A stretch of 58,697 nt of DNA, taken from Candidatus Micrarchaeota archaeon. Lineage in GTDB: Archaea > Micrarchaeota > Micrarchaeia > Micrarchaeales > CABMGC01. This document shows, one piece after another, positions 1 to 58,697 of the stretch. The notes below the pieces were generated by a model that was not told where the DNA came from, did not search any database, and saw only the letters and a list, made by a program, of their open reading frames with translations. The stretch's first letter is position 1; each line of letters opens with the position of its first letter. A program made the position numbers and the translations under genes. The stretch is taken from assembly GCA_021789155.1 (NCBI GenBank), contig JAJYJW010000002.1, positions 1 through 58,697 on the forward strand. The letters run 5' to 3'.

Positions 1-1
1 T

Positions 2-169
2 TCTGCGATGCAGGCAGAGGCACATTCTTTGAAGGCAAAATCTTCCACGCTTTCAAACGAGGAAAAAAGACGCATCAGTGAGAAAAACGAAGATGTTCTA
101 CTTTACTTCAACGTAAAGGCTGCAGAATTGAGCGTTTCATTCTTCAAAACCAAAAAACCTGAACGATGA
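2..169 (+). CDS. hypothetical protein, 3' fragment running off the window start
   Basis: Frame open from window edge to TGA 167-169 (...EEKRRISEKNEDVLLYFNVKAAELSVSFFKTKKPER*); below ORF-track size cutoff; no domain recognised. Confidence 0.25.
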   Translation, partial: SAMQAEAHSLKAKSSTLSNEEKRRISEKNEDVLLYFNVKAAELSVSFFKTKKPER

Positions 170-208
170 GTAGGAAACACTTAAAAACATCTAGACTGTA
201 TTACGAAC

Positions 209-736
209 GTGAGTAACATGGTCGTAAAAAACATAGTTAGGTCTGTAAAAAATAAGAAACTCACCGGAAGCAGTATGGGTCAGAATTCTCTAGCAGTTGC
301 ATTATGGCTTGATTGCGGGGGTTCAAAAGTTTCATCAAAATCCAGAGAGATAAAGAAAGCATATAGAAACAAGTTGAATAATCTTGAATTCGCTGACAAT
401 TATCATATTTCCATATTCGATTCTAATGTGGATGCGGTTTCGAGGAAAATATACCGCGGATCTATAAGCCAACTTTCAGAAGTTCTCAAAAGTAAACAAA
501 CTAATTTCAGCAAGAAAGCCGTTTTTCCAATGAAACTTTTGTCAGAGATAAAGTTTCGCAAAAGCTTATCGAAAGCGAAGAAAGGCATAGATGCTAGGAT
601 TCGCAATTACATAGACGGTTTTCTTGTTCCACTAGAGAGCAAAATAAAGAATGCGAATAGCGTGGAAGACCTAGAAAAGGTGTTCGTGTCTTCAATGTCA
701 GAAGAGGGCTACAAGCTTGCATTGCGCGGAATATAG
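209..736 (+). CDS. hypothetical protein (ORFan, Lys/Ser-rich)
   Basis: 175-aa ORF with protein-like charged composition; antisense ORFs 403-606 and 594-803 look like shadow frames; no motif recognised. Confidence 0.5.
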   Translation: MSNMVVKNIVRSVKNKKLTGSSMGQNSLAVALWLDCGGSKVSSKSREIKKAYRNKLNNLEFADNYHISIFDSNVDAVSRKIYRGSISQLSEVLKSKQTNFSKKAVFPMKLLSEIKFRKSLSKAKKGIDARIRNYIDGFLVPLESKIKNANSVEDLEKVFVSSMSEEGYKLALRGI

Positions 737-784
737 CTGCCGCACGTTTATTAGCTTTGAAGTTGAAATCGATTAGGGTAGTGT

Positions 785-1480
785 ATGACATCATATAGGG
801 CATTGGAAAGGTATGATAGCGTAGCCGTGTTCGGCGATTTAAATGAAAACGTTACCAGGAACAGAATAACCTCTGTTTTACGAGGCGTTGAAAACCTCCT
901 TAAATACGAATGGGAACAGGAGGTAAAAGGAGTGAAAACAGAACGCATGAAAATTGCAGAACTTCGCGCTCCGGAATTTTCTCGAGCTTATCCATCTCAA
1001 TTGAAATTGCTTTTGGTCGGTTCGAACAAGGAAGTAGAACTCATGAATAATGAAGTCAAAAACTTCAAACCGTTGAATGTCAGCATATTCAAGTTAAACG
1101 GATCAAAAGATACTAACGGCAATGTTAAAAGGTGCGTAGATTTCGCACTGGCGCATGAAGAGAGTGTTGCCATGATAACATTTCCAAAAGAAGCCATGAA
1201 GGCGGAACAGGATTTACGTGCTTATCTGAGATCATTTAATGATGCAAGTGGCGTATTGGGCGAGCCTACCGGATCAGAAACGAGTCCGTTCGGCATATTC
1301 GGTCACGATGAAAAACTAGGCGCAACTAGGAGAATCATCGCAACAGTACTTATCGCATTCAACAAATTGGAATTATGGTTAAGATACGCGCATCCTAACG
1401 CATTCAATTATATCCAAAACAAATCAACCGGTATCAAGAATAATGCGTATGGCGCTAAGGAAAAACATGTCTATGATTAA
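785..1480 (+). CDS. hypothetical protein (ORFan)
   Basis: 231-aa ORF, balanced composition, no recognisable motif; antisense ORFs are short and low-complexity. Confidence 0.55.
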   Translation: MTSYRALERYDSVAVFGDLNENVTRNRITSVLRGVENLLKYEWEQEVKGVKTERMKIAELRAPEFSRAYPSQLKLLLVGSNKEVELMNNEVKNFKPLNVSIFKLNGSKDTNGNVKRCVDFALAHEESVAMITFPKEAMKAEQDLRAYLRSFNDASGVLGEPTGSETSPFGIFGHDEKLGATRRIIATVLIAFNKLELWLRYAHPNAFNYIQNKSTGIKNNAYGAKEKHVYD

Positions 1481-1521
1481 AGTTTATAAATCAAATACCA
1501 CAATAGATATTTCATGATTTT

Positions 1522-1656
1522 ATGAATAATAAAGACAATGAACTGAAGAAAGCCGTAAGGATGAATGAAATAAATACAGTTTTGTCTATGGTAAGAATGC
1601 TTCCAAGAGAAGATTCATCTTCAGAGCTCAACAGAAGAATAAACAAAGTTCACTAG
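1522..1656 (+). CDS. possible small protein (44 aa)
   Basis: ATG 1522 to TAG 1654-1656 (MNNKDNELKKAVRMNEINTVLSMVRMLPREDSSSELNRRINKVH), directly followed by hairpin plus T-tract; not in ORF track (<60 aa). Confidence 0.25.
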   Translation: MNNKDNELKKAVRMNEINTVLSMVRMLPREDSSSELNRRINKVH

Positions 1657-1668
1657 TTCTCTATTTTT

Positions 1669-1701
1669 CGTTCAGCTTTTTGCTGAACGTACTCTTTTTT
1701 T
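1669..1701 (+). terminator. hairpin plus oligo-T, terminator-like
   Basis: cgttcagc-ttttt-gctgaacg (perfect 8-bp stem) followed by tactcttttttt. Confidence 0.4.
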
Positions 1702-1778
1702 CAACATTATCTTGAATAAATTAACGATGGGCAGTTTAGACTTATAAACAAAAGTTCCTCAATACATATGGGGCGAAC

Positions 1779-2570
1779 ATGAGAATTATAACGATTAGAA
1801 GAAATGCTTCAAAAAACGCACCCGTGCTCAAAGGAGCATCAAATTACTGCAAATTTTGTAGGGTTGAAGTTAATCAGAGAGCAGAAATGAACCGGGTTGA
1901 GAGAATGAAGATAAAAATACCATTTGTTAAAATTGAAAAGGACAGCCACAAAGAATGTAAAAAATATATCGAATCTGCAAAAAGAAACACAAATAAGGTA
2001 GAAGAACCGGCAGAGGTAATTCAGTATAATTCGAATGTGGCTATTGCGCTGTCTGCCACAAATCTAGAATTCTGGACGTTTCCTGTGGAAAACGGTAAAT
2101 GGCGCTGCAAATTTACTGCAAAGAAGCACCAGGTAAAAACAGCGGCGAAGAATTCAAAAACAAACAAATTATTGCAGATGCTTTACTACTCAAGGAAGCA
2201 GAAAAAGGATTTAGACTACTTGATGAACGTGCTGATAAAAGAGGGAAGAATCGAACCTAAAGATGTAACATATCTTGATATTAGCGGGTTGGACCTTACC
2301 TCAATGCCAAAGAACACATACAAATTCGTGAACTTAAAGGGCATCTTCCTTGCAAATAACAAGATAAAGGAACTTCCGAATGAAATAAAAAGTCTAAAGA
2401 AGTTAAACTGGCTCAACATAAGCTCAAATCCGAACATCCAGATATCAGATGTAATAAACGAACTGAAACACCTTAGCAGATTGGAGATAAACAAAGATGT
2501 TTTGGAAAAGGAAATTAAGATGGGTTTGCTTGCAAATGGAGTGAAACTCATTCATCCTGATTTCGAATAG
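1779..2570 (+). CDS. leucine-rich repeat (LRR) protein
   Basis: C-terminal 23-residue LRR units: VTYLDISGLDLTSMPKNTYKFVN / LKGIFLANNKIKELPNEIKSLKK / LNWLNISSNPNIQISDVINELKH / LSRLEINKD (LxxLxLxxNxIxxLPxxI pattern); N-terminal half basic, unrecognised. Confidence 0.65.
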   Translation: MRIITIRRNASKNAPVLKGASNYCKFCRVEVNQRAEMNRVERMKIKIPFVKIEKDSHKECKKYIESAKRNTNKVEEPAEVIQYNSNVAIALSATNLEFWTFPVENGKWRCKFTAKKHQVKTAAKNSKTNKLLQMLYYSRKQKKDLDYLMNVLIKEGRIEPKDVTYLDISGLDLTSMPKNTYKFVNLKGIFLANNKIKELPNEIKSLKKLNWLNISSNPNIQISDVINELKHLSRLEINKDVLEKEIKMGLLANGVKLIHPDFE

Positions 2571-2580
2571 GTGAAAATAT

Positions 2581-3258
2581 ATGGTAACTAAGATTTCAAT
2601 AAAAAATAAATTCGCTAAATTGTGGAACAATTCAGAGCCTAAAGAAATGGTGGGTATTCTGGCAAAGGACAACGATATGGCAAAGGCATTCCTTGAGCAC
2701 CCATGGAAATTGGTCAATGAACAAAGAGAAAAAGCACTGACAACATTGCATTCGAAGGTAAATCCAAACGGTGGCACTCTAGCTGAAAAACTCGCGCAGA
2801 ATAATGAAACCGCATATTTGCTCATGCAACACTTTCCAGAATTGCTTGAGCAGAGCAAGGAAATGGTGGGTATTCTGGCAAAGGACAACGATATGGCAAA
2901 GGCATTCCTTGAGCACCCATGGAAATTGGTCAATGAACAAAGAGAAAAAGCACTGACAACATTGCATTCGAAGGTAAATCCAAACGGTGGCACTCTAGCT
3001 GAAAAACTCGCGCAGAATAATGAAACCGCATATTTGCTCATGCAACACTTTCCAGAATTGCTTGAGCAGAGCAAGGAAATACACAAATACGTGTCATATT
3101 CTCTGGTGAATTCAATATTCAATTTCGGCATATGGGCGCGTACAAACAAAAACAACCTTTCTGCAAAAGATTATGTTGCAGCCTTGAAGATAGTGAAACA
3201 ACTTAAAGAATTCCAGAACAAACCTGCAGCAAGGGAAAAAGACAAAAGAAGAGAATAG
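2581..3258 (+). CDS. hypothetical protein carrying an exact internal 72-aa duplication
   Basis: 225-aa ORF 10 nt after the LRR gene; the module MVGILAKDNDMAKAFLEHPWKLVNEQREKALTTLHSKVNPNGGTLAEKLAQNNETAYLLMQHFPELLEQSKE occurs twice back to back. Confidence 0.6.
   Translation: MVTKISIKNKFAKLWNNSEPKEMVGILAKDNDMAKAFLEHPWKLVNEQREKALTTLHSKVNPNGGTLAEKLAQNNETAYLLMQHFPELLEQSKEMVGILAKDNDMAKAFLEHPWKLVNEQREKALTTLHSKVNPNGGTLAEKLAQNNETAYLLMQHFPELLEQSKEIHKYVSYSLVNSIFNFGIWARTNKNNLSAKDYVAALKIVKQLKEFQNKPAAREKDKRRE
2644..3075. repeat. perfect tandem duplication, 2 x 216 bp, in frame
   Basis: 2644-2859 and 2860-3075 read identical base for base (gaaatggtgggtattctggcaaaggac ... gagcagagcaag); identity continues 5 nt further (gaaat). 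Confidence 0.95.
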
Positions 3259-3266
3259 GTGTTATT

Positions 3267-3740
3267 TTGCCAAGAGAAAACGTAATTAGCAGACGCAAGT
3301 CAAAGGAAAGCGAAGTGGAATTATCCATTCGTCTTCGGAAGAACAATAAAATCGTTGCAGTACAGGGAAAACTCGTATCATACGCGAATGAGAGAAAAGT
3401 GCTCGAAATACCTGACGAAAAACTTTCAAAATTCAAGGAAGTGCTGCGGAAATACTGCGAAATAGAAAGGGAGATATGGGTTGGTATAAATTCCAAGGTT
3501 ACAGTAACTGGCTCTGCATTCAAGAGACTTGAAAAAAGAGTAGATGAGGCCGTAGCTCTAATGAATAAGGCTATACGACAGAAGGAATTTCACTACGGCA
3601 AGAACCTCCGCTTCGAGTATACGGTTAACAATGTAGACGAGTCGCTAAACATAAGTAGAATGAGCACAGTAATCTGCGCAGTAGCAGGTGCTGCAGTAGA
3701 ACCTTCATTAAGAGAAGATCTGGAATTTTGCTGGAGATGA
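3267..3740 (+). CDS. hypothetical protein (TTG start)
   Basis: 157-aa ORF 8 nt after previous stop, operon-like spacing with 1779-3258; no in-frame ATG near the 5' end, so an alternative start is implied. Confidence 0.5.
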   Translation: MPRENVISRRKSKESEVELSIRLRKNNKIVAVQGKLVSYANERKVLEIPDEKLSKFKEVLRKYCEIEREIWVGINSKVTVTGSAFKRLEKRVDEAVALMNKAIRQKEFHYGKNLRFEYTVNNVDESLNISRMSTVICAVAGAAVEPSLREDLEFCWR

Positions 3741-3803
3741 GCTTATTTCTCAAAACTAGAAAGTATCTACGGTTTCCATTCAGCGTGTTAGCTAACCTTA
3801 AGC

Positions 3804-3851
3804 TATATAAAAGTTTTTATACCAGATTCGTGCCAAAAATATGTAGATTGC
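3804..3851 (+). promoter_or_regulatory. TATA-like promoter region, copy A of a duplicated upstream block
   Basis: tatataaaagtttttataccagatt...aaaaatat..gattgcATG; the same block precedes the paralogue at 4939-4982; the tttttata box lies about 30-38 nt before the ATG, implying a leaderless or short-leader mRNA. Confidence 0.45.
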
Positions 3852-4847
3852 ATGGCAGATGTTAAAGTTGGAAAGAATAGCGTGATTTTGTCAGCTCCAG
3901 TAGTAAGCAATGCCCACGATACAGTACACGAAGGTTATAGGATCGTACCAGTTAACTCAGCAGCTATACCAAAGGTATCTACTTCAAAGGAGCTTACCGT
4001 TGTGAATTATCCTGGAAAACTCGCCATAAGATCTGAACAGGCAAAGGCGATAACAAAAGCAGGTCCCCTAACTTCTCACCAAGCCACCATGGCATTGACA
4101 AATATAACTGGCAATATGGCTAAAGGATCAAGTTTGATCGCACTAGATGCAGCAAGACCTGCGCGATCAGTATCTACGCCACATTCAAGCAGCTCATTTT
4201 CATACCCTCGCGGGACAATGAGTAATGAACAAGTAGAACAATTACAACAAGAACACGTTGCTTCAGGTGTCCGTTCCATAGAACAGATGTCTGAGTATGC
4301 GTCAAAGATACCAACATCCTGCGGAGGAATAATGTCTGCAATGGAACAATGCGACTTGGTTAGATTGCTCATATATGCGTCTAATCCATGTATAGCCAAT
4401 TTTTTGAAAATGCCTGATGAATATGCCAAAGTCTATGCTTTAGCAGTATTACATCTTATTGAAAATGGCACTACTGCAATGGCAAAGGTAAATACAACAA
4501 ACCCAGACTCACGTTTTAAAATAAAACCGCACGAATTTAGTGGCTTTCTGTCTAAAAATGTTAATAAGTTAGACAAGAATCTTAAAGGAAAACCAAAGAA
4601 TTCTTATTGCGATGGCAGTGAGACAGACTGTTTTGAAATACTAAATAAAATCGCAAAGAACACGGAAGGGACAATGAAGCTCGACGCAAAGGGTAGTGAC
4701 ATAATAAATAGCGTTGCCGCATTGGATACACTTTTAGCACTTGCACTTAATAGCGATATCCCAAACCTCCTAAAAATAAAAGCGCAGATAAACCAGTTTA
4801 GGGATTATCGAGATCGCATTGAGAGGCTGGCAAATGCCCATCAATAA
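3852..4847 (+). CDS. hypothetical protein, paralogue A
   Basis: 331 aa; shares blocks with 4983-5975 (SIEQMSEYASKIP, LKMPDEYAKVYALAVLHLIENGTTAMAKVN, NKxLKGKP); no known domain recognised. Confidence 0.6.
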   Translation: MADVKVGKNSVILSAPVVSNAHDTVHEGYRIVPVNSAAIPKVSTSKELTVVNYPGKLAIRSEQAKAITKAGPLTSHQATMALTNITGNMAKGSSLIALDAARPARSVSTPHSSSSFSYPRGTMSNEQVEQLQQEHVASGVRSIEQMSEYASKIPTSCGGIMSAMEQCDLVRLLIYASNPCIANFLKMPDEYAKVYALAVLHLIENGTTAMAKVNTTNPDSRFKIKPHEFSGFLSKNVNKLDKNLKGKPKNSYCDGSETDCFEILNKIAKNTEGTMKLDAKGSDIINSVAALDTLLALALNSDIPNLLKIKAQINQFRDYRDRIERLANAHQ

Positions 4848-4938
4848 CTTTTTTCAGGATTTCCTATCTTTATGGGCATTAAGCTTCGAAATAGTAAGTT
4901 TTTATTAACGCTAACTGATTCCTGTTAATTTAAAACAC

Positions 4939-4982
4939 TATAAGTTTTTATACCAGATTATTATTAAAAATATACGGATTAC
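4939..4982 (+). promoter_or_regulatory. TATA-like promoter region, copy B
   Basis: ctataagtttttataccagatt...aaaaatat..gattacATG, homologous to 3804-3851. Confidence 0.45.
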
Positions 4983-5975
4983 ATGGCGATTATTGCAGAG
5001 AAGAAGGAATATAATAATATCGATACAGGCCATAATGTTGTGAACAAAGAGTATAGCGCAGTGCGGACGAATTCGGTTGTTTTGCCGAAGACATCTTCTC
5101 CTGGAGAGCTTACTCGTACAAATTACTTGGAAAAACTGGAGTTGCTAGCGAAACAGGCAAAGGCGATAACCCAGATAGGTGTTCAAGCTCCCCCTAAACA
5201 AACTCTTAGTGCATTGCTTAACCTTACCGGAAATATGGTGGACGGGGCACGTTTGGCTACTTATGATGCATCTGAATCTAGATCAATATCAGATGACCAA
5301 GCCAGAAGAAATATGCAAGAACGCATAGTTTCAAGTGTCCATTCTATAGAGCAAATATCGGAGTATGCATCGAAGATACCGATCAAATGCGGAAGATCTA
5401 CTGGGGAGAGAAGTGATGAGACCCGATTGCTTATACGCTCCTTTAATTCGTGCATAGATGCGCTTTTGAAAATGCCTGATGAATATGTAAATATCTGTGC
5501 GCCTGCAGTATTACGCATTATAGAAAACGGCACTACTGCAATGGCAAAAGTTAATGCCCAAAATCCAATATCCTCTTTTAAAATACAGCAGAATGAGTTT
5601 AGGAACTTTTTAACTAAAAACACAAAAAAACTAAACAAAATACTTAAAGGAAAGCCTGTAGGTTCCTATTGGAATGGTCGCGAAGCAGATAGTGTTGAAA
5701 GAGTAGATAAAATCACAAGGAATACCAGTGAAGTGATGGCGAAATGCGGTATATTTGCAGGGGCAAGTTGCGAGGCAGCCATAGACAGGCTTTCTCAGTT
5801 CACGCTTGAAAATAACGCCAGGAATACATTACAAATGCGGGCACAAATAGTCCAACTTAAACATGATCTGAAAGATCTTAAAGGTAAAACCAGCGCAATT
5901 AATGGCCATAACAACCAATCAGATAATCATCAGCGTGATATTCTTATTGCAAAGGAAAGAGCGTTATATGACTGA
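4983..5975 (+). CDS. hypothetical protein, paralogue B
   Basis: 330 aa; SIEQISEYASKIP, LKMPDEYVNICAPAVLRIIENGTTAMAKVN and other blocks shared with 3852-4847. Confidence 0.6.
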   Translation: MAIIAEKKEYNNIDTGHNVVNKEYSAVRTNSVVLPKTSSPGELTRTNYLEKLELLAKQAKAITQIGVQAPPKQTLSALLNLTGNMVDGARLATYDASESRSISDDQARRNMQERIVSSVHSIEQISEYASKIPIKCGRSTGERSDETRLLIRSFNSCIDALLKMPDEYVNICAPAVLRIIENGTTAMAKVNAQNPISSFKIQQNEFRNFLTKNTKKLNKILKGKPVGSYWNGREADSVERVDKITRNTSEVMAKCGIFAGASCEAAIDRLSQFTLENNARNTLQMRAQIVQLKHDLKDLKGKTSAINGHNNQSDNHQRDILIAKERALYD

Positions 5976-6107
5976 TTTATGACTTATTCTGTACAGATTT
6001 TGCGAAAATAATATGCCTACTTTATTATTTGCGCAGTTCTGAAATGACTGTTTATTCTTCCAAAACTGGACATAATGCTTTAAAACCCCAGCGAAAAATA
6101 GATATCC

Positions 6108-6824
6108 ATGGTTCAGTATCCTTGGTTGGTATACGTTGATTCTGCGATAGATTCAGACAGAAAAGAAGTAGTTAAAAATATCGAATTAGCGTTTAGGCAT
6201 CTGGAAAGAATCAGCGATGTAAATATACCTCGTAAAGAAGAAAATATGGTAGGAAGAGACACTTTGCTTGAAAGGCCGTTCGAAAACATATTGCATAACG
6301 TGACGTTCAAGGACGTGCTCGTCAACGGCAAATCAGAAGAGGTTTCATTCGATTACTATCTGAGCAGCGCTCTGCACGTCCATAACGACATGCTAAGTTA
6401 CGAGCGAAGAATGCCGGCATTCGGGAATTTGCGATGCAACTATTCATATACGCATGTCTTGTCCCTGGCAGTCATAGCTCCGTATATTATGTCAAAAGTA
6501 GGGAACGTCCTCGCTGGCAACTCTGCCCCCATAAGAGGAAAAGGAAACACTGAAAAACAGCAGCTAGAATGGAATTTCGAGCATGGGGCAGGAGCAACCC
6601 TTTCATATAACTTATCCGAAAACAACGACTACAAAACGCTTAAACTTAATTTCTTGTATACGCTAAAGCACGAGCTTGCGCATACGTATGGGATAAGCCA
6701 TTGCAAAGACAAGGAGTGCATAATGTATCCATACACACTTGTTCAAGATATGAAAGAGCAAGAGATAGATTTCTGCGAAAAACACGAAAAAGACCTAAAA
6801 GAATTCTTGTGGAAGACCTACTGA
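6108..6824 (+). CDS. archaemetzincin-like zinc metalloprotease
   Basis: HELAHTYGISHCKDKECIM fits the archaemetzincin signature HExxHxxGxxHCxxxxCxM; 16 residues later comes CEKH where the family has CxxC. Confidence 0.6.
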   Translation: MVQYPWLVYVDSAIDSDRKEVVKNIELAFRHLERISDVNIPRKEENMVGRDTLLERPFENILHNVTFKDVLVNGKSEEVSFDYYLSSALHVHNDMLSYERRMPAFGNLRCNYSYTHVLSLAVIAPYIMSKVGNVLAGNSAPIRGKGNTEKQQLEWNFEHGAGATLSYNLSENNDYKTLKLNFLYTLKHELAHTYGISHCKDKECIMYPYTLVQDMKEQEIDFCEKHEKDLKEFLWKTY

Positions 6825-6895
6825 ATTCTACAGACAAAGAATAAAAATCTTGTATTTCAATTAGGTACGTAGCATATCCTGAGATGTGATGAAAA

Positions 6896-7525
6896 ATGTC
6901 AGAAAAAACGAACGAACGCTTCATTAAAATGAATGATGTGGCTTCAAGCAATAGGTCCACAGACACCGAATTGTTCGACTTGGTAACAAACATACGTACA
7001 TCTGACGATATTACAAGTGGCCAAAAGATGGAACTCTTCAACCAGGTCCTGCGTAATAATAATGCACAGGAAACAACTGTAGAATATGCACATCACTCTA
7101 AAACAATAGAAGAAAAACAGGATACGGATAAAATGAAAGCTGCAGAATCAAAAATTGCGATTAATGAGCATGCGCCACAAATCAATACAAAGAAAACATC
7201 ACTGTACATCTATATGGCAGTCATGATTGTATGCACCTTTGGCGTTTATGGATTATTGTTGTTATATTTGCAGGGTCATCCCATCAAAGTAGAGATCCGT
7301 GAATCCAAAGGGCATATATTTTCCATGCGAAGGGAAAATGATGATAACCCGCGTGAAAACAAAGAAAATGATGACAATCAGCGTGAAAACAATGTCTCTA
7401 CAGAACACACGCACATTCCAACATTCGGCGAGACAAGCTCCGGCCCTGGAGACAGTGCAAAATGGTTCGAGAATTGGTCCAATAACAATGACCGTTATCG
7501 AGACTGGAGTGATGGCAAGCCTTAA
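6896..7525 (+). CDS. hypothetical single-pass membrane protein
   Basis: One hydrophobic segment (SLYIYMAVMIVCTFGVYGLLLLYL); acidic tail with a 30-nt tandem repeat at 7334-7393 (ENDDNPRENK/ENDDNQRENN). Confidence 0.5.
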   Translation: MSEKTNERFIKMNDVASSNRSTDTELFDLVTNIRTSDDITSGQKMELFNQVLRNNNAQETTVEYAHHSKTIEEKQDTDKMKAAESKIAINEHAPQINTKKTSLYIYMAVMIVCTFGVYGLLLLYLQGHPIKVEIRESKGHIFSMRRENDDNPRENKENDDNQRENNVSTEHTHIPTFGETSSGPGDSAKWFENWSNNNDRYRDWSDGKP

Positions 7526-7571
7526 GTAGAAAGTTTTAATTCTGAATTGCTAGTGTTTGTTTAAGGTTAGT

Positions 7572-8420
7572 TTATCGTTCTAGCTTCAGTGCTTGCAGTA
7601 CCAAACTCTCCAATTTGGCTATTTCTATGTTGTATGGGTATTCGAATCTGCGCAAACTGCGCATTGTAAATCGTTTAATTATTGGAGAATTGCGCCTAGA
7701 TTTAACTGCATTAATTAGATCATCCTTAATTTCTTCCACTTTCTTTGCTGCTTGTTTCATCGCGTCGGTTGCTTCGAAATGTTCTATTTCGGTTGCATTC
7801 CAATCCCATAGTATGCGTTCATTGTTTGTAATTACCCAACGTTCTCTATGCCACTTCGGCAGAGTACATTGTTCTAGTAAAGAGGGCTCAACCTTACTTT
7901 TTATGCTGAAACTGTCATATTCTCCGAATATTTTGGTTGTCGGATCTGCGAGGTATTTCCTGCCTTCTATTTCAAGTTTCACCCAGGAATGAGTTCCAGT
8001 GACTAACGCTATGTTACCTATGGCTATCGTTGAGCCTATGACAATCTCCGACTGAATCCCATGCTCTTTCAATACCTCATGGAGGGCAACTGCCAAGTGC
8101 TTGCACACTCCTTTTTTATTCTTTAAGGCAACATCGAGATCTAGCTGCGTTGCCTCTTTAAGATCGTATTTTATTGATGAATGAACGATATCCATGCATT
8201 CTCTGACTGTTTCTAATGTATCAGTGGCATCTGCAGGCCTAACTTGCGATGCAAGTTCCTTTATGATGGTAATTGCTGTAGCATTAACTTTAACTACGCC
8301 TATTTTCACGGTCTCTTCATTAGAAATTGTCTTTAACATAAAAACACGCACTTGTGTTTGTTCAAAATAAATCGCAGTTTGAAACGTCTTTTCAGTTTCT
8401 CTTCTGCTCTGCATAGTCAT
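7572..8420 (-). CDS. transglutaminase-like cysteine protease superfamily protein
   Basis: Cys-His-Asp core in the expected order and spacing: KKGVCKHLAVAL ... GTHSWVKLEIEGRKYLADPT. Confidence 0.6.
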   Translation of the reverse strand: MTMQSRRETEKTFQTAIYFEQTQVRVFMLKTISNEETVKIGVVKVNATAITIIKELASQVRPADATDTLETVRECMDIVHSSIKYDLKEATQLDLDVALKNKKGVCKHLAVALHEVLKEHGIQSEIVIGSTIAIGNIALVTGTHSWVKLEIEGRKYLADPTTKIFGEYDSFSIKSKVEPSLLEQCTLPKWHRERWVITNNERILWDWNATEIEHFEATDAMKQAAKKVEEIKDDLINAVKSRRNSPIIKRFTMRSLRRFEYPYNIEIAKLESLVLQALKLER

Positions 8421-8778
8421 TGAGATATGTTATTGTGCAGTGACTTGAAAGCTCAATCAGCCTTAGTTCTGCCTTAATTTTCTCAGTGAAGCTTTTTCCG
8501 AAATGTTGTTTGAGATTTACCTGCACTGCGTTAACGCCTTTAACCTGTTTAAATGTAGCGATAGTCGTATCCTTGCCCCGCATGTGAACTACTAGCTTTG
8601 TTTCGCTTCCGCGTAGAAAGCCCGGTTCTTTCACGCTATACGTAATTTCTCCTGCGGCCCTTATCGGTTGCTCGTTGTTGAGTTGCTTTGAAAGGATGAA
8701 TGCCACGTTTTTATCTAGTCCTTCTCTTACTCTAAAAGTACCATCTGAAGGCTGAACTCTGTGTCCATGCGTTACCAT
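8392..8778 (-). CDS. hypothetical protein
   Basis: 128-aa ORF whose 3' end overlaps the start of the transglutaminase-like gene by 29 nt (operon-like); no motif recognised. Confidence 0.45.
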   Translation of the reverse strand: MVTHGHRVQPSDGTFRVREGLDKNVAFILSKQLNNEQPIRAAGEITYSVKEPGFLRGSETKLVVHMRGKDTTIATFKQVKGVNAVQVNLKQHFGKSFTEKIKAELRLIELSSHCTITYLNDYAEQKRN

Positions 8779-8829
8779 AAAATCACATTAAAATTGCGAA
8801 TTCTTTGTTGATAAATGTGTTTTGATATT

Positions 8830-8888
8830 CGTTTATTTTTAGACTTGTATGTTGATTAAAGCTCTTCACTTTGCATATTGACGAACCC
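8830..8888. repeat. direct repeat copy A (59 bp), includes the 3' end of the M20 peptidase gene
   Basis: cgtttatttttagacttgtatgttgattaaagctcttcactttgcatattgacgaaccc; recurs at 13162-13221 with one indel and one substitution. Confidence 0.9.
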
Positions 8889-10092
8889 TCGTACCCTGCC
8901 GGATCAGTCCCGTTATGAATTTCTTGACTCTATCGAACTCGGCAAGCGACACGTACTCGTTGGACTGGTGCGCGCTATCGTTGGCAAGGCCATAGCTTAC
9001 CGAAGGTATGCCTGCATTGTTAAGCCAGCTGCTATCATTGCCTACGAACGCGTAGTAGAGCTTGTTTGTACCCAGTATGCTCTTCGCCGCTCTCGCTATA
9101 TCCGAATCTGGATCAGCGCGCCCGTTCGCCATCATGTGCGTTATCTCCAACGCGATCTTCACCTCGTGGTTTCCATGCTTCCTTTTAACCGCGCCAAAGA
9201 TGCTCTCGAATTCGGCTAGCGCGTCTTTCATGTCGCCTTCGGGCTCTACTCGAAGATCGAACCACGCAGTCAATTCGTTGGGGATGTTGTTGCCCGCATT
9301 GCCCGCGTGCATCATCGTTAGAGAAAACCTACGCCCAACAGGTTTTTCCACAGGCATCTTCGTGCTTGGATCAATGTACAATCCCGGGAAGCGCGATGCG
9401 CCCACGCCATGCGCATTCATCGCATTAAGGTCGTCGAATATAGAAAGCGAAGCGTCTATTGGATTTTTCGCGAGGAAGGGATATCCCGCATGATGTCCTC
9501 TGCCCCTTATCGTTATGGTGCCTCCAAAACCTCCACTCGTTCCTATCAGAAGATGCGGATCCGCGTCTATCACCACTGCACTGGTGCTCCTTATGCGCGC
9601 GCGTTCCTTGTTGACCACGTATGCCATGCCGAACTTTGATCCTACCTCTTCATCGCAAGTGAAGAACAGCTCCAGGTTGACCATTCTATTTTTGGCTTCA
9701 CTGGCAGCAGCGAGTATCGCAGCTATCCCTCCCTTGTCATCGTTAGTGCCGCGGCCAAACGCCTTGCCGCGGATTGTCTTAAGCTCAAAGGGGTCGGTTC
9801 TCCAGCCATCCGCTTCCCTGTCTGCTGGAAGGGCGTCGAAATGGGCGCACAGAGCCAAGGTTTCCTTGGTATCGTCGTCCCCAAGCCGTGCGATTAGATT
9901 AGGGCGAGGTTTTCCATCCGGAATCTCACTTCTACGGGGTCTTACGAATCGTACTTCCGCGCCTATTGCCTCGCACTCCTCCGCTATCAACTTGGCGACC
10001 TTCTCGTAGTTCCTTGCGTCCCTAGTTGTAGTGTCTATAGAGACCAGGTCGCCAAGGAGGTTCATATCGTGCTTGTTTGGCATGCCCATCAC
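8866..10092 (-). CDS. M20-family metallopeptidase (ArgE/DapE-like deacylase)
   Basis: LALCAHFDALPA, GRGTNDDKGGIAAILAA and FTCDEEVGS match the M20 metal-binding and catalytic blocks. Confidence 0.8.
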   Translation of the reverse strand: MMGMPNKHDMNLLGDLVSIDTTTRDARNYEKVAKLIAEECEAIGAEVRFVRPRRSEIPDGKPRPNLIARLGDDDTKETLALCAHFDALPADREADGWRTDPFELKTIRGKAFGRGTNDDKGGIAAILAAASEAKNRMVNLELFFTCDEEVGSKFGMAYVVNKERARIRSTSAVVIDADPHLLIGTSGGFGGTITIRGRGHHAGYPFLAKNPIDASLSIFDDLNAMNAHGVGASRFPGLYIDPSTKMPVEKPVGRRFSLTMMHAGNAGNNIPNELTAWFDLRVEPEGDMKDALAEFESIFGAVKRKHGNHEVKIALEITHMMANGRADPDSDIARAAKSILGTNKLYYAFVGNDSSWLNNAGIPSVSYGLANDSAHQSNEYVSLAEFDRVKKFITGLIRQGTRVRQYAK

Positions 10093-10553
10093 TCACGTTC
10101 CGTCTCGATATCGCCAATCTCTGCGGCCAGCGTTTCGACCAAGCTGCGTATCTGCTTCGCAATCCGAAGCGTGCTGTCGAAATCCTCGTCTGCCGGATCC
10201 TTTATCTCCCATATGCGCATTTTGGGATTGTTCCGCAGGTAATCCGGCATCTCGTCTAAAGAGGTCATGAACACTATTATATTGGCAGATTCCGCTGCTT
10301 CCCGTGTCAGTTGCTTCGATTCCCTCGCAGAGACATCGAAGCCCAGTTCGCGCATCGCTTTCGTTACCTTTGGGCCTGCCTCGCCTATCGTGCGACCTTC
10401 GTATTTCTTCAGACGAGCGGATGCTCCTGCGCTCGACGCAAGATCCGATCCGGCAAGCGCATTGAAGAACGCCTCAGCCATCTGGCTGCGGCCGACATTG
10501 GCACTGCACACAAATAATATTTTTGCGTTTTTCATACCTACACCATAATTCAA
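10089..10553 (-). CDS. low-molecular-weight phosphotyrosine phosphatase / ArsC-family protein
   Basis: P-loop ILFVCSANVGRSQMAE (CX5R-S); 4-nt overlap with the downstream peptidase gene; the likely true start is the MKNAKILFVC methionine. Confidence 0.75.
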   Translation of the reverse strand: MNYGVGMKNAKILFVCSANVGRSQMAEAFFNALAGSDLASSAGASARLKKYEGRTIGEAGPKVTKAMRELGFDVSARESKQLTREAAESANIIVFMTSLDEMPDYLRNNPKMRIWEIKDPADEDFDSTLRIAKQIRSLVETLAAEIGDIETERE

Positions 10554-10569
10554 AACTTTCGATCGCGCA

Positions 10570-12555
10570 TCATCTCTTCAGTTGCCTGAAAGGTATACCC
10601 AACCCCATTATTAAGTTGGCCATGTGCGAGGTAATATTGTCGCGGGATTCGATTCCTGCTATGTTGTCCTTGTTGCCGAAAATTAATTCTACTGCATGCT
10701 CCTTGTCTGCATTGAGACATGCATCCACCGATATAATTGCCTTCTGTCTCAATAATTCCTTGATGCTGTGTATATCTTGCACCTCGACCTTCTCAACGTC
10801 GCTCGGGAATTGCACGGCATTGGAAGCTTTTGCCATCCTTCTCATCTGGACTACGTTGAGCCTTCCGTTTTTCACCAGTTCGAGGTCTATAGGCCCAAAA
10901 GTATCGAACAGCTTCAGCAGGTCCGCCTTTGCGTTGCCAAGGCCTGCTTTTTCCAGAACTTCACCTAGGGTCCCGGAGAACTCCTTTCCGCTTCCGTTCA
11001 CCGCAGCTTCGGGAGTGTCCGCAAAGCTCAGGCTGGCATCGACTTCGTCACGGATGAAAAGGACGATCCCTTGCCCCGCAACCCTTTCCTGCAGCACTAC
11101 CCCACCAAGCGCGTCTTTTGGTATTCCGATTTCCTCTTTCATCCTACCCGCATTCTCTGCAGTAAAACTGCGTACAACTTGGCTTATCGCGGATTCGAGT
11201 TTCGTCTTTTTGTCGATTGGAACGCTTTCGAATACACCTGCAAAATTGCTGTGGGAATCTTCTCCTATCGCGCTTGACCTTGAGATGCCGACCCAACTAA
11301 AATCCGTATCTTTCAGTTTCCTTTTAAGCAGGGATTGCCGTTCAAGGCCTACGCTACTTATGACTACGAACCGCGGAACTTGCAGATTCAATCCGAGCAC
11401 TTCTATCGCCTCCTTCACCGACTTCAGCCCCTGGGCCTTGCCACCTACCAAGGAATTTGGAAAGAAGGAATCCTCTGGATTGATTATGACGAAATCTTCC
11501 ATTGATTTTTCTTTTGCGTCTAACAGTTCCTTCTTCAGTCTATGCACGTTGGAGGCCTTCGCGTTCATCGTGCGTTCATCCATTACTTTTTCCAGTAGCC
11601 TGACAGTGGCTATGCCCTTTGGCGAAGTCGCATCCTTTATGCCAAGCACCTCTGCGTTGCCTGCCATCTCCGCAATCGTTTTCGCAGGAGAGCACACCGA
11701 ATCGAACGTGTCGCCGAGCGAATCGCCGGATTTGAGGCGCAGCCTGGTCCAATTATGGAATCTTATCAGGCTGTTGAAGAAGCTCGATATCTCGCCGTTG
11801 GTTTTGAAATCCGTGTTGCGGACTTCCTTCACGAGCTTCAGCACCTCATCCGCATCCACCTCTTTGCATCCGTGTATGGATCGAAGCACCTCTGTGATGT
11901 GCGTCATTTCCTCAAAATCCCTGCCCACGACAGATGCGAGGCATAGCAGTATTTCCTTTCCCTTCTCGCTTTTCGCATCGATTCCAGTCAGCAGATTAAG
12001 GTTTTCCAGCATGTCCAGTATGCCACTCTCAACCGATCCTGCAAGGTTGAAGGAACCCACGAAGCCCTCTATACTATAGAAATTCTGCATAGCTTCCCAT
12101 GCGGCCACGAACCTATCTGCGCCCTCTTCCACGTTTCGTATTTCTCCCAATTCTTTCCATTTGAGCGCTATGGCCCTGTCGGTAATGATGCTGTCTGCGA
12201 ACAGTTTTTCCAGGTTGAAATTCAGGTTCTTTTCAAACAAAGCTGATTTGGCTGCGAAATCTGGATCCTTCCTCGCCAACGATTCCACCGTTGTGCCAGT
12301 CTTCTTTGCTTCTGCAAGAAGCTCGTCAACGCGCTCCGCTGAATTTAACGCGACCAACGACGGATGCAGCTCGAACGCGTGGAAACATTCGCCCAGGCCG
12401 TTGACTTCGAACTCCTTTTGGTCGAAGAAGCCCCCTCTCGCAAACAAGGAGTCTGTGTGTTGGGCTTGTTCGCGCCGTACCTCGCTTCCCAAAAAGTCCA
12501 ATGCCCTGCCACCTACCCTGCGTAAAGATTGCGTATTCATATTAACACCATACAC
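10570..12555 (-). CDS. PEP/pyruvate-binding (PPDK_N, ATP-grasp) domain protein with an unrecognised N-terminal half
   Basis: C-terminal half has LVGGKAQGLKSVKE...LQVPRFVVISS and SRSSAIGEDSHSNFAGVFESV, matching the PEP synthase/PPDK nucleotide-binding domain; no phosphohistidine swivel or PEP-utiliser TIM domain seen. Confidence 0.65.
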   Translation of the reverse strand: MYGVNMNTQSLRRVGGRALDFLGSEVRREQAQHTDSLFARGGFFDQKEFEVNGLGECFHAFELHPSLVALNSAERVDELLAEAKKTGTTVESLARKDPDFAAKSALFEKNLNFNLEKLFADSIITDRAIALKWKELGEIRNVEEGADRFVAAWEAMQNFYSIEGFVGSFNLAGSVESGILDMLENLNLLTGIDAKSEKGKEILLCLASVVGRDFEEMTHITEVLRSIHGCKEVDADEVLKLVKEVRNTDFKTNGEISSFFNSLIRFHNWTRLRLKSGDSLGDTFDSVCSPAKTIAEMAGNAEVLGIKDATSPKGIATVRLLEKVMDERTMNAKASNVHRLKKELLDAKEKSMEDFVIINPEDSFFPNSLVGGKAQGLKSVKEAIEVLGLNLQVPRFVVISSVGLERQSLLKRKLKDTDFSWVGISRSSAIGEDSHSNFAGVFESVPIDKKTKLESAISQVVRSFTAENAGRMKEEIGIPKDALGGVVLQERVAGQGIVLFIRDEVDASLSFADTPEAAVNGSGKEFSGTLGEVLEKAGLGNAKADLLKLFDTFGPIDLELVKNGRLNVVQMRRMAKASNAVQFPSDVEKVEVQDIHSIKELLRQKAIISVDACLNADKEHAVELIFGNKDNIAGIESRDNITSHMANLIMGLGIPFRQLKR

Positions 12556-12653
12556 TGATTGTTTTAGTGCTCGTACCGTCCCTTTATATGTTGCTGAATA
12601 AAATTCGAATAAATAACCAAAAACTTAATAAATATTGAAGAATATGCAATATT

Positions 12654-13103
12654 ATGAAAAACATCAAAAAAGAGCTGGTGGAACTGATGCACACTGGCTA
12701 CTGTTCGCCGAGGATAGTGGATCTCGCCAAAAAACTGAAAGAGCCTTCGACAACAATACATTACAACATAAAGCAGATGGAGAAGAGCAAGGAGATCAAA
12801 GCATTCAAGGCGGTGTTCGACTACAAGCTTATAGACGAGGGGCTATGCAACTATGTCCTGATAAACCTGACTCCTGATGAATATGGCAACCCCGAACGCA
12901 TCGGGAAGGAACTGGTCAGTTTTCCCCAGATAGAGAGCATAGACATAGCTACTGGCGGCTGGGAGATGATACTCAAAGTCAGGACGAAGGACGTTGACGA
13001 ATTTTATCAGTTCGTGAAGAACGTACTTTCGAAAAAAGGCATCGCGAAAACAACCTCACTAACCTCGTTAAAGCAATTGAAGACCGAATTCGTTGGAATT
13101 TGA
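12654..13103 (+). CDS. Lrp/AsnC-family transcriptional regulator
   Basis: N-terminal wHTH (IVDLAKKLKEPSTTIHYNIKQMEKSKEI) plus a C-terminal RAM/AsnC-type fold pattern (YVLINL...IESIDIATGGWEMILKVRTKDVDEFYQFV). Confidence 0.7.
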   Translation: MKNIKKELVELMHTGYCSPRIVDLAKKLKEPSTTIHYNIKQMEKSKEIKAFKAVFDYKLIDEGLCNYVLINLTPDEYGNPERIGKELVSFPQIESIDIATGGWEMILKVRTKDVDEFYQFVKNVLSKKGIAKTTSLTSLKQLKTEFVGI

Positions 13104-13161
13104 CTGCAGAGTGAATAGTGGTGTGGCATATAATCACATAAAATAGCGAATCCTTTATTGT

Positions 13162-13221
13162 CGTTTAGTTTTTAGACTTGTATGTCGATTAAAGCTCTTC
13201 ACTTTGCATATTGACGAACCC
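13162..13221. repeat. direct repeat copy B (60 bp)
   Basis: cgtttagtttttagacttgtatgtcgattaaagctcttcactttgcatattgacgaaccc; same orientation as copy A. Confidence 0.9.
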
Positions 13222-13266
13222 CAACTTCGTCTTTTTATAACTGTCAAATCTATTCGTAGTGATAAC

Positions 13267-13878
13267 ATGCTCGTAATGGACCATAAGAAGATTTCGGTGG
13301 TAGAAGAAGCACCTACAGAAACCACGCACATACAGATAGAAAGGTCAGACAAGAAAAGCGAGTACAAGACCGAGGCAATACAGGCAGTTTTGAGACCGTG
13401 TTTTGAAAACAATAAAATTGGGCAACCGATATCTATTTCGTATAACCTCGCAGAAGATCTTCTTAGAGCATCAGAGGAGTACAACAATATTGAGAGCATA
13501 GCGTGGAATGCTAACTATGCCGTTTTCAAGTATTACGAACAGAGTTTGCAGATAAGCGAAGAAGCGAAAAAAGAGTACGCAAGCCAGCTTTCAAATGCGT
13601 TAGAAGAAGGCGAACTAGTAATCAAAAAGTGCGCAAAATTATTCGAATACTTGAATGAAAAAGTAGAGATCAATGAAGGCAAAATGCCCTCGCAAATACT
13701 CGTTTTCTCAAATGATGGCGTTTCCAGCAAGCACTACGAACTTAATAATCTGATCGAACGTGATTGGGAGCACAGCAAGCTAAAGAGACGCTTGATCGAC
13801 ACAAAAAAGGCACTTGAAAGAATACCTAGTTCTACTGTTAATCTACTAAAAGAACAAAAACGAACTGCTCAGATTTAA
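13267..13878 (+). CDS. hypothetical protein (ORFan)
   Basis: The ORF-track frame opens at 13204 inside repeat copy B. The in-frame ATG at 13267 sits about 30 nt after ctttttataa (TATA-like) and is preferred. No motif recognised. Confidence 0.45.
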   Translation: MLVMDHKKISVVEEAPTETTHIQIERSDKKSEYKTEAIQAVLRPCFENNKIGQPISISYNLAEDLLRASEEYNNIESIAWNANYAVFKYYEQSLQISEEAKKEYASQLSNALEEGELVIKKCAKLFEYLNEKVEINEGKMPSQILVFSNDGVSSKHYELNNLIERDWEHSKLKRRLIDTKKALERIPSSTVNLLKEQKRTAQI

Positions 13879-13969
13879 TTTTTCTTAAATTATTTTAGCA
13901 AAACTAACAAATTTTTGGTCAAATTCAACAGCGATTAAATACCTGAAATTTCATAATTAATACGATTGC

Positions 13970-14602
13970 GTGGGGGTTATTACAATACAACAAGAGGATA
14001 GCGCAGCCTTGCATGTTGAGAAGCTGCATGGATTGGCCAGAGTGTTTAACAGATACGTTCTGAAAGAAATCGATATTAACAACTCCGCCAATTTCAAGGA
14101 CTCGGTAAGATCTTCGATTACTCCTAGCGAAGGGCTTGATAACCTTGAGCTGGAAAAAGCATCCGAGGCGATGGACGAGGAGATACTTTGGTGCAAATAC
14201 AATGTCAAAGATCCAAACGGCTCATTCGAGGTACTTGAAGCAACAGTAGACTTGGGCGAAAGCGTGCTAAGGGCTGCTAATGCCATACCTCATCCAGGCT
14301 ACCTTGCAACCGTATACCTTCACAACATAATAGCATCCGAGCACGTGATGCTCTTCACCGTTGCAGCCATAGAGGAGCAACAGGTACTTACTGAAAAGAT
14401 AACCGATCCTGCAAATAAGCTAGAAGAGAGCAAGTACAGATTTAAAATGACGCAACATATAAACGAAACGATAAGCAGGCTCGGAAGGATAGACAGAAAT
14501 CGCATTCCTTGGCAATTAAGCCTTAACAGGCTCACCGAACTTAATGCTTCAGCGCCAACAAAAACGGTCAACGATGCATCGCAGCAGCAGTCAGAGGTGT
14601 GA
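13970..14602 (+). CDS. hypothetical protein (ORFan, GTG start)
   Basis: 210-aa ORF with acidic, protein-like composition; the antisense ORFs are Ser/Leu-rich shadows. Confidence 0.45.
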   Translation: MGVITIQQEDSAALHVEKLHGLARVFNRYVLKEIDINNSANFKDSVRSSITPSEGLDNLELEKASEAMDEEILWCKYNVKDPNGSFEVLEATVDLGESVLRAANAIPHPGYLATVYLHNIIASEHVMLFTVAAIEEQQVLTEKITDPANKLEESKYRFKMTQHINETISRLGRIDRNRIPWQLSLNRLTELNASAPTKTVNDASQQQSEV

Positions 14603-15217
14603 CCTTAACAGGTTCGCCATTCTTTCCCGTTTCTCAATGTAATATGCGTTGGGAAATTCCCTTACATATATTGCAGCGTCATCGATGGAGTCGAACGTTT
14701 CCACGTCATAGTCGTGTTTGATTGAGAATTTGTTGTAAACCGCTACTTTGCCCTCTTCAAACCATATCTGGGTTGGCGGGGTCATGTCCTCCTTGATGTG
14801 CTTATGCTGCAGGGTAACCTCCATGTATGGTTCCGGAAGCCCAAGATACGCTGTCTCTGGGGAATTCTTAGGTGTTCTGTGTTTGAATATCCTTATCTTT
14901 GAACTAGGCACAGAGGGTATTAACTCTGATTTAAGTCGCTCGAGGTTTTTGAGCTCAATCTTTTTTACTTCGATGCTTTTGTCCGCGAATCTATGGTGTG
15001 GGAGAAGCGCCTCCTCGTCGTTACGTGGCATTTCTGCATCTGAAATGAGCATATGTGCCACTTCTTCTAGTACGTGCTTGGCTAGAGGAGATGGATTTGG
15101 ATCCAACTCGGTTATTTTTTTGATAAGAGCATTTACGTTTTCAACCCTTTGCTCCTTGCTTCCAAGCACACTGAAATTCGCGCCATTCTGGTTCTTACGC
15201 GATTCCTTCGTTTTCAT
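14591..15217 (-). CDS. hypothetical protein (ORFan)
   Basis: 208-aa charged ORF, convergent with 13970-14602 (12-nt overlap); antisense ORF 14748-15230 is Ser/Cys/Leu-rich. Confidence 0.5.
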   Translation of the reverse strand: MKTKESRKNQNGANFSVLGSKEQRVENVNALIKKITELDPNPSPLAKHVLEEVAHMLISDAEMPRNDEEALLPHHRFADKSIEVKKIELKNLERLKSELIPSVPSSKIRIFKHRTPKNSPETAYLGLPEPYMEVTLQHKHIKEDMTPPTQIWFEEGKVAVYNKFSIKHDYDVETFDSIDDAAIYVREFPNAYYIEKRERMANLLRSHL

Positions 15218-15284
15218 AAGACCATTTTGATTTTCAGCATATTTAAATATTGGGCATTATTCGTTCAGACGGAATAACTCTGAG

Positions 15285-15662
15285 CTACTCCTGCTCTGCC
15301 CTGGGTTTGTCTATTGGCAACCCATAGGGGAACAGGTAAACCTTGCCGCTTTGCGTGTCTATAGCCTCCATTTCTTTATGGGCGCGCAAATATCCCTTGA
15401 TATCTTGAACGTCAAGCATGATATTATGGCCTATATCAGCTAGATCCTGCTTCTTATCCTCTTTTGTGGGTTTTGCGTTGCCCTCCTCCGTAGACCTGAA
15501 TACAACCAGCATTGCGGATACATCGATGCCTAAATACTCCTTTAGCAATTCCTTTAGGCTTGACGCCTCCGCGGCTACTTTTTCGTTTTTAGCTCCGAGT
15601 ATTTTTGCGGTTTCGCTGTTCTGGTTTGGAAGTTTTTCCATATCCGTACTCTTCTTGCGCAT
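15285..15662 (-). CDS. hypothetical protein (ORFan)
   Basis: 125-aa charged ORF co-directional with 14591-15217. Confidence 0.5.
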   Translation of the reverse strand: MRKKSTDMEKLPNQNSETAKILGAKNEKVAAEASSLKELLKEYLGIDVSAMLVVFRSTEEGNAKPTKEDKKQDLADIGHNIMLDVQDIKGYLRAHKEMEAIDTQSGKVYLFPYGLPIDKPRAEQE

Positions 15663-15805
15663 TTCAATCGTATATGCTTACTAATTTGGATTGATAAATA
15701 ACATTCGATAATTGTTTATAACTGTGCAAGGCCTTTTGTTGAAATCAGAAATAGTTTTTAGACATTTTTATGTCTTATAAATTCTAACAAATCTTTAAAA
15801 ACCAA

Positions 15806-16258
15806 ATGAATAAATGTTTCATCAGTGTGCGAATGAAAATACTACGTAATCCGTTTGCAGCTCAACTGCCAACTGAGGAAGATAAATGTGCATCATGTAA
15901 ACGCGCATTTAGGAATGACGATATTTTCTTAAATGGCAAGAACGCTGCCAAGCTTCTTAGCAATTTCGAAATGTTCAAAGACTGCTTAAAGGGAAGATCA
16001 AAGCTGTTTTTGCATATGGAACCTTGCGCAAACGAGCTGAGACGCAATATTCCGGAAGAAGAAGCAAAACCACGCATTGCGATTTCTAAGCATGATTTGG
16101 TGGCATTTGCAGCTAATTCTCTTCCTGCAGTAGGAGCGGTTGCAATTATATGTGCAGACATGGCAGCGTATTTGGTAAATCCTGTGCTGTTTCTGATATT
16201 AATTTGCGCAAACCCTTTCGTGGGAATTAAAATAGCAGATTTTTATTTTGATAAATGA
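15806..16258 (+). CDS. hypothetical membrane protein with Cys-containing N-terminal domain
   Basis: CASC...C...C in the soluble N-terminal part; two C-terminal hydrophobic segments (AVGAVAIICADMAAYLV, VLFLILICANPFVGI). Confidence 0.45.
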   Translation: MNKCFISVRMKILRNPFAAQLPTEEDKCASCKRAFRNDDIFLNGKNAAKLLSNFEMFKDCLKGRSKLFLHMEPCANELRRNIPEEEAKPRIAISKHDLVAFAANSLPAVGAVAIICADMAAYLVNPVLFLILICANPFVGIKIADFYFDK

Positions 16259-16381
16259 ACGGTTTTTGGGCATGCATATTGCTTTTCTCAAATAATGTTA
16301 GTAAAACCAATATATACTTAGTATAACTAAAACTTGATACTAAACGCTTTAATGTGATGTGAACAAATATTGTTGATATAA

Positions 16382-16984
16382 GTGGTGGGTGTCATAGAGA
16401 TTACTAAAACAGCCAACGAGATACGCGATGCGCTAAAGAATACCGTAAAAGCGATAGACCCTATTGACGGCATCGAAAGCGAGCATAGAAAGGATGCGCT
16501 TGAATGGATAGCAAGCGGCGCTGAAGTGTACAGAATCGAGAAGCCGGACAAACCGCCGAAGCACTTTGTTTCCTATGTGGTGCCAGTAGATGTTGAGAAT
16601 AGGCTGGTGCTTCTAGTAGATCACATAAAAGCACGACTTTGGCTTCCTCCTGGCGGACATGTCGAACGCAACGAATTTCCTGATGAAACTGCCCGAAGAG
16701 AATGTCTGGAGGAACTTGGCATAACCGCAGAATTTCTGTTTGGTCCTAAGCCCTTCTTCATAACACAGGCTGTCACCGTAGGCCAAACCGCAGGCCATAC
16801 GGACGTGAGTTTATGGTATGTTATAAAAATGAACAGCAGGAAAGATGTAGTTTACGATAAACACGAATTCAATAGTATAAGGTGGTTTGGCTTCGAAGAG
16901 CTAATGTCAGTAAAACGCGATGATTTAGATCCGCATTTCATCAGATTCATGCGTAAATTGCAAAATCATCTGGCATTGCAATAA
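16382..16984 (+). CDS. NUDIX hydrolase
   Basis: Nudix box GGHVERNEFPDETARRECLEELGI (GX5EX7REUXEEXGU); GTG start. Confidence 0.7.
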   Translation: MVGVIEITKTANEIRDALKNTVKAIDPIDGIESEHRKDALEWIASGAEVYRIEKPDKPPKHFVSYVVPVDVENRLVLLVDHIKARLWLPPGGHVERNEFPDETARRECLEELGITAEFLFGPKPFFITQAVTVGQTAGHTDVSLWYVIKMNSRKDVVYDKHEFNSIRWFGFEELMSVKRDDLDPHFIRFMRKLQNHLALQ

Positions 16985-17027
16985 CACTAAAACTATTTTA
17001 GTATTACCAATATAATCTTGGTTGAGT

Positions 17028-17168
17028 ATGAATAAGCAACAAACTCGTCTATTTACTTCTCAAAACTTTGGAATATTAGTTTTTAGCATGTTTGGATTTT
17101 TGTTTTTCATTTCATTGAAACAAAAAAGCGATCAACAAAAAGCGTTCATTCCATTTTTTTGGAAATAA
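17028..17168 (+). CDS. possible small single-TM protein (46 aa)
   Basis: ATG 17028 to TAA 17166-17168: MNKQQTRLFTSQNFGILVFSMFGFLFFISLKQKSDQQKAFIPFFWK; below ORF-track cutoff; lies in an otherwise ORF-free 517-bp spacer. Confidence 0.25.
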   Translation: MNKQQTRLFTSQNFGILVFSMFGFLFFISLKQKSDQQKAFIPFFWK

Positions 17169-17501
17169 GGGGCTTTTGGTGAAGGGGGCTGTATTGAACG
17201 CGAAAAGGGTTTATTTTTTGGCGTTTTTCTCAAGAGGTATATTTTCATAGCATTTTTCTGAAAAATGCATTTTCAATATCAAATAATTGAAAAAATAAAA
17301 AGGCACTAATTTTGTTTAGTTTTATCCTGGTATAAAACCAGATTCGCCGTTTTCGACGACAAAAAATTGCACGAAAAATAGCCTGTTTTTGCAGATAAAT
17401 TTTTCTATGGCTAAATACTCATTAAAAGAAAGGTATGCTTAAAACGCAAAATAAAGCAATACTAAAAGAATATTAGAAAAACTAACATTATATTAATTTC
17501 A

Positions 17502-17906
17502 CTATTGTATTGTTTGAGAAACATCAGTTACGTTTATTTTTCGCTCAGTTTTGCTGCATGTTTGATAAAAATACCAACTGAACCTAATTTTCTTAATGCT
17601 CTCCACATATCCTTCTTTCGGTATTATTTCTATATCTCTGCCTGAAGGACGTAGCGTTGCTATTAACAATTCGCTTTCTGGTTTTTTGCTTTCAGTATCT
17701 TCTCTGGAAAGATCGGCAAAAACCTTCACTTCTTTTCTGTTACGCAGAAGGTTTGTCTTAACCCTTAAGCTTGATATAAACTCCTTGCCATCTACGGTAA
17801 CGTGCTCTTTGCAGTTGCCTAGTTCTTTGCTTATCTGCTCTGCTACCTGCTTCATGAGCTTTTTCGATGGCACATCCCAATTGGAAAATTGGACTTCGTT
17901 TGACAT
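17502..17906 (-). CDS. hypothetical protein (ORFan), last gene of a 7-gene minus-strand run
   Basis: 134-aa charged ORF; the antisense ORF is Ser/Leu-rich. Confidence 0.5.
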   Translation of the reverse strand: MSNEVQFSNWDVPSKKLMKQVAEQISKELGNCKEHVTVDGKEFISSLRVKTNLLRNRKEVKVFADLSREDTESKKPESELLIATLRPSGRDIEIIPKEGYVESIKKIRFSWYFYQTCSKTERKINVTDVSQTIQ

Positions 17907-18019
17907 AATGACCTTTTAAAAGAACACGTGGGATATTTATAAACTTTAACTGATGTTTGTTTTCAAGTAGGAGTATTCGCACATGCAATACTAAAATACT
18001 ATTAGAAATTCTAATATTA

Positions 18020-18553
18020 TTAGAGTTTCATTTGTTTTTCATCCTGTGAAGCTGCTAATTCGTCAACTTCCTTTCGCAGTAAATCAACGAACGTACCTTG
18101 TAGTATTATCTTCTGCTCCTGCTTCTTGTACTGCGTTACAATATCCTCAAACTTCTTAGCTTCAGCATGATTCGCATCTGTGCGATCGTATATTTGGCTG
18201 TCTATCTTGATTCCGTAAATGGTGTTCTTGACTATCTTCATCGATGCACATCTGTTGATGATATTTTGATCCATTTTTATTAGATATCGTTGTGCTTCTT
18301 TCTTTAGTTCATTCAACGCAGAACGTTCCGTAAAGTTCCTCATAGCACATACTATGTCGCTTACCTTAAGCCTGTTTTCCTCAAAAGCCACACCTGCAGC
18401 ATTCGTGTAGTCTAAAATTCTCTTCTGAATAGTCACTATCTTTCCCAAAGCGTTATCGTCAGATGCAATATGTGCATTTGCATTTGAAACGACCTGTGGT
18501 GCAATAGAGCTTACGCTAGCCTTTTCAATTGATAATCCCATTTCCCCATCCAA
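18020..18553 (-). CDS. hypothetical protein (ORFan)
   Basis: 177-aa ORF; the C-terminal part looks coiled-coil-like (KKFEDIVTQYKKQEQKIILQGTFVDLLRKEVDELAASQDEKQ). Confidence 0.5.
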   Translation of the reverse strand: MDGEMGLSIEKASVSSIAPQVVSNANAHIASDDNALGKIVTIQKRILDYTNAAGVAFEENRLKVSDIVCAMRNFTERSALNELKKEAQRYLIKMDQNIINRCASMKIVKNTIYGIKIDSQIYDRTDANHAEAKKFEDIVTQYKKQEQKIILQGTFVDLLRKEVDELAASQDEKQMKL

Positions 18554-18656
18554 AGATTATTTTGCAGTTTCTCCTATTTAATCCTTCAGATGATATTCTT
18601 ACGAATAAAAGCATATTACTAAAAGATCATTAAACTGCAATGAAAAGCATTCGAAC

Positions 18657-18887
18657 TCAAGCAATGGTTGTGCGTCTAATTTGCCTTGCAGAAAACGCTT
18701 CCCTATGCGTTTCATTTACTGATCTAAACCAGAACTCTGCCTCGAAAATGTTTTTGTTGTCCTTATGGGAATCGCCGGTTACTGGATACTTTTCATTGGC
18801 TATCTTAGCGAGCAATTTGTCAGAAATAGATTCTGTTTTTCCGCTTACCCAAGAATCAAAGATTAACTGCTCCTCTTTAGTTACCAT
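18657..18887 (-). CDS. hypothetical small protein (76 aa)
   Basis: The minus-strand frame is charged and protein-like. The overlapping plus-strand ORF 18640-18915 is Ser/Leu/Cys-rich, so the minus strand is preferred on composition and co-orientation. Confidence 0.35.
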   Translation of the reverse strand: MVTKEEQLIFDSWVSGKTESISDKLLAKIANEKYPVTGDSHKDNKNIFEAEFWFRSVNETHREAFSARQIRRTTIA

Positions 18888-18941
18888 GAAAACATCATCA
18901 TTAATTGAATTTTGATGTTTTTAGGCTTTATGTGCTGAACC

Positions 18942-19358
18942 TTAGCGAAATACTTTCTTATACCACGGGGTTGCTTCCTCTTTTCTCATCTTTTCCCTTA
19001 ATTTCTCCAGTGCTTCTTGGCGTCTGTGTCTCCAGAATTCTGCTTCTTTTCTGGATGCTGCAGTCATATTTTCAAAGTTATTAGATGAACTTGTCTCTGT
19101 CTTTAAAACAGCATTTAAATCGGGATTGCTCAAACTTTCTGCACATATCTCAGAATGGACGTACAATTCCGCATTTGGTTTGTATCTCTCGTAGAAGAAG
19201 TTAAATTTGTTAAGATTTTCTAGAAGAATTCCTTCTACTTTAGTTTCTTGCTTCGGATTTAAGTTTCCCCCGCAAAACTCGCATTTGAAATTAGAAACCA
19301 TAGTGCCATTCATTTGTATCCTAACTTCCTTTGTGTTTGACATGTAATAATCGCTCAA
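18942..19358 (-). CDS. hypothetical protein with possible zinc-binding CxxC...HxxxC and basic tail
   Basis: KCEFCGGNL ... HSEICAE; C-terminus RKEAEFWRHRRQEALEKLREKMRKEE. Confidence 0.5.
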   Translation of the reverse strand: MSDYYMSNTKEVRIQMNGTMVSNFKCEFCGGNLNPKQETKVEGILLENLNKFNFFYERYKPNAELYVHSEICAESLSNPDLNAVLKTETSSSNNFENMTAASRKEAEFWRHRRQEALEKLREKMRKEEATPWYKKVFR

Positions 19359-19405
19359 TTTTTATTTATAAACAAGATTGCCTTTTCGTATTTGCTCAAA
19401 AAGCG

Positions 19406-19840
19406 TCAGAATTTGCCGCTTCTCAAAAGCTCCTTTTCCATGTCGCTTATTTCAGGGCTTACTGTCAAGAGCAGTGGGTTTGCTTTCATCGGAAGTCTTT
19501 TCGCTTGGAAATCCTTTAAATAGATTAAGTATTTTGATGCCTCCTGATGCACGTAACCCTTGAATTTAGGTGCGTCTCTGCGTATTATTGCCAGGTCAAA
19601 CGGATCAATAGATGGTTTTACCACAGCTTGTATCTCAACGTTCTTGTTCTCATCCACAGAATAATCGATTATTTCGAATCCGCACGCTTTTAGGCATAGC
19701 ACTGCGTTCGTCACTTTTACCTGATGGAATGGGTTTATGCCTTCGATATGGTTTATCGTTTCCTTCTTGGCATGCTCTAGTATTGGTGCCTGTTGTATGG
19801 CTTGATATGCGCCAAATGGAACCTGGGTGGATCCTGACAT
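19406..19840 (-). CDS. hypothetical protein (ORFan)
   Basis: 144-aa ORF, co-directional, 47-nt gap to the next gene. Confidence 0.5.
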   Translation of the reverse strand: MSGSTQVPFGAYQAIQQAPILEHAKKETINHIEGINPFHQVKVTNAVLCLKACGFEIIDYSVDENKNVEIQAVVKPSIDPFDLAIIRRDAPKFKGYVHQEASKYLIYLKDFQAKRLPMKANPLLLTVSPEISDMEKELLRSGKF

Positions 19841-19874
19841 AATATCACTTTATCTAATAGAACTTTAAATGTTC

Positions 19875-20912
19875 TCAGTATGCCTGGTTATCAATAGCTA
19901 TGCCGAAATTCGGGCTTCTTAGCGCCTTTGCAAGATCTATAAACGTTTCAAGCAGTTTCTTCATTTCTGTTGCATACGCGTTGGTAAATAGTTCGTCGCC
20001 CCGAAGTGGCTCTGATGGATCAAAAATATATACCTTTGGCGCGAGCGCCGTTTTTTCATCTTTTTGGTCAGATTCGTTCAAACACACAAGCACAAAATTA
20101 TGCAAGAATACTCTTCTACCAGAGATTTGATTACGCTCGTTTCTAATTTCTATGAATTTTATGAAGAAGTCATTATGGGTTATCCCGTTTTCGTGCAAGG
20201 TATTGAATATACGGGATATTTCATTCATGGTCCAAAATGCAAATTCGAGATCTTCTTGCTTTAGAAAGAAAGATATGTTTGCTTTGTTAGTTGGGATAAT
20301 CTCCATCACATACGCTACAAATTTTTCTCTGCCAGCATCATCTAATTTTGATATTATCCCATTGATCTTCGGTACGTTATCCGGAAGTACATCCTGCATG
20401 TTCAAGTGTATGCTTAGTTCTTCGTTAAACGAATCAGAATATAACGAGTTTGTTCTATTCTTGAAATAGTTTTGTGCAGATGCTAAATTGTTTCCCGCAT
20501 TCTTAAAGAATAGCTTATCCACATCTAGGCCACTTTTCTCTAGTTGCTTAAGGAGTTCGTTTATATTGTCCTCTTCGGACTTATTCGAGTCAATTCTTAT
20601 TATTAGAGGGAGCGTATTGCTTTTTCTTCCTTCCTTACTTACGTCGGAAGTTCTCGAGTAGACTGCAGAAATCTCATCCAGTATCTTTAAAAGATTGGCA
20701 TCGCCGGTTAAGCTGAGATTTAATGAGATTAGTTTCAATTCGCTGCTTATTTTATCGGCAAACTCTGCCGCGTTTGGGTTGTACTCGTTCGGATTTGCAG
20801 TGGAATTTTGCAAAGTGTTATATTCCTCCTTTACGTCGTCTAATCTCTCTAAAATTTTCAAAGCATTATGGTATGCCGTAGTTTTATCGAAATACTGCTG
20901 CAAGAAATCCAC
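19875..20912 (-). CDS. hypothetical protein with weak kinase-like C-terminal motif
   Basis: 345 aa; LHENGITHNDFFIKFIEI ... KVYIFDPSE faintly resembles the catalytic-loop HxD and metal-binding D of protein-kinase-like folds, but the conserved Asn is absent. Confidence 0.55.
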   Translation of the reverse strand: MDFLQQYFDKTTAYHNALKILERLDDVKEEYNTLQNSTANPNEYNPNAAEFADKISSELKLISLNLSLTGDANLLKILDEISAVYSRTSDVSKEGRKSNTLPLIIRIDSNKSEEDNINELLKQLEKSGLDVDKLFFKNAGNNLASAQNYFKNRTNSLYSDSFNEELSIHLNMQDVLPDNVPKINGIISKLDDAGREKFVAYVMEIIPTNKANISFFLKQEDLEFAFWTMNEISRIFNTLHENGITHNDFFIKFIEIRNERNQISGRRVFLHNFVLVCLNESDQKDEKTALAPKVYIFDPSEPLRGDELFTNAYATEMKKLLETFIDLAKALRSPNFGIAIDNQAY

Positions 20913-20993
20913 TCTTTACGGTATAAATAGGATTTGAGTAGTTAATAAAGCAAATTATATGTATGTTTATTTGCTTCTTGGTTGTTTGCAGAT

Positions 20994-21317
20994 TTATAAC
21001 CTATCGACTACTTTTTCAAACTTTTTATAGTCATAGTTCAAGTTTCTTAGGACTTTTAGAGTTTCTTCAACTCCCCCTAGTTTTTCAAACCAGCCATTGA
21101 CTTTTTGTCTATAGTCTGTTTCACTATTTCCGTTAGGTTTGAATGCATTGTAAATGCCCAATACTTCTCTGCGTACTCCAATTTTGTCGGCATTTTCCAA
21201 TATAGTGCCGAAGTCTTGCTGCGTCTGGGTGCCGTTTCTCAATGTTTTATATATTGCTGCGTAATGCTCATCGCTTCTGTATATTGGCTGATGAGTTGAA
21301 ACTTCTTTAACTGCCAT
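20994..21317 (-). CDS. hypothetical protein (ORFan), first gene of the minus-strand run
   Basis: 107-aa charged ORF; divergent from 21445-22158. Confidence 0.5.
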   Translation of the reverse strand: MAVKEVSTHQPIYRSDEHYAAIYKTLRNGTQTQQDFGTILENADKIGVRREVLGIYNAFKPNGNSETDYRQKVNGWFEKLGGVEETLKVLRNLNYDYKKFEKVVDRL

Positions 21318-21444
21318 GCGTATTATGCTGTTGTTATGATATTTAAGGTTTTTTATTTAAAAATAAGCACTCATGTAATTACAAAGATTCATAAATTGCT
21401 CTTTCCAAGAAGTAAACGTAAACCGGTCAGTATGGTGTGCTAAA

Positions 21445-22158
21445 ATGGAGCAACAGTTCCTCGCAATGCTCTCTGTTTTCGTGTTCGCTTTTATAGTATT
21501 TGCTGGAAGCGATACGACCATACAAGCAACTGCAAACATAGTTTGCCCGTTTTCATTGTCTTCAAGCAATCAGCCCGCGTATGTTGTGGGAAACGAAGTT
21601 ACTGTTACATACACTACGAACTCGCTTACATGCTCCATATCTGGTGCAAGCGCGTTGCTTCAGGTTAGCGAGCATGGAACTGCGAATGTCATATATGAGG
21701 CTAGCAAAGGCAACGTAATCATTAACAATTCTCTGCAAAGCAACTCATTCACTTTCACCACTTCCAATTTCCTAAACGTGAGATACGATGCTAAGATAAC
21801 GATTTCTCCGATGAATGGCGTTCTTGCACCGCATTCGCAGCAAACTCTCAACGTAACAGTATATGCGTACCCTGATTCTGAAGTAGGGCAATATTGGAAA
21901 GACATAATATCCGTTATAGAAACCCCACCTTCATCGCAGACTGGCGGTGCAAGCATTCAGACAGGAGTTGCGAAGATAATGGATATTAACATAGTAAATG
22001 CGAAGATGAACGACCTTGACGTTTCTATCGTGCTTGCAGTTATGTTCATATTGATAGTGGGAATATACTACTTCTTAACTGCTAGGAAATCGCAAGATGC
22101 TAATTCCGCGGAAAAAACGCCAGAAACGCAAAATTCCAAACCAAGAAAGGTAAAATAG
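21445..22158 (+). CDS. secreted/cell-surface protein with C-terminal membrane anchor
   Basis: N-terminal signal-like segment (LAMLSVFVFAFIVFAGS), Thr/Ser/Asn-rich beta-type body, C-terminal TM (VSIVLAVMFILIVGIYYFL) and basic tail. Confidence 0.55.
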   Translation: MEQQFLAMLSVFVFAFIVFAGSDTTIQATANIVCPFSLSSSNQPAYVVGNEVTVTYTTNSLTCSISGASALLQVSEHGTANVIYEASKGNVIINNSLQSNSFTFTTSNFLNVRYDAKITISPMNGVLAPHSQQTLNVTVYAYPDSEVGQYWKDIISVIETPPSSQTGGASIQTGVAKIMDINIVNAKMNDLDVSIVLAVMFILIVGIYYFLTARKSQDANSAEKTPETQNSKPRKVK

Positions 22159-22229
22159 CTAGAAGTATGCATTACTCGTTTTTCGGGAATAGCACCCTTT
22201 TTATATTTCTAGTTCGTTGCATATAACAG

Positions 22230-23942
22230 GTGTTTGGGATTTATGCAAGGAAGAGCACTGACGTGCTGATAATAGGTGCTGGTGGAGCAGGAATGCGTGC
22301 TGCGATAGCAGCGTATGACGCTGGCTCGTCAGTCACCATCGTATCAAAGTCGATTCTGGGAAAAGCGCATACTGTAATGGCCGAAGGTGGCATTGCAGCA
22401 TCTGTAGCTAACGTGGATTCTAAGGACAATTGGCAAACCCACTTTTCAGATACTTACGTTGAAGGCGGAGACATATCCAATTGGAAAATGGCAGAAATAC
22501 TCGCAAAGGAAGCACCAGAACGGGTCTATGAGCTTGAATCTTACGGTGCAATATTCGATAGAACCCCAGAAGGGAAGATAATGCAAAGGGCATTCGGCGG
22601 ACATACCTATAGAAGGCTGTGCCATGTTGGGGACAAGACTGGTTTGGAGCTTATGCGCACCCTAGAAGACCAGCTGCTTCACAGAAAAATTGATGTTATA
22701 GACGAATTTTACGTCACCAAACTCATTGTTGATTCGGAAGGAAAGGTTGCGGGTGCATTCGGAATCAGACTATCAAACGGCGAATTCGTAGCAATAGACG
22801 CTAAAACAGTGATAATCGCAACTGGGGGCTGCGGAAGAGTGTACAGAGTCACTTCCAATTCATGGGAATCAACTGGCGACGGAATAGGGCTCGCATATGA
22901 CATTGGAGCGGAACTCATGGACATGGAAATGATCCAATTCCATCCTACAGGCATGGTATATCCTCCAGGAGTAGAAGGCATACTCGTAACTGAAGGAGTG
23001 CGAGGGGAGGGTGGCATTCTTCTCAATTCCAAGCATGAGAGGTTCATGCTCAAATATTCGCCAAAACGCAAGGAGCTCGACACTCGGGATGTTGTCGCAA
23101 GGTCGATATACGCCGAGATACAGAAAGGCAATGGCACTGAACACGGTGGAGTTTACCTTGACATATCCTACATGGGAAAGAGCTTCATATTGAGCAAACT
23201 TCCCGCAATGTACTCCCAATTCCTCAAGTTTGCGAATGTTGACATAACGAAACAGCCTATGGAAGTGGCACCCACGGTGCATTATCAAATGGGTGGGATA
23301 AGGGTAGATCCCGAAACCGGGGCTGCAAGCGTTAAGGGACTGTTCGCTGCAGGTGAATGTACTTCTGGGCTGCATGGCGCAAACAGGCTGGGAGGAAATT
23401 CACTAGCAGACATATTGGTATTCGGAAAAAGAGCAGGAACTGCAGCAGGAAAATACGCGAAAGCAGCGAAATCGGCGAAAATCGCAGATTCCATATATTC
23501 GGCAGAAGAGAGGAGGGTATCATCATTCCTCAATGAAAAAGGGGAAAATCCATACTACGTAATAAACGATCTTCGCGATTCAATGTCAAATCATGTGGGC
23601 ATAATTCGCAGTGAAACTGAACTTAATATTGCCCTTGAAAGCATACTTGCCTTCAAGAAGGAATACCTGAAAGTCGGGGTAAACGGAAAGCACGCATATA
23701 ACAAGGGACTTTTGGCATGCCTTGAACTCGGCAACATGCTGATAGCGTGCGAGGGCATCGTGAGAAGCGCATTGATGAGAAAGGAGAGTAGAGGTGCGCA
23801 TGCCAGATCTGATTTCCCGGAACGCAGCGAAAAATGGCATGTCAACATAATCTGCAGGCGTTCTTCCGGAAAGATGAAGCTTGATACGCGCGAGGTTCCG
23901 GAACTGCCTCAAAGGCTCGCCAAAATCATAAAAAGAGGCTAA
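22230..23942 (+). CDS. sdhA: succinate dehydrogenase/fumarate reductase flavoprotein subunit
   Basis: DVLIIGAGGAGMRAAIAA (FAD fold), KAHTVMAEGG (covalent-FAD His block), HPTG, GLFAAGECTSGLHGANRLGGNSL, RGAHAR. Confidence 0.9.
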   Translation: MFGIYARKSTDVLIIGAGGAGMRAAIAAYDAGSSVTIVSKSILGKAHTVMAEGGIAASVANVDSKDNWQTHFSDTYVEGGDISNWKMAEILAKEAPERVYELESYGAIFDRTPEGKIMQRAFGGHTYRRLCHVGDKTGLELMRTLEDQLLHRKIDVIDEFYVTKLIVDSEGKVAGAFGIRLSNGEFVAIDAKTVIIATGGCGRVYRVTSNSWESTGDGIGLAYDIGAELMDMEMIQFHPTGMVYPPGVEGILVTEGVRGEGGILLNSKHERFMLKYSPKRKELDTRDVVARSIYAEIQKGNGTEHGGVYLDISYMGKSFILSKLPAMYSQFLKFANVDITKQPMEVAPTVHYQMGGIRVDPETGAASVKGLFAAGECTSGLHGANRLGGNSLADILVFGKRAGTAAGKYAKAAKSAKIADSIYSAEERRVSSFLNEKGENPYYVINDLRDSMSNHVGIIRSETELNIALESILAFKKEYLKVGVNGKHAYNKGLLACLELGNMLIACEGIVRSALMRKESRGAHARSDFPERSEKWHVNIICRRSSGKMKLDTREVPELPQRLAKIIKRG

Positions 23943-23946
23943 GGAG

Positions 23947-24696
23947 ATGAAGAGCGTAAAGATAAGCGTGTATAGAGAGGATCCGACAACTGGCGAGAAA
24001 GGGCATTTTCAGGAGTTCGATGTGCCAGTGAAAGAGGGCATGGTGGTTCTTGACGCTATACGCTACATAGAAGAGAACCTAGATACCACTCTTTCCTCAA
24101 GGTGGAACTGCAAGGCTTCTCGCTGCGGATCGTGTGCTGCGGAGATAAACGGCAGGCCTGCGTTGATGTGCGGAACCAGGATAGATTCGCTTCATGGAAA
24201 CGTTAGGGTAGAACCTATGCGGGCGTTTCCGCTAATTAAGGATCTTGTTACAGATGTTTCGGAGAATTTCGAAATTGACAGGAGCATTCCTGCATACAAA
24301 CCAGAGAAGGGCACAAAAGCCCCATATGACATGAAGCAAATTGACATTGAGAAGACCAAGGAATTCAGAAAATGCATTGAATGCTTCCTGTGCATGGACG
24401 TATGCCATGTGATAAGAGCACATAAAAGCGGATATGTCGGACCAAGGCACGTGGTAAAAGCGGCATCGCTTGACATGCACCCGAAGGATACCCTCGACAG
24501 GTCATCGCACCTGAATCAAAAAGGCGGCCTGGGATTCTGCAACATAACAAAATGCTGCCAGGAGGTGTGCCCTGAAGGCATAAGGATAACAGATAATGCG
24601 ATTATTCCAGAAAAGGAACGCGCCGTAGATTCAACATACGACCCGCTGATGATGTTTGCAAAGAAGGTGAAAGAGGAAAATGAAGGCAAGAAATGA
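23947..24696 (+). CDS. sdhB: succinate dehydrogenase/fumarate reductase iron-sulfur subunit
   Basis: CKASRCGSCAAEINGRPALMC (2Fe-2S), CIECFLCMDVCH (4Fe-4S), CNITKCCQEVCPEGI (3Fe-4S). Confidence 0.9.
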   Translation: MKSVKISVYREDPTTGEKGHFQEFDVPVKEGMVVLDAIRYIEENLDTTLSSRWNCKASRCGSCAAEINGRPALMCGTRIDSLHGNVRVEPMRAFPLIKDLVTDVSENFEIDRSIPAYKPEKGTKAPYDMKQIDIEKTKEFRKCIECFLCMDVCHVIRAHKSGYVGPRHVVKAASLDMHPKDTLDRSSHLNQKGGLGFCNITKCCQEVCPEGIRITDNAIIPEKERAVDSTYDPLMMFAKKVKEENEGKK

Positions 24697-25402
24697 TTTC
24701 ATTGATAGGTTAACAGAGTACATACCTCCGGAATTCCTTGAGCCTAATTTGCGCATCTGGTCATTCCTCTTGCTGATAATACTCAGCGTTGCTGCACTTG
24801 TCTATTTTCCGGTAAACCCGATTGACGGGTACACTGATCCATTCTATTCGCCTACAATACTGCTCATACCTTTTGCAGGGATGTTCAGACTGACCTGTTA
24901 TGCATTCAGGAAGTATTACCACAGGCATTTGTTCAAGCATCCGTTGTCTTGCGGAATTTACGGAAGATTGGATGACTCAAAAAGGAAATACTCCGGGGAG
25001 ACCGGATTGCTAAGGGTGGAAAACCTTCACAGGTACTTCATGTACGCATCACTCCTCATTCTGCCATTCTTCTTCTACGACGTTTATATATCGCTTCTCT
25101 CACCTGCGGGATTGGTTATACGATTCGGAAGCGTTCTCCTGCTTGCGGATGCGCTTCTTGTTACATCATACCTTCTTTCATGCCATTCGGTTAGGCACCT
25201 GATTGGCGGAGGAGCGGATTGCTACAGCTGCGGATTGTTCCAAAGGAAGAAGCATGACGCATACTTGCTGCAGTCTTACATGAACGAACATCACGAACTT
25301 CTCGCGTGGTCAAGCCTGATACTGATAGTATTCGTAGATCTCTACCTTAGGGCTCTTACAGCGGGATGGCCGGTTGACTTTCGCATATTGATATTGCATT
25401 GA
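24680..25402 (+). CDS. putative SDH/FRD membrane anchor (single about-5-TM subunit)
   Basis: Overlaps the sdhB stop by 17 nt; about five hydrophobic segments with His residues near their ends (HRHLFKH, HRYFMY, SCHSVRH, EHHELLAW); assignment by context and topology only. Confidence 0.55.
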   Translation: MKARNDFIDRLTEYIPPEFLEPNLRIWSFLLLIILSVAALVYFPVNPIDGYTDPFYSPTILLIPFAGMFRLTCYAFRKYYHRHLFKHPLSCGIYGRLDDSKRKYSGETGLLRVENLHRYFMYASLLILPFFFYDVYISLLSPAGLVIRFGSVLLLADALLVTSYLLSCHSVRHLIGGGADCYSCGLFQRKKHDAYLLQSYMNEHHELLAWSSLILIVFVDLYLRALTAGWPVDFRILILH

Positions 25403-25409
25403 TGATAGA

Positions 25410-25580
25410 ATGAGTAATTTGTTGCAGACCAAGTACAGATACCATGTGTTTTTCGTTGGCGTATTCCTAATGACAATATCTGGATTTCTGTACAAATACT
25501 CAATTCTCAGTGCGGATCTTGCTGCTGCGTCTGTAGTGCTTGGATTTTTGATTTTCGTCGCATCGATAGCGATTCCCTGA
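25410..25580 (+). CDS. small two-TM membrane protein (56 aa), possible extra SDH anchor subunit
   Basis: ATG 25410 (7 nt after the previous stop) to TGA 25578-25580: MSNLLQTKYRYHVFFVGVFLMTISGFLYKYSILSADLAAASVVLGFLIFVASIAIP; not in ORF track (<60 aa). Confidence 0.35.
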   Translation: MSNLLQTKYRYHVFFVGVFLMTISGFLYKYSILSADLAAASVVLGFLIFVASIAIP

Positions 25581-25631
25581 CTAAACGAATACGAAATAAT
25601 ATTTTTAGCTAGTAAAATTGAACCTTCTCCC

Positions 25632-26228
25632 ATGTATAACCTTAATCCTGTGGAATCTTGGAAAATGAGCTTCACAGATCCGAAAAGACATGACAATAAG
25701 CATTTTTGCTATATCGTGTGGGCACACCACGAACAATTTAATGAAGATTTCATGGCGGCTGTGGAAAAAGCCGGGAACAAAATGAATTACATCGACATAT
25801 TCAAAAATCCGGAATCGATAGCAAAAAGGCCTGTGATATCCGCATCAGTAATAACGAATGAACACACCCAGACATTTGGACAGACAGGTTACATACTAAG
25901 CGTTCCTGTGGAGAATATCCTGCTGCTAAGCCCAAGAGATATCAACATACTAGTTAAGGACAATGACGAAATGGAAAAACTAAGGATGAATAGAAAATTA
26001 TCGCTCAATGTGGCGAGATTCTTAGGAAACTGCAGCATGACATACAACGAGGTTGTAGTAGAAGGTACCACACCATTTGGAAAAGTTGAAATATCTGCAA
26101 TATTTTACAAACAAGAATCGTGGTACAATGAAGAAATGAACGAAGCAGCGCTTAAGCACGCGCTAAGATTGCAGGAAAAGGTGCCAAGTGCTCCAATAAT
26201 TAGGGTCATCTGCCAGGATATGCTGTAA
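25632..26228 (+). CDS. hypothetical protein (ORFan)
   Basis: 198-aa ORF, no motif recognised. Confidence 0.5.
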   Translation: MYNLNPVESWKMSFTDPKRHDNKHFCYIVWAHHEQFNEDFMAAVEKAGNKMNYIDIFKNPESIAKRPVISASVITNEHTQTFGQTGYILSVPVENILLLSPRDINILVKDNDEMEKLRMNRKLSLNVARFLGNCSMTYNEVVVEGTTPFGKVEISAIFYKQESWYNEEMNEAALKHALRLQEKVPSAPIIRVICQDML

Positions 26229-26237
26229 TGTACTAGG

Positions 26238-26870
26238 TTATTTCCTTAGGGACCTGTTTCTTTCCAAAATTACGCCTTTATTCCTCAGGCTTTCTGCCTG
26301 TTCCGCATTTATTTCTACCGCATAGTCCACATGCAACTCTTTCAGCATGTTTAATTTAAGTACTGCTTCAGGAAGTGCATCGAATTGGTTGTTTCTCATC
26401 CACAACTTCTCGAGCAAGGGCAACTTCTTGGCAAAATCAAATGGAAGGTCTTTAAGCGAATTACCCTCAATGCTGATGCTTGATACGTTCCTGAATCCGT
26501 ATGCGCATTTTGGAAATTCATCCAAGTGGAGGTTTTCCATTTCGAACGTTTTGGCGTTCATCTTTATCGATGGATTGATATCGTAAAGCACTCTGTTTAC
26601 CTGCTTTAACGTTGCGTAATCAACGCGTTCTTGCGAGTTGCAGGCATCTGCGAATATGCCTATGGTGAGCATTGGTCGGATTAGACAAGACACGATTACC
26701 TGTATTGGGACGAAGTTTGCATGGTATATTACCACCGGACCGTCCCCAAAGCGTTCATAATTAGCTTCAGACTTTTTGGAGTTTCGCATCGAATTTTTGA
26801 GATCGTATGCGTCGTGTTTGTTGATTATGCCAAGCATCACAATTACCTCCTGTTTGCGATTTTTATGCAT
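26238..26870 (-). CDS. leucine-rich repeat (LRR) protein, second family member
   Basis: ISIEGNSLKDLPFDFAKKLPLLEK / LWMRNNQFDALPEAVLKLNMLKE / LHVDY; same LRR type and same C-terminal placement as 1779-2570. Confidence 0.6.
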   Translation of the reverse strand: MHKNRKQEVIVMLGIINKHDAYDLKNSMRNSKKSEANYERFGDGPVVIYHANFVPIQVIVSCLIRPMLTIGIFADACNSQERVDYATLKQVNRVLYDINPSIKMNAKTFEMENLHLDEFPKCAYGFRNVSSISIEGNSLKDLPFDFAKKLPLLEKLWMRNNQFDALPEAVLKLNMLKELHVDYAVEINAEQAESLRNKGVILERNRSLRK

Positions 26871-27796
26871 TCCTCCCTTTCCCTCTCAAATGATGCGAGT
26901 ATGGTGCGTATTCCTTCTTGCAAAAGCGGTTTGTTTTCATCTAGTCTGAGAGTTTCGGCAGATTCGCCGAAACCGTGCAAATCTGTTCTGCTTTCAGCGC
27001 ATGCTTCACCCACTTGCATGAAAAATTCGTTCCAGAATATGTAACCGCGTTCGTTAAGCAGTATTAGCTTTCTTATGTTCTTATTCCAGAATACGCCCTT
27101 CTGATAGATGTCTAGGGGTGCCATAAGCTTATCATCCCTGTCTGCAATGTCCAATATCCTCAGGTCTTTGTCCATCCTTTTAATCAAGGCTATTATCTTC
27201 GGCGGGTCCACGATGGTGTTCAGATGCAAGCTATTCAGCCTAAGATGTACTGCATCTGCCAAGTCTCTCGAAGTGCTCATGCCATCGCGCCTTACCATCT
27301 CCTTGAGGATATTGTGCACGTAGAACATATGGGAAATGCGGGTGGAGGGGTTGTATGTTTTGACCATGGCAGATATCGAATTTGGAAGATTGACGTCGTT
27401 CATGTGCAAGCGCACCGCTGCAGACAGGGCAAACGCGAAAGAATTGTCTCCGATTTCCGCACCCATCTCAGTTTTGAAATACTTCCCTTGTCCGGTCTTT
27501 TGTACTGCACCGGAACGGCACAAAGATTTTTCGCAATAACGTTTTGGAGAAGAGGTATTGAAAAAATCCGTGTTTGCATTGCTTTCCTTAATGAACTTCT
27601 TGGTAGTCAAATAAAGTTCCCTGCTTGTGTACTCCTTGCCGGCATCCATCACAAAAAGCATTATGCCCTTTGGATCCGGAGATATCATGCTGCCGATTTC
27701 GTTAAGTCTTGAATTTTCATCATGGAGCTTTTCGAAAAAAAGGGATTTGCTCTGCATGATGACATTATTTATACATTCAATATTTAAAGCGTGCAT
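26843..27796 (-). CDS. hypothetical protein, translationally coupled to the LRR gene
   Basis: 317-aa ORF overlapping the downstream LRR gene start by 28 nt; no motif recognised. Confidence 0.5.
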   Translation of the reverse strand: MHALNIECINNVIMQSKSLFFEKLHDENSRLNEIGSMISPDPKGIMLFVMDAGKEYTSRELYLTTKKFIKESNANTDFFNTSSPKRYCEKSLCRSGAVQKTGQGKYFKTEMGAEIGDNSFAFALSAAVRLHMNDVNLPNSISAMVKTYNPSTRISHMFYVHNILKEMVRRDGMSTSRDLADAVHLRLNSLHLNTIVDPPKIIALIKRMDKDLRILDIADRDDKLMAPLDIYQKGVFWNKNIRKLILLNERGYIFWNEFFMQVGEACAESRTDLHGFGESAETLRLDENKPLLQEGIRTILASFEREREECIKIANRR

Positions 27797-27881
27797 TTGC
27801 TAACGTAATACCACGGTAAATTGGAAAAATATGCCAAACTTGGCGTAGCATTAAAGCTATAAATCAGAATATATTCAATCG

Positions 27882-28412
27882 ATGGATAAAAAGAATAAAG
27901 GTGCACATGTGCAGAAATTCAAAGTGCCTCTAGGCAAATTGCCCTCAAGCAAGATATCAACCAATTTTCCTCAGTTTAACGATCTGTTTTCGCAGCTTGT
28001 TGAAATAGAGAAACAGGTTAAAAAAGACCTAGAAACCGGAGCATATGCTAATTCTCCAAAAAGCGGCGTCATATATTTTGTAGATACTTTTTGGTTGGCA
28101 ACGAAAAATACCATAGACGCTTATGACCTCGCTTGCTCGAATACTTACGTATCTGAAAGAGACAGAAAGCAGGTTTATGCAGCATTGAAATTCGCGCAGA
28201 ATATCCTAGTGGTCCTCAATACCATAAAGAACAAAAAGACGCTGCAGGAAGCGATGAACAGGGAATGGATAGTAGCATCAGAAACTGGGCTCATTCTGTC
28301 TGAGAGGGAGGTAATACACAAGATGGTAGAGATTGCAGTAAGAGCGGCTAAACGGTTTGAGGTAGATCCATTGGGAACTACAATTGGTCTGGTAGAACTC
28401 AAACGAGAATGA
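27882..28412 (+). CDS. hypothetical protein (ORFan)
   Basis: 176-aa ORF, no motif recognised. Confidence 0.5.
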   Translation: MDKKNKGAHVQKFKVPLGKLPSSKISTNFPQFNDLFSQLVEIEKQVKKDLETGAYANSPKSGVIYFVDTFWLATKNTIDAYDLACSNTYVSERDRKQVYAALKFAQNILVVLNTIKNKKTLQEAMNREWIVASETGLILSEREVIHKMVEIAVRAAKRFEVDPLGTTIGLVELKRE

Positions 28413-28420
28413 CATACGAG

Positions 28421-29692
28421 TCATTCCGCGTAAGAAACTACCTTGTACTCTTTCCCGCCAGAAAGATGCTTTCTTATCTGCCAGAATAATGCAGCTGATG
28501 AAAGCACTATTACAGCGGCAACATAAAGGGGCGCTGCAGGCGATATCTGCGCGGCGAAGAAACCCGCTATAAGAGGAGGTATTGCCTGTGCTATAGCTAC
28601 AACGCTCGAATTCATGCCCAATACTTCTCCCTGTATGTTGCTATCTGCAGACCTGCTGACAATGGCAGGCAAATACGCCATCGTTATTCCGTTGAATAGC
28701 GAAAATATCGGTATTATGAATAGGAGTTGCCATGGCGCTGTTGGGAACACGTATACAAGAAGCATTATGCCCGAACCAAGAAGGGTTATGCCCAATATCT
28801 CATGCTCTTTGTTGTGCGGAAGTCTGCGAAGCACGAATAACTGCGTGATAGCAACGCATATGCCGACAAAAGCAAACATGTTGCCTATGTCTCCTTGCGT
28901 CCATCCGAATCTCCCTATATAGTAGACTGCAATGAAAGTCGTAAAGAATGTGAATCCTGCCTGGTACAGGAATATCGTAGATAGTATACCGCGTATGCTC
29001 TTGCTTTTGAGAGATTTCTTGATGTTGCTTAAAGATTGCATTATGTTGAGTTTCCTATCGCTGACCTTCTGGATAGTTTCCGGAAGCACGAAAATCACGA
29101 GCAGGGTTTCTATGAAACTGAGCAATGCGGCGAAGAAGAACGGAGTACTAGAAGTAAACCACGATACGATTTTAGGTTCTGATAACACTCCCCCTAGAAA
29201 AGGGCCTATTATGAACCCTAAACCGAAAGCTGCACCTATCAAACCGAAGTTTTTGGCCCTGTTTTCAGGTTTTGTAACATCTGCTATTGATGCCTGAGCT
29301 ATTGAGATGTTGCCCCCGGTTATCCCGTCTATCGCCCTTGAAAAGAACAGCAGGGGAATGTTTGATATTATGAGGCCTAATGCAAACAGCAGATAGGATA
29401 AGCACGTTCCTGCAACCGAAATCGCCAGGAGCCTTTTCCTTCCATACTTATCGGAAAGCTGTCCCAAAATAGGCGCTGCGAGGAACTGCATTATCGAGTA
29501 TGTTGCAAGCAGCAATCCAAGCAGTATGTAACCCATGCTCAAAGGAGTTCCCTTTGGCAACATGTAGTAAGATGATGCGGGATCAGCGAAAACAACCGTT
29601 ATCACAGGTATAAGTATGCCGAACCCTATCAAGTCAACGAATACGATGAAGAATATTATAGAAAGGATTCTTCGTTCTAACCCATCTTCCAT
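28421..29692 (-). CDS. MFS transporter (drug:H+ antiporter-like)
   Basis: About 12 hydrophobic segments; MFS loop 2-3 signature GQLSDKYGRKRLL. Confidence 0.8.
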   Translation of the reverse strand: MEDGLERRILSIIFFIVFVDLIGFGILIPVITVVFADPASSYYMLPKGTPLSMGYILLGLLLATYSIMQFLAAPILGQLSDKYGRKRLLAISVAGTCLSYLLFALGLIISNIPLLFFSRAIDGITGGNISIAQASIADVTKPENRAKNFGLIGAAFGLGFIIGPFLGGVLSEPKIVSWFTSSTPFFFAALLSFIETLLVIFVLPETIQKVSDRKLNIMQSLSNIKKSLKSKSIRGILSTIFLYQAGFTFFTTFIAVYYIGRFGWTQGDIGNMFAFVGICVAITQLFVLRRLPHNKEHEILGITLLGSGIMLLVYVFPTAPWQLLFIIPIFSLFNGITMAYLPAIVSRSADSNIQGEVLGMNSSVVAIAQAIPPLIAGFFAAQISPAAPLYVAAVIVLSSAALFWQIRKHLSGGKEYKVVSYAE

Positions 29693-29757
29693 ACTGAAAG
29701 CTTTAGAAGCATAAATATAAGCACTTTGCCCTTAGACAGACGCTCACGTAAGAAGGG

Positions 29758-30174
29758 TTATTGCCCGTATTTCTTTCTCGTTATCCTCAATTGGGCCAAT
29801 GCCCTGGTTATCTTGCTAGCCTCTTCGGAGTCTCTAAGGAATACCAGTGTGTCTACGTTGGTATTTTCGTTGTTTGCTACAAGTTGCTTTATCTCATCAT
29901 CAGGATCATTGCTTAGCTCATCTAACCTTATAGGGTCGGTGCAATTTGCGGCTTCAAGTCTTTTCGCTACAATGGGATCTTCGGAATTAGTTAGAGCGTC
30001 TGCACTCCTTACCGTTTTCAATGGCTCAGTGTCCTTTTCATCACGGAATGCGTTTGCGGCTTCCTCGTGAAGTTCATCAAGTATATCCTTGAAATCGGAA
30101 AACACTTCACTATCTGCTGCAGCATTTCTTTCAGCTTCTTCCTTGCTTATTTCCTTAAACACCAAGTTCACCAA
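29758..30174 (-). CDS. hypothetical acidic protein
   Basis: 138-aa Asp/Glu-rich ORF; the antisense ORF 29726-30070 is Ser/Leu-rich. Confidence 0.45.
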   Translation of the reverse strand: MVNLVFKEISKEEAERNAAADSEVFSDFKDILDELHEEAANAFRDEKDTEPLKTVRSADALTNSEDPIVAKRLEAANCTDPIRLDELSNDPDDEIKQLVANNENTNVDTLVFLRDSEEASKITRALAQLRITRKKYGQ

Positions 30175-30293
30175 TCCGATTGCTCATGATAGATTTAAAA
30201 ACAGACAACATTGATAGCGCACATCTATTGCCATTCAATCTTGGAAAACCGTAAATATCTGAACCAACCAATTAGGGATTACACGGTGAAAGT

Positions 30294-30908
30294 ATGGAAA
30301 TAGCAATAATAGGCAGTGGAAAAGTAGGGAAAAGCATAGGGACAGGATTGTTAAAATCAGGAAACAAAGTTGTGTATGGGTCAAGAAATCCTGCGCAGGC
30401 AACGGTGCCTGAAGGCGCTGCGAAAGCAAGCGTGGAGGAAGCGGCAAAAAAAGCAGAAGTGATATTCCTCGCTGTACCATATTCTGCGGTTAAGGAAACG
30501 ATTGCAAAGCTCAAGAATGCAGGAATCGCAGGAAAAACAGTCGTAGACGTTACAAACATAATCGGGCCTAACATGGAATGGGCCATGGGATTCAACAGCT
30601 CAGGCGCAGAGGAACTCGCAAAGGAATTGCAGGGAGTAGACGTGGTTAAGGCATTCAACACCGTATTCGCGGAACACATGTCAACAGGAAAGCTTAATGG
30701 CGAAAAACTCAGCCTGTTCATGGCAGGGGATAATCCGGCGGCAAAGGGCAAGGTTAAGCAACTGGCAGAACAGATCGGATTCGAAGCGTGCGACGCAGGC
30801 GAATTGAAGAATGCAAGATACCTTGAGCCTTTGGGATTGCTGATGATAAACCTAGGGTTCGGAATGAAGATGGGAACGAGGATAGGGTTCAAATTGGTAA
30901 AGGAGTAG
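30294..30908 (+). CDS. NADP oxidoreductase, coenzyme F420-dependent family (NpdG-like)
   Basis: N-terminal Rossmann motif MEIAIIGSGKVGKSIGTGLLKSGNKVVYGSRNP, about 200 aa, AVPY...VVDVTN pattern typical of this family. Confidence 0.65.
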   Translation: MEIAIIGSGKVGKSIGTGLLKSGNKVVYGSRNPAQATVPEGAAKASVEEAAKKAEVIFLAVPYSAVKETIAKLKNAGIAGKTVVDVTNIIGPNMEWAMGFNSSGAEELAKELQGVDVVKAFNTVFAEHMSTGKLNGEKLSLFMAGDNPAAKGKVKQLAEQIGFEACDAGELKNARYLEPLGLLMINLGFGMKMGTRIGFKLVKE

Positions 30909-31015
30909 AATTCGCAGGGCAAGCTTCAACGCTTGCCTACTTTGTTTGATTGCTATTCCTAATTGTAAAATGAGCGCGTGGCAACTTTTATTAATACGCG
31001 TCTTACATTAAATCT

Positions 31016-31825
31016 ATGGTAGTGAAACCCTACATTGGAGTTACCGGAGCAAGCAGCGTAATAGAGGTTAACGGGATTCTTGCCGCATTCGAAAACATGC
31101 GCATAACCATGGATTCTCCTTTTTTGCCTATGCTTGGCGTTCAGGTTTCACACAAAAGTCTTTTCACTGGGAAGAGCGAAGGCAACCTAAGGGTTCCTGA
31201 AATGGCAGAAGTCCCGAATATCCTTGCGGCAGTAAAAGGCAAGGCGTTCTCGACCATACATTACTACACAGTCAATGTAGACAAAATCGTAGAAGAAATA
31301 ACGACGCTTATGGAATACGGCCATATTTACGATAAACGCTTGGTAAACGGATTGCAATTGAATATTTCATTGCCACAGCCATCGGAGATAGACGCGATAA
31401 AGAAGAGATATCCGGATATTGCAATAACTATACAAATTGACTACAAAAACATGGACAAGAACATGATCGAACTCTATTCGAACATACTATCAAAATGCTA
31501 CGCCAACGTAGATTACATTCTTTTGGATGCATCATTGGGAAAGGGCGTTGAATTGAACCCAAACGTTGTTAGGGAAGCCTACGACTCTTTCAAAAATTCA
31601 AAATCAAATGCAACGATAATCGTTGCCGGAGGGATAGGCCCTCAAAATGTGGAAGAAATAGCGACTGCACTCAAGGCGATGGCAAGAGGCGATGCTTTTG
31701 GAATTGATGCTGAAGGAAGATTGAGGGACAAAGTCGGAGATGGTTACGGCAACGACAAACTCAACATGCAATATGTTAACGGATATCTCGCTGGAGCGAA
31801 GAAGGTCCTGTGCAATAAGCTTTAA
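31016..31825 (+). CDS. TIM-barrel-like protein, weak resemblance to phosphoribosylanthranilate isomerase
   Basis: IGVTGASS..., ILLDASLGKGVELNPNV and IIVAGGIGPQNVEEI...GIDAEGRL loosely parallel TrpF blocks (LLDs..GGtG, lAGGl.peNV, GvDvsSG); the function is uncertain. Confidence 0.45.
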   Translation: MVVKPYIGVTGASSVIEVNGILAAFENMRITMDSPFLPMLGVQVSHKSLFTGKSEGNLRVPEMAEVPNILAAVKGKAFSTIHYYTVNVDKIVEEITTLMEYGHIYDKRLVNGLQLNISLPQPSEIDAIKKRYPDIAITIQIDYKNMDKNMIELYSNILSKCYANVDYILLDASLGKGVELNPNVVREAYDSFKNSKSNATIIVAGGIGPQNVEEIATALKAMARGDAFGIDAEGRLRDKVGDGYGNDKLNMQYVNGYLAGAKKVLCNKL

Positions 31826-31855
31826 ATACATTTAAACTCTAAGTGTGTTGCATAT

Positions 31856-31951
31856 GGGCGCGTAGCTCAGCCTGGTTAGAGCGATGGTCTTATAGTTAGA
31901 ACCATCTAATATGAAAGCCATAGGTCGAGAGTCCAAATCTCTCCGTGCCCA
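31856..31951 (+). tRNA. tRNA-Ile (anticodon UAU) with 21-nt intron after position 37
   Basis: Cloverleaf folded by hand. Acceptor GGGCGCG/CGTGCCC, D arm GCTC-AGCCTGGTTA-GAGC, anticodon stem ATGGT/GCCAT. Loop CTTATA[intron 31895-31915]A; T arm GAGAG-TCCAAAT-CTCTC; discriminator A. The anticodon region tata can pair with intron tatg next to an aaa bulge (BHB-like). TATA-like tttaaataca lies about 30 nt upstream. Confidence 0.7.
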
Positions 31952-32017
31952 TACGTTTCTTGCTGCAACATACAGCATATATTTTATATTGTTCCTGCGA
32001 AATAGTAACACCCTCAT

Positions 32018-32138
32018 GGCGGGGTAGCTCAGCCTGGTTAGAGCGCTAGACTCATATGCTAAGCAATATGAGTGATGAGCTTTATGCTATGATTGCTAAG
32101 AAATCTAGAGGTCGCGTGTCCAAATCTCGCCCCCGCCA
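32018..32138 (+). tRNA. tRNA with anticodon CAU (elongator Met or Ile2) with 46-nt intron
   Basis: Acceptor GGCGGGG/CCCCGCC, identical D arm, anticodon stem CTAGA/TCTAG. Loop CTCATA[intron 32057-32102]A; T arm GCGTG-TCCAAAT-CTCGC (one U-U mismatch); discriminator A. G1-C72, so not an initiator. Intron boundaries are inferred from the cloverleaf only. Confidence 0.7.
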
Positions 32139-32230
32139 AACGGTTCTTATCCTTAGATTTTCGCATTGCAGAAGCAAACCACCATTCAATAATTATTTAT
32201 ACCAATTCCAGACAAAGTGAATTTGATTAA

Positions 32231-33817
32231 ATGGTTGAGATTGAGAAAACAAGAAGCGCACACGTAACCGAGGATCACACTCTTGAAAGCCTGCTTAAAC
32301 CTTATCTGAAGGAAGATCCGGCGCTTTTGACCAAGGTAAAGCTCCTCATGATTTCAACCGTAGACGGAAGGTACAGGGACAAACTCGAGCGCTTGGCGGA
32401 ATCGTACAGCGAATACTCGCTGATAAAGAGGCGCATAGAGATAGAGGTTGCATATTTGCTCGCGCTGGAAAGGACCGGCATAATCATGGAAAAGGGCGCT
32501 GATGGAAAGATGAAACCAAGGCAATTCACTACAGAAGAAGTCAATACGCTAGAATCTCTAGGCAAGGGCATAACCCTTGATCAGGCAGCCAGGATAAAGG
32601 ACATAGAAGACGTGACGAAACACGATGTCAAGGCGATGGAAAGGGGAATCGGCGAATTCCTGAACGGCACCAGCCTCGAGAGCATAACCAATTACGTGCA
32701 CTACGGGCTTACGTCTGAAGACATAAACAACATCTCATACAGGCTTAACTTAAGGGAAGCATTGCAAGATGTTTGCATACCTAAGCTAAACGAACTGGTA
32801 AACATATTGATAACGAAATCGAGGCAGTATCGCGATGTTCCAATGCTTGCGAGAACCCACGGACAGCCAGCGCTTCCCACAACCCTTGGAAAAGTCTTTG
32901 CGGAAATGGCGGTCAATCTGTCGTATGACGTGAAGGAACTGGAGGAAGCGGTTTCAAAGGACGGCTTCCTGACTGGAAAGCTCAACGGCGCAGTGGGAGA
33001 CCTCAATGCACTCGCGTTCACCTCGCCTAACGTAGATTGGATAAAATTCTCCGCGAACTTCGTAAGGTTCTTCGACCTCAAGCCGAACCTTGTAACGAAG
33101 CAGATAAACCCATACAGGGACATAGTGAAAGTTCTCCAGATAATAGACAGGATAAACGGAAGCATGCTGGACATAGAGCAGGACACGTGGCGCTACATAA
33201 GCGACAAATGGTTCATATTGACGAAAGGCAAAGGGGAAATAGGCTCTTCGACAATGCCGCAAAAAACGAATCCGATAGACCTTGAAACAGGGAAAGGCAG
33301 CCTTGAGATAGCTGATGCGATACTGTCAGAACTAAACAAGTCCTTGATGGTAACGCGCCTTCAGAGAGACGTTTCGGACAGCACCAAAATGAGGGACATA
33401 GGCTTCGCATTGGGAAGAAGCTTGCTAGCATATACAAACGTGGCTAACGCATTCAAGAAAATATATCCTGATGTTGGGAAGATGAGCGAAGCGCTCAATG
33501 AAGACTGGAGCATACTGACAGAAGCGGTACAGACATTATTGAGATTGAACGATGTCAAGGACCCATACTCGCTCGTAAAGGATTCCCTTCCGGCAAGCGG
33601 AAAGATACAAGGAAAGGAAGAATGGGTTTCATGGATAAACAGCCTCCAAATAGAGGATAGATTCAAGGAAAAGCTGCGTGATTTAACTCCTGAAAAATAC
33701 ATAGGGCTTTCAAAGAGGCTTACTGACATCGGCATGGCAGAAGTCCTTGGAGATACAGAAATAGTTGATTCCGCATACGATTGGAAGAACAACGCGTTCA
33801 AGGCAATACGAAACTAA
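32231..33817 (+). CDS. purB: adenylosuccinate lyase
   Basis: Fumarate-lyase superfamily signature GSSTMPQKTNPIDLE (as in E. coli-type PurB GSSTMPHKVNPIDFE), TSEDINN and ARTHGQPALPTTLGK blocks. Confidence 0.85.
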   Translation: MVEIEKTRSAHVTEDHTLESLLKPYLKEDPALLTKVKLLMISTVDGRYRDKLERLAESYSEYSLIKRRIEIEVAYLLALERTGIIMEKGADGKMKPRQFTTEEVNTLESLGKGITLDQAARIKDIEDVTKHDVKAMERGIGEFLNGTSLESITNYVHYGLTSEDINNISYRLNLREALQDVCIPKLNELVNILITKSRQYRDVPMLARTHGQPALPTTLGKVFAEMAVNLSYDVKELEEAVSKDGFLTGKLNGAVGDLNALAFTSPNVDWIKFSANFVRFFDLKPNLVTKQINPYRDIVKVLQIIDRINGSMLDIEQDTWRYISDKWFILTKGKGEIGSSTMPQKTNPIDLETGKGSLEIADAILSELNKSLMVTRLQRDVSDSTKMRDIGFALGRSLLAYTNVANAFKKIYPDVGKMSEALNEDWSILTEAVQTLLRLNDVKDPYSLVKDSLPASGKIQGKEEWVSWINSLQIEDRFKEKLRDLTPEKYIGLSKRLTDIGMAEVLGDTEIVDSAYDWKNNAFKAIRN

Positions 33818-34374
33818 CCTAAGATTCGCTTGCGCAGGGCTGCTCGCGCAGCCCTTGATTGCACTGCTCCATCAAGTATGAATCTAGGATTTCCAGAAAA
33901 CAGCTTGTTCGCGATTTCTATGAATCTGTCGAAGTTCACCGCAACCGGAACTACCTTCTCGCTTGAATCGTTCTGCCCTTTCAGTTTACCTGCACATTCT
34001 CTTGCCACGAACCAATATCCTTTCCAGTCAATGTGCCACGGATTCATGTCGTCGAATCCCAGTAATTCCCAATCCTTTGACTTAAGCCCAGTTTCCTCGA
34101 ATAGTTCCCTTTTAGCGGCGGATAACGGTTTTTCGCCCCTATCGCATCTGCCCCCAGGAAGCCAGTAATGGCTCTTTATCCCTGGCTGAGTTTCCTTCGT
34201 AACTATTATCTTCCCATTAAGAACCGCTATCACGTTGACGCTGTACAATCTTGTTGCTTTCTCGAATGTTGAATAGGAGCCATCGAATTGCTTCTGCTCC
34301 CACTGGTAGACATCGAACATTATTCCATTGAATACGCGCTTCGCGCTTTTCGGAACAGCACCCATGAACAACAT
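33814..34374 (-). CDS. NUDIX hydrolase
   Basis: Nudix box GGRCDRGEKPLSAAKRELFEETGL. Confidence 0.75.
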   Translation of the reverse strand: MLFMGAVPKSAKRVFNGIMFDVYQWEQKQFDGSYSTFEKATRLYSVNVIAVLNGKIIVTKETQPGIKSHYWLPGGRCDRGEKPLSAAKRELFEETGLKSKDWELLGFDDMNPWHIDWKGYWFVARECAGKLKGQNDSSEKVVPVAVNFDRFIEIANKLFSGNPRFILDGAVQSRAARAALRKRILG

Positions 34375-34395
34375 TAATGCTTCCCATGGAATGTT

Positions 34396-35169
34396 TTAAT
34401 CCTTTACTGCGATGTACCTATTCCTGTTCATGAGCGCATTCTCAAGAATTGTCGCGCTGCTGAATCCGACATTCTTCAGCGATTCCGCAAACCTGTCCGC
34501 ATCGAACATCGCAAGCTCTGAAGTATCGACGTAATAGGAAACCCCTTTGCCTTTCTCCGCTATTAGATAATGCTCCTCAAGGACCGAAATGGCAGCATCG
34601 CCACCGTTCCTCCTAACAGTGCTGTATCCGACTCTTGATATTTTCAATTCGTCGGATTCATAGTTTTTCATATGTACTGCGCCTTCATGGAACTGCTCTT
34701 CAGTAAACCATCCGTCGATTATTACAACGCCTCCAGAATTTAGGTGACTGTAGAAGTTTTTCAGGGTATTTGCCAGGTTTTGATAGGTTTTGGTATATCC
34801 TATTGCACCGAATAGACATGTTATCACGTCAAACTTTACGCCCAAGTTCATGTTAACTATGTCTGCCTCCACCAAACCTACGTCTGTGACATTCCTTCTT
34901 GCAACCTCAAGCATCTGCTCGTTCACGTCAGTTCCAGTGCATCTGAAACTGTCCTTTAGGTATTTGAGGTGCATTCCGGTTCCGCAACCCACATCCAGCA
35001 ACGCATTACCAAAATTCACCTTGTACTCATTTACCAAGTCCTTGATGATCTCGGATTCTTCCCTATAGTCCTTAGCATCGGAATATATCTGGTCATAGTA
35101 CTTTGCTAGATCTTTGTACATTATGTCTTCACCTTGTTTTTCCAAAACATTGTTTTTTACATTGTTCAT
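34396..35169 (-). CDS. class I SAM-dependent methyltransferase
   Basis: Motif I LLDVGCGTGMHL, post-I acidic TGTDVN, motif II/III spacing typical. Confidence 0.75.
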   Translation of the reverse strand: MNNVKNNVLEKQGEDIMYKDLAKYYDQIYSDAKDYREESEIIKDLVNEYKVNFGNALLDVGCGTGMHLKYLKDSFRCTGTDVNEQMLEVARRNVTDVGLVEADIVNMNLGVKFDVITCLFGAIGYTKTYQNLANTLKNFYSHLNSGGVVIIDGWFTEEQFHEGAVHMKNYESDELKISRVGYSTVRRNGGDAAISVLEEHYLIAEKGKGVSYYVDTSELAMFDADRFAESLKNVGFSSATILENALMNRNRYIAVKD

Positions 35170-35178
35170 ATTATCACA

Positions 35179-35466
35179 TCATTCGCTTACGCTAAAATCG
35201 CAATATTCAAAATCGGAATTGCCGCTCATCAACGCGGTGACATAATTGCCGAGCTCGCTTATCCAAACCCCCTTGTTCAATTCTATTTCTATCAAACCAA
35301 GTTCTGAGAGCGTCCTTGCGTTTGCCTTGAGGGTGGAAAGAGCTATTCCCTCAGAGTCGGATAGTTCGCATAGAACCGAGGTTATGGAGTATCCGCTGCG
35401 TTTCTTTATCCTGTTCAAAATCAGAAGCTGGTTCCTGCCAATAGCTCGCGCTATTACTCGTTGCAA
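35179..35466 (-). CDS. small winged-helix DNA-binding protein (MarR/ArsR-like)
   Basis: NQLLILNRIKKRSGYSITSVLCELSDSEGIALSTLKANARTLSELGLIEI has an HTH-plus-wing pattern; 95 aa. Confidence 0.5.
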   Translation of the reverse strand: MQRVIARAIGRNQLLILNRIKKRSGYSITSVLCELSDSEGIALSTLKANARTLSELGLIEIELNKGVWISELGNYVTALMSGNSDFEYCDFSVSE

Positions 35467-35589
35467 GCCTTTTGCAAGGCCATTGCTGGTTGGTACGCAT
35501 CACTTTTCATAAGTTTTCACCTTGCCAAATTCGTAGTATTAAAGTGCGATTTCAGATATATAAAAGCAATGGGCAGAAATTCTGCCTAC

Positions 35590-36381
35590 TTATTCGCCTA
35601 TACTCCATAGGTATATGGAACGCATCAAACTCCTAGGAATGTACTTGCCTAACCAGGACTTGTATATCCTGTACCCAAAAGACACTATTGCAAAACTTGG
35701 CGCTTGGGTGAATGTCCTAACTTTAGAGTCTGTTTCCACAACCACATATTCAAGAGGCATCTCCCTAACGTCGTACTTAGCAAGCTTCATCTCGTAGAGC
35801 AGGTTTACGTCGAAAGTCCAATCCTTGAGTATGAGAAGATGAAGAACGCTCTTCAAAGATTCTCCCTTGAACACCTTCGCACCGCACTGCGTATCGAGAT
35901 AATCCATTCCGAAGAGGACTCGGACTATGCCGTTGAAGAACCTGCTAGCTACGTTCCTAGATGTGCTTCTCTTCCCTATCAGCTTGCTCCCTTTCATGTA
36001 TCGCGAACCTATCAGGCCATCGCAATTCTGTTTCTGTAACTCGGTAAACATGCGAACCATTTCGCTTCCGCTTACGGACATGTCTGCATCTACGAAGCCT
36101 ATGAACTCCGGATCATAGGTTTTGCAAGCGTACTTGAACGCTTCCCTCACGACGCCGCCTTTGAAAAGGCGCTCGGTTGAATTGGGATTGTACAGGATTA
36201 TGTTCTCGCATTTCTTTTCGTATTCCCTTACTATCTGGTCTGTTTTGTCCTTGCTCTCAGATACTACGACTACCTTGCAATCAGTTCCGTAAGCTTTCAC
36301 GAACTCATCCATTACGTTGTCAAGGCGCGGAGCAATCCTGTTCTCTTCGTTATACGCTGGAATTACAAGGCAGTATTTCAT
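35590..36381 (-). CDS. family 2 glycosyltransferase (dolichyl-phosphate sugar synthase-like)
   Basis: VIPAYNEENRI, VVVVSESKDKT, GFVDADMS (DxD); soluble-size GT2 of 263 aa. Confidence 0.8.
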   Translation of the reverse strand: MKYCLVIPAYNEENRIAPRLDNVMDEFVKAYGTDCKVVVVSESKDKTDQIVREYEKKCENIILYNPNSTERLFKGGVVREAFKYACKTYDPEFIGFVDADMSVSGSEMVRMFTELQKQNCDGLIGSRYMKGSKLIGKRSTSRNVASRFFNGIVRVLFGMDYLDTQCGAKVFKGESLKSVLHLLILKDWTFDVNLLYEMKLAKYDVREMPLEYVVVETDSKVRTFTQAPSFAIVSFGYRIYKSWLGKYIPRSLMRSIYLWSIGE

Positions 36382-36517
36382 CAGAATACCAATTGAGCAG
36401 ATTAACTATGACATGCACACCTATATAATTACTGTCATAGGGTATGGACAGATTACGACAAATGAAGATATCCCTGCTTGCAACAAAGGCTTTTATATCT
36501 AGATTGCATGGAAGACA

Positions 36518-37351
36518 ATGGATGCAATGGAAGTGGTGCTCAACACTAATCAATATATTCGCAAGGTAGTCGGGATAAGCAATGCATTCGGCCCACCGGA
36601 TTCGGTGTTTAGGCAAATGCTAAAGTACAACAGCTGGATACTGGGAAAGCCGTTTTACTCTGCATGTGAGGTGTATAAATTAACCAAATCTACTGCATTT
36701 GACGCTGCATGGACAGATTTGCTTGACTCAAACATAGAAGATACGCTGAAAACGAAAAAACACCCGGAATTATTAAGACTTTTGAACGCGATAGAACTGC
36801 CCACGAGCAAAGAAACCGATGCTGGGGAAAAACGCGTGCTGCTGATATTGAAAAAACTCTTGAATAAGCATTGCTCGGAATTTGAAAGATATTCAAACAA
36901 AACATTCGAACTTAAATTCCCAGATAAAATAAACCTGGTAGTTGAATTGTCGCGCACATTCGGAACTTTCGGAGGCACTATGCCAACGAAGAACATGCTG
37001 ATCAGCATAGAAGTTCACCAGAATGATCCGAATCCAATATCAGTCGTCTTTCACGAAATGCTACATGCCCTGTTTAAGTTTAACGGGATAAAATTCAAGA
37101 CAAATTACATCGAGGAAGCATTCCTCGATTATTTCACCCTAGATGGATTACTGGAAAAGGACTTGGGGTTCATAGACAGCTTCGATGCTGAGAAGAAACA
37201 CGAATTCAACGTAATTCATCGTAGATATGCCAAGGCAGAGTCTGACGCATTGCTGCCTTTGTTCAGCAAATATGTGATTGCTGGGGCGCAAGGCAGCATA
37301 TGGAAAGCCATGAAAACCGCAGGCATGACCGACTCCTTTCTATTAAAGTAA
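36518..37351 (+). CDS. hypothetical protein with HExxH motif (possible zinc metalloprotease)
   Basis: VVFHEMLHALF is the only recognisable motif; the family was not identified. Confidence 0.45.
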   Translation: MDAMEVVLNTNQYIRKVVGISNAFGPPDSVFRQMLKYNSWILGKPFYSACEVYKLTKSTAFDAAWTDLLDSNIEDTLKTKKHPELLRLLNAIELPTSKETDAGEKRVLLILKKLLNKHCSEFERYSNKTFELKFPDKINLVVELSRTFGTFGGTMPTKNMLISIEVHQNDPNPISVVFHEMLHALFKFNGIKFKTNYIEEAFLDYFTLDGLLEKDLGFIDSFDAEKKHEFNVIHRRYAKAESDALLPLFSKYVIAGAQGSIWKAMKTAGMTDSFLLK

Positions 37352-37420
37352 TTCATTACGCGTATAATATCGTGCAATTACATCAGACGAAGATTTTTAA
37401 AAGTTTAATATGTAAGGGTC

Positions 37421-38170
37421 TTGGTGTTAAGATTGGTATTACATTTACTGGGATTGCTGTTACAAAGCAATGGCGGGGCTTACGTGAGCGCACTATCGGT
37501 ATATACTGAGGCAACTATATCGATACTGATAACGCTTCTTACCCTACTGGCTCTTTCAATACAGCTTGCAAGAGGCTACTTCCTCAGGATATTGAGGAAA
37601 TTCACTCTTAGGCTTGCCGCAGATATCTGGTGGCTTATTTACATAATATTGCGCGATGCGAGCATATTCCTTATAGTGTTCATGGGATTCATGTTATTCT
37701 GGCCTGGAATATATCAGGATTTCCCGATTGCAGTACCTTTCCAGCCTTTGGCAATAGTGGTATTTGCAGGCGCACTGCTTCTGATGTACCTTAAAGACAC
37801 GGATGAGGAGCCTTACTGGAACAGCATACTTACCATACTAGTGATAATAGGAACAACGCTGTACGCTGGAGGAACTGTGCTTGTCACTGAAAGCGCAACA
37901 CAGCTTGGAACGTTGCCACCAACAGTATCGATGAATACGGACAACATATGGGGCTTCTTCAACACTTACTTCAATTCGATGAACAACCCCGCTATGTCGA
38001 TATACACGTTCTACGTATGCTTCGTTTCACTCGTTGTGATAGCACTCATTGCCATACTCAAGTCGTTTGATGGAGGGATAAGCAACAGGAACATAGAGCC
38101 TAAACCGCAGCCGATAGTGAAGGAAACCGCGCCTGCCCAGCCAGCGCAACAGAAACAAGTAACGAAGTGA
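37421..38170 (+). CDS. integral membrane protein (about 6-7 TM), TTG/GTG start
   Basis: Repeated hydrophobic segments throughout; Pro/Gln-rich C-terminal tail; no in-frame ATG near the 5' end. Confidence 0.5.
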   Translation: MVLRLVLHLLGLLLQSNGGAYVSALSVYTEATISILITLLTLLALSIQLARGYFLRILRKFTLRLAADIWWLIYIILRDASIFLIVFMGFMLFWPGIYQDFPIAVPFQPLAIVVFAGALLLMYLKDTDEEPYWNSILTILVIIGTTLYAGGTVLVTESATQLGTLPPTVSMNTDNIWGFFNTYFNSMNNPAMSIYTFYVCFVSLVVIALIAILKSFDGGISNRNIEPKPQPIVKETAPAQPAQQKQVTK

Positions 38171-38174
38171 GCGA

Positions 38175-38624
38175 TTGGCATTCCAATTCAGCTTCGACAA
38201 TATGAAATGCATACAGTGCGGAATATGCGGTGATGTGTGCCCTGTAAATACACTAGACTTTACAAGGCCTAGGCACACGCACGTGGAAGACACGAAGATA
38301 TTCACCGATGTTACTACGGACATGACCGAATACCCTATTCAAGTAGACAAGTGCATTGGGTGCATGATATGCCGCGAAGAATGCCCAGTAACCTGCATTA
38401 GCATATTGGAAGTTGCAAAGGAACCTAAGTACGCGCCGAAGCAGGGACCAATGCTTACAGTTGAGCCAACAAAGGACGAGTTCAAACTTTCCAGATTCAC
38501 CAAGATACGCCCTACAAAAATGAAAACTAAGGATCCATGGGGCAATATCTACACGTACATTCCAAAGAGAAGGAAAGGCCAGAGCAGGACTTGGAACGAA
38601 AAGGACATGTCAGATAACAAATGA
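38175..38624 (+). CDS. 2x[4Fe-4S] ferredoxin-domain protein
   Basis: CIQCGICGDVCP and CIGCMICREECP; the ORF-track frame opens at TTG 38175, but the in-frame ATG at 38202 (MKCIQCGIC...) is the more likely start. Confidence 0.75.
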   Translation: MAFQFSFDNMKCIQCGICGDVCPVNTLDFTRPRHTHVEDTKIFTDVTTDMTEYPIQVDKCIGCMICREECPVTCISILEVAKEPKYAPKQGPMLTVEPTKDEFKLSRFTKIRPTKMKTKDPWGNIYTYIPKRRKGQSRTWNEKDMSDNK

Positions 38625-38676
38625 TGGCAGACGGGTCAAGGCTTAAATACTTTTAAAATGCTTTATAAGCGATTGG

Positions 38677-39990
38677 ATGGAACCTGGAAAGGACATAGAT
38701 TTCATTGAGAGCAGAGCGTTCGAGCTTATGGAACGCAGGCTAGCGCTGCTGCCAGATACAGAAGCAAGACGCAAATTCATAGCCAACACTGTAAAAAGCA
38801 TTCAAGGAGACGCATCTCAAGAAACAATAGACCAGATAATTAAAGACTCTGAAAGCTTTGGGAAGATAGAACCGCTTCTTAACGATCCGGATATTGAAGA
38901 CATAATGATAAACAACACTTCGAACATTTTCGCATACACGAAAAGCTCAGGTCATAAGAAAATGGATTTCACACTTGATAAGAAAGACCTTGACATATTA
39001 GTAAAGAGACTTAAGCTCTATGCAACCACTACCCTAGCAGATGACAATATCTCGGACATTCACCTGCCTAACGGTTCAAGGGCAAACATAGTTTCTTCAC
39101 CTATGGGTGCAAACGTAACTATTAGGAACTTCAGCCCTGTTGCACTGAGCATAATAGACTTGATAAATGCCGGCGAGTTGAGCTACAACCTTGCGGCAAG
39201 ATTGTGGATATACGTTGACGGTTTGAAAGTCAGGCCTGCCAACCTGCTCATTGGGGGAATACCTGGAAGCGGTAAGACGACTTTGCTCAACGCGATGTTC
39301 AGCTTCTTCAGGCCAGAACAGAGAATAGTAGTTCTGGAAGAAACCTACGAATTGAACACGGAAACGCAGGAAAACTGCGTTAGATTGGAAACAAGTCCAG
39401 AACTGCCGCTTACGGAACTCGTCAAGAACACGCTCAGAATGCGCCCTGACATGATAATAATCGGAGAGGTGAGAGGCGAAGAGGCAAAGGACATGATGAC
39501 TGCGATGAACATCGGAAAGATGGTCATGTGCACGATTCACGCAAGCACTGCGCGAGATGCGGTGACTAGACTACAGCATTCACCTATGAACATAGAAATG
39601 GACATCCTCCCTCTAATCGACGCAATCATAATAATATCGCAGATAGAGGAATCAGGCAAACGAATAAGAAAAATAAGCCAAGTATCCGAAATATCAGGCA
39701 TAGAAACCCAAGTCCTTTTGTCTGACCTTTACAGCTACGACTACAAAACGCACCACAGCTCTGAAATACTGCCTAGCGTAACATACAGGGACCTCCTTTC
39801 TAGGTTAAGCGGTTATCCGCCATCCGAAATAATTCTCGAAGAGCAAAGGCGTGCTAAAATACTGGAAAGGCTCAACCAACTGGGAATCAAGGGTCTGAAA
39901 GACATCAACGCCTTCTGCAAGGAATACTACACAGATCCTGAAAAGGCCCTGGAGAAGATAGGCCTTTCGTCATTGGGAGTGCTGAGGTAG
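38677..39990 (+). CDS. type II/IV secretion-family ATPase (archaeal type IV pilus / archaellum FlaI-PilB-like)
   Basis: Walker A GGIPGSGKTTLLNAMF, Asp box/Walker B RPDMIIIGEVRGEEA, His box TIHAS. Confidence 0.8.
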   Translation: MEPGKDIDFIESRAFELMERRLALLPDTEARRKFIANTVKSIQGDASQETIDQIIKDSESFGKIEPLLNDPDIEDIMINNTSNIFAYTKSSGHKKMDFTLDKKDLDILVKRLKLYATTTLADDNISDIHLPNGSRANIVSSPMGANVTIRNFSPVALSIIDLINAGELSYNLAARLWIYVDGLKVRPANLLIGGIPGSGKTTLLNAMFSFFRPEQRIVVLEETYELNTETQENCVRLETSPELPLTELVKNTLRMRPDMIIIGEVRGEEAKDMMTAMNIGKMVMCTIHASTARDAVTRLQHSPMNIEMDILPLIDAIIIISQIEESGKRIRKISQVSEISGIETQVLLSDLYSYDYKTHHSSEILPSVTYRDLLSRLSGYPPSEIILEEQRRAKILERLNQLGIKGLKDINAFCKEYYTDPEKALEKIGLSSLGVLR

Positions 39991-39997
39991 TTGGAAC

Positions 39998-40804
39998 ATG
40001 CATACTGACAAGATATGCATGCTCTACACCGATTCTGATCAAGCATCGAAGAACATAGCAGCATGCGTGCTGAAGAATGATTTTACAGAGAACGATAATG
40101 GATTGTTCGAGCATTCATCGGGAAGCATATTCTTACACAAAATAGACGGCCCTCTTCTGAACGTTAGCGAAGAGGCTCTGCCGAAATACGACATCTTCTA
40201 TTTTCTTAGCGGACATTCAAGCTCTGCAGGGGTCGCATCAATGACAGTACATGCAGAGGGCAATTGGACTAATGAAGCGCTGTTAGGGGGCAAGCCCATG
40301 GAATTGTCGGTCGCAACCCCGACAAACATGCTGAATGCATTGCTAAACATGGAAAAGGACAAGACCGACTTAGAAAAGACATACGAGGCAACGCACCATG
40401 GGCCGTTGCTTACAAAACCTTCATGCTTCATAGAGATAGGAGGAAACCTAGAAGTAAGAAACAGCATAGCTTATGCGGAACTCCTCAGCAGGATAATAAT
40501 GAATACTGCATTGCAGGAAGAGTGCGAATTCAGCAAGATAGCGATAGGGATAGGAGGAACCCATTACGCGATGAAATTTACCAAGCTTGCAAAGGAGAAA
40601 GGCTACGCATTCTCGCACATGATGCCAAAGCACGGATTATCCGCAAACGCAGAAGACAACGCGATAATGCTCAAACAGGCGCTGGAAAGATCAGTACCTA
40701 AGGCAGAAATGGCAGTTATTGACTGGAAAAGTATAAAATCACAGGATAGGCAAGATGTAGTGCGGATGCTAAACGATTGGGGTGTGGAATACGAAAGAGT
40801 ATGA
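39998..40804 (+). CDS. dtdA: D-aminoacyl-tRNA deacylase, archaeal type (DtdA-like)
   Basis: LSGHSSSAGVASMTVHAEGNW, YEATHHGP and FIEIGG blocks as I recall them from the archaeal tRNA_deacylase family; size about 270 aa. Confidence 0.55.
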   Translation: MHTDKICMLYTDSDQASKNIAACVLKNDFTENDNGLFEHSSGSIFLHKIDGPLLNVSEEALPKYDIFYFLSGHSSSAGVASMTVHAEGNWTNEALLGGKPMELSVATPTNMLNALLNMEKDKTDLEKTYEATHHGPLLTKPSCFIEIGGNLEVRNSIAYAELLSRIIMNTALQEECEFSKIAIGIGGTHYAMKFTKLAKEKGYAFSHMMPKHGLSANAEDNAIMLKQALERSVPKAEMAVIDWKSIKSQDRQDVVRMLNDWGVEYERV

Positions 40805-42782
40805 ACTGCTTGTTACTTTGCTTACGCTTGCGATTTTATGTTCCTCTGCAAGCGCACAGTACTGGTTCCAATCCGGGGTTAAAGGGGGCAGTGCATCGGT
40901 AAACAACCATGGCGCATCTGTTAACATACAGACAATCATTCCCCAAAATCTCAACAGCGGATCTCTAGCTTTCTGGGTTGGGGAAACCCTAAGCAATGGC
41001 GCATTCCTCCAAGCTGGATATGTAATACAGAATTCAACGGGAAGCTATCCGTTGGATTGCGACATGAATGGATGTTACAATTATTCAATGCTGAGCGCAG
41101 GGCATGCAGAATGGTTTTATGAGTATTTCCCTGCAGGGTTCAACGCCAGTTTCCTAGGCAAGCTGGGCCTAGATAATTCCGCTGGAGCAAATGGAACTGT
41201 CCACACTTACGGCTTCTATGCCTCAGGAACAAAATGGTACTTCACTATGGATGGAAAGACCCTTGGAAGCATAGATCTTGGAACTTCAACTTCTGGATAT
41301 AACGTACCTGTGGCATTCGGAGAAATAGCAAACACCGATACAAACAGTCAATTCGTAACTCCAGTGCAGTTATCAAACCTATCTTTTTACGATGGAAGCA
41401 GATTTTCCCCAGTAAGAAAAGGATACGCTTACATTGGCTACGGGGAAGGGAGCGCGAAGACATTGAAGAACACGTATGGTGTTGAAGAGATTGGAAATAG
41501 GATAAACTTCTTCCAGATAGGCTCTGGATTGAGGATAACCGCAAACGATACCCAATTATGGAGCCTTGGATATACGCTGACCATAAACTCTCAATATGCA
41601 AACATAAGCAACTTTACCGGATATAGTGCTTACAGTACGCAGAGGATATCCGCGCCGCAATATGTTGAATTGGGGAACAATACCCGCGCGCGCTTTGCAG
41701 GATGGATAGGGACTGGTTCCGGATCTTATACGGGAAATTCCAACATCACTACTGTAAACATGAGGAGTAACATAACCGAGACTGCAAAATGGATAACGCA
41801 ATACTATGTTGGCGCAAATACTCCATACGGAAGCGTTAATGGCAGCGGATGGTATGACAGCGGAACAACTGCACACGTTAGCCTTGAAAGCACGACTCAC
41901 CAGCTCACCCCTACAAGCAGGTTCAGCTTCGTAAAATGGTCCGACGGAAACGATTCACCTTCTAGGAGCATATTGGTTGGCAAGCCTTACTCATTGATCG
42001 CCAGATGGAACATGCAGTATCTCGTCAATTTATCATCTAACAACAAGAACTCGAGACCAATAGGGAGCGGATGGTATTATGCGAATACCACTGCCAATAT
42101 AACTGTCAACAACACTTCATTCAACGAAAATGGAAAAGAATACGGCTTTTACGAGTGGAACGGAAGCTACTCTACGCTATTGCAGAAACCAGCATCTTCA
42201 ATATACGTAAACAAATCCTACTCCCTAACTGCGGAATTCTTCCCAATTAGGAACGTGACTTTCAATGTAGTTGGAGAAAACAACAAACCACTTGACAACG
42301 TAATCCTTCTGATAAATGACAGAACGTATTCGCAAAAGGGCACACTGTTCACTGGAGTGGAATACGCGGCTACGAAAGCGTATTACAACGGGGTGAACAT
42401 GACCTTCCAGCAACTTTTCAGCGTTGAAAGCTCTAACGTGACCATACGCATACCTGTCTACTCTGTCAGCGTGAAAACCCTTGACATATTCGACGTTCCT
42501 TTCAACACCTCTGTCACAGTCAATTTCGAAAACGGGAGCGTATATTCCGGCTATACTGGAAAGAATGGAACGATAACATTCAACAGCGTGCCTCACGGGA
42601 ACCTTACGGCAAAAATAAACTACTTCGGGTTTGAACTCAGTGCGGGCGCAGTTGCAGGAGGCGCAGCGTCGTTCAACCTAATTTCAACGTACGACTTTAT
42701 GCTTGCAATCCTGATTATTGCGGTTATAGTTATCGTGGCACTAGTTTCACGACACTACTTTACAGGTAAAAGAGCAGCATAG
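40782..42782 (+). CDS. large sequon-rich cell-surface (S-layer-like) glycoprotein candidate
   Basis: Signal peptide (LLVTLLTLAILCSSASA-QY), C-terminal TM (FMLAILIIAVIVIVALV) plus basic tail. About 27 N-x-S/T sequons by my count. Tyr/Gly/Ser/Asn-rich beta-type composition. Confidence 0.6.
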   Translation: MWNTKEYELLVTLLTLAILCSSASAQYWFQSGVKGGSASVNNHGASVNIQTIIPQNLNSGSLAFWVGETLSNGAFLQAGYVIQNSTGSYPLDCDMNGCYNYSMLSAGHAEWFYEYFPAGFNASFLGKLGLDNSAGANGTVHTYGFYASGTKWYFTMDGKTLGSIDLGTSTSGYNVPVAFGEIANTDTNSQFVTPVQLSNLSFYDGSRFSPVRKGYAYIGYGEGSAKTLKNTYGVEEIGNRINFFQIGSGLRITANDTQLWSLGYTLTINSQYANISNFTGYSAYSTQRISAPQYVELGNNTRARFAGWIGTGSGSYTGNSNITTVNMRSNITETAKWITQYYVGANTPYGSVNGSGWYDSGTTAHVSLESTTHQLTPTSRFSFVKWSDGNDSPSRSILVGKPYSLIARWNMQYLVNLSSNNKNSRPIGSGWYYANTTANITVNNTSFNENGKEYGFYEWNGSYSTLLQKPASSIYVNKSYSLTAEFFPIRNVTFNVVGENNKPLDNVILLINDRTYSQKGTLFTGVEYAATKAYYNGVNMTFQQLFSVESSNVTIRIPVYSVSVKTLDIFDVPFNTSVTVNFENGSVYSGYTGKNGTITFNSVPHGNLTAKINYFGFELSAGAVAGGAASFNLISTYDFMLAILIIAVIVIVALVSRHYFTGKRAA

Positions 42783-42829
42783 AAGCTCTTTTATTATTTT
42801 ATTATAGAACTCTATCATAGGTGTAATGC

Positions 42830-43351
42830 ATGAAAGCGGCAATAATTGTTCCTAATTCCGAATTTAGGGATGAAGCAGTATCTATGTCTAAACTCATATT
42901 TGGCAAATGGGGAGTTGATGCACACGTCATAGCTGAATCTATGGCCGCGTGCAGAGGCTCGCATGGTGCAGTTTACAAAGCAGAAGGCACGATAGACGCA
43001 TTGGATCCTAATGCCTACAACGCGATCATACTTGTCGATGGTGAAGGAATAAATACGCAGAAGCTTTACGACAATAGGAAACTTGCAGACACGCTTAAGA
43101 AATTCAACGCAGCTGAAAAACCAATATGTGCCATAGGAAACGCGGTGAAAATACTCGCAAGAGCCAACGTAATAGACGGGAAGAAAATCGCGGTTCCGGA
43201 TAACGAGGAAATACAGCGCATAGTAGGGATATACAGGGGTTTGCCAACAAAGGAAAAACTTGTATTCGACAAAAACATAGTCACGTTGAGGGACGACGAC
43301 TCCATTCAGCAGGCATTATCGCTGATATTAGCGCATCTTGGAATGCGCTGA
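42830..43351 (+). CDS. DJ-1/PfpI-family protein
   Basis: Nucleophile-elbow block KPICAIGNAVKILA; DGEG...; size 173 aa. Confidence 0.7.
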   Translation: MKAAIIVPNSEFRDEAVSMSKLIFGKWGVDAHVIAESMAACRGSHGAVYKAEGTIDALDPNAYNAIILVDGEGINTQKLYDNRKLADTLKKFNAAEKPICAIGNAVKILARANVIDGKKIAVPDNEEIQRIVGIYRGLPTKEKLVFDKNIVTLRDDDSIQQALSLILAHLGMR

Positions 43352-43657
43352 TGCCGCATTGAAATGAATGCGGATCTGGTTTCCGCATTCGCATATGCAG
43401 AACACTACTCCTTTCGAAGCGACCATTCTTTTTTTGCAGTCTATTCCAGGAACAAGCAGATTGGAGCATTTCCTGCATATTCTGTGCTTTATCTCCTTCG
43501 GTATTTTAACCCTGGAATGCTCTGCAATCTGAATAAGGAGCTTGACGTACCTATGCTCAAGACTTTTGTTCCCGTTTACGCATTTCTCTTCGGCAAGCTC
43601 GGCTAACCTTTGCATTCTAGCAATTGCTATTGAACCGTGATCGCCTTTATTCAACAA
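43328..43657 (-). CDS. RNase P protein component 4 (Rpp21/Rpr2)
   Basis: N-terminal helical RMQRLAELAEEK..., zinc ribbon CRKCSNLLVPG...CICECGNQIRI; about 110 aa. Confidence 0.7.
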   Translation of the reverse strand: MLNKGDHGSIAIARMQRLAELAEEKCVNGNKSLEHRYVKLLIQIAEHSRVKIPKEIKHRICRKCSNLLVPGIDCKKRMVASKGVVFCICECGNQIRIHFNAASAHSKMR

Positions 43658-43746
43658 ACCAACTTATCCACATTTGAATTATACTTTATAAAACCCTTTG
43701 CAAGGAATAGTGTTTTATTTTTAATCTGGGGATTAGAACCGATTAT

Positions 43747-44253
43747 ATGGATAGCAGAGGGACAATTGCGAAAACACTTGACATGATAGACGCACGTATG
43801 CACTTCGAGAACGTTTATGCGCACTGCGACATACCTTGCGGCATATACGATCCGCATGCCGCGCAAGTTGCAGCACATACAGTAGCTAGAATGGATATGC
43901 TGATAGCTGCATTACCAAAAGATAACGCAGATGAAACTAGAAACAAATTCGCAAGATACGTTGCGGTAAAGGAGCAACATGCAGAGATATGCAAGCACGA
44001 GATACGCGTGCTTTGGGGAGATTACTTCAAGGCTGAGCACAAGACGAACCATCCTGATCTTAATGAGTTGATATGGGGAACGCTGAAGAGCGCTAGCAAG
44101 GCAAAACAGAGCACCAACATCGCAGATGCCGATGATCTTCTGACAAACGTGATGAAGATAGCCGAAATATTCTGGGAAACTAAGGGAGTCAAAACGAAAA
44201 GGGTAAAGGCATTCTATCCCACTGAAAGAGAGATAGTGTATCCAGTGGTTTAA
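43747..44253 (+). CDS. sodN: nickel superoxide dismutase precursor
   Basis: Ni-hook HCDIPCGIYDP after a leader, then KEQHAEICKHEIRVLWGDYFK and IFWETKG. These are colinear with Streptomyces NiSOD (HCDLPCGVYDP...KEQRAELAKHHVSVLWSDYFK...IFWETKKA). Alternative starts at M13 or M18 would shorten the leader. Confidence 0.9.
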   Translation: MDSRGTIAKTLDMIDARMHFENVYAHCDIPCGIYDPHAAQVAAHTVARMDMLIAALPKDNADETRNKFARYVAVKEQHAEICKHEIRVLWGDYFKAEHKTNHPDLNELIWGTLKSASKAKQSTNIADADDLLTNVMKIAEIFWETKGVKTKRVKAFYPTEREIVYPVV

Positions 44254-44547
44254 ATGTTCGCAGACATGCTCCCCAGCATCTTCAAGGTGAAGGACAGGAG
44301 CATGCTGCCTTCTATTCCTGAAAACAGCTACGTATTGACTATGAAAAGAAAGGAGCTGAAGATTGGCGACGTGGTGGTCGCGATGCACCCATACAATAAC
44401 ATGAAGATAGTGAAGAGGGTTGCATTATGCGACGAAAATGGAATTTTCCTGATTGGAGACAATTTAGATGAAAGCACAGATAGCAGAACGTTCGGACAAA
44501 TAAGCCATACTGGAATATTAGGAAAAGTTGTATTCGTAGTCAACTAG
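44254..44547 (+). CDS. sodX: S26-family peptidase, NiSOD maturation protease (SodX-like)
   Basis: Starts on the base after the sodN stop; DRSMLPSI (catalytic Ser block), KIVKRV (Lys block), GDNLDESTDSRTFG. Confidence 0.7.
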   Translation: MFADMLPSIFKVKDRSMLPSIPENSYVLTMKRKELKIGDVVVAMHPYNNMKIVKRVALCDENGIFLIGDNLDESTDSRTFGQISHTGILGKVVFVVN

Positions 44548-44550
44548 AAG

Positions 44551-44622
44551 TGGAGGTACAGGGAATCGAACCCCGGCCTGCAGAATGTCAATCTGCCATC
44601 CTAGCCACTAGACGATACCTCC
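44551..44622 (-). tRNA. tRNA-Val (anticodon GAC), no intron
   Basis: Reverse complement folds as GGAGGTA-TC-GTCT-AGTGGCTA-GGAT-G-GCAGA-TTGACAT-TCTGC-AGGC-CGGGG-TTCGATT-CCCTG-TACCTCC-A; canonical T loop. Confidence 0.8.
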
Positions 44623-44669
44623 AACAATTACAGAGAACATTTCTGTGTTTTAGTTATTAAACCCTTCGC

Positions 44670-45560
44670 TCATACTTGAATGAGCATTCCGTCATTTGCG
44701 ATTTCGCTGTTCTTGAAAACCTTCCTCGCTTCGTTTAGCATCTCCACAGTGTCTCTGTACCTTGTGCTTATGTGCGTGAGAATCAGCCTTTTCGCCTTTG
44801 CCTTCTTTGCCACTTCCGCAGCTTCCGTGGACGTGCTGTGTCTGCGCTCTTTCGCGAGGTTAGCCTCGCTGTTCTTGTATGATGATTCATGGATTAGTAT
44901 GTCGGCATCGCTGGCGGCGATTATCGTGTCCCTCAAAGGCCTTGTGTCACAAGCATACACTATCTTCTTCCCGGCTATTTGATACGTTACTTGCTTTATG
45001 CCGATGGTTTTCTTTCCTATCTTGATGCTTCCTTTCTTCAGAAGCTCTGCGAACATGGTGCCCTTGACTCCTAGTTTCTTGCACTTTTCCTTTATGAACC
45101 TCTTTCTGTCGTCTTCCTTGAATACGTAGCCATATGTCTTTATGGAATGGTTTAGCTTGAATGCGTTAACAGTATAATTCTTCCCCGAAAACACCTTCCC
45201 TGCGCTTATGCCAATCACATTTATCGGGTATTTGATTATCGCACTGTCAAACGTTATGAGATTTCGAACGATTTGCTCCTGTCCTTTTGGAACATAAATC
45301 GTAAGTGGCTTATCTCTGCTGTGTATCGCAAGTGTTCTGACTATTCCTGCTATGCCTATGACGTGATCGCCATGTGCATGGGTTATGAATATGGTGTTGA
45401 TTCTGGCCATATTCAATCCGTAATTGAGCATCTTCTCCTGTGTGCCTTCTCCGCAATCGAAAAGAATGAGTTCGCCATTGAACATCAACGCGACTGCAGG
45501 CATCCCCCTCTTCTTGGAAGGCGCTGCACCAGATGTACCCAAAAACATCATTTTTATCAT
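44670..45560 (-). CDS. rnz: ribonuclease Z (tRNA 3' endonuclease)
   Basis: MFLGTSGAAPSKKRG...LFDCGEGTQ, FITHAHGDHVIG (HxHxDH), C-terminal LILTHIS. Confidence 0.85.
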   Translation of the reverse strand: MIKMMFLGTSGAAPSKKRGMPAVALMFNGELILFDCGEGTQEKMLNYGLNMARINTIFITHAHGDHVIGIAGIVRTLAIHSRDKPLTIYVPKGQEQIVRNLITFDSAIIKYPINVIGISAGKVFSGKNYTVNAFKLNHSIKTYGYVFKEDDRKRFIKEKCKKLGVKGTMFAELLKKGSIKIGKKTIGIKQVTYQIAGKKIVYACDTRPLRDTIIAASDADILIHESSYKNSEANLAKERRHSTSTEAAEVAKKAKAKRLILTHISTRYRDTVEMLNEARKVFKNSEIANDGMLIQV

Positions 45561-45564
45561 AAGA

Positions 45565-46650
45565 TCACAGCTCTATCCTAACTTTTTTCTTTGCAAGGTC
45601 AACTTCCTTTACGATGTCTCCAAAAACCTCTTGCACTTCTTGCAATGTCGCTCTTTTGTTCTTTTGCATGTACTCGATCACGTTATTAACTAGCCGCATG
45701 TTTTCAAATATCTTTTGTCCTGATTCTGTTCCTTCTTTCTCCCTTGTCTCAAGTTCATCTAGGATTTTCTTCTGCTTCTCGATATTCGCGGCAATCGCGT
45801 CTACTCTCGAAGTGTCTTTCTTTATTCCTATTCTCGCGTCAAGGTAGAACCTCTCTAGCATTTCACTTATGCTCTGGAACGATAACTGCTCCAAACCGGA
45901 ATACTTCTTCAATGGAAGAAGGGAGTATTCGTACAACTCAAAATCCTTCGAATAAATTGTGGGGATTGGATGAAGGAACAAAGCGTCTACGAATGAGCGC
46001 GTAGCTGTAGCGATTTCCTTCGCTGTTTTATCATCGTTGATTGGAGAGTCCGCAGGAATTTTCAATTCCTCTAATATCTGCTCCGCATATACTGGCGCTA
46101 TCCCCATTGCGACTATGGGTTTTATCGCCTTATCCTCTTTCCTTTCCATCAAATTGCTAGCTATCTGCTCCACGCTTGCATTTGATACATTCAATGTGGA
46201 AGCGTTCGGGAATTCATAGATAATTTTTGGCTTTACTTCACGATCCTTCTGTGCAGTATTCCTATATGCGATGTTTATCTTCATCGCAGGATCGGTTATT
46301 ATCACGTTCCCTTTCGCGAAAAGCTCGATTATCAGCTTGGTTTCATCGGAGAAAGTCATGATTAGTATTCTGTCCATTCCGTACTGGCTTATCTCCTTGA
46401 GCTTCTTGTTCATTATTAGCTTTCTTGCCACTGTGCAGAATTGCGTTGGCGTATCCGTTTCCTCCACGATCGAGGTGAAGTTAACAACATAGGGTATTCT
46501 GACGAAAAGCACGCGCTTCGCAGATGCGGAGGTGAAATGAAATCTGATAGCGCCTTCCCCAAGATCGTATATCTTGCCAAGGAATAGGCCTTCTAAAGAT
46601 TTCAGCTCCTTGACTATGCATGCAATCTCGATTGCAGAAAGGGAGCGCAT
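45565..46650 (-). CDS. NFACT-N (FbpA/RqcH N-terminal) domain protein
   Basis: N-terminus MRSLSAIEIACIVKELKSLEGLFLGKIYDLGEGAIRFHF resembles the NFACT-N start of archaeal RqcH/NEMF homologues. At 361 aa it is shorter than the about 650 aa I expect for full-length homologues. Confidence 0.5.
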   Translation of the reverse strand: MRSLSAIEIACIVKELKSLEGLFLGKIYDLGEGAIRFHFTSASAKRVLFVRIPYVVNFTSIVEETDTPTQFCTVARKLIMNKKLKEISQYGMDRILIMTFSDETKLIIELFAKGNVIITDPAMKINIAYRNTAQKDREVKPKIIYEFPNASTLNVSNASVEQIASNLMERKEDKAIKPIVAMGIAPVYAEQILEELKIPADSPINDDKTAKEIATATRSFVDALFLHPIPTIYSKDFELYEYSLLPLKKYSGLEQLSFQSISEMLERFYLDARIGIKKDTSRVDAIAANIEKQKKILDELETREKEGTESGQKIFENMRLVNNVIEYMQKNKRATLQEVQEVFGDIVKEVDLAKKKVRIEL

Positions 46651-46656
46651 CTAGGT

Positions 46657-47448
46657 TCACTTTTTGAGCTTGCGCGCGCCTTCCTCCTTGACCACTTTAG
46701 CGAAGCTTGTCACAAGTTTCGCGGCATCGGCTGATTCTTCCATCGCCGTGCCGACTTGTATAATGTCAGCGCCTGCGGAATATGCTGAAGCCAATGCGGC
46801 AGTATCGCGTATGCCCCCTGCAACAATGTATGGTACTGATATCGAGCTTTTAACTGCTTTTATCATGTCCAATGGTATAGGACCAGAACCCTGCAATTGA
46901 GGATTAGAACCAGTGTCAGTTACTATGAACCTGTTTCCCAGATACTCGCCTGCCATTGCAAGCGCTGCCGCAATCTTCGGCTTAGCCCTTGGTATCATGT
47001 TAGCGTCGCCAACCCATCCCACAGTGCCGCCTGGCTCCACGACAATGTAGCCTATAGGCAAAGGCTCTACCTTAAGGCTCTTCGTGAGAGGCGCTGCAAG
47101 CATCTGTGCCTGGATTATCCAGTACGGATTCCTTGCATTGAGCAGAGACATGAAATAAACCGCATCTGCATACTTTGTTAGGGTGGCGATGTTTCCCGGG
47201 AATAGAACTATTGGGACGTTGCCCGCCTTTTCCTTTACGCCTTTGCAAACGTAATCGAGAAGCTCTCCCTGAGCGCCTATGCTTCCACCCACAAGAAGCA
47301 TGTCCGCACCAGCGTTTATGCTCGCTGCTGCTGTTTTTATCGCTGCATCAGGCGTCTTGTAATCTACCGGATCTATTAGCATCGAAAGCATCGCACCCTT
47401 GCTTTCTAGCGTATCGTATATGTATTTCTCTACTTTTCCAAATTTCAA
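46657..47448 (-). CDS. geranylgeranylglyceryl phosphate synthase (PcrB/GGGPS family)
   Basis: LIDPVD, LLVGGSIG, VLFPGN, SLLNARNPYWIIQAQ, VAGGIRD...AGADIIQVGTAMEE. Confidence 0.8.
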   Translation of the reverse strand: MKFGKVEKYIYDTLESKGAMLSMLIDPVDYKTPDAAIKTAAASINAGADMLLVGGSIGAQGELLDYVCKGVKEKAGNVPIVLFPGNIATLTKYADAVYFMSLLNARNPYWIIQAQMLAAPLTKSLKVEPLPIGYIVVEPGGTVGWVGDANMIPRAKPKIAAALAMAGEYLGNRFIVTDTGSNPQLQGSGPIPLDMIKAVKSSISVPYIVAGGIRDTAALASAYSAGADIIQVGTAMEESADAAKLVTSFAKVVKEEGARKLKK

Positions 47449-47493
47449 ATGAACACCTGTAGATAATCAGGATTACGAACATCAGTTATATAG

Positions 47494-48513
47494 CTATATG
47501 TTATGCTTCGCGCTTTTCATCTTTTTCTCATATGTCTTGAACATCTCCATTGCGCCAGAATCAAGCTTCACAATCGGCTTATATCCCAATTGGGCCTTTA
47601 TCCTGCTAATGTCTATCTGCCTGTTGCTCGTCAAGAACCTATATTCGTCTGGATTGATCTTGACGTAAGGCAGCAGAACCTTAGCTATGAACCTGTTAAT
47701 GGTACTGTCTACCCTGGGAACTTTGAGCATGTCCGCAGCGAGATTGAACAAGATGCGCTGGGTGTGGAATTCGCCGTCGGTTAGGTTGTATACGTTCCCT
47801 ATGCTTTTCTTCGATGTGCTCGCGAGTATGAATGCCTGCATTACGTCGTATACGTGCACCAGGTTAAGGGTATTCGTGCCATCGCCGATTATCCTCGCCT
47901 TCCCCAATCTCACCATGTCGAAGAACTTGAAGAATTGTTCCTCGAAGCCAGGCCCATACATTACCGCTATTCTGAATATGGTTGAAGGAACCGTGGATTT
48001 ATAGCGCTGTATTATCTGCTCCGCTAGCATCTTGCTAACCCCGTATTTATCCTGCGGGTCAAGAGATGAGTCCTCGTTAAGAATTTCATTCCTGCGGTAT
48101 CCGTAAACGTCTACGCTGCTAGGAAATATGAAATGCGATACCGCATTGTCTTCGCACGCCTCGAGAACGTTCCTAGTGCCATCGACATTTATGCGCATAA
48201 GGTTCATCGGATTGACCTTGTATTCGCTCACTATTGCCGCAAGATGAAATACGTTATCTACGCCTTTGCATGCATCGTTGAGTATTGCGCTGTCGTTAAT
48301 GTCTCCGACGAATGGGATTGTACCGCTAGGCAAATGAATTATCGAGTCTTTTCTGTTTACCAGCGCCCTTACCGTGTCGCCCCTTTTGATCAAAACCTTA
48401 ATAAGTTCCTTTCCAAGACGACCGCTTGCGCCAGTAACGAAGCTAACTTTGCCTTTGTTCTTTGGCACAGGATTAGTACCGCCGAGTTCTTCGTCTTCGG
48501 CATTTTCTTGCAT
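47494..48513 (-). CDS. NAD-dependent epimerase/dehydratase (extended SDR)
   Basis: VSFVTGASGRLGKELIKVL (TGxxGxxG), YGVSK (YxxxK). Confidence 0.75.
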   Translation of the reverse strand: MQENAEDEELGGTNPVPKNKGKVSFVTGASGRLGKELIKVLIKRGDTVRALVNRKDSIIHLPSGTIPFVGDINDSAILNDACKGVDNVFHLAAIVSEYKVNPMNLMRINVDGTRNVLEACEDNAVSHFIFPSSVDVYGYRRNEILNEDSSLDPQDKYGVSKMLAEQIIQRYKSTVPSTIFRIAVMYGPGFEEQFFKFFDMVRLGKARIIGDGTNTLNLVHVYDVMQAFILASTSKKSIGNVYNLTDGEFHTQRILFNLAADMLKVPRVDSTINRFIAKVLLPYVKINPDEYRFLTSNRQIDISRIKAQLGYKPIVKLDSGAMEMFKTYEKKMKSAKHNI

Positions 48514-48522
48514 TTAAACACT

Positions 48523-49353
48523 TCACTCGCTATTCAGCAGATTGCTTGCGAGCTTCCTCATGTACCCCTCAGGCACATTGTTTGCTGCATATGATGCCCA
48601 ATCCTTTCCGAATGGGATGTGCATGCTGAGCCTTGCCCCCTTCTTGAGAAGCCTGTTTATCTTCTTCGAGCTGTATCCTAATTGAAACTCAAAAATTAAA
48701 GATTTTTTGTACTTTGGCCACACTTTTAACAGCTTGTCTATGTCCTTGTCGCCCAATGAAAGGAGCACTGTGCTTTTGGATGAATCAAGGATTTGCTTTA
48801 TCTTGTCAACGTATTTCAGGTCGTGCTTGACGTTCTCGCCGTTGCACATTACCTTTATGCTGCGCGCTTTCCTGTTCTTCTTTATGAACTTTAGCGCATT
48901 GGTTACGTCGCTGAACGCCAATCCAACGTCTGTTCTGTTTGCTATAGCATTTATGAAGTTGTATTCTTTGTAAAGATCGTGAACTTCGAACCACGTGAAT
49001 ATGTTGTGCTTTGAAGAAAGTGCGTTTATCGCATCCATGTTCTTGTTGCACACGTCTTCGGACAGGGAACTGCCTATCTGCTCCAATGGCATGTGTATGC
49101 ATGCGCTTAACCCCATTCTCTTCAATTCCCTTATCAGTTGCATGTAGGTATTTGCTATGTAATTCGCTTTCGTGCTGTCCTTCGGTTCCCTTGATATGAA
49201 AGTAATAGAAACTGGAAGGCCTCTGGCATTGAACTGCTTCGCCTTTCCTATAGCAGAGCTCATCGTAGGGCCAGCTATGTGCTTTCTAACCAGCCTGAAT
49301 ACCACTTTCTCAACGAATGATTCTTTCTGCATCGAAACCTCTCTAGGCGTCAT
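48523..49353 (-). CDS. proline dehydrogenase-like protein
   Basis: Weak blocks RKHIAGPTMSSAI...GLPVSITFISRE and C-terminal MHIPFGKDWASYAANN resemble monofunctional PutA-type PRODH (f.aGet, lgE, PyG.dw.pY); low certainty. Confidence 0.4.
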   Translation of the reverse strand: MTPREVSMQKESFVEKVVFRLVRKHIAGPTMSSAIGKAKQFNARGLPVSITFISREPKDSTKANYIANTYMQLIRELKRMGLSACIHMPLEQIGSSLSEDVCNKNMDAINALSSKHNIFTWFEVHDLYKEYNFINAIANRTDVGLAFSDVTNALKFIKKNRKARSIKVMCNGENVKHDLKYVDKIKQILDSSKSTVLLSLGDKDIDKLLKVWPKYKKSLIFEFQLGYSSKKINRLLKKGARLSMHIPFGKDWASYAANNVPEGYMRKLASNLLNSE

Positions 49354-49449
49354 TTCTGAATTGCGAAAAATTGCTGAAGCTACGCGGGTTGCCTCCTAAT
49401 TATATTGCATACAAGGGTTCTTAAATCCTTTGCGACGCAGAAGAATAAT

Positions 49450-50694
49450 ATGGAGCACGTTTCCAAATCAAGGGGCATCAGTGGAGAAATCAAGAGATCT
49501 GCAGACGATTTCATAGTAGAAGAGATTTCGAAAAATGGGGGCTTGCTGAAAATTAACCAGGATTTCAGTGCTGCACAGCTAGGTGAAAAAGAAGATGCGG
49601 ATGGCAAATTCGCCAAGTTCGTATTGCAGAAGAAGAACTGGGACACGATAAGGGCGCTTATGGTGGTAGCGAAAACAGTTGGCAGGGGCGTAAAATCCAT
49701 AGGCTACTCTGGAATGAAGGACAGAATATCTACATCTACGCAGTTGGCTAGCATTTACGGGGTTAACGCATCTGCACTTAGCAGGGTTAACCTCAGAGAT
49801 TTGAGGATATGCGGAGCATGGCAATCCTCAACCGCCGCGAGTATGGGCGACCTTCTAGGCAATCATTTTACCGCAAGGATTTGCGATTCGTATGCGTCTG
49901 ACGAGAAGATTATAACAATAAATGAGGAGCTTAACGGAAGAATAGCAAACTATTTCGGCAAGCAGAGATTCGGAATAAGGGGAAACAACGCGAACATCGG
50001 ACTTGCGATAATGCGCGGAGACCTTGAAAACGCAGTCATGGATTTTCTCACAAACACCAAACATGAAACCAACGAGGAAAGCGTAACGGCAAGGGAGAGA
50101 TTGGCACAGGACAGGGATTTCGATGCAGCATTGAAATATTTTCCAATGCACTTGCGGAACGAACGCAGAGTAATATCGAAATTGGCCGCTAATGGAGGCG
50201 ATTACGCGAATGCGTTGCGTTCTATTCCTAGGGGAACGAGCATAATGTTCATCCACGCAGTTGAATCGCAGATATTCAACGATGAACTCAACATGCGCAT
50301 AAAAAGCAACGACATGGAAAATGCTCTGCTATACTGCGGCTTGAACGGCTACGGCTTCCCAGACATAAAGAATCTTACTGCTGAGAAAATGGATGGGGCG
50401 CTACCAGTAGCGCCGTTAATCGGATACAACACAAAACCCGAACACATAAACAGCTACGAAGAAGAAATAATGGAAAAGATGGGCTTGCACGTCGAGGATT
50501 TCAAAGTTAAGAAAATGCCTGAACTAGGAATGAAAGGAACGGAGCGCGCTCTTATGATAAACTATCTTGATTTCAACTACAAGATAGAGGAAAAAGACGC
50601 AATATTCGAATTTTCGCTGCCCGCTGGTGCCTATGCCACAATGCTCCTAGAAGAATTCACAAAGAACGAGAATCAGAATCATGGTGTTGAATAA
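49450..50694 (+). CDS. truD: tRNA pseudouridine synthase D (TruD/Pus7-like)
   Basis: GISGEIKRSADDFIVEEI, GYSGMKDRISTSTQ (catalytic Asp block), NYFGKQRFG; the ORF-track frame opens at TTG 49405, the in-frame ATG 49450 is preferred. Confidence 0.8.
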   Translation: MEHVSKSRGISGEIKRSADDFIVEEISKNGGLLKINQDFSAAQLGEKEDADGKFAKFVLQKKNWDTIRALMVVAKTVGRGVKSIGYSGMKDRISTSTQLASIYGVNASALSRVNLRDLRICGAWQSSTAASMGDLLGNHFTARICDSYASDEKIITINEELNGRIANYFGKQRFGIRGNNANIGLAIMRGDLENAVMDFLTNTKHETNEESVTARERLAQDRDFDAALKYFPMHLRNERRVISKLAANGGDYANALRSIPRGTSIMFIHAVESQIFNDELNMRIKSNDMENALLYCGLNGYGFPDIKNLTAEKMDGALPVAPLIGYNTKPEHINSYEEEIMEKMGLHVEDFKVKKMPELGMKGTERALMINYLDFNYKIEEKDAIFEFSLPAGAYATMLLEEFTKNENQNHGVE

Positions 50695-51554
50695 CCAGAT
50701 TCCCAGTTGCTCGTGAAAGTAACTGCGCTTGTCACTCCATTCTTGTTGTTGCCCGAATAGTCCTTTGCATCGCCGTTTAGCGGCCACCATCCCACTAAGT
50801 TGTTGAGCTTTACTGGTGCGCCGCCGATGCCTTCATTGTACAACGCAGTAATTTCGTTTGCCGAGAGTGTGGCATTGTACACCTGCATGTTTGACATGTA
50901 GCCATACAGGGAATTCGCAGTATATCCTTTTCCGAGAGTCATCTGCACGTTGTTTACCTGCGCAGGGGCATTTACATACGTTGCAGTATTTTGAAGTGCG
51001 CCATTGAGATATGATATGACATTCTTTGGAGATGCAGAACGCGTTATTGTTATCAGCATCCATTTGCCAGGTTCGAAGGTTCCTGCGGGAAACATCACGA
51101 GGCTCTCGTAGCTACATCCGCTATAGCTTTGATAAAAATACAGACTTCCATCGGACCACGCAGTAGCGGTGAAATCGTTGCACAAACCCTGATCAAAAGG
51201 ATTGAAACCTCCTGACAATGGCGCATTCTTCAGATATATCCAAAACGATATGCTCATTGTAGCAGGCAGAGCGAAATTTATTCCAGTGGTAATCTGTGAG
51301 CTTGCACCTCCATTAAAAGATGCGACGTATTGGGGAAGCTCGCCATTGCAAATTCCCTGAAGATTGATGAACGATGTAGTCATCGGTCCATTAGGACGAA
51401 AAACATGGCAAGCGCCTGGCGGCGCCTTGGGTGTAAAAGTAGACGCATTGAAGATTCCTAGTTGGAAGAGTGCCCCGAGTACTACTGCAATGATGAGTAT
51501 TGCCCATCCGTAGGTCATGAGGTATTCCATTGCAGATTGAAGTTTTGTTGCCAT
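50679..51554 (-). CDS. class III signal peptide (type IV pilin-like) LamG-domain protein P1
   Basis: MATKLQSAMEYLMTYGWAILIIAVVLGALF (short basic leader plus hydrophobic helix), Cys pair ACHVF...GICNG. LamG-type tail MSNMQVYNATLSANEITALYNEG...LVGWWPLNGDAKDYSGNNKNG. Confidence 0.75.
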   Translation of the reverse strand: MATKLQSAMEYLMTYGWAILIIAVVLGALFQLGIFNASTFTPKAPPGACHVFRPNGPMTTSFINLQGICNGELPQYVASFNGGASSQITTGINFALPATMSISFWIYLKNAPLSGGFNPFDQGLCNDFTATAWSDGSLYFYQSYSGCSYESLVMFPAGTFEPGKWMLITITRSASPKNVISYLNGALQNTATYVNAPAQVNNVQMTLGKGYTANSLYGYMSNMQVYNATLSANEITALYNEGIGGAPVKLNNLVGWWPLNGDAKDYSGNNKNGVTSAVTFTSNWESGYSTP

Positions 51555-51561
51555 GTTATCA

Positions 51562-52419
51562 CTAAGGTGCAGAATAACCTGCTTCCCAACTACTCGTGAA
51601 GCTTATCCCAGACGCAGCCCCATTAGCATTGTTTCCAGAATAGTCCTTCGCATCGCCATTCAAAGGCCACCATCCAACAAGATTGTTCAGTTTCACGGGT
51701 GCGCCGCCTATCCCTTCGTTGTATAGTGCTGTTATTTCATTCGAGGTTAATGACGAATTGTATATCTGAACATTTGCAATCTGCCCGGCAAAGTAGTGAA
51801 CCCAGGAGTATCCGATCTTCGTAGAAATATAGTTGGCATATGGACTTATCGAGCTCCAGCTGGTGTATGAGACCGTTTGTGGGATACCATTAACGTATAT
51901 GCCAAACACGCTGCCAGAACTTGTTATGACTAGGTTATACCACGTGCTAGTTGAAAATGTAGCTGTTGAAGATGCAATCTGATCTGTACCGTATGCAGTA
52001 TACCCTGCACCAGAACCACTAATCCACACCTGGTAACCGCCCCCTCCATTCTTCAGATTACCCAATATGGAACCTCTGGCATTTGACGATAGCTCTATCC
52101 ATGCAGAAAGTGAATACGTGCTTTGTGGATACCAGTCACTTGCTACAGTATTCAAATCTACGTAATTACTTACGCCGTTGAATTTCGCGACGTATTGCGG
52201 CAATTCTCCATTGCATATTCCCTGAAGATTGATGAACGATGTTGTTCCAGGTCCATTAGGACGAAACACATGGCAAGCGCCAGGCGGCGATTTCGGCGTG
52301 AATGTTGAAGCGTTAAAAATACCCAACTGGAATAATGCACCTAATACTACTGCTATGATGAGTATTGCCCATCCGTAAGTCATGAGGTATTCCATCGCGC
52401 TTTGAAGGGTGTGTTTCAT
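51562..52419 (-). CDS. class III signal peptide LamG-domain protein P2
   Basis: Preferred start MKHTLQSAMEY at 52419 by analogy with the paralogues (the ORF-track frame extends to 52491); same N- and C-terminal modules. Confidence 0.75.
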   Translation of the reverse strand: MKHTLQSAMEYLMTYGWAILIIAVVLGALFQLGIFNASTFTPKSPPGACHVFRPNGPGTTSFINLQGICNGELPQYVAKFNGVSNYVDLNTVASDWYPQSTYSLSAWIELSSNARGSILGNLKNGGGGYQVWISGSGAGYTAYGTDQIASSTATFSTSTWYNLVITSSGSVFGIYVNGIPQTVSYTSWSSISPYANYISTKIGYSWVHYFAGQIANVQIYNSSLTSNEITALYNEGIGGAPVKLNNLVGWWPLNGDAKDYSGNNANGAASGISFTSSWEAGYSAP

Positions 52420-52429
52420 AGCTAGTACC

Positions 52430-53308
52430 TCATGGTGCGCTGTATCCTGCAGACCAGCTACTGGTGAATGAAATGGCTGTGGCAGCACCATTGTTGTTAT
52501 TGCCCGAATAGTCCTTCACATCGCCATTGAGCGGCCACCAGCCTACAAGATTGCTTAACTTAATCGGAGCAGCACCTATGCCCCCATTATACAACGCTGC
52601 TATTTCATTGGAGGACAAAGATGCGTTGTATACCTGCACGTTGCTCATTAAACCCGTAAAGTACTGTCCACCTGTGCCTAGCTGCCCCAGAAACATGTGA
52701 TGGGTCGAATCAAAGAGAAGAGGAGTGTTCGAAGTATATGCTCCTGATCCAAGATTCGTTCCATCTACGTATGCTGTCCAGCCCGTAGTGGTAACGGCAA
52801 AGCATCCTTGATACCAAGTGTCTGCACCGAAATTGTAAGTCACATATCCGCTGATTTCTATCCAATTGCTTCCAGTCCCGATGTCATTATACCATTTATT
52901 TCCAGGAGTTGCCAGTTGCATGTCAAAAGAATAATCGCCTGGACCTCTAGAGGACAAAATTTCCGGCCCACCTGTTAACACTGAAGGATTGAACCAGGCA
53001 CAAGTCGTGAAAGAATTTTTTACTGTAGTGGGTATAGCAGTAACATAACCAGCGCCATTGAACTTAGCAACATACTGCGGCAATTCTCCATTGCAAATTC
53101 CCTGAGTATTTATGAAAGAGGTTGTTCCTGGGCCATTAGGACGAAAAACATGGCAAGCGCCTGGCGGCGCCTTTGGGGTGAAAGTAGAAGCGTTGAATAT
53201 GCCTAGCTGAAAGAGTGCACCAAGCACGACCGCTATGATGAGGATTGCCCACCCATAAGTCATTAGGTATTCCATTGCGGACTGCAGCATGAGATTGTTA
53301 TTTCGCAA
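52430..53308 (-). CDS. class III signal peptide LamG-domain protein P3
   Basis: MRNNNLMLQSAMEYLMTYGW...; the 3' block 52488-52591 is identical to the reverse complement of 57510-57613. Confidence 0.75.
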   Translation of the reverse strand: MRNNNLMLQSAMEYLMTYGWAILIIAVVLGALFQLGIFNASTFTPKAPPGACHVFRPNGPGTTSFINTQGICNGELPQYVAKFNGAGYVTAIPTTVKNSFTTCAWFNPSVLTGGPEILSSRGPGDYSFDMQLATPGNKWYNDIGTGSNWIEISGYVTYNFGADTWYQGCFAVTTTGWTAYVDGTNLGSGAYTSNTPLLFDSTHHMFLGQLGTGGQYFTGLMSNVQVYNASLSSNEIAALYNGGIGAAPIKLSNLVGWWPLNGDVKDYSGNNNNGAATAISFTSSWSAGYSAP

Positions 53309-53374
53309 GCAATTTCCCGCAAAGAATATTCATCGTATACTTAAAAACATTTTGCAGAGTAGGCTATATTCTGG

Positions 53375-53424
53375 AATGGTTAAAATAAAAAGAAAGAGAA
53401 TGAAGGTACAATTATTGTACCTTC
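53375..53424 (-). terminator. palindromic hairpin plus T-tract after the short pilin gene
   Basis: gaaggtacaat-t-attgtaccttc (11-bp arms, 53402-53424, overlapping the stop codon). On the minus strand it is followed by ttctctttctttttatttt. Confidence 0.4.
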
Positions 53425-53996
53425 GCAGTGAGGGTTGCAACCTTCACAGTTATCATAGGGTTTGATCCGCCAGGCGCTCCGCTCTGAAGAGTGTAGTTCA
53501 TCCATAGGGAACCGCTAAATGACTGGCCTACGGCAATATTCGTTACCGCATTGGCATTGGTGTCGAAGCACTTCAAATTGCTTACTGTAGCGGTTTGTCC
53601 GCTAGTAAGTGTCAGTGCAACTGCATCTTGTCCAGGTGCATTTGCAGTTAGTGCGTTAGCTGCGCCGCTACTGTCTATATATACTACAGCACTTGACGGG
53701 TTAGGCGTTCCTCCAGAGGAGGTTGTAGCTACACAGCCAAGTCCAACGTTGTAATATGATGTTCCAGTACTTTGTCCTATCTGGATTGACAAGTTGCCGT
53801 TAGTGCCGAGTTGAGGGGACTGACACAAGAATCCTGGACCTGCTATGCATGTTACTCCTATGAAAGAGCTGCTGCTGAAAATTCCAAGGCTGAACAACGC
53901 TCCTAGCACAACTGCTATGATGAGGATTGCCCATCCGTAGGTCATCAGGTATTCCATTGCAGATTGAAGTTTCATGTTTGACATGCAATCATTCAC
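53412..53996 (-). CDS. short class III signal peptide pilin-like protein P4 (no LamG module)
   Basis: ...MKLQSAMEYLMTYGWAILIIAVVLGALFSLGIF, then a Gly/Ser/Thr/Ala-rich about 150-aa beta-type body; the start could be 53996, 53984 or 53975. Confidence 0.7.
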   Translation of the reverse strand: MNDCMSNMKLQSAMEYLMTYGWAILIIAVVLGALFSLGIFSSSSFIGVTCIAGPGFLCQSPQLGTNGNLSIQIGQSTGTSYYNVGLGCVATTSSGGTPNPSSAVVYIDSSGAANALTANAPGQDAVALTLTSGQTATVSNLKCFDTNANAVTNIAVGQSFSGSLWMNYTLQSGAPGGSNPMITVKVATLTAKVQ

Positions 53997-54009
53997 TATG
54001 CTTAAGTAG

Positions 54010-54023
54010 TATATATTTAAATT
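54010..54023 (-). promoter_or_regulatory. TATA-like box upstream of the short pilin gene
   Basis: The minus strand reads aatttaaatatata about 15-40 nt upstream of the candidate start codons. Confidence 0.3.
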
Positions 54024-54066
54024 ACTTGCTTTGCCTTAAGAGGATAAGTCAGAGGACAAGCAGAGC

Positions 54067-54603
54067 TTATTTAGCTACCTGCTTGTTCTCGTATGAAACT
54101 ATTTTGTAAGTTCCAGAAAGCTTCTTCGAAGCTCTTTTCAATGCTTCATGAGCTATTTTTTTGTTTGCCCCTGCAGTCTTCAGTTCAAATACTGCCTGGC
54201 CCGCAAACATTCTCGCAGCAACGGAGCTTGGCCTTCCGAATGAGAGGGCCATACCCTGGGATATACGGTCTGCTCCCGCACCAGTTGCCCTTTTCTTTTC
54301 CCTTATTATGTCGTGCGGATAAGGCACTACTCTGAGGGAATAGTTGTTTGGCACTTTCCTCTCAAGGTACTTGTTTGCTATCTGACGCGCAGCTTCCAGA
54401 GAATTTGATCTCAACTTGAAGTTCTGCTCTATTGTCAGTTTGAACGTTGTGTCAAAGCTCTTGGTCTTGTTTCCCATATTGAATACCAGCAGGCTTGTGT
54501 GCGGTAGCGACTTTATGAAGTTCTTTCTGGGTTTCCTTATGGAATAACGACTCCATGCTTGGCTGTTTATTTTTCTAACTGCCCTTCCTGGCCTTAATCT
54601 CAT
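54067..54603 (-). CDS. rpl10e: 50S ribosomal protein L10e (uL16)
   Basis: MRLRPGRAVRKI...YSR, LEAARQIANKYL, YPHDIIREKK, GAGADRISQGMALSFGRP. Confidence 0.9.
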   Translation of the reverse strand: MRLRPGRAVRKINSQAWSRYSIRKPRKNFIKSLPHTSLLVFNMGNKTKSFDTTFKLTIEQNFKLRSNSLEAARQIANKYLERKVPNNYSLRVVPYPHDIIREKKRATGAGADRISQGMALSFGRPSSVAARMFAGQAVFELKTAGANKKIAHEALKRASKKLSGTYKIVSYENKQVAK

Positions 54604-54784
54604 CTTTACACCAAATCAAATGCAATACACGAGCTTTCCTAGCGAAATTGCTTCGCAAGAACTAGTACTCGCGATAATTTATTTGCTAGTAACCCTATAT
54701 ATTCCTTTCTGTAGCCGTTGCAACGCATGGTGACGTAACTCGGGAATGGTTTAAATAGATTTAAGCGGAACGAAATGTGATTGC

Positions 54785-55204
54785 ATGATTACCCGAAACA
54801 AGATTTCAAACTATGACGAGCCAATTCAGATGATCGACATAGTGAGGAGTAATGCAGTAAAAGCAAGCGATGCCGATGTAGAAAACGTGTTGTCTCGCAT
54901 TTCTGCCGCATTTACAATGGTTCCTATACTCTACAGAGTATGCTTGAACAACATGAATGTGCCTGAACCTCTTCAAGAATCAAAAAAGTTGTTGCTGGAA
55001 CACCAAGATGCAAGAATACGCGAAATGATAAAAGACAAAGGCTGGCAATTTGACAGTTCAAGGGAAATAACATACGATGAATATTTCCCAGAATTCCTCC
55101 AGCGGCACGAAGCCCTTGTAGATGAGATAAATAGCAACATAATGCGCCAGCTCATGGAAAAAAACACCAGCCTGAAAACGGTAAAACGTCTTGATGATGT
55201 ATGA
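54785..55204 (+). CDS. hypothetical protein
   Basis: 139-aa charged ORF; the antisense ORF 54973-55365 looks like a shadow frame. Confidence 0.45.
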   Translation: MITRNKISNYDEPIQMIDIVRSNAVKASDADVENVLSRISAAFTMVPILYRVCLNNMNVPEPLQESKKLLLEHQDARIREMIKDKGWQFDSSREITYDEYFPEFLQRHEALVDEINSNIMRQLMEKNTSLKTVKRLDDV

Positions 55205-55249
55205 GCAAGCTTTAAATTTCTACCAGTTAATATAATAACATCTGGTTTA

Positions 55250-56791
55250 ATGTCAAAGTTCCTTAACGCGAACTTCTTGGGTAGGTTCCTCACAATATTC
55301 TTGTTTCTTCTCTTATCAATTGCAGGGTTAATATTCTCAATATACCTATTTTCGGTGTCTAGCAACTTCTACATGTATGTGCTCGCAATATCCTTTACCA
55401 TTCTTTCTGTAGTTTCAGGCTTCTTCAACATTTATGCATCAGTCTGGTATTTCCGCTCGTTCTTTTACGATGATTATCTGGCAAAAGTAACGGAGGAAGC
55501 AGGCAAGCTTGAATCTTACCCTACGGTAGCGGTTGCCATGCCTACATTCAACGAAGATCCTGATCTGATAGCAAAGAACATGGCAGAACTAAAGAAGATG
55601 AATTATCCTAAGGACAAGATTCGTTTCTACCTTCTAGATGACTCTACAAAGAAAGAGGTAAGCGCTAAACTTGTCGAAGCAGCAAAGAAGCACGGATTCG
55701 AGTATTCTCATAGGGAGGATCGCACTGGATTCAAGGCAGGGAACATAAACGGTCTTGTTGCGAGGGCAAACGAAGAGTTTCTGGCAATATTCGATTATGA
55801 TGAATTCCTCACGGATAAGGATTTCCTTCTTGATACTCTCCCATTTTTCAAAGACAAGAAGCTTGCACACATCCAAACAGAGAAGAGGTACGCAAAGCAT
55901 TCCTTCTTTTCAGATACAGTCGATATATTCGACGCGTTTTTCTTCAAGTTCATAGAGCCTGCCAGAGCGCTGAATAACACTGCGGTTTTCTGCGGTTCAT
56001 GCGGTGTAGTTAGGATGTCAGTTCTGAAGGAAATGAACGGCTTCCCTACTTTCGTGATAGAGGATACTTTCTTCAGTTTCGAATCGGATATGCTCGGCTA
56101 TAAAGGGCTGTATTTGCCAAAGGTTTATGCTCTTGGAAAACCGATAAAGACCTTCACCGAATTAAGTTCGCAGCAGTGGCGCTACAATTATGGTGATACT
56201 CAGTTCATATCCTATTTCCTAAAGAAGAAGAACAAGAAAGGCTCGCCAATGGCAAAAGTTGATTACATTACTCACGGATTCGGGCTTAATTATCTATCTG
56301 TGGTGGTTCTGCTTTTCACAATAGTCTCGATAGGATTGGTATTCACATATATCCCGTTTGCACATATCAACTTCTACGCGTTGACTGACGCATCGCAACT
56401 TTCCCTTTACATTGAGCTTCTGGGATTGTTCGCATTCACGCTTTCTCTGCTCACGCCGGTATTCCTTACTAAAATATACTTCGGTTCTTTCTCTAAAGGA
56501 TTCATGGTTTTTCTCCTGAACTATACTCTCACTTTCATAAGGACAAAAGCAGCAATAGCCTCATTCTTGAAGGGTAATCCTAGAAAAGGATGGCTTAGGC
56601 AAACCGAGGATACTGTTCATAACATACGTTATGCATTGAGCAATACGAAAACCGAAGTGGTTTTCTCGTCTGTTCTTTTCTTCGCTGGCGCATTCGCGTT
56701 GTTCAACTACAATATCTCTGGCGGCATTTGGATGCTTTGGTATGCAGTGCTGTACGGTCTTACCGTTGTAATGTTCTACAAATACGGGTAG
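55250..56791 (+). CDS. membrane-embedded processive family 2 glycosyltransferase (cellulose/chitin/hyaluronan-synthase-like)
   Basis: N- and C-terminal TM bundles around a GT2 core: VAVAMPTFNEDP, LLDDST, FDYDEF, VIEDTFFS (TED-like), SQQWRYNYG (QxxRW-like). Confidence 0.75.
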   Translation: MSKFLNANFLGRFLTIFLFLLLSIAGLIFSIYLFSVSSNFYMYVLAISFTILSVVSGFFNIYASVWYFRSFFYDDYLAKVTEEAGKLESYPTVAVAMPTFNEDPDLIAKNMAELKKMNYPKDKIRFYLLDDSTKKEVSAKLVEAAKKHGFEYSHREDRTGFKAGNINGLVARANEEFLAIFDYDEFLTDKDFLLDTLPFFKDKKLAHIQTEKRYAKHSFFSDTVDIFDAFFFKFIEPARALNNTAVFCGSCGVVRMSVLKEMNGFPTFVIEDTFFSFESDMLGYKGLYLPKVYALGKPIKTFTELSSQQWRYNYGDTQFISYFLKKKNKKGSPMAKVDYITHGFGLNYLSVVVLLFTIVSIGLVFTYIPFAHINFYALTDASQLSLYIELLGLFAFTLSLLTPVFLTKIYFGSFSKGFMVFLLNYTLTFIRTKAAIASFLKGNPRKGWLRQTEDTVHNIRYALSNTKTEVVFSSVLFFAGAFALFNYNISGGIWMLWYAVLYGLTVVMFYKYG

Positions 56792-56798
56792 TGGTGCT

Positions 56799-57674
56799 TT
56801 GCCAACAAAACTTCAATCCGCAATGGAGTATCTCATGACTTACGGATGGGCAATCCTCATCATAGCTGTAGTATTGGGTGCGCTTTTTCAATTGGGAATC
56901 TTCAATTCCGCTACATTTACGCCCAAGGCGCCGCCAGGCGCATGCCACGTCTTCAGGCCAAACGGCCCAGGAACAACCTCTTTCATAAATACTCAGGGAA
57001 TTTGCAATGGAGAATTGCCGCAATACGTCGCGAAATTCAACGGCGCTGGAAGCATAACAGTACAAAGCAATAACCAAATTACCAATTACAAAAATAAAAT
57101 TACATATGTAATATGGTTTAATCCTTCTATATCAAGCAGCACAATGAGTGATACTGGATTTATGTCTCAAGTCACCGGAAACAACGAGTATATCGATTTT
57201 CTTCTCCATGCAGGATATCTGAGGTACGAAGTGGTCAATTTTTCGGATATTGCAAATCAAGGAGGATCTTTTTTGACGATTTCTCCAGTGAGTGCAGGTT
57301 CGTGGTATCAAGCGGCGTTGACCTATGATGGCGCAACTCTTACCGGTTACCTCAATGGAGTGTTTCAAGCATCCAGAACGCTGAATACAAATATGCCTAC
57401 AAATACAAATCCCCTGCTTCTTGGTTATTACGTCAATTATTTCAAAGGATCTTTAGTTAATGCGCAGATATACAACTCAACTCTTTCCGCCAACGAAATT
57501 ACTGCATTGTATAATGGGGGCATAGGTGCTGCTCCGATTAAGTTAAGCAATCTTGTAGGCTGGTGGCCGCTCAATGGCGATGTGAAGGACTATTCGGGCA
57601 ATAACAACAATGGGGTTCCAACTACTGGCGTTACGTTCATGAGCAATTGGGAATCAGGGTATTCTGCACCATGA
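56799..57674 (+). CDS. class III signal peptide LamG-domain protein P5 (TTG start)
   Basis: MPTKLQSAMEYLMTYGW...; shares PGTTSFINTQGICNGELPQYVAKFNGAG and the identical 104-nt 3' block with P3. Confidence 0.75.
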   Translation: MPTKLQSAMEYLMTYGWAILIIAVVLGALFQLGIFNSATFTPKAPPGACHVFRPNGPGTTSFINTQGICNGELPQYVAKFNGAGSITVQSNNQITNYKNKITYVIWFNPSISSSTMSDTGFMSQVTGNNEYIDFLLHAGYLRYEVVNFSDIANQGGSFLTISPVSAGSWYQAALTYDGATLTGYLNGVFQASRTLNTNMPTNTNPLLLGYYVNYFKGSLVNAQIYNSTLSANEITALYNGGIGAAPIKLSNLVGWWPLNGDVKDYSGNNNNGVPTTGVTFMSNWESGYSAP

Positions 57675-57683
57675 TGTGAGCTG

Positions 57684-58535
57684 TTGATGAGTAAGTTACA
57701 ATCCGCAATGGAATACCTCATGACTTACGGATGGGCAATACTCATCATTGCAGTAGTACTCGGGGCACTCTTCCAACTAGGAATCTTCAATGCGTCTACT
57801 TTTACACCCAAGGCGCCGCCAGGCGCTTGCCATGTGTTTCGTCCTAATGGACCGATGACTACATCGTTCATCAATCTTCAGGGAATATGCAATGGAGAAT
57901 TGCCGCAGTATGTTGGTGTATTTAGTGGAACAAACAGTTACATTAGCTTGGGTAATATCGCAGGCACCAATAATTACTGGTCGATAGCTTTTTGGACACG
58001 CACTTCTACGTTAAGTCCATTGGTACAATATCCGATTGGCTTCAATGGAATAGGGGGACATGCAGGAATCTTTATTGCAGATACAAACGATTGTGGACAG
58101 ACTGCTTGTATAGGAGTTTATGACGGTTTTTCAATTGTAGAAGGTAGTTCAACAGCCACAAATACTTGGTACAACGTGGCGGTTTCAAAGTCAGGGACTA
58201 CTTACAATCTTTACGTCAACGGGGCTTTTGTTAAATCAGGGACTATGACAAACCTTCCCCTTAACCAAGTATTCTTTGCATCTAGACCTGATGCTGCATT
58301 GCTCTTGCATGGCATGTTAGCAAATATGCAGATTTACAATTCAACCATATCTGCAAACGAAATCGGTGCTCTTTACAATGAAGGATTAGGGGGCGCACCA
58401 ATAGCTCTGAGTAGCCTTGTAGGGTGGTGGCCACTGAACGGCGATGCAAAGGACTATTCGGGCAACAATAATAACGGTGTACCCACTGGAATAAGTTTTA
58501 GCAGCAGTTGGCAACAGGGCTATTCTGCACCCTGA
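57684..58535 (+). CDS. class III signal peptide LamG-domain protein P6
   Basis: MMSKLQSAMEY...; 57705-57895 differs from the reverse complement of 51343-51533 (P1) at only 3 positions by eye. Confidence 0.75.
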   Translation: MMSKLQSAMEYLMTYGWAILIIAVVLGALFQLGIFNASTFTPKAPPGACHVFRPNGPMTTSFINLQGICNGELPQYVGVFSGTNSYISLGNIAGTNNYWSIAFWTRTSTLSPLVQYPIGFNGIGGHAGIFIADTNDCGQTACIGVYDGFSIVEGSSTATNTWYNVAVSKSGTTYNLYVNGAFVKSGTMTNLPLNQVFFASRPDAALLLHGMLANMQIYNSTISANEIGALYNEGLGGAPIALSSLVGWWPLNGDAKDYSGNNNNGVPTGISFSSSWQQGYSAP

Positions 58536-58546
58536 TGTGATTATAG

Positions 58547-58697
58547 ATGAATAAAAGATTACAATCTGCGATGGAATACCTCATGACTTACGGATGGGCA
58601 ATACTCATCATTGCAGTAGTACTCGGGGCACTCTTCCAACTAGGAATCTTCAATGCGTCTACTTTTACACCCAAGGCGCCGCCAGGCGCTTGCCATG
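58547..58697 (+). CDS. class III signal peptide pilin-like protein P7, 5' fragment (runs off window end)
   Basis: MNKRLQSAMEYLMTYGWAILIIAVVLGALFQLGIFNASTFTPKAPPGACH...; nearly identical in nucleotide sequence to the P6 5' module. Confidence 0.7.
   Translation, partial: MNKRLQSAMEYLMTYGWAILIIAVVLGALFQLGIFNASTFTPKAPPGACH

Follow-up and report, generated by a model that had tools for sequence, protein, structure and literature searches.

Fusions of a pilin to a PF13385 module are among the commonest modular pilin architectures of bacteria (PMC8179133), and PilC of S. sanguinis is a proven lectin pilin (PMC9934059). PilC and the bacterial pilin-PF13385 class (PMC9934059, PMC8179133) resemble the pilin-like genes at the end of the window (the whole 58,697-nucleotide stretch of Candidatus Micrarchaeota archaeon DNA analysed here) in their N-terminal class III signal, alpha-1 helix and very short pilin moiety, in the grafted concanavalin-A-like/LamG module and in adjoining ordinary short pilins. 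The window genes differ in having an archaeal signal with Gln at +1, no IPR012902 motif and no N-methyl-Phe type site, an extra conserved C-terminal junction motif, and at least six paralogues per locus (many per genome) against one; lectin activity and tip location are here putative.

The paralogous pilins PilA1–PilA6 of Haloferax volcanii, which differ in the adhesion properties they confer, likewise combine a nearly fully conserved H-domain with divergent outer parts and are encoded away from the pilB/pilC machinery (PMC4371748). They are small, lack LamG and carry a PibD-processed signal (DA/RA↓VS) (PMC4371748), whereas in the window genes conservation also reaches the post-helix block and the C-terminal tail. 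The Epd pilins of Methanococcus maripaludis and their peptidase EppA share with the window family K/R at −2, Gln at +1 and Glu at +5, but the Epd pilins are short, without LamG, and have Gly or Ala at −1 (PMC4371748) in place of the Leu of the window genes. They belong to the 'system 1' archaeal type IV filaments, which are reported from methanogens and DPANN with a high variety of pilins (bioRxiv 10.64898/2026.04.22.720090).

Expanded jelly-roll LamG-like genes, as in the window, are present in 'Ca. [quoted passage not shown] That description does not include a pilin-type N terminus, conserved blocks, a tail motif or recombination tracts, and the Mia14 locus lies on a genomic island (PMC5498576), whereas the region studied here has no compositional break within the window. 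TafC of the haloarchaeal Tat-fimbriae, proposed as a tip adhesin, is also an archaeal filament subunit with a C-terminal laminin-G-like domain, but these fimbriae are Tat-exported, assemble by donor-strand exchange and are not type IV filaments (PMC11821415). The likeness to TafC is confined to the LamG domain. Neisseria pilE/pilS shares with the array the many pilin-related copies, the conserved and variable segments and gene conversion between copies. In Neisseria, however, the pilS copies have neither a promoter nor the 5' conserved region and stay silent, whereas every copy in the window is complete, and conversion, rare as judged from synonymous divergence, hits the conserved blocks and not the variable cores.

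Gene array and domain architecture

Seven ORFs (P1–P7) within 50679–58697 carry the helix peptide LQSAMEYLMTYGWAILIIAVVLGALF, an N-terminal helix of 26 residues being identical in all of them. The pilin-like N terminus proposed in the original prediction was supported, as a basic leader followed by a 24-residue helix predicted by AlphaFold2. The genes form two operon-like runs, inverted with respect to each other. The minus-strand run is headed by P4 (53412–53975, 187 aa), a short pilin with the same helix but without LamG, which is preceded by a TATA-like TTTAAATATATA at about 54010–54021. It continues with P3 (52430–53290, 286 aa), with a TATA-like TTTTTAAGTATA about 50 nt upstream and an alternative TTG start at 53308 that gives the leader MRNNNLML. 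P2 (51562–52419, 285 aa counted from the ATG at 52419, beyond which the ORF extends up to 52491) has a GAGGT motif 8 nt 5' of this ATG and is separated by a 10-nt gap from the stop codon of P3. The run ends with P1 (50679–51554, a 291 aa ORF), identical in sequence in an independent public assembly. The plus-strand run begins with a membrane GT2 glycosyltransferase gene (55250–56791; Pfam Glycos_transf_2 and Glyco_trans_2_3, five predicted TM segments, TTTAAAT box upstream), apparently co-transcribed with P5, P6 and P7. P5 (56799–57674, 291 aa, TTG start) begins 7 nt past the GT2 stop and is preceded by a GGTG motif, P6 (57684–58535, 283 aa) has another possible start at the ATG at 57687, and P7 (58547–58697, translation MNKRLQSAMEYL...PPGACH) is truncated by the end of the contig and window inside the repeated 5' block. 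Each family copy has its own start codon, signal peptide and Shine-Dalgarno-like motif and so counts as a full gene, and no silent partial cassettes were found among the copies in the window; the earlier description of a cassette-type system does not fit these two runs of full genes.

The long genes read, in order, short basic leader, predicted class III site, invariant hydrophobic alpha-1 helix, N block, LamG and C-terminal junction motif. The block PPGACHVFRPNGPxTTSFINxQGICNGELPQYV, attributed originally to six ORFs, is complete in P1, P2, P3, P5 and P6 and can be read in P7 only as far as PPGACH. The C-terminal block is present in the five complete long genes as predicted, save that its LS is LT in P2 and IS in P6, and includes the conserved junction motif LVGWWPLNGDxKDYSGNNNNG. 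Between these ends lies a Pfam Laminin_G_3 domain in all five (E 1e-15 to 6e-19, 58–69 bits against a cut-off of 27.6), with E values of 6.5e-17 in P1, 2.6e-17 in P2, 5.9e-19 in P3, 1.1e-17 in P5 and 1.3e-15 in P6. The AlphaFold2 model of P1 has a helix at residues 8–31 (24 residues) and a LamG sandwich with pLDDT 80–93; the N block and the tail are below 55. Foldseek and PDB profile searches matched the LamG core to pentraxins, LamG domains, an arabinanase CBM and neurotoxin Hc-N folds, in agreement with the LamG fold first proposed, and P1 gave a weak NCBIfam match to TafC over its LamG part (20.6 bits against a cut-off of 410). Each long gene contains one LamG/concanavalin-A-like jelly roll, and the N block may form a small Cys-bridged beta-hairpin.

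Conserved ends, diverged cores and gene conversion

Divergence along the genes is not uniform, as had been expected: amino acid identity between paralogues is 92–97% in the N block, 16–26% in the core and 70–80% in the C block. The general statement that the ends are almost identical at the DNA level did not hold. Nucleotide identity of the N block is 78–83%, with dS 0.9–2.2, in nine of ten pairs (the exception is P1–P6, 92% and dS 0.31) and dN/dS is about 0.03, while dS of the C block is saturated in every pair but P3–P5. Under the identical 26-residue helix, 9–15 of 26 third codon positions differ in most pairs, and they differ at 17 of 31 positions of the tail peptide common to P1 and P2. 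Over the phylum-wide family, which numbers more than 3,500 homologues in Micrarchaeota, alignment columns of the helix have a mean identity of 0.96, those of the N block 0.79, those of the tail 0.71 and those of the core 0.20, although the housekeeping protein TruD is only 50–52% identical in the same organisms. Because synonymous sites are saturated in most pairs and the blocks are conserved family-wide despite this TruD divergence, the conservation of the ends comes mostly from purifying selection on the protein. The homologues, named Micrarchaeota or Micrarchaeia, also bear out the assignment of the DNA to a small DPANN archaeon. Each core finds better matches in distant genomes (35–68 bits) than among its neighbours in the window (13–36 bits), which suggests that the paralogous LamG cores represent old lineages that have diverged strongly, and goes against their designation as hypervariable.

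Gene conversion is real but local. A recent tract in the 5' block of P1 (51309–51539, minus strand) has partners in P6 (57699–57929) and P7 (58555–58697); between P1 and P6 it spans 231 nt at 92%, with 34 consecutive variable sites identical (global permutation p = 2e-4), and P7 shows 2 mismatches in 136 nt to P1 and 99% identity to P6. Within it, 57705–57895 and the reverse complement of 51343–51533 differ at 3 of 191 positions, just as counted by eye. A second recent tract, in the 3' block of P3 (52488–52594, minus strand), matches P5 (57507–57613) exactly over 107 nt, with 43 consecutive variable sites identical (p = 2e-4, global permutation), and extends the identity previously noticed between 57510–57613 and the reverse complement of 52488–52591. 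The mosaic sharing of blocks is likewise real at the protein level. Conversion as such was correctly anticipated by the original prediction, but the ends are not maintained by it, their synonymous sites being saturated in most pairs. Occasional conversion homogenises the conserved blocks locally because only those blocks are similar enough to recombine, and it would be a by-product of block conservation, not its cause.

Short pilin, filament ATPase and predicted processing signal

P4 has no Pfam or NCBIfam match. Its AlphaFold2 model (mean pLDDT 89.8) consists of a helix at residues 9–32 followed by an all-beta domain, with no significant structural match among solved pilins (the best pilin, 8fk7, has E 0.023 and TM about 0.3). 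Its orthologues are 59–66% identical, above the conservation of TruD, and P4 is a candidate major or structural pilin. A FlaI/TadA-like type IV filament ATPase (38677–39990, plus strand; Pfam T2SSE, E 9e-36) is encoded 10.7 kb from the pilin cluster; its NCBIfam matches to FlaI, TadA and, weakly, BasE are below every equivalog cut-off. In L005 and L036, which come from other genomes, its orthologues (56–69% identity) have both kinds of pilin gene beside them: in L005 the ATPase gene directly adjoins one short and one LamG pilin, and in L036 it is flanked by two LamG pilins on one side and on the other by a P4-like pilin next to L10e, as in the window. No EppA homologue or other prepilin peptidase gene and no platform (ArlJ/TadC) gene was located either within the window or next to the ATPase of L005 and L036, and many family members are solitary genes in a housekeeping neighbourhood that contains no pilus genes.

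The predicted class III cleavage site is (K/R/T/M)-L↓QSAME, with Gln at +1, Glu at +5 and Leu at −1 in all seven window genes; family-wide, about 90% of the proteins have K/R at −2, and position −1 is taken by A/S/L, +1 by Q and +5 by E. Conserved +1 Gln and +5 Glu characterize EppA substrates, and G/A/S at −1 has been reported as required for processing (PMC4371748). The signal is best read as the EppA-type pattern of euryarchaeal pilins. Of the two Pfam profiles suggested at the outset, only Laminin_G_3 was found; Class_IIIsignal gave no match at E ≤ 1.

Alternative readings and proposed role

It is unlikely, though to be considered, that the class III-type signal serves only for export and anchoring, the proteins staying at the cell surface, either as individual helix-anchored lectins or joined in a short pseudopilus or an assembly like the bindosome, without long pili. 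The large globular part (about 250 aa), the scattering of many paralogues among housekeeping genes, the lack of nearby platform and peptidase genes and the weak BasE match of the ATPase are consistent with such a display, the Leu at −1 may block cleavage, and the Sulfolobus bindosome is a case of large binding proteins with pilin-type signals (PMC4371748). However, the conserved short pilin of the same operon has an identical helix, L005 contains a block of ATPase, short pilin and LamG pilin, Gln +1 and Glu +5 are kept as in the assembled Epd pilins (PMC4371748), and a helix column identity of 0.96 is more in keeping with helix-helix packing within a filament than with simple anchoring.

Shuffling of LamG cores among expression contexts through crossovers in the flanks, giving ligand or antigenic variation in the population as the original prediction had it, is decidedly improbable. 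Significant tracts flank the P3/P5 core on either side and occur at the 5' end of P1, P6 and P7, crossovers between the inverted runs would invert the intervening 3–6 kb, a tandem pair in L036 has identical core and tail with differing N blocks, and assemblies break at the repeats. Against this, the copies are all complete and apparently expressed, with no silent cassettes; saturated synonymous sites in the flanks of most pairs imply that exchange is rare; the flanks are conserved phylum-wide with no need for local homogenisation; the cores are probably old, their closer relatives lying in other genomes; and the best external identity, 53–57%, is below strain level. That the near-identical tracts, or the gene order across them, are chimeric short-read joins is very improbable. 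The window does stop partway through the repeated block at the 5' end of P7, and an independent assembly of this organism breaks at 52594, precisely where the exact 107-nt repeat has its edge, but that assembly is 100% identical over 40679–52594 (P1, P2 and the 3' part of P3 included), a graph branch at a repeat implies two real copies, every ORF reads through the tracts unbroken and in frame, and hundreds of other assemblies have the same architecture throughout the family.

The reading we favour, and hold to be fairly probable, takes the array as one local cluster belonging to a large family of modular type IV pilin-like proteins in Micrarchaeota, equipped with a LamG lectin-like module. The family is already annotated but uncharacterised, and the array is not a new kind of variation system. 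The proteins would be exported and their leader trimmed by a prepilin peptidase, and the FlaI/TadA-like ATPase would polymerise the LamG pilins and P4 through their common helix. The identical helix, the P4 model, its strong conservation and its operon-leading position suggest P4 as the partner pilin, with which the LamG pilins probably co-assemble. Purifying selection for processing and assembly would keep helix, N block and tail near constant, while the diverged LamG cores presumably bind different ligands. Exposed on the filament or at its tip as lectin-like adhesins, the LamG modules would give these pilins a plausible, putative role in host or matrix attachment.

Arrangement of the pilin-like genes and their N termini

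The peptide LQSAMEYLMTYGWAILIIAVVLGALF is identical in the products of seven ORFs located between position 50679 and the end of the window, where it is found 1–8 residues past the start. P4 (53412–53975), P3 (52430–53290), P2 (51562–52419) and P1 (50679–51554) form a co-directional run on the minus strand, with the gene of the housekeeping enzyme TruD on the flank of P1, and the plus strand carries P5 (56799–57674), P6 (57684–58535) and P7, which begins at 58547 and is truncated by the contig end. In the interval separating the two runs are the gene for ribosomal protein L10e, an ORF of 139 aa and the gene for a membrane GT2 glycosyltransferase. The products of P1, P2, P3, P5 and P6 are 283–291 aa long, and that of P4 (187 aa) has the helix alone in common with them. 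Amino acid identity between the paralogues is 92–97% in the N-terminal block (the Cys-containing segment that follows the helix), 16–26% in the core (~140 residues) and 70–80% in the C-terminal block or tail, so that divergence is clearly non-uniform along the genes. The original prediction, which had described a seven-member pilin-like family with conserved ends and diverged cores, was essentially right in this respect, and its two statements at DNA level were exact, one pair of segments differing at 3 positions in 191 nt and the other being a perfect match that extends to 107 nt.

Intergenic gaps of 7–11 nt occur in both co-directional runs, SD-like GGTG/GAGGT motifs precede P2, P1, P5, P6 and P7, and TATA-like boxes are placed upstream of P4, P3 and the GT2 gene. 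Each of the six complete copies has a start codon and an SD-like motif and encodes the whole signal together with the helix. Complete genes, short gaps and these motifs together imply two predicted transcription units, P4-P3-P2-P1 and GT2-P5-P6-P7, with no silent donors. The GT2 gene (55250–56791, plus strand) encodes 513 aa, has its own TATA-like box and stops 7 nt ahead of the P5 start; two N-terminal TM segments, the GT domain and further C-terminal TM segments give it a processive-synthase-like layout. Given this layout and its adjacency to P5, a polysaccharide synthase seems to be co-transcribed with the three lectin-like pilins P5, P6 and P7. A GT2 orthologue (58% identity) is close to LamG pilins in one other locus only (L035). 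TruD, L10e and GT2 neighbours were found again in just 1–2 of 79 loci; the position of the array is therefore not conserved, and conserved synteny was rejected. A genomic-island origin is likewise without compositional support, since the GC content over 48–58 kb (0.41–0.46) is the same as that of the flanks.

The leaders of the seven genes (MATKL, MKHTL, M(RNNNLM)L, M(SNM)KL, MPTKL, M(M)SKL and MNKRL) are followed by QSAMEYLMTYGWAILIIAVVLGALF, and a short positively charged leader thus stands directly before a hydrophobic stretch of ~20 residues, as in class III signal peptides. AlphaFold2 placed a helix at residues 8–31 in P1 and 9–32 in P4. QSAME is the predicted start of the mature protein for all seven window genes as well as in the family consensus, which puts Gln at position +1 and Glu at +5. 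Conserved Gln +1 and Glu +5 are the signature of the EppA-processed Epd pilins of methanogens (PMC4371748), and all seven genes are Epd-like in this sense. The FlaFind rule asks for a charged residue at −2 and Gly, Ala or Ser at −1 (PMC4371748). Position −2 is Lys or Arg in ~90% of the family members, P2 and P3 being without a charge at this position, whereas −1 is Leu in the seven window genes (KL|Q, TL|Q, ML|Q, RL|Q), against the reported requirement. Family-wide, 29 of 127 members from genome loci carry Leu at −1 (Ser 46, Ala 38), as do 42 of 106 database matches (Ala 57). Ala, Ser or Leu are sometimes mixed inside one locus (L002, L007, L015 and L032, from other assemblies). The Pfam Class_IIIsignal model (PF04021) and the NCBIfam archaeal pilin/archaellin N-terminal models gave no match at E ≤ 1 in six proteins, a weak negative as these models are very short. 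Membership of the pilin class is supported by the architecture, not proven.

LamG cores and the C-terminal tail

The cores of P1, P2, P3, P5 and P6 matched the Pfam family Laminin_G_3 over profile positions 2–151 with 58.3–69.1 bits (gathering score 27.6), in agreement with the LamG assignment of the original prediction; no Pfam match was obtained for P4. The AlphaFold2 model of P1, built with 120 homologues, bears out the expected fold of the monomer, in which the N-terminal helix is followed by a confident two-sheet jelly roll (pLDDT 80–93). Confidence is low (pLDDT below 55) for the post-helix hairpin at residues 48–68, whose Cys49 and Cys69 are invariant, and for the C-terminal 40 residues. 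Foldseek comparison of the P1 core with the PDB retrieved pentraxins, the LamG domain of PAPP-A, the LNS domain of neurexin and the lectin-like Hc-N domain of the clostridial neurotoxin BoNT, with E values reaching 4e-10 and lower, and a sequence profile retrieved the same set of folds, including 4qvs and 5hon. The LamG cores are predicted to be lectin-like and constitute the candidate ligand-binding part of the proteins. The order of the elements, helix and Cys49–Cys69 hairpin and then Laminin_G_3, a domain that is not pilus-specific, is that of a modular pilin as defined by Raynaud et al. (2021).

A profile of the last 49 residues matched 5,128 cluster representatives at E ≤ 1e-3, and its top matches are proteins of 600–5,300 aa that carry 3–10 copies of the motif. 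In these multi-LamG proteins, as in P1, the WWPLN element is always placed exactly 34 residues past the last LamG strand (xxQIYN); the next LamG follows WWPLN after 38–46 residues, and in the window proteins the chain stops ~10 residues before the point where it would begin. This fixed spacing argues that the tail (LVGWWPLNGDxKDYSGNNNNG...W..GY..P) is, at the level of sequence, a phylum-wide conserved inter-repeat junction of tandem-LamG proteins, kept at the end of a single-LamG protein. Among the database proteins P0241–P0390 there are giants (P0243, P0245 and P0309, for example) that join 3–10 tandem LamG repeats via the same junction, IGGAP...LVGWWPLNGNANDYSGNGNNG. Some larger relatives have a class III-like N terminus ahead of 2–4 LamG repeats (P0243, for example, starts with RKA|QIALEY...), which places the single-LamG pilins at one end of a wider series. 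In P0268, a family member of 321 aa from another sample, the junction …LYQEGIGGAPIDLQHLVGWWPLNGNAN is present twice internally, and this looks like the product of slippage or unequal crossover within the conserved tail. The likeness by eye of the tail to the N block, as an internal repeat, was unsupported by hhalign of the sub-alignments (probability 0.06), and the tail profile gave nothing significant against PDB sequences (best LolB, E 0.23).

It is conceivable, if improbable, that the tail acts as an intermolecular docking or donor element that completes or clamps the LamG domain of a neighbouring subunit or of a multi-LamG partner and that, together with the tolerance of Leu at −1, it is part of a separate system of processing and assembly, specific to Micrarchaeota, for host attachment. 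If so, the filaments would have a type IV core of helices and an outer layer with beta-strand complementation, and could accept interchangeable lectin heads.

Selection and recombination at the conserved ends

The near-identical ends tempt one to read the array as shuffled cassettes, and the original prediction held that their identity is maintained by gene conversion. A closer inspection of synonymous sites does not support this. In 9 of 10 pairs the N block has a Nei-Gojobori dS of 0.9–2.2 with a dN of 0.02–0.07, and the dS of the C block is saturated in 9 of 10 pairs. All seven genes encode one and the same 26-residue helix peptide, but in most pairs 9–15 of the 26 third codon positions differ; likewise, 17 of the 31 third positions differ across the tail peptide common to P1 and P2. 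The same segments are conserved throughout the family, with mean column identities among 120 members from other genomes of 0.96 (helix), 0.79 (N block), 0.75 (last LamG strand/helix segment, residues 221–245) and 0.71 (tail), against 0.20 for the core; the closest TruD proteins in the same organisms are 50–52% identical to that of the window. High dS and family-wide conservation, set against this yardstick, show that the ends are under strong purifying selection at the protein level, and they can be explained without local homogenisation.

Gene conversion did nevertheless leave tracts, as determined by a GENECONV-style permutation of variable sites. P1 and P6 share a run of 34 identical variable sites in the N block (global p 2e-4), a tract that P7 also joins (2 differences in 136 nt with respect to P1), and P3 and P5 a run of 43 in the C block (global p 2e-4); weaker tracts (pairwise p 2e-4) are placed in the distal N block of P3-P5 (run of 17) and P2-P5 (run of 14). 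The mosaic of blocks noticed in the original prediction is hence recombinational for P1/P6/P7 and P3/P5, but what P1 and P2 have in common are shared ancestral or selected residues. All tracts are confined to conserved blocks, none being common to the cores. Since recombination needs similar sequence to start and end, and such sequence is offered by the conserved blocks only, the tracts result from the conservation, and gene conversion is a real but occasional side effect whose main result is to cause assembly breaks.

A cassette-type system with hypervariable cores, the other part of that proposal, does not fit the array either. In the pilE/pilS system one expression locus is accompanied by silent 5'-truncated donors, whereas the six complete copies of the window are all full genes; and pilE/pilS shows frequent conversion of variable segments, whereas here the tracts lie in conserved blocks and the dS of the flanks is mostly saturated. 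The dS of the cores is saturated among the window paralogues, and each core finds its best external matches at 35–68 bits (30–35% identity over the whole core) in distant genomes, above the 13–36 bits to its own neighbours. The bigger external database inflates this comparison somewhat, but E-values down to 1e-16 are real. Cores that match distant genomes better than their neighbours look like old, diverged lineages rather than hypervariable segments. Strain-level relatives were found neither in the protein database nor among GTDB species genomes or JGI metagenomes (best identity 53–57%). In another locus (L036), two tandem LamG pilins (12595–13470 and 13493–14398) have identical sequences for core and tail, starting where the N block ends, but clearly different ones for helix and N block, the reverse of the window pattern; recent duplication or conversion can thus extend over cores.

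The repeats also bear on the assembly. Contig DAHWUQ010000003.1 (L001; GCA_027334535.1), from an independently made assembly of this organism, matches the window with 100% identity over 40679–52594 and stops at 52594, precisely where the 107-nt exact P3/P5 repeat has its edge; the window in turn stops within the repeated block at the 5' end of P7. A branch in the assembly graph implies two copies, so the repeats are real; independent support for the arrangement covers 40679–52594.

Several features of the window stand apart from the array. At 8001–12000 the GC content is 0.47–0.50 versus 0.37–0.40 at 1–8000 and 16001–22000, with changes in the sign of the skew, and this shift may be a compositional island separate from the pilin cluster. 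Rfam gave tRNA matches at 31856–31951 (96 nt) and 32018–32138 (121 nt) on the plus strand, neither of them called by ARAGORN; both are probably archaeal tRNA genes that contain introns. At 43747–44547 (plus strand) a nickel superoxide dismutase gene (Sod_Ni) precedes that of a small S24/S26-like peptidase; the two are the usual maturation pair, a notable one for a reduced DPANN genome.

Candidate partners, distribution and biological role

The AlphaFold2 model of P4 (pLDDT 89.8) consists of helix 9–32 and an all-beta domain, and its predicted layout is the 'lollipop' of archaeal pilins. The structural match to solved archaeal pilins was weak and not significant (best 8fk7, E 0.023). P4 orthologues are 59–66% identical over the full length, and this conservation, above that of TruD, fits a structural subunit. 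A FlaI/TadA-like ATPase is encoded at 38677–39990; its orthologues are 56–69% identical, and in locus L005 a short pilin and a LamG pilin directly flank the gene. In L036 it has two LamG pilins on one side and on the other a P4-like pilin that adjoins L10e, like the P4-L10e adjacency of the window. P4 and the ATPase are likely partners of the LamG pilins, which, judging by the helix in common with P4 and the operon organisation, may be minor, tip-exposed filament subunits.

A prepilin peptidase or platform gene was found neither in the window nor in the L005 and L036 ATPase loci, and a hydropathy scan with Pfam and NCBIfam searches of candidate membrane ORFs (37421–38170, 24680–25402 and others) gave no peptidase or platform match. 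Directly upstream of the ATPase lie a 4Fe-4S ferredoxin-like ORF with CxxCxxCxxxC motifs (38175–38624, plus strand) and an ORF for a protein of 249 aa (37421–38170, plus strand) that matched no family and is predicted to have five TM segments, neither of which is beside the ATPase in other loci. The ORF at 40782–42782 (plus strand) encodes a secreted protein of 666 aa that has a signal peptide, numerous N-x-S/T sequons and, at its C terminus, a TM anchor; Pfam and NCBIfam gave no match. It is possibly an S-layer or surface protein, and in L010, L011 and L034 orthologues (35–46% identity) are no more than 10 kb away from LamG pilins.

A search with P1 returned more than 3,500 proteins at E ≤ 1e-5, the named ones being 'LamG domain-containing protein' from Micrarchaeota/Micrarchaeia and a few labelled Marsarchaeota. 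A scan of one genome per species gave more than 520 coding stretches, nearly all in Micrarchaeota MAGs, some of them grouped in arrays (up to 7 in 12.6 kb, L002) and others standing alone among housekeeping genes, and JGI metagenomes added at least 554 further members. According to Golyshina et al. [quoted passage not shown] (2016). In bacteria, pilin plus PF13385 is among the commonest modular pilin architectures (PMC8179133), and one lectin pilin, PilC of S. sanguinis, has been proven by experiment (PMC9934059). H. volcanii PilA1-6 are paralogues with a common H-domain, like the helix of the window proteins. The cluster is genuine and well delimited, and is best described as part of a large Micrarchaeota family of archaeal modular pilins with a LamG lectin module. 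As the kind is known from bacterial lectin pilins, PilA1-6 and the DPANN LamG expansion, its novelty is moderate.

From what was a vague annotation, 'LamG expansion', the analysis derives a concrete map of domains in the order leader, invariant helix, Cys hairpin, LamG and junction tail. It also identifies candidate partners in the short pilin P4, the FlaI/TadA-like ATPase and possibly the GT2 synthase, and corrects the cassette-shuffling reading, as selection on the protein keeps the ends. Micrarchaeota and other DPANN archaea rely on physical contact with host cells, and the contact molecules are largely uncharacterised. With thousands of members, many per genome and almost confined to Micrarchaeota, with a pilus-type export and assembly signal joined to a presumably exposed lectin-like domain, and with strong divergence in the putative ligand-binding part alone, this family is a strong candidate for the contact apparatus.
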